Shown: positions 1-51,474 of the stretch, piece by piece | Layout of the letters: each line of letters begins with the position of its first letter | Position numbering within the stretch: position 1 is the stretch's first letter | Assembly: GCA_001938485.1 (NCBI GenBank) | Contig: MQRK01233198.1 | Span: 26,139-77,612, forward strand | Length of the DNA: 51,474 nt | DNA from: Girardia tigrina | Lineage: Eukaryota | Reading direction: 5' to 3' | Translations under genes and position numbers: made by a program | The notes under the pieces: model-generated | Database searches by the model: none | Seen by the model: the letters and a program-made list of their open reading frames with translations, nothing else | Told to the model about the DNA's origin: nothing

Positions 1-81
1 TGTAAAATGTTTATTATGTAAATATAATGTATGTAAATAAATGTCTAAATTTCTAATAAAGATAAAATGTTTAAGTGTTAA

Positions 82-110
82 CTGTAACCCTACTTTTGGC
101 CCACCCTGTA
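82..110. mobile_element. Terminal end of a Tc1/mariner-type element that probably begins before the window
   Basis: The reverse complement reads TA-CAGGGTGGGCCAAAAGTAGGG, a typical Tc1/mariner TIR start with a TA target. No partner TIR is in the window. Confidence 0.45.
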
Positions 111-502
111 TAATTAATTGAGGTTTTTATAAATAAATTTTCATGGTTTTGTTAATAACAAGATTAATTATTGATCTCATGGATTAGTTAATTATCTTTT
201 TCGAATGGTTTATTTGTTAAGAAGTTATACAAATGTATATAACCATGTATTATTTTAGTTGCAGTCTTTAATCAGATCCTCAAACTAATGTAACACAGTC
301 TCTTATGTAACAGATCTGATTGTATACGTAATAGAGATAAAGTGACAATGTGCCTTCTTAAAAATATTTGTTATTATAATTTATATTGTATAGTTGAATG
401 ACTTGTGAAAACTAACTTATTTGGTGAAAGGTAGGGTTTTGGATATTTTATGATTGTTTTTGCAAAGAATAAAAAAATAATATACTTTTACATTAACAAA
501 TA

Positions 503-1652
503 TTGGGTGACTAAATAAGCTCTTTCTGTTATGCAAAAGTAAAATAGACTGTATTGTATGTAAAATAATTTAATTCGGGCAAGTATGATCAATAACATTT
601 AGTTCTTTCTGCCAATGATTTGGTTATAAAAATTCCACTGACAAGATGTTTATACATCCTTCTTTATATTATTATATTTTTTGGTCATGTGATTATTAGG
701 AGAAAGAAATAAATAATTATCGAACGGAGAAAGATATGGAAAATAAGTTAAATGCGGAATAATTTCCAATCTCGGTTCCATTGTTGTATTTTGTGTGATT
801 CTTGGAATATGAGTTTTGGGTTTATTCTTTTTTGTCACTTAAATGAATTGCTTGCTCTGTAATTGATCTTAAACTCTTCAAATAGATTGCAGCTGTGATA
901 GGTTTCCATACATCCAATTATTCTTGATGAATAACCTTAACCGAAGTCTTTTTAATATATTATAAAATATTTTTAGGTGTTAAATATTGCTTGGAACTTT
1001 ATAATATTTATTTCTTTGACAAGAACCAGTGTTGAGACTTCTTCATATTTTAGTAAATTATCTATCTTTCATTACAAGTTAAATTCAATGAAAAAAGTCA
1101 CCTTTAAATCTGGAAATACAAGAAAATTTTGTTTTGGCATAATTCATGTGGCATATATCTGCTTAGATTACATGTTTTCCTAGTTCGTGGAAATATAATC
1201 ATATGGTTTCATCCCTTACAATAAATGTTAAATGGAAAGTTTTTTGCGAGTCAATTAGGAATTTGTTTCCATTGCTGTTCTCAAGTCATCGTTACTGAAG
1301 TCACTTATTCTACCAGCACGTGGTGCTTCTTCAACAGTTTCATCATCCAATGCAAATGTTTTAAACCAATTACGGGTAGTTCTTTTGGCTTCTGAGTTCT
1401 TTCTAAATGTTCTACAAGTTTTTGCAAAACTTCTGTTGCATTATAGTTGAGTGTAAATTCCTGCAAAAAACAAGCACAAATTAAACTTTTTTGAGCAGAC
1501 ATTTAAATGGCATAAAATTAATTAAGTAATGCAAGAAAAATATTCTAAACACGTTTGCTAACTGATTAAAACATTATGTTGGGACACAGTTTGAAGGGAT
1601 AGTAAAATATGTTTGAACAGAGAAAAGTAAAGGACCTATTTAGTTACCTAAA
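503..1652 (-). mobile_element. Old, heavily decayed full-length mariner
   Basis: Imperfect TIRs ttgggtgactaaataagctc / rc ttaggtaactaaataggtcc. Minus-strand remnants in mariner order: MSAQKSLICACFLQEFTLNYNATE (N-terminal HTH), SRYMPHEL (WVPHEL motif), LEIIPHLTYFPYLSPFDNYLFLS (PHPPYSPDLAPSDYYLF motif). Many stops and frameshifts. Confidence 0.8.
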
Positions 1653-4607
1653 ATTTATGTTGGAAGATTAAGTCAAAAAAAATTTCAAAATGTTAAAGAT
1701 GTTTAAGGAAGATTGAGAAACATATTAAACCTAATGATCCTTGTTTTTATTAAAAGATATCATATTGTTTTTGTGATATGAAAAAAAAATAATAAAAATA
1801 GTTGTCTAGATGGCATTTTTTGCAAATAAAAAAACATTTTTGACCATGACTACGTTCAGGTTTTACTAAAAAATAAATACTTTTATGTTCTTTTTTTATA
1901 AGAGGAAGAAAAAGTAGGAAAATCCAAAGAAAGTTTTTTTGGAAATTTATCAAAATCAATTATTATCATTTAATATTTACATTTAGTAATTGTAAACATT
2001 TTTCCTTTACCCGCAACAAATTTCTGGTTTCTGAATCTTTTTTTCTTGGTAGATTGTAATAAAAACCCAATCCTAGTTAGACATTTGTTAAACTTTTGTT
2101 AAAATACAATTTAAAACTTTATCTTTTTTCCATTCAAACATTATTTTTTATGTTAAAACATAAAAAAATTATCTTTGAGTTTTAATGGCTCATAAGCAGT
2201 AGAATTAATCTTCTAATGAAACAGAAAATTTAGATTAATCTTAAATGTGAAAGATATAAAATTCTGTAAGGCAAGCACGTCGTGTATGATTCCCATATTA
2301 TATTATCACGGCGCATTTTCATTAAGCCCCCTTCGCCTTTTATCATTAACGCCGCACTTTATTATACATATTACATGACGTAATAAAAATTAAATAAAGT
2401 AATATAAACAATGTTACATAAATTTATATAAATTTATAAAATATTCGTAAATAAATATAAAGTGTCATTTTAAATTGAAATCAAAACCGAATAAATAGAA
2501 TAATATATAAAAATATTTTAGCAATCATTGCTAGCGGTTCTTTCGATAGTAAAATCCACAAAAATTAAAAGCAAAAAATCTTATTTATTTAAGCAACAAA
2601 TAATATGTCATAATAAATAACGAATATTTTTTAATACTTTGTCTACAAACTAAACTTTTTTGTGCGGTGTTTTCTTTTAAATACGTTTTGATAGATTAAA
2701 AAAAATAATTTTTATAAACCAAATAATCATTTTTATCTTTTTTATTATTATTATTTTTGGTTTTTCAGTTTTATTTTTAAATTTGGATATTTAGTTTTTC
2801 AATGGTTTTATTATTCAAATTTTACGGTTTTATTAATGTCACTTGAAAAAAAAGGATTTTGAAGATTGTATTTAATTTATATTTTCTCCTTAAATATTAA
2901 CTTAAAAATAGTTAAGTGATATAAAAATGATTGTCAAATGTCTTCAAGGTCTTGGACATGTACTGTAAGCTCTTTCGAAGAGTTATTGTCTCTTGAAAAG
3001 CATTTACAAGGATATATGTACAAAAAGAAAAGTCTAAATTGTCATAACGTAAAAAATAGGTTGTATATTTTGTAAAAATTATTTCAAGTACAGGTAGCAT
3101 TTTTTAGTTATAAGTACTTGAAAAATTTAGTTATTTATTTTTCTGCAAGTGTTGAAAAAAAACTATTGAGAGTTGTCATAATAGTTTCTGTGCAATGTCG
3201 CAAGTATGAGACATTTCATATATAATTGACACAAAACGCTAGTAACGCTATATATTGTATATAGTCATATTTTAAAGAGAATATACTACTTTATAATCGA
3301 CCATTCGAGGTCGTAAAATCTTTTTCAGGTAATGTTTTAAAGTAATAATTACATTAACTTTATAATTGATATCTTCCAATCATCTTTGTTTGCTGTATCT
3401 TATGTTTTATATCCTTGATGATGTGTTTGTTATAACAATAAAATCATAAAACATGGAGTAAACTGGTGTCTGAAAATTATTTTTGTTCCGCATTTCATAC
3501 ACATACACTTTACGGTAAATATAATTTATTATCTTTCATTAATAAATAATTTAGCTATAAATTGGTGTTCCAGTGATCTTAAAAAAGTTGATCTATGAAA
3601 CGATTGTCTAACTATAAAAAGAATAACTGTAATTATTCATATGTAAACAACTAGAGTGCCTAAAACTCCAATTTAAACACAAATATAAATCAAAAAAAAA
3701 TATATATTAATTTTTATTAAATAAAAGTAAAATTCTTGTTGACTTTTTTAAATCGTATTTTGTTTTAAAGCGTAGTTAGAACTAAATACACCATTTGATT
3801 TGTAAATTACTGTATATGTTCATGTACCTTAAACACTCCATTGCTAATGACCATTGGTCATATACTTATGTAAACTTCACAAACACTTCACATTGACTCG
3901 AAGCAAATCAGATTTAGGCTTCTAAAAACTGAAGAATATATCAATTTATACATAAATGTAAAGTTTCCATGCATAGAACTTTTTTTATACTTCTTTCTAC
4001 TTTATTTTTTAGTTAACTCAAAAAAATATTTCAATATTTATTTCTCTTTTTCTTAATAATTAAAAGCTTGACTAACAATTATTTTTTTTAATAAAAAGTA
4101 TAAAATTATTATGATTATAAATTGTTTTTCTATAGAAAATAGATTTGTATTTTGGGACATTTATTTATTCATATGGTCTCATTTTGTTTTGCATAAAGTA
4201 GTTAGTTTGAGACAAATTTGAGAAATGTTTTGAATTTTGTTACCTATATTTACTTAACATGTTAAGTAAATCGAATTGGGTTTTTAACATGTTAAAATAA
4301 TTTAAGATTTATGAGATGTTTAATGACATAAAACATATTTAGTGGCGTTTTTTTTGTTAAATTAAATGTTTTTTATTTTAAAGTTTATTTAAAATATTAA
4401 AAGGAAATCAATAGAATTCTACCTGATAATTTCGTTTTTTTTGTAAAGCGTTGGAAGCGTTTGAAATGTTAAAGTTCCTCGTAATGGTTTTACATAATCT
4501 ATGTCGTGACGTAACAATGATAATTATCCTTTACTAATCTAGTACAGCAAGACCCAAAGAATTCTTTGCTTTGACTACAGAATCAATTTATATACAATTA
4601 AATAATA

Positions 4608-5822
4608 TTAGGTTGATGCATAAGTTTTTAGCTCTTCATTTATTATAAAAGAAATATAACTACATGATTTAATTGATTAATTGATTTAAAAATAAATGCT
4701 CGTTTTTTCTAAGACTATCAAAAATGAACAAAATTCATCTTCGACATTGCATGCTTTTTATGTTTAATTTAGGAAAAAACACCACCGAAACATTGGATCA
4801 AATTACGCAAGCCAATGCAGCTAATATTGTTTCATATGCCACGGCCAAGAATTGGTTTAAGAAGTTCAGAAATGGTGAGTACGACCTAGAGGACAAACAG
4901 AGAAGCGGAAGACCTAAAGAAACTGAAGATTCGGAATCGGAGGCATTGCTTCAAGTGGATTCAACCGTGGTGACAAGAGATATGACTAAGATCCTCGAAA
5001 TCGATCAATCAACGGTGCAACGAAGACTTACGGCAATGAGAAAAGTTTTGAAAGTTGGACATTAGGTTCCGCACCAGTTATCACATGCAAATATTGCACA
5101 AAGACTAAATTTGTGCGTTGCACTTCTTTCACGTCACCACCGTAAATTGTTTTTGTGGAGAATTGTCACCGGGGACGAAAAATGGGTGTATTACGAAAAC
5201 CCACAGCGTAAAGGATCATAGATAGGTGCTGGTCAACCTTCAACTTCAACGCCAAAACCTAATCTTCATAGCAAGAAATTGTTGCTCTGCATATGGTGGG
5301 ACATGAAGGAAGTCCTCTGTTATGAGTTACTTAAACCTGGAGAAACAATCACGGCACAACACTACAGTGGACATTTGTTGAAACTGAGCGAAAAAGTTAA
5401 AGAATTGCGGCCGCAACATTGACATTCGATGAAAAAAATCATTATACTCCACGATAACGCTACACTACATGTAGCGAAAGCGACAAAAAATACAATTTTG
5501 GAACTGGGATGGGATGTTATACCGCATCCGGCGTATTCTCCGGACATTGCTCCATCCGATTTTCATTTGTTTCGCTCTCTACAACATACTCTGGCTGGTA
5601 AGCGATTCAAACAAGAAAGTGATGTGCGAAATTGCATGGATGAATTCATGGTATCGAAACCAGAAAATCTTTTCACCGATGGAATTAGAAAATTACCGGA
5701 AAGATGGCAAAAAGTAATTGATTGTAACGGCGAATACTTCACCGATTAATATTTTGTAGTTCCTTTAGAAATTCTTTGATAAAAGTATTAAAAATAGGCT
5801 AAAAACTTATGCATCAACCTAA
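4608..5822 (+). mobile_element. Full-length mariner element (1215 bp)
   Basis: Perfect 25-bp TIRs TTAGGTTGATGCATAAGTTTTTAGC (4608-4632 and 5798-5822), flanked by TA at 4606-4607 and 5823-5824. Transposase inside. Confidence 0.97.
4724..5749 (+). pseudogene. Mariner D,D34D transposase pseudogene (one reading frame, 3 nonsense codons)
   Basis: One frame of 342 codons: *VPHQL, IVTGDEKW, HD-x34-D (HDNA...YSPDIAPSDFHLF). In-frame stops TAG 5063-5065, TAG 5219-5221 and TGA 5420-5422. Confidence 0.95.
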
Positions 5823-6248
5823 TAATAGCTGCTTATATCTATCAGTTTTTGTAAAAAAAGTTATTATCAAGTATATTAACTTTATTTTCTAGTTTTTGAA
5901 TGCCAACACAAAAGATGTAAATTATTAAACAAAACTCCAGTTACTATAATAATAATTATATCTAATTGTAAAATAAATTAAGTACATGTAAACATTTTGT
6001 TGGGTTCAATTCAATATTGTTTGTTTCCATACTATTAAATTAAAACGAAAGTTAAATTTAACTACGATCTCGATACGAAAAAATAGTAAGTCAAACTGTT
6101 TTCCAAGAATGAATTTCATACATCTGTTGATGGTAATTGTAAAAGAGCTAACTGAACCGGATGTTTCAATAACAAATTTTCAATAACTTTTTACAAATAA
6201 AATCAATAAATGAAACTATAAAAAATTAATTTTAATTTAGTTAAACTA

Positions 6249-7429
6249 CAGGGTGCGGCAGCTATTTGAGAACAAAATGACATAAAGTTCAAAAAATGAA
6301 TATACAACAGAAAAATAACATTTATTACAATTTAAAATTTTACATATATTAACACGTACNNNNNNNNNNNNNNNNNNNNNNNNNNNNNNNNNNNNNNNNN
6401 NNNNNNNNNNNNNNNNNNNNNNNNNNNNNNNNNNNNNNNNNNNNNNNNNNNNNNNNNNNNNNNNNNNNNNNNNNNNNNNNNNNNNNNNNNNNNNNNNNNN
6501 NNNNNNNNNNNNNNNNNNNNNNNNNNNNNNNNNNNNNNNNNNNNNNNNNNNNNNNNNNNNNNNNNNNNNNNNNNNNNNNNNNNNNNNNNNNNNNNNNNNN
6601 NNNNNNNNNNNNNNNNNNNNNNNNNNNNNNNNNNNNNNNNNNNNNNNNNNNNNNNNNNNNNNNNNNNNNNNNNNNNNNNNNNNNNNNNNNNNNNNNNNNN
6701 NNNNNNNNNNNNNNNNNNNNNNNNNNNNNNNNNNNNNNNNNNNNNNNNNNNNNNNNNNNNNNNNNNNNNNNNNNNNNNNNNNNNNNNNNNNNNNNNNNNN
6801 NNNNNNNNNNNNNNNNNNNNNNNNNNNNNNNNNNNNNNNNNNNNNNNNNNNNNNNNNNNNNNNNNNNNNNNNNNNNNNNNNNNNNNNNNNNNNNNNNNNN
6901 NNNNNNNNNNNNNNNNNNNNNNNNNNNNNNNNNNNNNNNNNNNNNNNNNNNNNNNNNNNNNNNNNNNNNNNNNNNNNNNNNNNNNNNNNNNNNNNNNNNN
7001 NNNNNNNNNNNNNNNNNNNNNNNNNNNNNNNNNNNNNNNNNNNNNNNNNNNNNNNNNNNNNNNNNNNNNNNNNNNNNNNNNNNNNNNNNNNNNNNNNNNN
7101 NNNNNNNNNNNNNNNNNNNNNNNNNNNNNNNNNNNNNNNNNNNNNNNNNNNNNNNNNNNNNNNNNNNNNNNNNNNNNNNNNNNNNNNNNNNNNNNNNNNN
7201 NNNNNNNNNNNNNNNNNNNNNNNNNNNNNNNNNNNNNNNNNNNNNNNNNNNNNNNNNNNNNNNNNNNNNNNNNNNNNNNNNNNNNNNNNNNNNNNNNNNN
7301 NNNNNNNNNNNNNNNNNNNNTAAGAGTAGCTTCTGCCATGTCTACCAGCAAAAATAAAATTATGTAATTATAACACACAAAAAGATATGGTGTCTATATT
7401 ACGTGTTCTCAAATAGCTGCCGCACCCTG
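6249..7429 (-). mobile_element. Tc1/mariner-superfamily element whose interior is an assembly gap
   Basis: Perfect 26-bp TIRs CAGGGTGCGGCAGCTATTTGAGAACA (6249-6274 and 7404-7429) with TA on both sides. Minus-strand MAEATL runs into the gap, so the strand is tentative. Confidence 0.85.
6360..7320. other. Assembly gap (other gaps: 20767-20816, 48416-48465, 48722-48935, 51014-51067)
   Basis: Runs of N. Confidence 1.
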
Positions 7430-7929
7430 TATATTAAAAATATAAAACTAACTGAAAAATCACAAATGTGCTTTTCACAGTGAAACAGGAACAAAGTTAC
7501 TTGTCAAATAATTGGGTCGTCAAATAACGGGTCTCAATAGTTTGAATAATTCGTATTGCAATTGCAAATATTGATTGAGTTCGAGAGAGATTCCTCGAGT
7601 TAGAAACAATTGCCGGGTTTAGTAGAATTGTTGTTATTGATTTGGACGACTGTCGATGACGATGAATGAGGATGGGAATTGATGGATTGACGTACGATAT
7701 TGAGAATATTGTTGTGAAATTGTTTTTGAATTATAATTGCTAAATGGTTTTCTGTTGATTGATTTGCAATTTGACTTTACTCTGTTCTTCGTTACACTAC
7801 AAATTTTGGTTTACGACAAAAGATCTCAATAAATCCGAGAATTGTTGCTATAATCGCTTATGGTTTATCGGTATCATATTGACATTTTTTATCGATAACA
7901 ATAATCGATTTTATTTATTCTATTAATTA

Positions 7930-7933
<4 letters not shown>

Positions 7934-7967
<34 letters not shown>
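7934..7967. repeat. (TA)n microsatellite; others at about 13490-13528, 18608-18645, 19316-19340, 19577-19612, 20718-20842, 24797-24831, 30720-30752
   Basis: Read directly. Confidence 0.95.
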
Positions 7968-7969
<2 letters not shown>

Positions 7970-9499
7970 CATATGTATGTATAAATATGTTAGTGACTGT
8001 AGGGCACTAAAGAAATAACAAATAAGGACTTAATCAAATAATTTCTAAATTAGTCGGCGGTAAGATTGATAAGAAAATGAATTATGTTGGTTCAAAAAAG
8101 AGACCCGAGTTTTCCGAAAATAGAGATACATAAGCTTGTATTTTGGTATCTTTGACCCTCTCAAACTGCATCCAAATAGAAGGCCATAAGCCTTCATTTG
8201 TACAAATGTTTCAATTTGTGAAGTGTGCATAGGACAACAAAAATAGCAAAATTTAATATATTTTCAAAACATAATTTTATTTATCATTATTTTAAAAAAG
8301 AGTTCCGTATATAACACTTTCCACAATTAAAAAACTCCTTCTGTGGTCTTCAAAATGGCCAACAAATAAAAGTAGTAAATCCTCTTAAATTTGGTTAATG
8401 TTGATTCAAATGCTCTCTTTCAACTCATGAAATACTGAATATTTCTTGGTACGCAATGTTCTTAAGATATTTCTATTTCTCAAAATCACAGTGGTTATGA
8501 TCAAAGAAGAGGGTACAAGTTAATTACGAACAGCATAAGTTACATGTGGTTATGTATAGTCTTATATAAAGATGATTACAAAAAAAAGATGATTTTACAA
8601 AAAGCAAAGAACTTTTCGGACTTCGTTTATACAGATAATTTATTTTAAATATACATTTACTTAGTTATTTTAATCACATTTCCACAATTTTTTATTTTGT
8701 TAATTTAAGTATTTTTAATTTCGTCTCCAAATGGAACTCCGTAAGCTCTTGTTTAGAAGGACAACCTCCAACTGTAAGCCCTAGGTTTGCCTCTAAACGA
8801 AAAATTCTGATAGTCATTTAATTTCAAATAAATGGAAAATGATATAGAAATACAATAAAAAATGCAAAAAGAATAATGGTAGAAGTGATGTTAAAATATT
8901 TGATATCCATTATTCATTTTTTATAACAGTGGTGACATGTCTTTTAAAAATATTTTTTTTATTTTCGAATAATAATAATTGAAAATTAGTAATTGATATT
9001 TAAATTTTAGATTTTTATGTCGAAAATTATTTGATTTTAGATACAATGGCATTATATGGCTACTACTTGTCTCTATGTCTTTTTCTTATAATTTTATTTT
9101 AAAAAGTTAAAATGTGTTTCATTTATTATTTAATATTTTGAACACTTTCCCAAAAGTGATGAGCATTTTCTAAATGATTTTAAATGTGTTATTTTTTTCA
9201 AATATTAACCGCTATAAAACAATTATAATTGCTGATAAATTTCAATTATATTAACATCAGACAATTGAAAAAGTAAGTCTAAAAGCTTACTTTTTAACTT
9301 ATCTTAACAGAGACCCTGAACAACGGTATTGGTTGGTAATGGTTGAATGATGATTCAGTAGAAATTATCTTGATCAATTATTAATACAATATTCCGATTA
9401 TTCTTTATATTATTAAAATTATATTTCCAAAATATCCTTAAAATAAATCTTGTTTTGTTCAGCATTTTTCTTGTCAAATTGGATATGTAAATTGTGTTT

Positions 9500-9760
9500 A
9501 CCTTCGATATCCGTCTAGTTGAAGATTAGGTTAGGATTTCTTCCTCACACTTGTCTGTAGGAGTGTTTTAGTAATGGTCTTAAAAACTTTGAAAATTCAT
9601 AAGTCACATAAAGCAAACAGGACAGTAGTTTTGACAAAATGTTCAAGAAATCCTTTAAAAATCTTATGAAAGTGCTCTTATTGTCACGAAAATTATGTCT
9701 TGTAAAGTCTTGAATCAATAATTTTAGTGAATAACTCAACTGGAGACCACTTTTGAAAGA
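9500..9760 (-). mobile_element. Possible highly decayed piggyBac-like transposase remnant
   Basis: Minus-strand fragments WSPVELF, NFRDN and KHSYRQV*GRNP resemble piggyBac motifs (SP.ELF, F.DN, RHS.KQ.I.GKP) in the right order but much compressed. Confidence 0.3.
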
Positions 9761-9946
9761 ACTAAAGAATAGAAGTGTTTATTGTTTTCTTTCTCTATTA
9801 CCTTCAACAAAATTATGTCATATTTAAAGTGAAGTTGAAAAAACTTGATAGCAATCATGTTCATAAAAATTTAATTTTTATATATGTAATAAAAATATAC
9901 AATGAAAAATGTAAATGACATTTAATTTCATTTTGAATTTTTTTGA

Positions 9947-10276
9947 AAATATATTTATTTCATTATTGGAACAATTAGCAAAACGAGTTAAAATTAACTT
10001 AATGAAACAAGTCACTTTTAAAAACCAATCAGCGGAGCGGTGCCTTGTTCGTACCCCTTGGGTTTACCCTGATGATAATAATAATTCATCATTTAAATTT
10101 TTTTGATCTAAATATGCGTTTTTTATTTAATAACAAAACGGTTATTATCATCAGGGTAAACCCAAGGGGTACGAACAAGGCACCGCTCCGCTGATTGATT
10201 TTTAAAAGTGACTTGTTTCATTAAGTTAATTTTAACTCGTTTTGCTAATTGTTCCAATAATGAAATAAATATATTT
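9947..10276. repeat. Long inverted repeat: 135-bp arms (9947-10081 and 10142-10276), 60-bp spacer
   Basis: The arms are reverse complements with a single mismatch found (aaaaCcaatc vs aaaaTcaatc). Confidence 0.97.
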
Positions 10277-11361
10277 AAACCAGGTTATATAAACCAATAT
10301 ATAAAGTTAATTTTTGTAGTTACATTGCACAATCAAATATTGTATTAACAAATTTCTCGCTCCAAATAAAAAGCATATTTTTCAAAATAAATCAAACGTT
10401 TTTACAAAGCAAGTTTCTATAATTCCATCTCTGAATCTTCTGATCTTGTGGCTTATTTTTTTAAAAAGATAAGGTTGAAAGTTATTGAATTTTCAAGCAT
10501 ACCATAAACAAAAAGCCTAACAATCGAATATTCAAATGTTGTTTCTATAAATTTCCCAACAATTGTAAAATAATAAAACTATAAAAAAATTATATAAAAC
10601 CGAAAATACAAAAAAGCAAATGATAAAATTATTTTAATCTTTTTTAAAAATAAAGCTCTTAGACCGCTTAAAAAACTCATATAATGTGAATAATTTGTTA
10701 CTTGTTTCATAAATTTACCACATTAACACTCATTTATGTTTTTTTATTATTTTCTCATGAGATTAATATGTTTTGTAAATATTTTTAGCAAAATATCATC
10801 AATAATTTGTTTAAAACATATTTTTATGAAGTACAAATTACAATGGTTTTTGTCGTTCAATTGTGTTTATATACACGTTAAAATATGCAAAATTGTCATT
10901 TTTTCAACAAATTTATAAAATAGTAATTTCCCCATATTTCGATCAAAATGATATTGAAAATACGGAAATAATAATGTTTTAAATCCATTTTAGCAGTATT
11001 GTTTAGATAAAGTATTGTTATAATTTAATTAATTGGTGGAAATATAATTTAGGTTTTTAACTTTTAAATTAATATTTTAGAACTTCTCGTAAATTTTAAA
11101 AATTGTTAAAATTATTTTGTAAAAGATATTATTTTCTATATTATTTTTCTGTACAGTATGTTGACATGAATATCAAACTCTTCATGTAACTTATTCATGT
11201 TGACTTTCTTCATATTTCCATTACCAATGTTCGTTCTGCTCTTTCAAAAAGAAATGTTTTCATCTTAATTTTTCAATTTGTTTCTTTATTGTTCGGTATT
11301 ATTGCTGTTTTTGCCGATTTTAATTTCCTCGGCCCTCTGATGGTCATTTCTTTCTGTCCCA

Positions 11362-11406
11362 TTGACCATGAATGTCTCCACAAATTTTTGTAGGTGCTGA
11401 AATTTC
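11362..11406 (-). pseudogene. Short PPP-family (PP1-like) phosphatase fragment fused behind the cyclophilin piece
   Basis: EISAPTKICGDIHGQ matches PP1 ELEAPLKICGDIHGQ (GDxHG metallophosphoesterase motif). Confidence 0.75.
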
Positions 11407-11433
11407 GTCGCACTTCATCTCAAAAATCTCGTC

Positions 11434-11638
11434 GCCAATAGGAATTCCATCTCTACGGTATTTGCCCGTACAGAATTTTACGAAAATTATCCGCAGTTTT
11501 CGGGACAATATTGGCAACAATATCGAACTGTATTCTGCCAATATCCTGACCACCAACACTGACATCGAAAAATACGACTGGATTTGACGAATTTCCCATT
11601 TGAGATTCAACAGCAGGTAAGACGATTTCTGCGGACAT
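11434..11638 (-). pseudogene. Cyclophilin (PPIH/cyclophilin-H-like) N-terminal fragment, frameshifted and intronless
   Basis: MSAEIV...NPVVFFDVSVGGQDIGRIQFDIVANIVPKTADNFRK, then a 1-nt insertion in the T4 run at 11476-11479, then FCTGKYRRDGIPIG, which matches the PPIH pattern FRQFCTGEFRKDGVPIG. Confidence 0.85.
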
Positions 11639-11984
11639 TTTTACACGATTATCTCCAAATGTCTTCATAAAATAATTCACATTAAAAATATAGCCAAAAG
11701 GCAAAGTAATCTGTTCTTTTAAATTAGACATTCAATCTCAAATAATGACAAGAAATCGATATTGCTATATAATATTTATTCGTTTTCAAAAATTACAATT
11801 GATTCGTTTAAACAAACGAATTTAAATTCAAAATATTCTAACAATATAAAAATTCTTATTCAACATATAACAATAAATATATACATATATCTATATATAA
11901 TTTTTTATTAAACATTTTTTTTACGTATATAAAATTTTTATTTTACAATTTTAATAAAAAATTTTAATTCATTCTGAAACAATT

Positions 11985-12210
11985 GCACTGTTTCACGATG
12001 TTTGATATCTTCGTTTTAAAAACACCAAGCTGCCTTTATATATCAGTAAAACGTTTTCCATGGTTGACTTTGTACATCTTTGAATCACACATTTCTGAAT
12101 CAAAAACATTACTTTTCAAAATGTTTAATTTAACAAAGAACTCGTGCTCCTTTTCCTTTACCACAGGTTTGGCCATAATTTTGGTCGAAGTCTTTCGTTT
12201 ATAATTTGAT
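11985..12210 (-). mobile_element. Possible pogo/Tigger (CENP-B-type HTH) N-terminal remnant
   Basis: KVNHGKRFTDI*RQLGVFKTKISNIVK resembles the HTH_psq pattern G...DIAR.FGV.KSTIS.I.K. Confidence 0.35.
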
Positions 12211-13485
12211 CGGTTTCTGATTCTCTGCCCAAATTTAAATTCATAAAAATATTTGCATAAATAGAGAATAAATAGTAAATTTGCATAAATAGTAAAGCGC
12301 AACGACTTACCACAAGGACGCACTTAAACAAAATTTTATTCCATAATAAAGCGATAAAATTTTTAGCTTATAAAATGCGCACTTAGTTTTATTTATCGGT
12401 CCAATAAAATGAATGTTAAAACATGATGGATTTCGATAAAACATCGTAATGATGACACTAAAATACCGTGTTTCTATTTTATTAACCTTTTTCTCATCAA
12501 CAAATTCTGTCTTTTTACACTTTTGCACCTATCAAGTTTTATAAATTTTAATTTTCATGAAAATGACTTTTTAATCGCTTGTGCGACTTCTCCGATGCAT
12601 GTACAAGTTGATATTATGAACGCCATTGAAATTCATCCACGGACTAATTTAATTTATAAAAATAAATAATTCATTATTATTTATTATTATTATTTGAAAT
12701 TTTATTGGTCGAGCAATGAGTTTTTATTTCATAACTTACGGTAATTCGAGTTTCAGATCAATTAGATTTAATTCAAATCTAATCTATTAATATTTTTCAG
12801 TTTTATACGTTAATAATAATAATTATTATTATGAGGTACAAATTAATAATTAAACTAATAAAAGTACATGAATTAAAAAAACAATTAACTGAATGGTTTT
12901 TTAAGACGGTTTGAAAATTTTTCTAATTACTAAATTAAAAAAATAATTGAAAACATCTCAGATAAAATTAATATTATAATTAAAAACCAGTACCAAAAAA
13001 AAGAGTAAAGTATTCCTGAGAATCAGTAGTGAACAAACATAAAAGAAAGTAGATAAGAGGAAAAGAAAACTATCTCAAACAGTCTAGCGTTATCTTTCGT
13101 CTGATTAGTACTAGATAAAAATGTAGCAGTCACGAATTTGCAACAATATTATTTTGAATTCATGGGCAAAGATTATGTGGGAGGAACCTCCAAACAGGCT
13201 TTGAATATCGGCATAGATTCTTGATTTTTTATCTACTTTCCTTCACAAATTGAAGGTTATGAACGTCAATAAAATACAATAATTATGCGATTGTGTAAAA
13301 GAACATCCAAATTATTTATTAATGATTTTCCTTTATCTACATTTATATATAATATATTATTCAATAATATATAACAATTATAAAATACAAATAATTTCCC
13401 ATACGAAATAATACAAGTAAAGAAATAAAAATAAAAGATTATGATGATTATAAAATATTATATGACAAACTTTAATTTAAAAAAT

Positions 13486-13530
<45 letters not shown>

Positions 13531-14374
13531 TTGAGTCTCCATTTTTTTCATATTTTTCTTTGTCTTTTGTTGGTAACATCCAATAAAATTCTGAAAATAA
13601 AGCAATTAATCAAAAATTTATATAAATATTGTGTGATAGAAAAATATTAATTAATCTCATTTATTCTCCGCTATTTTCATGTGCAAACGGTTTCAAAACT
13701 ATCGACTACGTGATTGATATATTTTAATCATTAATTCATGGTCACTCTTTGAACGCGGCACTTTCTTATTGTTATGAAAAGTCGTTTTTTTTTCTTGGTG
13801 CTTTTTTTGTCTAAGATCAAATATATTGTTTTCTATATTTTTAACAAAAAGAAATATTTAGTTAATCATTTTATAATTTTCAATAATTTAACAAAAATTA
13901 AAATGGTTATTTTTTTGAAAAAAATAATTCATAAAGAGATAAAATATGACAATACAAATGAATTGTCTTGCAAGTATGAGATAAGAAATGAAAGAGAACA
14001 CAAGGGCAATAATGACGGGCATTGTATTTCGTTTCTTTATTTCAATAATTTGAATTACTTTTTCTAATAAAAAAGGAAAATGGTTTGTTTTTAATTTTGT
14101 AGAATGATGATTAAATGGAAAAATAATCAATTCGAAATAACATTTTATTTAAATGAAAATGAAATGTAAATTGATTATTATATCTGATAAATTTAAAAAA
14201 TAATGGTAAATGTTTTTTTTTAAAAATTAAAATACGCCATTTTAAAATACAATTTTTTATTAGAGCAATATATTTCGACGAAATATCTGTCATCATCAGG
14301 CGATTCTAATTATAGCAGTTAAGTTTATATATGTTAAAATAATGATAAGTTGATGAGGTACTTGATTGGACATT

Positions 14375-14650
14375 AAATTCAGAATATGTTCAGTAATAAA
14401 TTGAAACTTCTTTGAGTTTATGCTCTGATCTTGTGTAAAAATTTGAGTGTAATGGGTGCAACGCCACATACATTGAAGAGACAGTCCGTCATTTCTGTAA
14501 ATGTGTTCGTGAGCATGGATATCTAAGTAGTTATAATATTGCTGAACATAAAAAACATTGTAAATCGTCTGTTGAAATAAATAATTTGAAAGTTTTATGC
14601 AGCAATTTTAAAAATTATTGATAAGAGTCTTGTATAAGGCATTGATAATT
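14375..14650 (+). mobile_element. Decayed Penelope-like GIY-YIG fragment
   Basis: Nucleotide similarity to 25602-25850 (tttgagtttatg...gtgtaatgggtgcaacgccacatacattg). Translates as V*KFECNGCNATYIEETVRHFCKCVREHG. Confidence 0.85.
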
Positions 14651-15779
14651 ATATGACTATTTTTTATTTTTTAACTTCAAAATTTAATTAAAATACAAAT
14701 TCGAAATTCTATGATATACATAGCGGTAATTATTTTCAAATTTAAACATGTTTTCTTTGATTTACTTTAATTTTTTGAAAATGATTTAATTTTAATTTTT
14801 TTAAAAATGACCTTTCATCAAACAATAAAGGCCCTTTTTCATTAAATTTATTTTCAAAATTAACCGGTTTCACCATTACAGTATTTGTAGTGTAATCCAA
14901 TAAAGTTGATAATAACTATTAATTTAGTTGATAAAATTTACATCATACATCTCAAGAACATACTTTTGAAATATTTTAATGTGATTTGAAGTACGTTTAA
15001 CCATGGTTTATGATGCTTTATTGAAAGTGTCTAATTTAATTAGCCTTGTAAATTCATCCCCATACTTTAATTGCTGAACACATTCAGTCGAGTAGAAAAG
15101 TTCTATTTTGTCAAATACCAAAAAATATTTTAAGGTGGTTATTAATAATAGTTATAAAAGTTATTTTAAATAATTTCGATTCAAATTCTAAAAGAATAAT
15201 TGTGCAAGCTGATTCTTCCAATCACATTAAAATATTAAAAAGCATGTTTTTTGAGCAATATGATGTAATAATTTTTCAACTAAATAAATAACAATTAATC
15301 ACTTTATTTTATTACACTGAGGATACCGTAATGATAAATCTGGTTTAGGTTTTTTAATAAAAAATAACGAAAAATACATTTTGATTTTAGTTTATTTAAA
15401 AAATCAAAGTAAATCATTATTTAAATTCTTTTTGGTGAGCAATACTCAATTTTAAAATGATATTAACTTTTCAATTAAACAAAATTATTTTAATTGATTT
15501 AAATCAAATCCATTATTTCATAATAAATTATTTTTTTGTTTTCAGTTTATTTTGTAAAAAAAATACTAATTGAAAATTTTGATGATGTGTAAAAATAACG
15601 TATTTCAATTCCTTTTTTATGTTATTATTTTTAGTAATATTATATTTCCAAAATGAATAAAACAAGTTACCATAAATTTTTCCTGCCAACTGAAAAGAAG
15701 GACAAAATTTATATTGTTAAAAAATACTAACTGTCTATTGTTTTTTTTATTATTTTATATACGGTAATCGTTTTTACTC

Positions 15780-16560
15780 TGCTCTATGTGGTGTCAACAA
15801 AGCCAGATTAACTCAAGTGGCGATGTCACAGTTACTATCTCGATAAATTCTGCATTCATCACCCCCAGAGACAGCTGACGGGCTATGACACTTTCTAATT
15901 GTGTTCTTAATACAATCTATAGAGGTGATTTTATATACTTTCTGTTTTGCGTACGTGTGTCTCTTTCTAAAATGCGCGTGTGAAAGACCGTGCGTGTGTG
16001 TGTGAGTGTGCACGGGTGTGCGTGGTACTTGTCTGTTTTCCTTCAGCTCTCTATTGAAATCTAGTTTTACTTTCTTTTCACACCTAACTGAACAATAGAT
16101 AGAAAGTGTTAGCTTTCACACTATGATGATACTCTCTATTGATTATAGAATGAAATTGTCACAGTACTGGTTCAAGGTTAACTGATTATTCTATTATCTG
16201 ACATTATATATCTCTCTCTCATTCTCTATTTCACTCTCTAGCAGCTACAGACTTTTTTTTCAAATTTATTTTAACAATACCATTATATTCCATTTTCAAT
16301 TTTTCTTTTTCTCTTGATAATGATAAAGCACAAATAAAAACGTGTTAAGCACACACAAAAATTTTTTTAGTCTTAAAAGCGAGAACTTTTTTTCATTGGC
16401 TTGTTTTAATTTTTGACACGTTCAATTAAAACAACAGCAACCAAACAACTAAACAAAAAAAATTTAAACCAAAAATTCGATAGTGAAATTTACTCTATAT
16501 TGTAAAAGTATGGTTGTCTGAAATTGGTGTGAAAAATTAATCACACATCTATTGTTGCAA
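15780..16560. promoter_or_regulatory. Putative upstream cis-regulatory module
   Basis: GC-richer non-coding island with TGTCA/TGACA at 15792, 15824, 15886, 16157, 16199 and 16414, a T-box half-site TCACACCT at 16078-16085, GGTGTGAA near 16526, and a (GT)n-like tract. Confidence 0.45.
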
Positions 16561-17149
16561 GTGGCGGAACTGCAATGAGAAGATAATTTCTTTGTTTTGC
16601 CAGAGATTATTGAAAGTCTTATACGCGTATTGATTTTTCGTTATTATTATTATTTTTGTAATTTTTTTCCTTTTATTCTTTTCTATTGCATAACTAATTA
16701 ATTATAGTATAAAACAAATTATCGTTTTTTAAAGAAATGATTAATGGCTGACTTTAGTGCATAGTTCAATTAAAACGAAAAAAAATTTCTTTACTTTTTA
16801 CTATTACTATTATTAATAATAAAAAGAATTTTTATTATCATAAAATAATATTTAACTAATTAAATAAATTTTTAATACAGAATTCATTTTGTGTGGAGAA
16901 TTTTATTTAATTGTGTTTGTTTTAATAGAATGTTTAAAAAAATAAAATGGCTTTTAAAACAATAAAAAATTATATTTTGTTTGAAGTGTTAAGCAATAAT
17001 TATAATTTTATCTATACTAACATTATTATTAATAATACTAGTACTACCATCAGTATTGATATATGTACAGGCGGTACTTGATGCTTATTTGAATGATCTA
17101 TATACACACAATTTTGTTTTGTTTTTTAAAAACCGATATCAATCTCCAT

Positions 17150-17500
17150 TTATATATAAATTGATGACTTGAAGCACCACATAAAAGAACGGTAAAAGCC
17201 TAAAAATCAGCTAATCGTTATTGAATGACGTGTGATAGCTGTCATTGCCACTTTTTTTCTCTCACGCTGCGTTCCGGTAGACTTGATGTTGTGACATAGC
17301 CAGTGTGCCAAATCAAATAAACCAGCTCTTTTCAAAAATATTTTTGAATAAAATAGTCACCCGGCTGCTGAAAATCTCTCATTTAATCTTGTTTATACAC
17401 ATTGACCGATTGGTGTTTGTATGTGTGCTGTAAAAGTTGTCACAAAATCGTCGAGAAAACTAAAACAAATTGGGCTGAAGTGTGGCTTTGTTTTAATAAG
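17150..17500 (+). promoter_or_regulatory. Putative proximal promoter region of the ZnF-PPC gene
   Basis: TATATATAAA at 17151-17160, followed by a GC-richer island with CTGTCA (17239), TGTGACA (17290) and TGTCACA (17438), 400-750 bp upstream of the first coding exon. Confidence 0.35.
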
Positions 17501-17902
17501 GACGATTGTAGAAGAAACTATTTAAACATCACTAGTTCACGAATAGAACAGAAAGTTTGAGCTTCGGTTCAATGAAACTCTTTGACGGGACAAAAATATT
17601 AACTTTATTCGAATTACAGCTGAAAAATAAGTGATGGTATTTTTTGATGAAAATGAAAGACAGTTCTTCAAATTCAAGATCAATAAATATTAAAAGAAGT
17701 TTTTTAAGTGAAATGTGTCGATTGCGCAACCACTGACTGCGTAATGTATAAAGGACCATATTTTTCAAAACTATTAATTGTTCCTTTGATGACTTTAAAT
17801 TGTCAAAATTAATTAACAACACAAAATATTTTAATGACATGCTATAAAACATTTATTTATTTGTATCAGATATATATATTTATTAATTATTTTAATAATT
17901 AG

Positions 17903-18132
17903 ATGAAAATCAACTACAAAACAAGTCAGAAAATCGATTCACTAAAATCTTTTTCCAACATCAAATCTTCAAATGATGAAAAATCAGTAATTAATCCGAA
18001 ATCTAAACTCAAGTCAACGACAATTTCTGATAACAATAAACCATTTAATACGTGGTCGAATTCGAATTTCAACAATCGAATATTAGCATCATCCAACAAA
18101 TCCTTTCATGATTCACTTTACAACCTTAACGG
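17903..18132 (+). CDS. ZnF-PPC gene, coding exon 1 (Ser/Asn/Lys-rich)
   Basis: ATG directly follows an AG. The frame is open to GG|GTATAC (phase 2), which matches the 1-nt overhang of the next exon (GG+A = Gly). An upstream exon may exist. Confidence 0.6.
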
Positions 18133-18399
18133 GTATACATATTTTATAATATATATTATTATTATTATTAATATTGGGACAAATAAAAATGGTACTTAAA
18201 TTAGTACAAAATTAATTTTGTATTTCATGAGAAATTTATGGTAAATTATAAAATCATGGAAAAAAAATCTTTTTTGTCGTTTGATTGATAGATATTTTAT
18301 TGATAATAATAATAATAAAAATGGATAATAAATAAGATAAAAGTAAAACTAATTCACAATGGATAATTTCACAATAACTCGAACGGATTTGATATTTTG

Positions 18400-18604
18400 A
18401 ATGGCTTCTGACAAATGAGGCGAATCGTGTTGATATTTTCACGTACTGTGACAGACACCGTGTTAGAACAGTCGCAGAACCTTTCTAATAATACAAACAC
18501 ACACATACAAACACACTCAGTGACAGTTAAGGCCTTACAGTGATGCGTCGTAGAATTCGATTTATAAAACAAAATAAAAAAAAGATTGCAGTATTCAATC
18601 CTTG

Positions 18605-18648
<44 letters not shown>

Positions 18649-19080
18649 TCACCACATATTTCCACACTAGTTAGTAATTATAAGTGCGCGATCAATAAAG
18701 TTTCCATGTCTCCTGCGTCAATATTTATCGGATAGATATACATATATGCCTCAGTAATAGCAGCCTGTATGTCTGTGTGATATATTCTTGTGTCTGTGTG
18801 TATGCTGAAAAGTAAGGGCAGATCGTCTACTGACTGTAGACTGACTGGCGTCGCTTTGCTTATTGTATGTGTGTGTGTCGGTTTGCGTGCTACTGGTAGA
18901 AATTGAACGGTAACTGCTTTTCTAACTGACGGAGCATTATACTATTGCTTTGTATTTTTATTCTTTTATTTCTGTTCGTTGTCGATATGCCGACGAGGTG
19001 TGTTTTAATTAAATAATAAATTAAAAGAACGTCCAATAATCTTGTGGAAATATTACAAATATATTCATTGTGACAGATTT
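18400..19080. promoter_or_regulatory. Putative intronic enhancer (intron 1)
   Basis: GC-richer non-coding island with TGACAG at 18449, 18521 and 19071, TGACA at 18409, and CA/GT tracts. Confidence 0.4.
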
Positions 19081-19574
19081 TTGCCTGGGAAAAACAATTA
19101 TTAGTTATATTATTTTTATTTATTTTTTGTCAAAAAAAATAAATAAATAAAACTACGAGAGATATTAAAAATCATAAAATTTAAAAATAGGAACTGTTAG
19201 GTTTTGGTGTTTTTTTTGTTGGATTATAAATTAGTTTTTATTTTCGATTTTATTAATCAGTTACTGGTTTTAATGGATAATTTCAAATTAGATTTGATGA
19301 ATTTATTTTTATATTTATATATATATATATATATATATATTTTTAAGGGATGTGTGATGGGGTTTATTTTTGTGGGGAAATTCATTAGATTTTTTTAATA
19401 GAGATTTTTTTATTTAATTATTAGTGATTAGTTTTAATATTGATTAATTTATATTATAAAATGCCGAATATTTTTTATATAATTTTTATTAATGACAAAT
19501 TGTTTTGATCAAAATAATGTCTTTCAAGCAAGTAAATTTATTAGTTATTACAAAAGGTGATTACATAATCATCG

Positions 19575-19616
<42 letters not shown>

Positions 19617-20713
19617 ACTAAAATTATTGTTAATGAAGCTTGAAGATGTTGCAAAATATACGACATATATTGCTAAAATAAATTTAACTTGTTTGAATGG
19701 TGTTAATAATTTTTATTAAATCTATTATTTTCTATTTTTATTAACGTTTTAAAATGATGCATATAATATGACATTTTATAAAAATTTAATTTAAAATTTG
19801 GTGCAGATTCTCACTTTCAAAGTACTATACGGTGTACGGCGTCAATCGTTCTTATACCTTGAATTGATATTATATATTATATGCAACGGTTTAGTTAACA
19901 TTTCATATATTTATATAAAGGTACAAATATTACAATTTGAATACCCTTTAAAATAATATTAATATAAATAAATATTTTTTAAGTAACAATATTAACTATT
20001 TTTAGATATTTTAAATACATAAATTTAATAGGAAGAAATAAAAATTTTTTTAAAAAAATATCCAATAAATGTTTGAATGGGAAATTGATCTACAAAAGAT
20101 AGGAATGATTCTTGAAATATAAAACAACAATAAATGTTAAATAATTTTTGAATTTCTTAACTGATTATCAATATCTTTTGTATTATTAGATTTTTTGATA
20201 TTATATATCAATATAAATAATATTACAATATATATTCATAAAATTTGGATAATCGATTTATGTTAAATAAAAAGGAGTATAGTTAAAGACCGCTAATATA
20301 ATTATATGATCCGTACTTGTGTTCAATGGGATTTATTTTTTCTTTTATGATTATTATAAAATGATATTAATAAAATTTAATATCTAAATTTCATATTATT
20401 ATTAAAGTTTGTTAATTGTGCTTTTATTTTATAATAAAAATATTAAGTTAATTATTAATTAATTTTCTATTATTATTAAAAAATAATAATAATAATATTA
20501 ATTATTATTATTATTTTCATATTGATTTTCGGAAAAGAAAAAGCCATATCCGTTTTTATCTGATTTCGGTTTTTATAAAGATTATTAAAAGTATTGATTA
20601 CATTAAAAAGATAATTAATGGTGAATTTTCTCTCAACGAATTTTATTTATTAATAAGTTTTTAATATTAACGAAAAATGAAATAATAAAAATCTTTATTT
20701 AATAAGGATTTAA

Positions 20714-20766
<53 letters not shown>

Positions 20767-20816
20767 NNNNNNNNNNNNNNNNNNNNNNNNNNNNNNNNNN
20801 NNNNNNNNNNNNNNNN

Positions 20817-20847
<31 letters not shown>

Positions 20848-21386
20848 TATATATTTATATATTTCAGATTTTTGAAAATATTTCTTCTATAAATGTTAAA
20901 TTAAAATTTTATATTTATTAACCAGAAATACATCTGTAGTAGAGAAAAAAATAAATAAATGATTTAATAAAAACTTTAAGAATTTCTTTTCTTGTCATGG
21001 GGATTATATTTGATTGATTTTCATTTTGTTTAAAAAAATATTATCTCTTACTTATATTTTACTCAGTAAACACGAAAAATAGAACCATTAAATTTTTAAA
21101 ATAGATGATTTTTTAATTTGTTAAATCTAATATTTATAATTCAATAAAGGTTCTGTTTGATCATAATTTGATCTTAATTGTATTCATCATTTATTAAAAA
21201 TAAATTGACCAACTTAAGTAAAATAAACTAAATATTTATGTTGTGAGCCTTTGAATCTACCATTTTTGATTTAGTGAAACCCTTTATCTTTATTTGTTAA
21301 TTAATTTGCATTTCATGAAAAGTTTCCTAATATTCGATTAAAAATATATTTCGTAAAGAGTTAAAGTTGAAACACGTGTATTTTAG

Positions 21387-21690
21387 ATCGTCTTGCCTAA
21401 ATCTTATTCAATCAATGCCTATGATCAGTAAGTGCCCATTGTGCCTTGAAGATTGTTCTCAAAATGGAGTGGACAATAGCAACACTTTTAATCGTTTAAT
21501 GAATCACATGCAACAAAAGCATCCAGAAAAACTACACAACTCGAATACGTCTTTCGACCTCTTAGGTGGATCAACGACCAATGGTATAGTTCAATCCTTA
21601 CTGATGCCACCAACAACTAGTAATATCAACTATATGTCGGTTTCGAATGCCATTTCGAGTGCAAATATGATTTCATTTCTTTATTACCAA
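21387..21690 (+). CDS. ZnF-PPC gene, exon 2 (C-x2-C-x20-H-x4-H, BED/Di19-like finger)
   Basis: TATTTTAG| acceptor and CAA|GTAAGG donor (phase 0). Encodes KCPLCLEDCSQNGVDNSNTFNRLMNHMQQKHPE. Confidence 0.8.
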
Positions 21691-23610
21691 GTAAGGTGTT
21701 GTATAATATATTTTTACAATATTTATCATATTCATGTTATTTAAACTACATTAATGTCTCATTTAATTATTCATTTCGCGTAGATTTGAGTAGGAGTTTC
21801 ATATTTTTATCATGAATAAACCATTTTACTTATTTTGAACTCGCATAATCAGAAACTGTATAGCAAAGATGATGAACATATTTTTTTGTTAGAAAATTCT
21901 CTCATAATTTTATAACATGCATACATTAATAAACTTCGTTGGTAATCTTTATAGTAAAAAGAAGATTGAAGGTTTGTTAAATGTTAGGTCCTTATCAGAA
22001 CAAGTTTTGCAAGAGAGCCACTGCATCCAAGTGGACAAGAAACAAGCACCAACACGAATTCTCAAAAGCACAATCTTCTACCGAGCATCTTTATTACTTC
22101 GAGCAATAGAGATAGCGGTAAAGTGGGTGTGAAAATTCATTTGATGAGAATTTTAAGACGATATAAATACACTTTAAAAATAAATATTTTTCAAGCAAAT
22201 TCCCACGAATTTTGAAAATACCTAACTACGTATATATAATCAACTTTAAGAATCATTTACTAAGCTGATATTTCGAAGTTGTAATTAGTAAAAGTTTGAC
22301 TTTTAATTTACATTAGAATTTGTACTTTAAAAAAAGATATTTGGAAAATTTTATTATATATTATTTTTTTTAATATTATTTAGGGAAACATAAAAAAAAC
22401 GAATAATTCTTAAAATATCGAATTATCATTTTCTAGTCTCCTAATAAAAAAAGTTTTTTTTTATTTTTTTTTAATTTATAATATTTTACAGTTATCGTAT
22501 TGTCATTGTTGCAATATCTATAAACCTTTTTCTTCGAGACACGGTCTAATTTGCTTTTCAATGAACATTAGGTGACTGTCAATGTGTTCTGTCCCGGGTA
22601 AATCGACGCCAGAAACCCGTTGACAGTCGTGCTATTATTTGATCAAATTCCTAAGTAACATTTTATAATTAATTTCATAGACAATTTCTGCTGTTAAATT
22701 AAAAAATAAATTTGTCACAACAATTTATTATAAGTATTAAAAAGACAACAACAATATCTACAACAATTTTTTTCTAGTTATTTTATTAATATCTTATTAT
22801 TATTTAATATTTAATTTTGTATTGAAATTTCGAGAATTTCTGTTAATTATTCATTTTTTTTAAATTCCATTGTAAAGATAAAGTAAAAATGAATAAATAG
22901 AAATTTTAGCTGAAGTTAGAACTTAATTTGGTAGAATGTAACGTGAATTAACAATAAATGACTCAAAATTAATTATCGTATTGAAGATAAATTATTATAA
23001 TTGTGATGATAAAATCGGAATTTTATATTTAACTATTCCCCATTTTGAAGAGGATTCGGAAAAGTTGAATCATTCTAGTTTTTAAATATTATCAATATTT
23101 TAATGAAATAAGACTGAAAGAATGTCCAGTAATATATCTTCCAGATGTTGCTTGGGTTTTGACCAGTACCAAGACTTTAATGGGTACATTCTCGCCCAGA
23201 CTAATAAAAACTAGTTCAAATACTGAATATTTTTAGGGCTGCTAATTTCAATAAAAATGAATCTTACATGAATTAATATTCTCTTTTATGTTTCATGGGA
23301 CATTTAGATTCCAGGTTCCTTTGCAGGTATTATTATATTCACATGAATCTGGATATATAATTTCTGAAGAAAGTTTCTAACGCCTGAAAGAAAAAAGCTA
23401 TTTTTGACGTTAAACTTTGAACCAAAATTGCACATCATAAATAGGTAAAGATTTCTTATTTAGTGCCATATCACAAATATGTAAATGATTCACATCCAGG
23501 AGCGTTAAAAAGCTTTTAATTCCTTTGATGATATTTTATTTATCATTTAATTATATTTTATGATTTGCGACATTTTTAATTTTATTAATTTTTTATAATG
23601 ATATTTTTAG

Positions 23611-24018
23611 GATCTAATGCGTCAAACAATTTCTACTAATCGATCTTCTAATTCCCAATTTAGTTCAATATCCTCTGACCCTATGTTTTTACAGTCACCC
23701 TCTGCCTTAGCCACATCTTCTATTTACCCAATACTTTCTCCTCCGTCACCACAATATTCTTTGAGACCATCAAGTTCCAGTATTTCCGCGTTCAATTTGA
23801 ATTCAACAAATGATAACGTTATTCCAAACCCATTAACTATGAAAGAAACTAATCATATTTTTAATAAAATTTCCCCATTGAAAAGAACAAAATTTTCCGC
23901 CGAATCATTTATTTCAGATTCTTGTTCCCAATCAGCCTTTTATTCTCCAAAATGTTGCAAAATTGATTCTAAAGAAGCCGATGTACTAAAGTCAATCAAA
24001 AACAATTTATCTCATCAA
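23611..24018 (+). CDS. ZnF-PPC gene, exon 3 (Ser/Pro-rich; PLKRTK basic patch; FSAESFI eh1-like)
   Basis: ATATTTTTAG| acceptor and CAA|GTAAAA donor. 408 nt open, phase 0-0. Confidence 0.8.
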
Positions 24019-24793
24019 GTAAAAAAATTATTTATTTATTTAATTTAGTCCCTGTTTTAATTAAATGATGCATAATTTTGATATAAAGATTTTTTTATTG
24101 CACATAAAACCGGGTTTTAAGTTTTGATTTCATAACCATATGCGATTTTTGAATGAGCAACCTAAAATGTATAATCGAATCCATAATAAATAATTATGGG
24201 TGGTCAGTTTAGAAACCTTTACTATGTTCAATTTTTCATTACTGATCAACCACCGAACAAACTACCGAAGATCAAAAGTCACAAATTATTGATTAAATTT
24301 TATTGGATTAAAAATATAGAAAATTATAATAAACTGATAAATTTTGATTAAAATATTTATTTTTCAATTATTCTGAATGTTAAAATGAAAAGAAATTTTA
24401 GCCTTAAAAATTATTATCAATCTTTTGAAAAGGATTTTGAAAAATGATTATTTTTAAAAAATGTTTTTTATGAAGATTAGTTTATGAAATTCTTCAGATA
24501 ACCTTTGAAATGAAAGATAACAATCAAAGACCTTTGCTGCTTTAATAGTTTAGTGAAACGTTGAGAACATATTCAATCAACACAACTTGATTCATATTAC
24601 ATTATATGTAAAATGAATACATATATTATATATGTTAATATATCCTTTTTATATATTTTTTGTTTCAATTTCAACGGAATTTGTGAAGGAAAAAAATTGT
24701 ATTTTTCAAAAATATCTTACTCTATATATACATGAATGATCACGTAGTTATCAAATTATACAGTTATTCAAAAACCTTTCAAATTGTAAAATA

Positions 24794-24836
<43 letters not shown>

Positions 24837-24899
24837 TAATAAGAAATTTAAAAAATAATGGCAATGTTTTATAATCAAAAACGCCTTTAAAATCAAATT

Positions 24900-24958
24900 T
24901 TATTGTCGCAATATATTTCGGTGGATTTTCCACCATCTTCAGGCTGAATTAACAACAA
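24900..24958 (-). ncRNA. Minimal type-I hammerhead ribozyme motif (Penelope pLTR)
   Basis: Exact reverse complement of 25966-26024. Confidence 0.75.
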
Positions 24959-25965
24959 TTTCGTTGTCTTATATATAGCAACTTGACGATTATGTAAACC
25001 TCTTGCGTAATAATTAATTAAATATTTTCAACGAATTGGAAGAGATACTTGTTTGGACATTAATGAACGGATTAAGTGATTTAATCAAAAATGTCTCACA
25101 CATAACTCTATCCAAATAATTTTTAAAATTACCGCACAATCTTTTAAAATTAGTTGTTTTCACCTTCGATTTACAACCCTTCATATGTCCAGTAATATTA
25201 CTCCCATTATCCAATCGTCCATGCACCTGACTCCGTTTACAGAGATGACGAGACGTCTCTCCAATGTATGTAGCGTTGCACCCATTACACGAAAATTCAT
25301 AAACCAGATTTCAACATAAACTCAAAGGAGTACGAGATTTATTGCTGAACTTTGAATTTTGTAAGATTTAGAAATGATTTTTAAATTCAAATTTTTACTA
25401 TCGATTGATTTTAAAATAGACGATTTAAATTTTTTGCAACCTTCTGAATAAGGAACGATTAGCGTATATCCAATATTTGAATTTTCATTAGATAATTTAT
25501 CGGGTTTTAATTCGTCTTTACCCTCATGTTTTTTATTCATTAATATATCTATCGTCTCATTAGTTAGTTTCTCTAAAAATTATTTCGAATAGCCATTTTT
25601 TAGTTTATGTTCCAATCTGGTTTATCAATTTTCGTGTAATGGATGCAACGCTACATATATTGGAAAGACGTCTCGTCATCTCTGTAAACGGAGTCAGGAG
25701 CATGGACGATTGGGTAATGGGAGTAATATTACTGGACATATGAAGGGTTGTAAATCGAAGGTGAAAACAACTAATTTTAAAATATTGTGCAGTAATTTTA
25801 AAAATTATTGGGAAAGAGTTACTTGTGAAGCATTATTGATTAAATCACTTAATCCGTCCATTAATGTCCAAACAAGTCTCTCTTCAAATTTGTTGAAAAT
25901 ATTCAATTAGTTATTATGCAAGATGTTTGCATAATCGTCAAGTTGCTATATATAAGACAACGTAA

Positions 25966-26024
25966 TTGTTGTTAATTCAGCCTGAAGATGGTGGAAAATC
26001 CACCGAAATATATTGCGACAATAA
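25966..26024 (+). ncRNA. Minimal type-I hammerhead ribozyme motif (Penelope pLTR)
   Basis: CUGAAGA-U-[GGUGG AAAAU CCACC]-GAAA-UAUA-UU: conserved core, 5-bp stem II, 1-bp stem III with a palindromic UAUA loop, and stem I GC/GC plus UUGUUGUU/GACAAUAA. TATATATAA lies upstream and AATAAA overlaps the 3' end. Confidence 0.75.
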
Positions 26025-28179
26025 AATTTGATTTTAATGGCGTTCTTGAATATATATATTATATATGAGTTTGTGTAAAATGAATTATTTGCTATTATAA
26101 TTTATGAAGTCAAAAATATTTTAATTTAATTAATACATTACGTGATGGTAAAACCGTTACATTCATAATATAAATTTTAAATTGCAAAAACACTTTTGTT
26201 TCGAATAACAATGAAAAAAGTATAATTGTATTAATATAGATATAACTTTTTTAAAAAAATATCATATTTAAAATTTTTATAAAACTAAAGCAAATAAATC
26301 GAAACATTCGTTCTACAAACGGATCGGTTATATGGTAAATTATTATTCATTATTTTTTGTTAGATTTTGAGTTCATAGTTTAAACATATTTATTATCATT
26401 TTAAAACGATTATGTTACTATAACATATTGTGTATATTATAAATCGATAAATAGTAATAAAATGTTACTTTCAAAGATCAACAGAATGAATATAACTGTG
26501 TTATGAAACATATACGTATAAATAATAAGTTATTAATTTCTGAGAATGATCTTTTTCTATATCTTTGTTATTTAACCTCTTCTAATTGCTCTGGGAATTG
26601 AAATAATATTCTTTACGTGATTTTCATACATTTGTGTATTATTTTTTTAACGTTCCTAGAGAGTAAATAAACACCTCATATTTGAATTCGTTTTTAACAC
26701 TCTTCGTTCCGCTTCAGAATCGAATGATCCACATCAAACTTTCTTTTAGACCGCTGAACATTTTGGCTCTAAAACACTCAACATGATAAGATACTTCCTG
26801 CTATCATGCGTTGGTATGTTAGCATAAAATGTAGTGTAATAGTGAGACTTTGAGTCACTTTGAAGCGTGGACCCACGCAACGCAGTGACAATGGTTTATA
26901 TACTTTATAAGAATGTCATCATTAAACGTCTCTATTAGGAAAAATTTAAAGAAAATTTTTCAGTCATTATTTAAATTTTTATATGTTAAATTTTTGATGT
27001 TAAATAATATGTTATAATTCATCAAGTTTAGTAAGAAAGCCTGATAAAATACTTATATTAAAATATTTTTAAAACGGTTAAGGCCTATGTAAAAAGCTAA
27101 ACAACTAACCCTTAGTGATCTCAATTATGGGTTCATATTAGTTAACATGTCCAGGTCTTTAAATTTTAATATCTCGTTTAATTTGAGTCATTATACTGAA
27201 ATCCTTAAATCAATCTATTATATCAGCATACAACATCCTTTAATTTTGAGCTTAAAGTTTCAAAAAAGATTTCATCTAACATATAAACCAGTACGGAAAC
27301 CGTTAAAAATATTTCTCAAATTTTGTTTAATACAGTTATTGTTTCTATTTTACGTTGCATTTTGTACGCTAAAGTTTCATTTTGATAAGAATTAGCTTTG
27401 TAATTTTTAAATTCATATAAAATATATTTTATGTAACTAGAATGGCTTTTGTGCGACACGGGCCACCGGTGTCCCCCGCTGTTTGGATGATGTGTCACGC
27501 TTATTCTGCACAGTGTGGACGCGTTAAAATGTTTAGTACATTACTTAACGTGAAAGTTCTGTTATAAGTAAAAACAATAAACGTTTTCTATTTTTTTAAC
27601 AGATAGTGGTCTAAATTTATTTGCAATATTTTAAATTCAATTTCTGATTTAAATTAAATCAAAATAGAAATTAAAATTAAATAAATAGTAAATTCTTAAA
27701 ATCATTAAGATAATGTCTTAGAAAAATAAATTTTATTTAAATCTATTAACTATAAAATCATTATTAAAAATAATATTAAATTATAAATTGATTAAATTTA
27801 AAAAAATAAAATTTTAAACTAAGAAAAATATTTTTATATTTCATTCTAAATTTAGTGAAAAATAATTAAAAATTATTCCTTAATTTGAAACATAAATCAA
27901 TATGAAAATACAAATAAATTATAATTTCATATAACGTGTTTCAGTTTTGTTTTAATTTGTCATTTTTGTTCTCACGGAAAAATAAAGATTAAAAAAGTAA
28001 AAAAAATATTATTAATAAAAATAATTTTTCAAACAGATCAAATTGAATTATAATGTATTATATTACCATTTTATTTATTGATTTAATATTATAATAATTA
28101 TAAAATAATTTCAACTTAAATTCTTTCATCAACAAAAATTTAGTTAATATTATTAATAATTGTTTTTATTAAATCATAG

Positions 28180-28527
28180 AATTCTGATGTTCAAAAATTC
28201 CAATCAAATGAAATCGAATTAAATAACAAAGATATAAAAACCGAAAATATAGTCGATTCTGTTATTGATAATAGTAAACCCTCATCGAATGTCTTATTAA
28301 CATCGAGTCCATACAATGATAATTGCGTAACACCAAAATCATCAGCCCAAGGAAACCTAACTTGCCATGCTTTAAGGTTTGGTCCTGGTCAAGATTTAAA
28401 GGCGGGTTTATTGGAATATGTGAAAAAGAAAAAGATTAGTGCAGCATTCATCATGACTTGTTGCGGTAGTCTTAATCAAGCAAAACTTCGAATGGCTGAT
28501 TCAGGAATGTCCAATTCGCCGTTAGAG
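28180..28527 (+). CDS. ZnF-PPC gene, exon 4 (linker plus N-half of PPC/DUF296)
   Basis: CATAG| acceptor and GAG|GTAATA donor, 348 nt open. Encodes HALRFGPGQDLKAGLLEYVKKKKISAAFIMTCCGSLNQAKLRMA. Absent from the ORF track because it has no early start codon. Confidence 0.92.
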
Positions 28528-28629
28528 GTAATACTTACTTTCAGATGTTTTTATTAAGCAATTTCAATTTTCATAAATTTATTACTAATATAACTATGTA
28601 TCAATGTTATATTCTATATACAACTACAG

Positions 28630-28881
28630 ATAAAAAAGTTCACCAAGCATTTTGAAATCGTTTCACTGGTTGGATCGGTGTTTGATCACGACTGTCACCT
28701 TCATATATCCCTGTCAGACAGTAATGGCAATGTTATTGGAGGTCATGTCATTGGTGACCTAATAATACATACGACTGCTGAAGTGATGATCGGACAAATT
28801 TGTGGAGTACAAATGTGTAGAGAACCTGACGAGAATACTGGATATTCCGAATTATCATTCTCAACAACAGATATTATTTAA
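28630..28881 (+). CDS. ZnF-PPC gene, last exon (C-half of PPC/DUF296)
   Basis: Follows a 102-nt GT-AG intron. Encodes FEIVSLVGSV...HLHISLSDSNGNVIGGHV...HTTAEV...REPDENTGYSEL and ends at TAA. AATAAA at 29047-29052. Confidence 0.95.
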   Translation: MKKFTKHFEIVSLVGSVFDHDCHLHISLSDSNGNVIGGHVIGDLIIHTTAEVMIGQICGVQMCREPDENTGYSELSFSTTDII

Positions 28882-29415
28882 ATATAGAAAAAAACAATTA
28901 ACTTTATCTCTTTATTCTCTCTTTATCGTCGTTGCCTTGGTCCGATTTGGACCCTCCATCAATTGTACAAAGTCAATGATTTTTATTCCTTTTTAATTAT
29001 GCTACATGAGAGCAGCATCTGTAGTTACAGTGATATATTTATCTATAATAAAATACTAACAGTTTTATTGATAAAATTAAATTTCGTTTTTTTATTCATT
29101 TTAAATTTAAATAATACAATTATTTGAACCGATCGTCATTTGAAAGATTCTGTTTTGATTGTTACTTCATTATTTATTTTTGATTTATTTTTCCATCTAA
29201 CTATTTTAAAAAAATGTATAACTTAAAAACCTTATGAAAATAACTAATTTTGCAATAAAAATTAATAAAACGAATATCAAAGCAAATCAAAAGAAATTGA
29301 AATGAAAATTATAATTTATATATCTTAATTCTTTAAATAAATATCAATAAATTAATGTATATACACTTGAAATTTGTTTCACCATTCTGTAGGTCTACAG
29401 AATATTACAAAGCTC

Positions 29416-30658
29416 TTGGGTTGTTCGGAAAGTCATTTTGTTTTTTTGTATTAAAGTAAAAGACAAATTTTTATGACGAATAAATATTTTATTGAAATAC
29501 ATATTGACCATTGTGGTTCAATACCTTCTTCCATCTTCCTGGCAGTGACATGATTCCACGTTCATAAAATATTTGTTCTTTGCTGCTAAAAAAACTTTTC
29601 TAGGTGATTTTTAACATTTTCATTTGATCCAAAAGTGTTACCATCTAAATAATTTTGTAGAGACCGGAAAAATGATAATCAGAAGGTGCGAGGTCTGGAG
29701 AATATGGTGGGTGAGGCATGATGTTCCATTCAAGCTGTAAAAACTTTTGGCTAGTTACCAAACTTGTATGAGGTTACCTTGGTGAAACACTACACCTTTT
29801 CTATTGATCAATTCTGGCCTTTTGTGTTTAAGGGATTCATTTAATTTGTCCAGCTGATGACAGTAGACGTCCGAATTGATCGTAGTTTTGTCTGGAAGAA
29901 GCTCATAAAATACGATTCCTTTCAAATCCCACTAAACATATAGCATCACTTTTTTTTGATGAATGTCAGCTTTCGAAGTACTTTGAGCAGGTTGATCTTT
30001 TTTACTCCAAGATCTCTTGCGTTTTAGATTATTGTAGACTACTCATTTCTCATCTCCAGTGACGATGCGCTTCAAAAATGGATCATTTTCTTGACTTTTG
30101 AGAAGCATATTGCAGATGTCTAAACGACAGCATAAATTTCGTTTGGTAAGATTATGAGGAATCTATGTGTTGAGTTTTGATGTAAAACCTAGGCGCTTCA
30201 AATGATCATGGACGGTCGATTTAGATAAATGTAATGTCTGGGCAATTTCGCGAGTTGTTATTCGTCGGTTTGAATCAATTAATGCCTTTATTATGTCTTC
30301 GTCGGCCTCAATGGGCCTTCCGAATGCGAAGAATCTTCAACATCAAAATTTCCGGATCTAAATTTTTTAAACCAGTTTTGGCATTGGCATTCTGTCAAAA
30401 CATCTTCTCCATACACTTCGTATAATTTTCTTCTTGCTTGTACAGCATTTTTACCTTTGCGGAAGTAAAAAAGTAATACATACCGTAAATGCTGATTCTC
30501 GCTTTCCATCTTAGATAGGTCAAAAATTAAATATAAATGTTTTTAATTATTCCAAAATTTTCCAAATCTAACCTTCATTACCAACTGCTAAAATAAATAA
30601 TATAGTCAATTAATGATTATTAATGATTATTAATATAAAGACTTTTCGAACAACCCAA
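29416..30658 (-). mobile_element. Full-length decayed mariner, mellifera-subfamily-like
   Basis: TIRs TTGGGTTGTTCG(G/A)AAAGTC, 18/19 match, with TA on the right. MESENQHLRYVLLFYFRKGKNAVQARRKLYEVYG begins at 30509 and PHPPYSPDLAPSDYHFFRSLQNYLDG lies near 29640-29720. Frameshifts and stops present. Confidence 0.93.
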
Positions 30659-30716
30659 TATTTAACTTTCCGTTTGAAGATCCCGGGATAGTGTAATACT
30701 TTTGGTCTTCAACATA

Positions 30717-30754
<38 letters not shown>

Positions 30755-33700
30755 CTTATCATTAAATTTTTTTCTATTATGTTTTGATATTGGATAAATA
30801 ATATTTAAGTAGAAAAATATCGAATCAATTTAATTTTAAACTTGAAAAAACCTTCCAGGTAAAAGGTTTTTGAAATCATTTTGTGTTTTTTTTCTTCATA
30901 TAATTTTGGTTGTAGACAAAAGTTAAAGTAACGGTACTATTTTATTATTAATACGCGGTGTATCGATAAAATATGATTCACTTTTAATGTTAAATTGAGA
31001 ATAATTAATGAATCAATGAAAGCAAAAATAAAAAAAACAATTGATATTAATAATCCATAAATTTAATTTTCAAATTACTTTTGACCATAAAATATTGCAT
31101 TAAATTTTACGAAAAGAAAAGGAAAATTTTCAAGATACCCGTACTTGAATAATGTGAATTGTTCATGGTAAGAATTTCCCAATTGAATAGTCAATTGTTA
31201 GAAAGATAAAGAATAATTAATCTGATATTTTCTATTGTCCGGGTATTAATTCTTCTATTCTCTATTTTTGAAAATAAAGAAAAAAACTACAAATTTTATC
31301 GTTTTTTTCAAAAATTTATTTTGCAATTACCATTGAAATTTTAATAATCATAAAAATTACCCGATTAAAATGTATACCATACTTTCAAATTGATTATTTT
31401 TTTTTGATAGAAGAAAAAGAAAAAGTCAAAATAAATAAAAAAATGTCTTTATCTTTTTTTCGAAGAATTCACAAATGAATTGAGAATAATAAAATATAAT
31501 TAAATATTATTTTATGTAACATAAATTTTTTTTGACAATTTTTTTATTTCAATATAGAATTTAATCAATAAATAATTTTATTAACAAAATATATATTTTG
31601 TTTAAATCAACAAATATTAACTCTCTCTATATAGTTCGAATGGCGTAGTTATTCACATGTGTTTATTAAACATATGTTTACTTAAATGCTTTTGATTTTT
31701 AAACGGAAATTTACATAATTTTTTCAAACTCCTTGATCTTTGAGATTTATATTGATATTTGAAAGAAAATAATTTATTTTTAAAAAATAATTATGTAATA
31801 TTACTTTTATTTTACATTATAAATGAAACGAAAACTATTAAAATATAAATAATTACATTAATTTAATTATAATTTACACCTTTTTTTTGTTCAAATAGTT
31901 AATATTTTAATATTACGCAATAATATTTTTGATGAATAATTGTAACTAATAAATAATAGGAAAATTATAAAAATATAAATAAATAAAATAAATTAATACA
32001 TAATTTACATATTTTTTTGTTAAAAATAATTCAAAATAATTTAATTGACATTCATCAAATTAGCAAACAAAAAAAGTCACATTCGAAATAATTAACAAAT
32101 AAACTCTATTTTCTGAAAATATTTTTTTTATTCTCCAATGGTCGTATAAAAAATTAATCTATTAGTCTTAAAATAATTAGAATATCCATAAAAAAAAACA
32201 AAATATAAAATTCAAAAAAAAGAAACAAATTTTCCGATTTAGACAAAAAAAACCGAAAAATATGAAATAAAAAATAAAAATTGGAAATATAAACTAAAAC
32301 TTAATTAAGGGAAATTTTGTTTCTAATTGAAAATAGAAAACCCATAAAAATGTACTATTATAATTATTATATTTGAAAATCGAAAATTTAATGCCACTTA
32401 AAACATTGATTAATAATTTACCTCACAAACTATAGATTATTAAAACAATAGAAAAATAGATTCATTAGGTCTCTCTGTCGACACGTAAAAAGAATCGATT
32501 GTCATTAACTAATATTGTTTATGCTAAAAATTTTAGCTGATTACCATAGAGTATGCTAAATTTACATTTCATTAACTGCTAGACAGACTGGCGCGTACCC
32601 TGCCTTATATAATACTGGTTTAACTACTCTCTATTTATCAGTAACTAGTTTATTCTAGATGAAAATATAATTTTAACATCATAAATTATATTTTTAAAAA
32701 TCATTGGAAAATTAGTTTTAGGTTTAAAAAATAACAAAAAATCAACGAAAAATGATTTATTTTATTTATATTTTATAAAAATATATAATAAAGTTTTTGG
32801 GTTATTTGATATTTTTATATTAATTTTTATATTGAAAAAAAATTATATTTTTTGTTGTTTTTTTTGAAAAAAACCAAAATTAGTTCAATTTCTGTTTCTA
32901 AAATAAATAAAATTAGAGATGAAAAATTATAATTTTTTTTATATTACTTATTTTATTTTTTTCAATAGTTGATTGTTTTTAAATAAAAAATTGTTGGTAT
33001 GTTTTTTTTTAATTAAAAGTTATTTTGTTGTTATAATTAGATTTTTTTTATATATTTAATATATTTCATTATTTGAATATTATTTTTTTATCAATGAGTT
33101 TTTTTTATTTTTTTTCTGTTGTTTTTATGTAAAAAACGTAACATTAGAAAATGTTAATTTTTAATTTTATTTATATTTTTATTCTGGTGACTCATCAATT
33201 CGTTAAAACAATTGACAAGAAATAAATATCTTTTTTTTGTAAATTTATTATTTCTTTTTTACATTTATATTTCGGATAAAAGTTAATCGGATAAGACAGA
33301 GACAGAAAAAAAAACAAAATCCTTCATTTTTAATTATATTTTGTTTATACGTTAATCAAAATTAGGTTGGTTATATAAATATATACGTATATAATTTTGA
33401 ATAATTAACTTGTTATATCAAGAAACTAAATAAAAAGTTTTTGTAAATAAAAAAATATAATTTATCTGTAATATTAAAAATAATTAATTTGTTTTCTTGA
33501 AAATAAACATTTTATTTTTTTTATTTAAATTTTTTGAATATATTGATAATGAAAAGTGTTTTTTTTTTAAATTGAAAGTTTTAAATATTAAAATCGAAAT
33601 ATATCTAAAGTTGAATCTAAATGAACAATAGAAAATGAAAGCTTAGAAAATGTTTATGAATTATTAAATTCTATTTATAATTTAATATGTATTAATTTTT

Positions 33701-34294
33701 TTTCGATTTTAATAATAATATAATTGTGTTTTTTAATTTCTGTTTTGGAAATTTTGTTAATTTAAATTGTTATATTTTTCTTTTTATAAAATTGTGAACT
33801 TTAGAATTTAGGATTTTAGTTTCGGTTTTAAAATTGACGATTTTCGTAATTTAAGTGTTCCATATTTTAATATGCATCGCGTTAAAATTTATTTTGGTAC
33901 TTAAAGACTCAAGAAAATTAAAGAAAAACAAAATTCTAGTTTTTTTAATTTTAAATTTCCTGACACAGAAAACTTTTTTGAGGAGGTTGTAGTAGTAGGA
34001 TGAAAGGTTTATGCATCTAAACCAGTTTTGGATTAACAGCATCATTCCATATTTTATTAATAAGTGTTCCCATTAAATAAAAAAATGTAATATATGACTG
34101 GAAAAAAATTATTTATGCCTTCTTTTTAATAAAAAATATTATTTTTATTTAAATTTATTAAAATTGTTAAATGACGAATACTGTTATTATTTCATATGTA
34201 GTTTGATGTTGACCACATAAATATTGTTATTTCATTGTAGATTGGGTTCTTTTAGTTTTGTCTTCTTTTTCGATGTTTGCTTCTTTATTTAGAT

Positions 34295-34958
34295 TAGGGG
34301 TGACCAACTTAAATGATCTTACGGTCCACATAGGAAAAGTATCATAACTCTGTTGGCCGCATTTAAAATTATATATCATTTTATAAAATTTTAACCCACT
34401 ATATAATGAAACATAATAAGTTATTATTATTGTGGTTACTAATATTCCTACACATTTACTTAGATAATATTATAATAATGATAATAAGCAAACATTGTAA
34501 AGAAATATATAAATATAAATAAAATAAAAAAATGAAATCAATCTAACATTTATTTTACTTGTGCGATATTTGTGGCTCAATTATTCCACTTAACTCTTGC
34601 AAATCAATTTCTATTTGGGCATTCGCACATCGTAATTATGCATTGATGTTAGCGTCTATTATGTTTGACCATGTTTCGTGTTTAGTCATTTTCATTTTCG
34701 AAAAATTCGTAGGTGTAAGTTAAACCAAAGGAGCTAACAACTTATTGCGCCAGATTTCTTCAAATTCGAAATTTTCTCTTTTGTGACGTAAGTATTATAA
34801 AAATCTATTTTTGATTTTGAAGTTTCGAAAATGTGTTTTAATACAATATATCATTGTAAGTCAATCACGTTTTTGTAAAGGTGCGCTAAATGTCGCTGGC
34901 CGCAAAATGTTTTAAGCGGGCCACATGCGGCATGGGGGTCGTGGATTGGCCACCCCTG
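34295..34958. mobile_element. Non-autonomous hAT (Charlie-like) element, 664 bp
   Basis: TIRs TAGGGGTGACCAA / rc CAGGGGTGGCCAA, a perfect 8-bp TSD ATTTAGAT (34287-34294 and 34959-34966), and GC-rich subterminal GGCCGC/GGGCC motifs. Confidence 0.92.
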
Positions 34959-36006
34959 ATTTAGATTATTTTACATTTTATGAACCTAAAACATGTTTCC
35001 TTTCTGTAGTTCAGAAATTTGAAATTAAATCATTGTTATCATTATTTCATAGAATTAATAACATTATTATTTTTTATAAAGTTATTAGATTTAAGTAATT
35101 TCACATTCCTAAAGACATTAAGAGAGGTTTCAGGACGTGCTTTTTTCTTTTTGGATTTTTCTTTTTTTCTTTTAGCAATGTTTTTAATACTACATTTTCA
35201 AAGTGTCTAGAAGATTATCGGTGTTTATTTTTATTTCCTGTGCCCATGTCGCAATTTTTAAATCATTAAAAATCACTATTTGCAGGTTTTTTCTCAAATT
35301 TTACCTATCCAAAGGAAATTTTCTCAAATAAGCTCTTTTGGTTGTATTTAAGTGTATTTTCAAGATATAATAATACTAAAAATCAATAAATAAATATTAA
35401 TTTATCATTAATTTTAAATGCAAGTTAAACGAAAGATAAAGACACGTTTATTTGCAAAATAAAATGAAGTTTTTTATTCCGTAAGCATGGATCTGGTAAA
35501 GCTAACTCAAAACATTCTAAATATCAATTTGTACTATCAATTTTAAAAGAATTTCGACAGAGTTACATTATTTGGAATTAGTATTTTTATATTTTACCTG
35601 TTGGATTAAATTGTCAGATGTACTTTATAATAGTATGGAAACTTCATTTGAATTTTATTAAAAGATCTGTGTTCGACAGACGACGATATAGGTTTACTTA
35701 TCTGTCCATCAAGACCCTTTCTACAGAAAAATTGTAATAAAATTTTAAATATTAATGTAATATCTGACAAAAATGTATAACACATATTTACTGTTCATTA
35801 TCTAGACAGACCACGACTAGTGTAAAAATATCTTAGAGCTAATCATAAGTTTAACTAATCCTCTAAATAGTTAAAAGTGTTTGGACATTTATAATTTTGT
35901 AAACTTGTTTCAAAGACGTTTTGAAGAATACAAGTTAACTTTCTTCCTTTTGATGACTCGTACATAAGTGAATAATAAAAAAGATAAAACATTACGTATT
36001 TTATTA

Positions 36007-36220
36007 CAATAAAACCTCTCTATAAAGTTCCATCTTTATAAGATTTAATTTTCTATAAGGAACAATATTTTTAATCTATATATAAGCTATATACATAAAT
36101 GTAATGAAATGGCATTCCCGGTAACTGGAAAGTTGATTAAAGCAACAGTGTTGAAATATTCTACCTATAGAGAGGTAGTTTTTTCGGTCCTAAATAACTC
36201 ATTATAGAGAGGTTTTATTG
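36007..36220. mobile_element. pogo/Tigger-like MITE (214 bp)
   Basis: Perfect 19-bp TIRs CAATAAAACCTCTCTATAA with TA on both sides. Confidence 0.88.
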
Positions 36221-37609
36221 TATAACCAAATAAGTCATAAATTTTATAATAATTGTCTTTTAAATTAGCTACATTGAAAAAGACAAGCGGTTTTGATCTA
36301 ATAACTAAAACTTAAAAAGTAATCTTTTGACGGGAAGTCTTTCTAAGGTTTTCTTTGATGGGAAAGTGCTTTGTAAATGTTAAAATACTCAAGAAATATT
36401 TTTTAATATTTGCTGGATTGTTCAATTTTAATTATTTTATTACCATATTAAATAAAGCATTATCATCCTTATCTATTAAAAATGAAAGAAAAACCATTTA
36501 TTTTAACCATTATTTTAACGTGGTAATCGACAATAAAAATTTTATGATATCATTGGGATCAAAAATTGTTCTCTTAGACACAATTAAATCAAATACAATA
36601 TTTTTAAAGAAAATTTCGCCTTTATAGACAATATTTTTTTACTTTTAATTAATTTTTGTTTCAGTGATCTTAGTTATTTTTCAAGCTACTCATTTCTTTT
36701 AAATTTTGTGTTAGCTATGACTGAGTAAATATGACTCCCATGATTATCAATCCAAGAAACAGTACCTGGAAAAAATATATAAAATATATAAAAATTAAAT
36801 GATTTATAGTCAATTATGAATGGCTACAAGACACTTCTTTCAATGATATTTATTCTTAAATCAAGTTTGTCTCTATCCATTATTTAATTTCTAAACAGTA
36901 TGATATTCTTCTTTTTGAAATTAAAAATTAAGATAATAATTCTTCATCAATAGATTCAACAAACCAGACAAATTATTTTGCCAAATCAAAAGATTTTACT
37001 ATACGACAATTTAATATTCAATTAAAGAAGCAATTACAGAAGACCAACGAGTTTATCAACATTTGTTTAAAGTGTGGCATTTAACACATAAATTTAGTCA
37101 CCAATTTGTTATAATCTAAAATTGCAAAATGCCGCCCATCTGTGATTTTATACCCATTCTAACGGAATCAGCTTACTGAACTACAGAAAACAACTGAAAT
37201 TCTTAAAAAATTTGCATTAAAACTTGTTTAATTCCTTCTTTGATTATCCAAATGATACTCATTTTCTTGACAATACACAAAACTTTCTCTGACTATGACA
37301 GATTTACCCGGTTGTTTCTTGATAAATATACGAGGACCACTTTAATAAATAATTACTAAAGGCATATGTTTTCCAAGCGATCTGTTTCTACTTACTGGTG
37401 GTTAAAATTCAGGTAGAATTATTTATCTTATATTCAAAGAAATATCCGGCAATATAAATAATATAAATATAAAGCAATATAAATTTTATTAATATAATTA
37501 AATACTTAACCAACATTTTAAACACAAAAAAATTATAAAGCCAATTTTAAAATATCAAAACACATTATGGAAATTTGTAATTTAAAATTAAAATACATAT
37601 GAGAATCAA

Positions 37610-38255
37610 AAACACCATTCAAAAAACTAAATTTTATTGTCAAAATATATTTCTGTAGATTTTCCACAATCTTCAGGCTTAATTAACAACAATGTTGCTA
37701 TCAAATTGATGATTATTTAAACACCTTTTGTAATAACTAATTAATATTTTCAACAAATTTGAAGAGAGACTTGTTTGGACATTAATGAATAGATTAAGCG
37801 ATTAAATCAAAAATGCCTCACACATAACTCTATCCAAATAATTTTTAAAATTACTACACAATATTTTAATATTAGTTGTTTTCACATCCGAACTACAAAC
37901 TTTAAAATGTACAGCAATAAAAGAAGCCGTTTCAATGTATGTGGCGTTGCACCCATTACATGAAAATTTATGAATCAGATTAGAACATAACTCAAAGGAG
38001 TATGAGATTTATTACTGAACATACTTTGAATTTTGTAAGATTTAGAAATGATTTTTAAATTCAAATTTTTATTATCAATTGATATTTAAAACAGACAATT
38101 TAATTTTTTATAACCTTCTGAATAAGGAACGATTAGCCTATAATCAATATCAGAATCTCCTTTAGATACTTTATCGGGTTGTAATTCATCTTTAATCTCA
38201 TGCTCTAAATTCATTAATTTATCTCTTGTCTCATTAGTTAGTTTAGAATAGCCAA
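37610..38255 (-). mobile_element. Older Penelope-like fragment of the same family as 24832-25600
   Basis: Colinear with 24870-25600 (linker, GIY-YIG with an internal deletion, pLTR tail). Includes a degenerate hammerhead at 37634-37692. Confidence 0.9.
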
Positions 38256-39499
38256 AATGCATATAATATGGAAACCCTGTTATCCTTTATATAATTCTTT
38301 TTATACGCTGTTCTTAATGAATTAAAATATCACAATTTATAAAAAATGAGATATTCCTTAATATATTTGGATATTTCTTCAGTTATTTAATGTATTTTTT
38401 AATGTATTTTTACAAACTTAAGAAATGGCAAGCGAATGAAAACTAAATTTCTCAGGAAAGACCATAATTTTCTGTTACTCTAGTCAACTGTTTCTTGGTA
38501 TGTCGAGGTAAAAACCTACAGACATTAATTTTCTGTTCAACATTCTTGTACTGGCCTAATTGTTAAAAGAAAAAACATCATGTGAAACGTATTTTTATAT
38601 GGTACGTTGTTTGGATTTTATGAAAGATAAACTTCAATATCGACTTGCTTTTAGATTTTCTTAATAGTTGTCATTGTAATATGTACTGAGGTAGTATGAT
38701 GCAAATGAAGGGCCAGTTTCTAGTTAATCAATGCGGGGTAACCTGTCTGTAAAACTTTATGAATCCTTTACAGCTGTTCAGGATAACTGTTAGAAATCTA
38801 TTAAATCATTTTGAAATAAGTTCGAAAAGTAGTACTCCCTCAAAAGCCAAACCAAGTGTATAACCTTATATTCTTCTAACCTCTAGGTCTTTTAGTTATC
38901 ATTAATTATCTTTGTAGAAATTGTTTAAATAAATTCATTTTTCCTCTTCAATAACAATCCGTTTTCAGAATTATGCATCCCGAGGCTTGAAAGGATGTTG
39001 TTTTTTATATATTTGTCAATTCATGTAAAATTTCATGCAAAAAAATGTAAAATACTAGTTGCTGGAATCGTCGAACAGTGATGAAATAATTAAAGCCAAT
39101 TTTTACTGATAATTTTTGTATAGTGTTATCTGACTATTTTTTTACTCTTTCCAGCAGCTTTTTACATTGAGGTTTTTCTTTGAAACTTTTATCACAGTAA
39201 TTGACGTACTTTAACCGTTTCAACGATGTAGTACCATTCAAATTAAATGGCACAATCTTGCTCGATTGCAAGTCTTGAGCTGAGTTTTTTGGTTCAATTG
39301 TGATGCAAAAGAACTAATACTACAATTTTTGTGTCCGTTACAAATTGTGATAGTGTGAAACAAATAAGTAAAGGCTGTAATGACTTTTATATTTGCCTTA
39401 AAATGTTAAATTTATTTCTTTAAATTTAAAATGAAATTAAAAAAAGCACATTACTTATACAAATTTGAAACTTGAATCAGAATAAAAAATAAAACTAAA

Positions 39500-39925
39500 C
39501 TTAAAAGGTCATGTTTGTGGACATATTAGTTAACTATTTAAAGACAAAAGGCGAATTGAGAATGTAGTTTGGATGGTTTGAGTACTAGTAAAAGTACTAC
39601 TCAAATCTTGGCGATATTCTTAATGTTGAAATTTGGATTGCAAATGGATTTATTCATATCATTAAAAGTACCATTGTGTCAATAATGGAGAGATTTTAGG
39701 AATTTTGATTCATTAGAACTACTTGACAAACATGTACATTACCTTTTTTGATCAATAAACAAGAAATGTTGAAAAGATAAAATTGCCTAAGAAAAAAGAA
39801 AATAAAAAGATACAAAGAAGAAATCATTAACAAATGTCTGTAAAGAATTTAAGCAAGAATACATTTGAAAACAACAAGTTGTGAGAGAAGTACTTCGAAA
39901 TTTGTGTCACAATCTTCATATGTTT
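39500..39925 (+). mobile_element. Possible MULE transposase C-terminal remnant
   Basis: Fragments resemble the W.V...RTTN..E.WH..LN, FI..IK and L.N...EF...LRNLCHNL patterns of MULE C-termini. Very degraded. Confidence 0.3.
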
Positions 39926-41568
39926 TTGTCATTTACTATAATAAATTTGACAATAATCACTTTTAATTTTATTAATGTTAATAAAGAGTTTTTTGTTACT
40001 CTATTTTTTTTGTTTTTTAAATACATTTGATGTTTTTTTTGTTTTCTATTAAATGTGGAAAGTCATTTTAGTTATTAGTTATGTAGAAGGAGATTTTGAG
40101 ATGTTTTTAGAAAAAGTAGAATCAGATATGATTTTCGTCGATTTTTACGTAACTATCAAATTTTCCAATTTTTTATAAATTATCTCATATATTTTTAGCC
40201 TCGAGACCCATATAACTAGAAAAACCTTCAGTTATTACACATAAAAAATATAATAAGTGTTATTAATCCTTTAAGTTTTCTACTGGGAGATCTTCATTAG
40301 TTGGTTTGTTTATTAAAAGGTACCCAAAGTAATTCTTTGATACCTCTTTTGTATCACAACTAAATATTACCAAATTCGATGAATTTCAATGCTGAATATT
40401 ATTCGGAAGAATTTTCTTTGCGCCTTTTGAGTAGAATAGTTTGGATTTTCATAAAGGGATGAGGTTGTTTCCAGGCAGACACGAGGTAAAGATCTGAACA
40501 TTGTTTGTAAATGAGGGATAATATAGTATTTTCTCATGGACAAAATAAATTGTCAATTATATGTAAATGCTTATTTATGTTCAATTCGGAAAATTAAGCA
40601 CTAATCATATTTAATCCTTTCCAATACGAACAAATCTTTGGATTTAAAAACAATCTTGTTCACAGATTTTCGGGTAAAACATGTATTTAGTGATACTTTT
40701 CTCTTTTCAATTATCCAAGGTATTTTCGAATGCTTTTTTAAAAACTGTTTTAAAACAAAACTAATTTTAATATAAATATTGAATGTGTAAAAACATCATG
40801 CTTCAAAGATACTTAACGAACTCTGTAGACAGACTCCTTACATCAAGACAAGAAAAATGTTCATATAAAAATATGTTAAAAATTCTTCATTTTTGAGTTT
40901 TAAAGCTATAAATAAATTGAAGTTTTCGTTTAACGGGTTAGCTGATACATTATAACAAAACAACAAAAATATATTTATTAATGAAATTTACTAATTGCCA
41001 GTATTCAAGCATGATCAACTCAGAAAGTCATAACAAATGTTCAAAATGTCGTCTTGCTTCCACACATGCGTGCAGTTGTAAAATCGTGGATAGTCACCCC
41101 TTACCAATACTCTCTTGTTGTGTTGAATAATTTCGCAGTTTTCCATGATGCGTCAATGAATAGTTACTGTGTCTGGATTATCTGTAAAAGTCTAATGATT
41201 TATGCGGGAAGACCTTACAGGCCAGAGAACATGTCCTACTACCACCCTAGCCTAAAAGTCATGGGACAGCTGATTTTTTAAAATAACTTTTATTAATAAA
41301 TGAGTATAAAATATGAACCAATTTGTATAAAACAAAAATTTCTAAATAATTTAAACCCAGTTTAATGATAATTTAACAATAAAAACTTGAAATATCGATG
41401 TGAGAAATGTTCTGAATTCTTTGTCGTTTTATATTTTGCATGTTGTATGTTAATTTGGATTGTGCCTCTCCTACCCAGATTGGTGATTGGTAATTTCTTT
41501 GATTCTTACTAATTGAAAATAATTTAATTTAAAAGTATAATTATTTAAAATATTTTTCAAATGTTATA

Positions 41569-41760
41569 CAGTGAAAGCCGCTTGAAGTGGCCACCGCTAA
41601 GGAGTGACCACCTTGATGTACCACTGTATTTGCAGCAACCTTTAATACAAGCTCTGGCGATGACTTTGACTTATAAACAGTTCTTTGGATATAACGGCCA
41701 GCCGGTTATAGTTACCCAATATGGGTGGACGAATGTAACCACTATAAGCGTCTTTCCCTG
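41569..41760. mobile_element. pogo/Tigger-like MITE (192 bp)
   Basis: TIRs CAGTGAAAGCCGCTTGAAGTGG / rc CAGGGAAAGACGCTTATAGTGG. TA on the left, CA on the right. Confidence 0.8.
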
Positions 41761-42258
41761 CATTTAAATTTTTGAATGCATTATTTAATTTTTAATGTAA
41801 TTTAAAATGTTAATATATCAATTGAATTGGTACTTTTTTAAAAAATGTTTAGACTTGATTTTAACCAATTAGAATCTTAATAATTAATTAATATTATAAA
41901 TATTTTCCATTGTTTTCAAAAATAAGGATGAAACTTAAAAATATATTAATCAAGAAAGAGTGTCGAATAGCGACAGAGGTTTGAATAATTGTTGTAATGA
42001 CAATTCGATTTGTCATATTAATAAATATTCGAAAAATCATATTGATGTTGTTAATACTCTAAATAATAAAAATTTATTATAATCTGAAAATAATTTGTGT
42101 AGGTTCAAATGTTACCAAACAGATTAAACAAAACCTTTTCAAAATGATAATAATTCTTTGAAAATCATAAAGAAATTTATTTATATTAACGAACAGTAAT
42201 AATAAAGAATGTTTAAGCAACACATTTACCATGCTTTATAGTGATTGGAAATACTAAA

Positions 42259-43060
42259 ATGGCTGGAAGAAAAGTATTACAAACCATTTTCAATCTACAT
42301 GAAAAAAACTTTTCAATAAGAAAAGTCATTGAGATGCTTCAAATTCATAAATGTACGGTCTATGATAACACAAGAAAGATAAAATCAAAAAATATCGAAA
42401 GAACAAGGATACCAAAAATTATGGACTGCCGAGATGACAGGCAGTTAGTCAAAATAATCAAGGAAAACAGGTTTAAATCTTCAGAAGAAATTTAAAATAT
42501 TTGGATTTCAGAAATAAAGAAGAATGTGTCTAATAGTACATGTTAAAGACGAATCAACAAAACTGGTTATAAATATTTTAAAGTTGGGTTAAATTTTATT
42601 TATCATTTATTTTAATCTATTATTTTTGTCTAGGCTAAACTAAAATCATTTTTAAAATCATTTAAAATCAAATCAACAATAAAACATAATATATCGAGTC
42701 TAAAATTGAGAAAATGCATTAAAAAATGGTCCTCGATACAATGGATGAAGGTTATATTTAGTTATGAATCGAGATTTGAAATAAAACTATCAGATAGCGA
42801 TACTCATATACGGTAGAATTCTGAAGAATCATTCAATTCAGACTAACTGAAGTGAAAGATTAAATTTCCAGAATCAGTTATTGTTTTGGGCTTCACGACC
42901 GCCAAAGGTGTGTGAAATAAACATATCTTTGATTATTTTGTAAACCCAGTCAATTATCAAGAAATTTTGAGGAAAAATCTGTTACTCGTTATGTAATCAT
43001 TTATGACTCAACATTATTTATATATAAATATATTTTTAGACAACATATTTCAAGGGCACA
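42259..43060 (+). pseudogene. Decayed Tc1-like transposase with an apparent 51-nt intron (42583-42633)
   Basis: HTH region (SIRKVIEMLQIHKCTVY; RDDRQLVKIIKENRFKSSEEI), GYKYFK^AKLKSFL, WMKVIFSYESRF (W..V.FSDESRF motif), KFPESVIVLG. Confidence 0.85.
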
Positions 43061-43719
43061 ACCGTCCATTAAAATGAAATGAAAAATTGCATCTTCTAAA
43101 TTTTTTTTATTGACAGAAGATAAATTAATTATTCCATTTAAATATTTACAAAGTCGCTGATACCGGTTTATTCATTTCTTTGTCAACTTATGTGAACTTC
43201 ACTTAAGGAAAGTAAGTCACATCTTAACAATCTCATCGTAATTTAAATAATAATACTAACATGATCTGAACTTTCAAAGTGAAATTTTTACTGTTTTCCG
43301 TATTATAGCACGTTCTAAAATTTATCTCATCATTTACATATTTGTATATATGCGATGTGTAAGAACAAAGTGCGAAAAATATTACTAACTTTCAATTTCA
43401 CTGAGTTATAACCGGTGGTAGGTGATGCCCCGGTCCGATGATGCACGGCAAAACTTACATTTTAGATCCTATTCGGCTGACCTTAGTAGGATCTGATGTG
43501 TTTGTATTCAAGTATTCGAACCTCTTAGTATTTGAAGATACGCTTGAAACGGTGAAGGAGCACTTGGCCCTGTGGAGGAAGGTTTCACAGAGAAAAGTTT
43601 CACTAGCCTCTTACAGGGGCGACGAGACAACACTAAAATCCGGATTCACTAACTTTCAAATCCTCTATCTTCAAAATCATATTTTTGATAGAAAAAATAC
43701 CGACTGTTTTGAAAAAAGA

Positions 43720-43892
43720 GAACCAATTTTTCTGAAAACATTCTAGTTCTCATTGAAGTTTTTAATAATGTTAGAAACTGTTTTCTGACAAGCCTTCGCC
43801 TTTCTGGCAATTGTTTTCTGATTTGATTGTGGATTTTCTTGAAATAAACGAATAATTAATTCGCGATTTCCTGTTTCTGACGACATATTCAT
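43720..43892 (-). mobile_element. N-terminal fragment of a Tc1/mariner-superfamily (DD37E-like) transposase
   Basis: MSSETGNRELIIRLFQENPQSNQKTIARKAKACQKTVSNIIKNFNEN*NVFRKIGS: an HTH followed by an RK.GSG-like hook. Confidence 0.65.
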
Positions 43893-43999
43893 GAAAAATG
43901 AAATTTAAAATAAATACTAAAATGAATTTTATTTTGATTTATTCAAACAACAGCCTAGTGATTAGTTTTTTTTAATTTGTGAATTTATGTTGGAGTTAT

Positions 44000-44156
44000 A
44001 GAGATTTAAAGTTAGTGGGCCTCCCATCTCTTTGGAATGGTATTGAGTTACTAGGCTCTTTAGAGGGTCCACCCAAACTAAAGAGTGCGAGTTGCTCGCC
44101 AATAGGACTCCTACGGGAAAAAAAAGAAAAGATAAGAAAAAAGAAAAAAAAGAAAA
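44000..44156 (+). mobile_element. Structured 3' end of a retroposon (SINE/LINE tail) with an A-rich tail
   Basis: About 115 GC-rich nt with hairpins CTCTTTAG/CTAAAGAG and GCGAG/CTCGC, then an A-rich tail at 44118-44156. Confidence 0.55.
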
Positions 44157-44610
44157 GATCCAGCAATTCTCTCATTTTCGTTCCTGGATGAGTTCAGCTC
44201 GTTCTCTGGTTGATTTGTTTCCTGAAGAATGTATTCTCCATTCGCAAACCACAGGATTTTGCCATGTCAACAAGCAGATCTCCGTTCTCTGAAGTGCGGA
44301 TCCCGCTTGCGCATGGACCCCCTACAGAGCTGTTTTCGACGCATCGCTTGAGCCGGTAGTTGAAGTCGCTTCCAACTAACAGTTTCATTTTATTATCCTT
44401 AGCGAATTTTTGTTCTTTTGTAATCACTTCCTGCAATACTGTGTAGAATTCCTCTTTCTCCTCCTGTGTATGCCCACAGTCCGTCGGGGCATACACTCCG
44501 ATAAGTGTAATAGATTTCTGTATGTACCTGCAAGCAAAAATTCGATCATTAACAGGTATGAAAGTTATTTTCGTCAGATCATCTTCTTTTATCATCAGCC
44601 TACTCCTCTT
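44157..44610 (-). mobile_element. Non-LTR retrotransposon APE endonuclease fragment
   Basis: PVNDRI...ITLIGVYAPT...EKEEFY..LQ...LLVGSDFN...ENGDLL...NTFF...*THPGTK...LLD. Confidence 0.9.
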
Positions 44611-45088
44611 TATATTAATATTGTTAGTAATATTTTTCGCACTTAGTCCTTATTCGGATACTGTAAAGATTATAATCACAATCTGTTCTGAAGTTTCTAT
44701 TTCAGATTTAATGGTTACATCTCGATCTGATCTTTAAATCCTTTCCTTACAAAATGATCAAAATTATTATTTTTACAATTTATTTTGCTTATCTTTAAAA
44801 AGCCATTTTAAATATTTCAAAACAGTTTTAATACTTTTCTAAATCAATGATTATCAGTTTTGAAATTTGTATGCAATCTTCCCTTATATTTTAATTTGGG
44901 TTCTTGTAGTACAAAATTTAATTTACAACTTCAAACGTACAAACATTTGGTTTTCTGATGGCTTTCTTTCTAACTGTCCAAAACATTCTGGTTTTGCAAA
45001 TATATTCCATTTATTTTAAATCTGAAAATGAGATTAATTCTTTATGCTATTAGCTATGTACAAATGATTAATTATAGTAAAAAAAATA

Positions 45089-45230
45089 CAGTTGAACCTG
45101 TCTAATCCATCCCTCTTTAATCCGACAGGCTTGAAAATCCCCATTTTTCAATCATGGTATTTGTTCTGACTCTCTCTATTCCGGTATATTTTAAAATCAC
45201 CGTCCATGCCGGTATAACCAGGTTCTACTG
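45089..45230. mobile_element. pogo/Tigger-like MITE (142 bp)
   Basis: TIRs CAGTTGAACCTG / rc CAGTAGAACCTG with TA on both sides. Confidence 0.8.
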
Positions 45231-45779
45231 TATAAATTATTATGTACTATATTCATATAACTTTTGTGTACATATTATCAAATATAACAAATCTAGAAAC
45301 TAACAGTACAACTAATAGATAATAAATTAGATACTAACAATCCAGGATGAAATGAATTCAAACAGGATAAATGTAAATATATCAGAGTTTCTTGAATCAA
45401 GTGGAGTTTGTTAAACCTTCGAGACGTTTGATTTGGCTGCAAGGTTTAGTTTTCCGAAAGATGGAGACTTTATTCTTCAAATATTAAACTTCTGTATTAC
45501 ATCCACCAGCGATAATTTGATTTATAAAATTTTGTATTGATTTCTTTTATCTCCAAGATATTATTCTTTATATATTATTATTGTTTATTATTATTTGTTT
45601 AATAAATAAATTCGTATGTGTAATAAAATTTATGCTAGAAACGAGTAGCATCTTCTGAAAGAGCGCTTTATGTTCTTCGATTCTTTCCTCATAATGTTAT
45701 AACTTCATATGAGATTTTTCTGTTAGTCTTTTGATGTTTCCGGAAGATGATGGAACATTGTTGATTTTCGGTGCTTGAT

Positions 45780-47360
45780 TGACTATCTGTGTCAGGTTAT
45801 GCAAGCATGCCTACCACAGATATCATGAAAACCTGTACTACCTGTCACATAGTCGGAAGGCTGGAGACTAAACCGGCTCCCTCAACCAGAGCAAACTAGG
45901 TGAAGACGGTGTGTAGACACCCAACAAGATTAAAAACAAAACCTGGAAAAGGGCGGATGAGCTAATCCGAGCCAACGGCCATCCATACCTGGAGAGGAGA
46001 TAGGCGCCACTAGGTTACCTGCCTATTGATACACCAAAAACATATGCAAAACGAAGCCACAAATCACTTTATACCGGATAGGTCAGGACCCGGGTCAACA
46101 ACGACCGCGTTGCCTTTTGATACCGACAGGGGGGTAACGAAAAGTTTGCTACTGGCGTCAAAATGACATTGAGAACTTCTTTTGCTCTAGGCACTTGGAA
46201 TGTGAGATCCTTGTCTCAAAGTGGAAAAATAGAACTATTGGCTAGAGATCTGGATATCATTAGATGAAATGTGGTTGGCATATCAGAAATGAGATGGACT
46301 GGCACGGGAGAATACACGACAGAAGATAGACACAAGGTGTAGTACTGCGGTCATGAAAATAAGAAACAACACGGCATGGGATAGTGGACAAACGTACTGT
46401 AATCAATGTGATGGAATGCACACCTGTATCTGAAAGAATTATTTCAATCAGAATTTCCAGTAAACCATTCAACACTATTATCATCTAAGTCTGCGCACCA
46501 ACAACTGACTATGATGAGGAATTCGTTGAAGAATTCTATGAAAATCTAGAGACGCTCATTGACAAGACTCCAAAGAAAGACCTTATCATTGCTATAGGTG
46601 ATTGGAATGCGCAGATTGGAGAAGGCATCAGACGGAAAATTCGGACAACTGAGAGGGGCATGACACTCTATGACTTTGCAGAGAGACAGAAGATGGTTGT
46701 TGTGAATAACTTACATAGACACAAGGCGTCAAGAAGTACAACATTGTATGTTCCTGATGGCGTGACTAAGAAACAACTAGACTACATTTTGGTACCTAAG
46801 AAATTCAAATCTAGCGTCAACAAAATCAAAACTAGAACTCTCAAGATACTTGATATAGGAAGCGATCATGATCTTGTCATGACAACTTTCAAAGCTCTCC
46901 ACAAAAACCAGAACAAAACATCAAAGAGCACTTTTCGACCATGAGAAACTGAAGGATATTAGAATTAGAAACAAATTTCAGAGTGAACTGTCATCGAGAT
47001 TTTCTTCCTTGTTGCTACTAGAAGACCAGTAAAGATAACTGCAACGAACTATACAACTTCAAAGTAGATATCGACAGGAGTGTTAACTCTGAAGATGTGG
47101 AAACAAAGGGAGATGATGAAGATCACGAATGCGAAATTTTAAGATCAGAATTAGAGGCTGTCACGAAAGGTTTGAAGAAGAAGAAAAGCCCAGGAATGGA
47201 TAACATCAGCGCGGAACTAATTCAGAATGGAGGCGAAAATACAGTGACCATTCTCCATGCAATATGCAACAAAATTTTAAATAGTGGAGTTTGGCCATCA
47301 CAATGAACTGAATCTATCCTCATTCCTATACCGAAGAAAGCAAATAGTAAAAAGTGCAGC
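45780..47360 (+). mobile_element. RTE-like LINE: 5' UTR, APE and start of RT; internally deleted and 3'-truncated
   Basis: From ATG 46163: LGTWNVRSL, VGISEMRWTG, APT, GDWNA, LDYILV, GSDHDLV, then KSPGMDNISAELI...WPSQ*TESILIPIPKK. No ORF1 is evident upstream. Confidence 0.9.
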
Positions 47361-47556
47361 GGCAAGTGTTAAAAAAGAATAATTTTAACATGAAGAAATC
47401 ATCAGCCAATTTGTTCGGATATTTAAAATACGACAAAAACATTAAGATATGCTTTTTAATCTTTTAAATTCTTAAGAAAATTTTTATTACTCATTTCAGA
47501 AGAATCTGTAAATAACTGAGACACATTCAAACCAACTTTTTCCTTATTTTTAATAT

Positions 47557-47830
47557 AGACGTGGTACATTCAATGTGCTCCAGCTTTGACAAGGAAAACG
47601 AATTTCCAAAAGGTCCATGTTTATAACACAACAAGCTTAACGAATAAAGGCGCCATTTTTCTACATAATGTATATTTCCCTCCATATACATTCATCAACA
47701 AGTGATAAACTCAGAAAACGCTTTTTAAAAAATTCTGGATGGCATGCAATGAAGAAATCCTCTACAACAACCTGCTAATCATCTTTTGATCCAAACTGGA
47801 TTCCTCTCAAATGCTTCTTTAGATGTATGA
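47557..47830 (-). mobile_element. Mariner 3'-end remnant
   Basis: HLRGIQFGSKDD*QVVVEDFF...EFFKKRF matches mariner C-termini. A TIR-like ACGTGGTACATTCAAT lies near 47559. Confidence 0.6.
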
Positions 47831-49540
47831 ATTTTTATTAAATATTAAATTGGTATTTTTGGCTGAAACCCAATAAATTTTTATAACTTAAGAGGTAGAA
47901 AAAAGATTAAGTGAAATTGGAAAAAAAAACTACAGCAAAAAAATATAGAATATAAGTCATTTTTCCTTTTTTTGTCTGCTTGAGGAATGTCAAATAAATT
48001 GATCTTCTTCACTTATTTTACATAAGTATTAATGTACAATTTATGTGAGAGGAATATTATTTATGAAGGTACATCACATAAAGCATAATCGTTAATGTCG
48101 TTTGTTTATATAATATCTATGATTCAATTGTTATTTCTGAGAACTTAAAAAATATATAAAATTTATTTTTGTAATTTTAACACAACGATTCTTAAATCAT
48201 TGGCACTGATACATCGTTTTGGTATACACTTTCCATACGGTCCATACTGCAAGATAATGGATTCTGTGAAAAAGTTTGAAAATTAGTGATTTGAACCATG
48301 TTGGGAACGTTCATAAAATAAAATTTTTGAATGTTATGAAATTATTAGATAAACAATTACATTCCATAAAATATTGTTATAAATATGTTAAAATAGATTT
48401 TCAGAAATTTAATATNNNNNNNNNNNNNNNNNNNNNNNNNNNNNNNNNNNNNNNNNNNNNNNNNNTATTAAAAGATTTATGTAAAGATTTATTATAAAAA
48501 AAGTAATTTCAAATTGGATGAAAATATTTATTTGAAATAAAATAAAAGTAATTTAAGTTTGATATTTTTATTTTCGAAATAAAATAAACTAATTTTTGCA
48601 ACTTTTAAATCAAAGTAAATTAAAAATGTGGTTATAATTTTTGGAAAATGTAATTATAATTTTTTATTGTAAATTAAAAATTGGAATTAAAAGTAATTGA
48701 AAACCCTTAAATTGACTTAAANNNNNNNNNNNNNNNNNNNNNNNNNNNNNNNNNNNNNNNNNNNNNNNNNNNNNNNNNNNNNNNNNNNNNNNNNNNNNNN
48801 NNNNNNNNNNNNNNNNNNNNNNNNNNNNNNNNNNNNNNNNNNNNNNNNNNNNNNNNNNNNNNNNNNNNNNNNNNNNNNNNNNNNNNNNNNNNNNNNNNNN
48901 NNNNNNNNNNNNNNNNNNNNNNNNNNNNNNNNNNNTGTGTAAAAAAAGAAAATACAAAAGTTCCTCAAAAAATATTTGTTTAAAAAATTCTAATTGTTAT
49001 AGAAATAAAGTTTGGTGTTCGTTATAATGTCTTGTGAGCAAGAATCCAATAAACCATATTAAACTGATGTAGTTTCATCATGTAAATAATAATGTAGTAT
49101 TTATAGATAAAATATGCCAATATTTATCATGTAAGTGTTATAAATATGACCCTCGGTCCAAGACGATTCCAGCATTTTTATTCCTACATCAATAGACTTA
49201 AAACAAAAATGAAGATAACATCAAGATTTTGACCAAAAGAAGCCAAGTAAAATGATAAAGAAAAATTATAGTTTAACAATAGAATATTTGTCTCCATATG
49301 TCAAATAAATCTTTTCAATGGTCCATAGACATTTAAAAACACAGGATAAATTTTTAAAATGGATCATTGGATTATGTGTTCATTGAAGAATAAACTTTAA
49401 CATTCAAGTGATAATTTGTATTTCTAATGTTTGGAAAATGAATTATTTCAAGGAAATGATCACTGTTGGGTTCGTGATCAACGATATAGTTCATGATACA
49501 AATATTTATTAATATAACTTTATAATGGTACTTTATCCAG

Positions 49541-50886
49541 GTACGAATCCTGACTTTCTTCAAGAACCCAATCAATTGGCTCACACAAGTCGAAGCAACA
49601 TTCGAGCTGGCGAACGTATCTAGTCAGCGTACTCAGTACTTCCCCGTCCTCACCAGCCTTCCACCAGACGTCCTGGAATCAATTTCTACAACTTTGGATC
49701 CGAACTTCCCGAAACCCAACGATAAACTCAAACAAGCCATCATCAAAGAATATTCGATATCTACCCAACAATCATTCAAACACATCACTCAACTAAAATC
49801 GGAACGCCACTTACGACCTTCTCGACTGCTTGATGAATTACGGAGATGCCATCGAATAATTGGACCTTCGGCATCACTGGAGGATTGCGAAATGCTAATA
49901 CAACAGTTTTTAGACTTGCTCAGGACCATTATCAGAAGACACTTTATAGATCACGATCAGTGCAGCCTCGAAGTTCTTAGTAGCAAGGCTGATCAACAAT
50001 TTCTGCTGGAAGAAGACTCAGTAATCTCAATAGAACCCGATCCTCAACAACTTGTCAAAGAAATACAAGAATTAAGAGACGAACTCAACCGGATCAGATT
50101 TAATCCAACTACCAATTCCACGAACCGACGAAAAATATGCTTCTACCACGATAAATTCGGAAATCAAGCGCGGAAATGCCAACAATCATGCGAATGGAAA
50201 AACGAAAAGCCGATGGGAAACGAATCGGAGAAGCAGTAATGTCGGAGGCCGCTTCTCAGAAATACTACCGACACAGAAAACGTCTATCTAAAAGAGAAGA
50301 CAAATCAATCCAATCAGAGACAAATGCGATATTTTCCGTTCCAGCATCAACAATAGATGGTAACCTTGATTTTCTTATTGATTCAGGAGCAGATATCAGT
50401 CTCCTCCTGAAAAAGTGCTTTCAGCCGGATGACACTTCACGTCAACGCGAACTGATTTCTGCTCAGAACAACCAAATAAAAGTTTACGGAGAAAAACATT
50501 TACACTTCTCTATACCATGTCTGAAACAAGATTTTTCGTGAACATTTGTAGTCGCAGACGTCAGAAGACCAATTCTGGGATCAGATGTTCTCTCCAAACA
50601 CAACCTACTCATCGATTGTGCGAACAAAAGGCTCTTCAAACAAATTAAACAAATCCATCAAGTATCTTCATTGCCTGAATTAATTATAGAAACAAAAGGC
50701 CTCCCAGTTACGCACAAAGCCCACAGACTCGGAAGAATCACTCTAAACGATATCCTCAAAGAATTCCAAGATCTGTTACGAGAGGGAATTGTACGAGAGA
50801 GCCACAGTGACCGGTCCTCTCCTTTGGTAATAGTAAAGAAAAAAGACGGCACACTCCGTCCTTGTGGAGACTACAGAGCTCTCAAT
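49541..50886 (+). mobile_element. Ty3/gypsy (CsRn1-like) gag-pol fragment; LTRs not seen
   Basis: Gag NPINWLTQVEATF...LP...DKLKQAII and a CHCC knuckle C-x2-H-x9-C-x3-C. The -1 frame carries protease FLIDSGADISLL and PILGSD, then the RT start SSPLVIVKKKDGTLRPCGDYRALN. Confidence 0.93.
50215..50257 (+). other. Putative -1 programmed ribosomal frameshift signal
   Basis: G GGA AAC in the gag frame (50215-50221), a 6-nt spacer, then the stem GAGAAGC (50228-50234) / GCTTCTC (50251-50257). Pol is in the -1 frame. Confidence 0.75.
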
Positions 50887-51069
50887 TGTTATTATTATAA
50901 AATTGGGACATTAAAAACGGTTCATTATTTTTGCACTATACTTCAAGGCACTCAACTTAATAATAAATGACATTTATTATTATAAAATACACTTATTTTA
51001 TAAGTTCACCATTNNNNNNNNNNNNNNNNNNNNNNNNNNNNNNNNNNNNNNNNNNNNNNNNNNNNNNAA

Positions 51070-51474
51070 AGATCTGGTTCGTTTGTGGTCAACTTTTCTC
51101 CCTCACTTTCGATTTTGGACCAAAGAGACTGTTTATCCTTAAACTGAGTATTTTCATACACTCTGTTCTTTAATATGGACCAAATTTCTCAATTGGACTG
51201 ATATCTGGACTATGAGCTGGCCATTTTAAAATATCAACGCCTTCCTCCTCAATGGTACTGATCGTATATTTATTTGTGTGACACGGGGCGTTGTCTTGTT
51301 GAAATATAAATGACTCCATTGATGATTTTAAGACAGGGAAAATATCATCTCTGAAAAGATCACAATATTTCTCGCTGTTTAAGTTTCCTTCGATTATACG
51401 CAGTAGTAATTGACCTGTATAAGTCATAGCACCCCATACCATTATGGATCCTCCTTTGTAAGGTCTCCTATTGA
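51070..51474 (-). mobile_element. Tc1 (DD34E) transposase catalytic region, continuing beyond the window
   Basis: MVWGAM...FIFQQD-x34-E (QQDNAPCH...WPAHSPDISPIE), with a frameshift after the E. Confidence 0.92.

What the first reader, a model, noticed from the sequence alone, without database searches (positions are those of the whole stretch)
17903..28881. Candidate novel regulator: zinc finger, eh1-like motif and PPC/DUF296 domain in one 513-aa protein
Seen: five GT-AG exons whose phases (2,0,0,0) join into a single 1542-nt open frame. The PPC exon at 28180 has no Met until after the domain's first strand (ALRFGPGQDL), so it needs an upstream exon, and the nearest convincing coding exon (23611-24018) ends in a phase-matched donor. 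Known: PPC/DUF296 is a trimerising domain, usually stand-alone in prokaryotes and animals but fused to AT-hooks in plant AHL chromatin regulators. Inference: this lineage may have independently attached PPC to a nucleic-acid or protein-binding finger plus an NLS-like/corepressor region, giving an AHL-like trimeric regulator. I do not recall this architecture having been described.
Basis: partly seen in the sequence, partly recalled or inferred. Interest (0 to 1): 0.85.

Follow-up and report, generated by a model that had tools for sequence, protein, structure and literature searches.

The report
Flatworm transposon-finger–PPC fusion gene
This is a real, spliced, single-copy flatworm gene that joins zinc fingers to an ancient three-part metal-binding module (PPC); it probably also carries a transposon-type finger encoded further upstream, which would make it an animal parallel of the plant AHL chromatin regulators that flukes also appear to have.

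Summary
The fusion is real. Contigs from four studies splice 24018 to 28180 and 28527 to 28630, and one shows exon 2 joined to exon 3. The 513-aa model is probably truncated at its 5' end. Three runs hold 1318-1340 nt upstream of exon 3, and the model explains only 534. Three phase-matched exons lie 11-12.5 kb upstream of the window on the same contig. They add 719 nt and a Kozak ATG, leave 65-87 nt unexplained, and give about 741 aa. They encode a Spin-doc (hAT-transposase-type) C2H2 finger, Pfam PF18658 above cut-off. It is 73-75% identical to a finger lying 7-10 kb upstream of the PPC exons in two flukes, with shared intron positions. The link from these exons to 17903 crosses two assembly gaps and is not read-tested (about 80% likely). 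The PPC keeps the His-x-His...Gly-Gly-His metal triad and lacks the AHL GRFEIL motif, so this is not an AHL. Best reading: a trimeric nuclear regulator, possibly ligand-sensing; function untested. I found no description in papers or in earlier scan notes.

The parts
1..17902 (+). Inferred long intron (it continues 11.1 kb upstream of the window). It links the window's exons to three exons OUTSIDE the window on G000:C233198: A 13631-13932 (Kozak ATG at 13666, first half of the Spin-doc finger), B 14032-14176 (finger core C-x2-C-x14-H-x4-H), C 14752-15023 (linker, strong phase-0 donor). It holds transposon remnants and a 961-N gap at 6360-7320.
   Evidence: Inferred from phase, transcript length and fluke gene order; exon B PF18658 33.2 bits against cut-off 27.3; junction not read-tested
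17903..18132 (+).
   Evidence: junctions not read-tested
20767..20816 (.). Assembly gap (50 N) between (TA)n runs, intronic; not filled
21387..21690 (+). Exon 2, with a second putative finger C-x2-C-x20-H-x4-H (about 21430-21522) and a conserved hydrophobic C-terminal stretch
   Evidence: 85% identical to a homologous exon (L008) with the same splice sites and all four ligands kept; zf-BED 16.2 bits, below cut-off 20.6; 3' junction seen in X1
23611..24018 (+). Exon 3; Ser/Pro-rich, probably disordered, with a conserved block holding an NLS-like KRTK next to an SP site and the 'eh1-like' heptapeptide
   Evidence: both junctions seen in contigs; 80% identical to P0073, with the block invariant
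24870..26054 (.). Intronic fold-back repeat (457-nt arms, 93% complementary) with GIY-YIG remnants; spliced out
28180..28527 (+). Exon 4; linker plus N-terminal half of PPC
28630..28881 (+). Exon 5; C-terminal half of PPC with the His triad, and the stop codon
28882..29081 (+). 3' UTR; contigs end at 29012-29081
   Evidence: table 8

Best explanation
One single-copy flatworm gene of at least 8 coding exons spanning about 41 kb encodes a protein of about 741 aa: an N-terminal Spin-doc C2H2 finger, a low-complexity linker, a second, lineage-restricted C2H2-like finger, a Ser/Pro-rich region with an NLS-like motif, and a C-terminal PPC domain. SHOWN: exons 2-3-4-5 are co-spliced; the PPC is single copy; the exons are under purifying selection; the Spin-doc finger lies upstream on the same strand here and in two flukes. 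INFERRED (about 80%): exons A-C splice to 17903. INFERRED mechanism: the finger was captured from a hAT transposase before triclads and trematodes split. The PPC trimerises, as solved prokaryotic PPCs and AHLs do, so three fingers on flexible linkers bind repeated DNA sites with avidity, and the disordered middle recruits cofactors. The intact His triad would bind a metal ion and may bind a small ligand, which would make this a ligand-tunable trimeric transcription or chromatin regulator.
For: Junctions in 4 runs from 4 studies. Transcript length upstream of exon 3 is 1340, 1332 and 1318 nt; exons A+B+C+1+2 give 1253 nt, all phases match, and there is a Kozak ATG. The alternative 806-nt contiguous leader would hold 13 upstream ATGs. 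The fluke finger's best match in 1.43 Gb is on this contig and strand, E 5e-17. Finger-to-PPC order is the same in Echinostoma (9.8 kb) and Paragonimus (6.9 kb), with three shared phase-0 intron positions, although synteny between planarians and flukes is reported as not conserved (PMC11410931). PF18658 occurs at 150 or more places in this genome; in the one tested case a weak hAT dimerisation match follows (E 3e-4, just under cut-off). Atlas look-alikes are GTF2IRD2/FAM200/ZBED5-type. 13 of 17 strain differences in exons 3-5 are synonymous. PPC trimers and the AHL model: PMC4209074.
Against: No read evidence for C->17903 or 18132->21387. The 29-kb intron crosses two N gaps of about 1 kb that could hide exons or a mis-join. 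Public annotations split the halves in both flukes and in another species' models (P0073, P0001). No finger was found within 15 kb upstream of the PPC exon in Heterobilharzia. The PPC tree neither groups nor excludes planarian plus flukes (p-AU 0.43). Fold matches of the finger are weak and led by RNA-binding fingers (TUT4 Z 5.2), with BED fingers at Z 2.6-2.9. There are no data on localisation, DNA binding or oligomer state.
Confidence: 0.5

Rival explanations
1. Same single gene, but the fingers bind RNA or protein rather than DNA. The product is a trimeric RNA-processing or scaffold factor.
For: The best structural matches of the Spin-doc finger model are the fingers of TUT4/7, ARS2/Serrate, TUT1 and spliceosomal proteins. 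Isolated single C2H2 fingers often bind RNA or protein (general knowledge).
Against: All structural scores are below the informative range. By sequence the finger belongs to a transposase-associated family.
Confidence: 0.17
2. Same single gene, but the PPC acts mainly as a metal-dependent enzyme (the ancestral housekeeping role of the genome's only PPC) and the N-terminal part only localises it.
For: The His triad is intact here, in flukes and in 76 of 85 PPC proteins retrieved. It is the only PPC in the genome. C11orf54 uses a three-His zinc site as a beta-keto acid decarboxylase (PMC12337341); that PPC shares its fold is from my own knowledge.
Against: No activity for any stand-alone PPC was found in the papers searched. 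The 24-residue C-to-H finger core is identical between this genome and two flukes, so it is more constrained than the PPC (about 50%).
Confidence: 0.13
3. One reading: a 513-aa protein starting at 17903 behind a long 5' UTR, with the Spin-doc exons as a separate neighbouring gene (or as an alternative-promoter isoform).
For: There is an in-frame ATG at 17903. GC-richer promoter- or enhancer-like stretches lie at about 15.8-16.6 kb and 17.2-17.5 kb. The paralogue on C247793 shows that this finger can exist in a gene without PPC. Annotations are split.
Against: The ATG sits at an acceptor. Exon C's strong donor has no other good coding partner. The length arithmetic fits to within 65-87 nt. The order is the same in two flukes with compatible phases.
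Confidence: 0.17
4. Artefact or read-through of two unrelated genes.
For: Runs are only guessed to be RNA and are assembled contigs.
Against: Exact GT-AG skips in four studies; one contig covers exons 3-5; unique intron stretches are nearly uncovered; no intronless PPC copy exists in the genome.
Confidence: 0.03

Closest known systems
Plant AHL (AT-hook motif nuclear localized) proteins
   Same: Nucleic-acid-binding module N-terminal to a C-terminal PPC; probable trimer and nuclear role (PMC4209074).
   Different: No AT-hook; zinc fingers instead. No GRFEIL (KHFEIV here). His triad kept. Single copy, in an animal; independent origin inferred.
Stand-alone PPC/DUF296 proteins (Vibrio VCA0587 2p6y, Salmonella 2hx0, Pyrococcus PH0802 2dt4; mollusc and fish 'GlmU-like')
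   Same: Same domain (exon 5 against 2p6y E 1.6e-15; about 60% to mollusc PPCs), His triad kept.
   Different: Those are 130-150-aa single-domain proteins; here about 600 aa of fingers and linker precede the domain.
Host-transposase fusion genes (GTF2IRD2; Cosby et al., bioRxiv 10.1101/2020.05.07.082677) and Spin-doc-finger hAT transposases
   Same: A transposase-type finger joined to a host domain and kept under selection.
   Different: Only the finger is kept, with no transposase core. The partner is PPC. The event appears to predate the triclad-trematode split.
C11orf54/BKG decarboxylase and acetolactate decarboxylase
   Same: Three-His zinc site of His-x-His...His type; shared fold per my own knowledge.
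   Different: Different family and spacing; no activity is shown for PPC.

Membership tests
PPC/DUF296 (PF03479) | Profile match above the curated cut-off | tested here: met
   34.6 and 59.2 bits for the two exons against 25; 94.6 bits genomic
PPC/DUF296 (PF03479) | His-x-His...Gly-Gly-His triad of stand-alone members | tested here: met
PPC/DUF296 (PF03479) | Homotrimer | not testable with these tools
   monomer prediction only; the joined model was left out
AHL | AT-hook (Arg-Gly-Arg core) | tested here: not met
   absent from the translations of all eight exons
AHL | [quoted passage not shown] | tested here: not met
   KHFEIV here, GPFEIV in flukes; definition in PMC4209074
AHL | PPC C-terminal to a DNA-binding module | tested here: inconclusive
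   the order is met; DNA binding is untested
Spin-doc zinc finger (PF18658), upstream exons A-B | Profile match above cut-off | tested here: met
   exon B alone 33.2 bits against 27.3; intronless paralogue 44.7 bits
Spin-doc zinc finger (PF18658), upstream exons A-B | Co-transcribed with the PPC exons | tested here: inconclusive
   phase, length and synteny support it; no junction reads
BED finger (PF02892), exon 2 | Profile match above cut-off | tested here: not met
   16.2 bits against 20.6; no aromatic lead-in residues upstream of the cysteines
C2H2-type finger, exon 2 | Four conserved zinc ligands and a folded finger | tested here: inconclusive
   ligands invariant in L008; AlphaFold pLDDT 43; no significant profile match to Spin-doc, E 0.28
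eh1 Groucho-binding motif | F-S-I/V-x-x-I-L/M consensus (from my own knowledge) | tested here: not met
   strict pattern absent; a loose pattern occurs in 1.7% of shuffles; the block is invariant in P0073
Host-transposase fusion gene | Transposase-derived domain spliced to a host domain, low copy, conserved | tested here: inconclusive
   finger family is abundant here and in one case next to a weak hAT match; two host-type copies conserved with flukes; direction of capture not tested

The most novel reading that the evidence does not exclude
Flatworms independently evolved an AHL analogue: a captured hAT-transposase zinc finger fused to their only PPC domain, conserved from planarians to flukes. 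It forms a trimeric, sequence-specific regulator whose intact metal pocket senses a metabolite, with no counterpart found in the vertebrate PPC hits. It has been missed because annotations split the gene.
Probability: 0.3. Interest if true: 0.85.

Novelty: new variant of a known kind. Interest (0 to 1): 0.62.

Why it matters
It would be a second, animal origin of the 'DNA-binder plus PPC trimer' design known from land plants, and an old case of transposase-finger capture outside vertebrates. Planarian RNAi makes the function of an animal PPC domain directly testable; I found no established function for one in the papers searched. The gene is single copy and mis-split in public fluke annotations, so it is probably missing from transcription-factor catalogues. 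If flukes need it, it is a flatworm-restricted regulator worth knowing.

Tried and rejected
The joined 513-aa and 741-aa models were not searched or folded; all searches were exon by exon or used natural proteins. No full-length homologue was found in the protein collections. The metagenome scan gave one 1-kb contig of the intronless paralogue type, without PPC. AlphaFold of exon 2 was unusable. Foldseek of the Spin-doc finger gave nothing significant. PPC trees were unresolved. Exon 2's finger as a duplicate of the Spin-doc finger is not supported. A similarity between the paralogue's exon end and exon 2's end gave no tblastn support. Rfam found nothing in 15-30 kb. Paper searches and three supplement searches found no flatworm PPC gene. 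Rejected: a separate first exon for PPC; AHL membership; BED membership; the eh1 label.
Full report
Observation. Exons 4 and 5 match the two halves of PF03479 above cut-off, and the family has one copy in the 1.43-Gb genome. The 50-N gap lies between (TA)n runs in the intron after exon 1 and touches no exon. It was not filled. The joined protein was not searched or folded; all searches were exon by exon.

Transcript test. Four runs from four studies were laid on 23300-29200. They are guessed to be RNA and are held as contigs. Each has one contig that covers exons 3, 4 and 5 and skips 24019-28179 and the last intron at GT..AG. In X1 the loose end before 23611 is the last 30 nt of exon 2. Unique intron stretches carry only low-depth pieces. 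Of 17 strain differences listed in exons 3-5, 13 are synonymous. A homologous exon 2 from another sample keeps both splice sites and all four putative zinc ligands at 85% identity. P0073 spans the exon 2/3 junction in another species at 80% identity.

The model is short at its 5' end. The contigs of X14, X6 and X7 have 1340, 1332 and 1318 nt before exon 3, and exons 1 and 2 supply only 534. The ATG at 17903 directly follows an AT-rich tract ending in AG. A search with exon 4 returned fluke PPC proteins with long N-terminal extensions. Their loci hold, on the same strand 7-10 kb upstream, an exon for a Spin-doc zinc finger whose core is identical in Echinostoma and Paragonimus. The best match of that exon in this genome is on the window's own contig and strand, 12 kb before the window starts (73%, E 5e-17). 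Three exons lie there: contig 13631-13932, 14032-14176 and 14752-15023. They open with a Kozak ATG, are phase-matched to each other and end in a strong phase-0 donor that fits the phase-0 acceptor at 17903. Together with exons 1-2 they total 1253 nt, leaving 65-87 nt for the transcript start, and they give 741 aa. Among phase-0 acceptors in the intervening 29 kb, 17903 has the longest open frame. The phase-0 introns before the finger core, before the linker-PPC exon and inside the PPC are shared with the flukes. Synteny between planarians and flukes is reported as not conserved (PMC11410931), so a kept order is better explained by one gene than by two neighbours. Against this: the junction is not read-tested, the intron crosses two N gaps of about 1 kb, public annotations split the halves, Heterobilharzia shows no finger within 15 kb upstream, and the PPC tree is uninformative. 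I put the link at about 80%. The organism is inferred to be a triclad flatworm from these identities; this was not verified.

The domains. Exon B alone passes the PF18658 cut-off. That family has at least 150 matches in this genome; the few opened look like transposase remnants, and one is followed by a weak hAT dimerisation match. Atlas look-alikes are of the GTF2IRD2/FAM200/ZBED5 type. Only two copies are of the fluke-like type, this one and an intronless paralogue on C247793. A model of the paralogue's finger (pLDDT 82) is a hairpin-helix C2H2 finger with only weak structural matches, to RNA-binding fingers and to BED fingers. The 'eh1' heptapeptide fails the strict consensus, although it sits in a block with an NLS-like KRTK that is invariant in P0073. 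The PPC is of the stand-alone type: closest solved relative Vibrio VCA0587 (E 1.6e-15), His triad intact here and in flukes, and no GRFEIL.

Mechanism. The most likely reading (0.5) is a nuclear trimer in which the PPC clusters three transposase-type fingers for avid DNA binding and the disordered middle recruits cofactors. The metal pocket may be a ligand sensor. Trimerisation is inferred from prokaryotic PPC structures and AHLs (PMC4209074). DNA binding is inferred from the finger's family. The pocket idea rests on the three-His zinc site of C11orf54 (PMC12337341) and on my recollection that the folds are shared.

Comparison and novelty. It may work like an AHL but fails two defining AHL features, so it is not a member. 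It resembles host-transposase fusion genes but keeps only the finger. No paper or earlier scan note describing this architecture was found; the paper library is incomplete. Long PPC proteins in a sea urchin and a whelk hint at other fusions, unverified. Verdict: a real, apparently undescribed domain architecture, probably shared by planarians and flukes, with function untested. New variant of a known kind; interest 0.62.

Noticed in passing
G000:C247793:17252-17656 (L034:1357-1761): Paralogue of the Spin-doc finger with no intron inside the finger. A similar sequence occurs in a metagenome contig (L046, 57% to exon B, with a similar exon end), so it looks like a second conserved host gene without PPC.
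   Followed up: partly
window 24870-26054: Fold-back repeat with 457-nt arms at 93% and GIY-YIG remnants in intron 3. Related repeat copies are very deeply covered in all four runs. No Rfam match at gathering score.
   Followed up: partly
P0077 (Lytechinus variegatus XP_041467838.1) and P0225 (Nucella lapillus): Animal PPC proteins with unrelated N-terminal parts; P0077 has an ALS2CR8 domain above cut-off. These may be further independent fusions or annotation errors; no loci were on record.
   Followed up: partly
L009, L011, L012 (fluke PPC exons): Fluke PPC domains carry a 15-55-aa insertion before the last strand and share a short L-S-P-x-W motif upstream of the domain.
   Followed up: no
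window 11344-11731, minus strand: Intronless, frameshifted patchwork that reads like cyclophilin N-terminal and protein-phosphatase fragments (by eye; no Pfam hit at E 0.01). It may be a chimeric processed pseudogene inside the long intron.
   Followed up: partly
window 15800-16600, 17200-17500, 18380-19000; contig 17500-17800: GC-richer stretches with GT/CA repeats flanking exon 1 and in the long intron; they look like enhancers or alternative promoters.
   Followed up: no
window 10006-10088 and 10142-10233: An inverted pair of about 85-90 nt separated by about 50 nt (hairpin or MITE-like), seen by eye.
   Followed up: no
window 4724-5749, 30225-30542, 42241-42495, 43438-46944, 49694-51442: Mariner/Tc1, LINE-like and Gypsy-like remnants, judged from their translations.
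   Followed up: no
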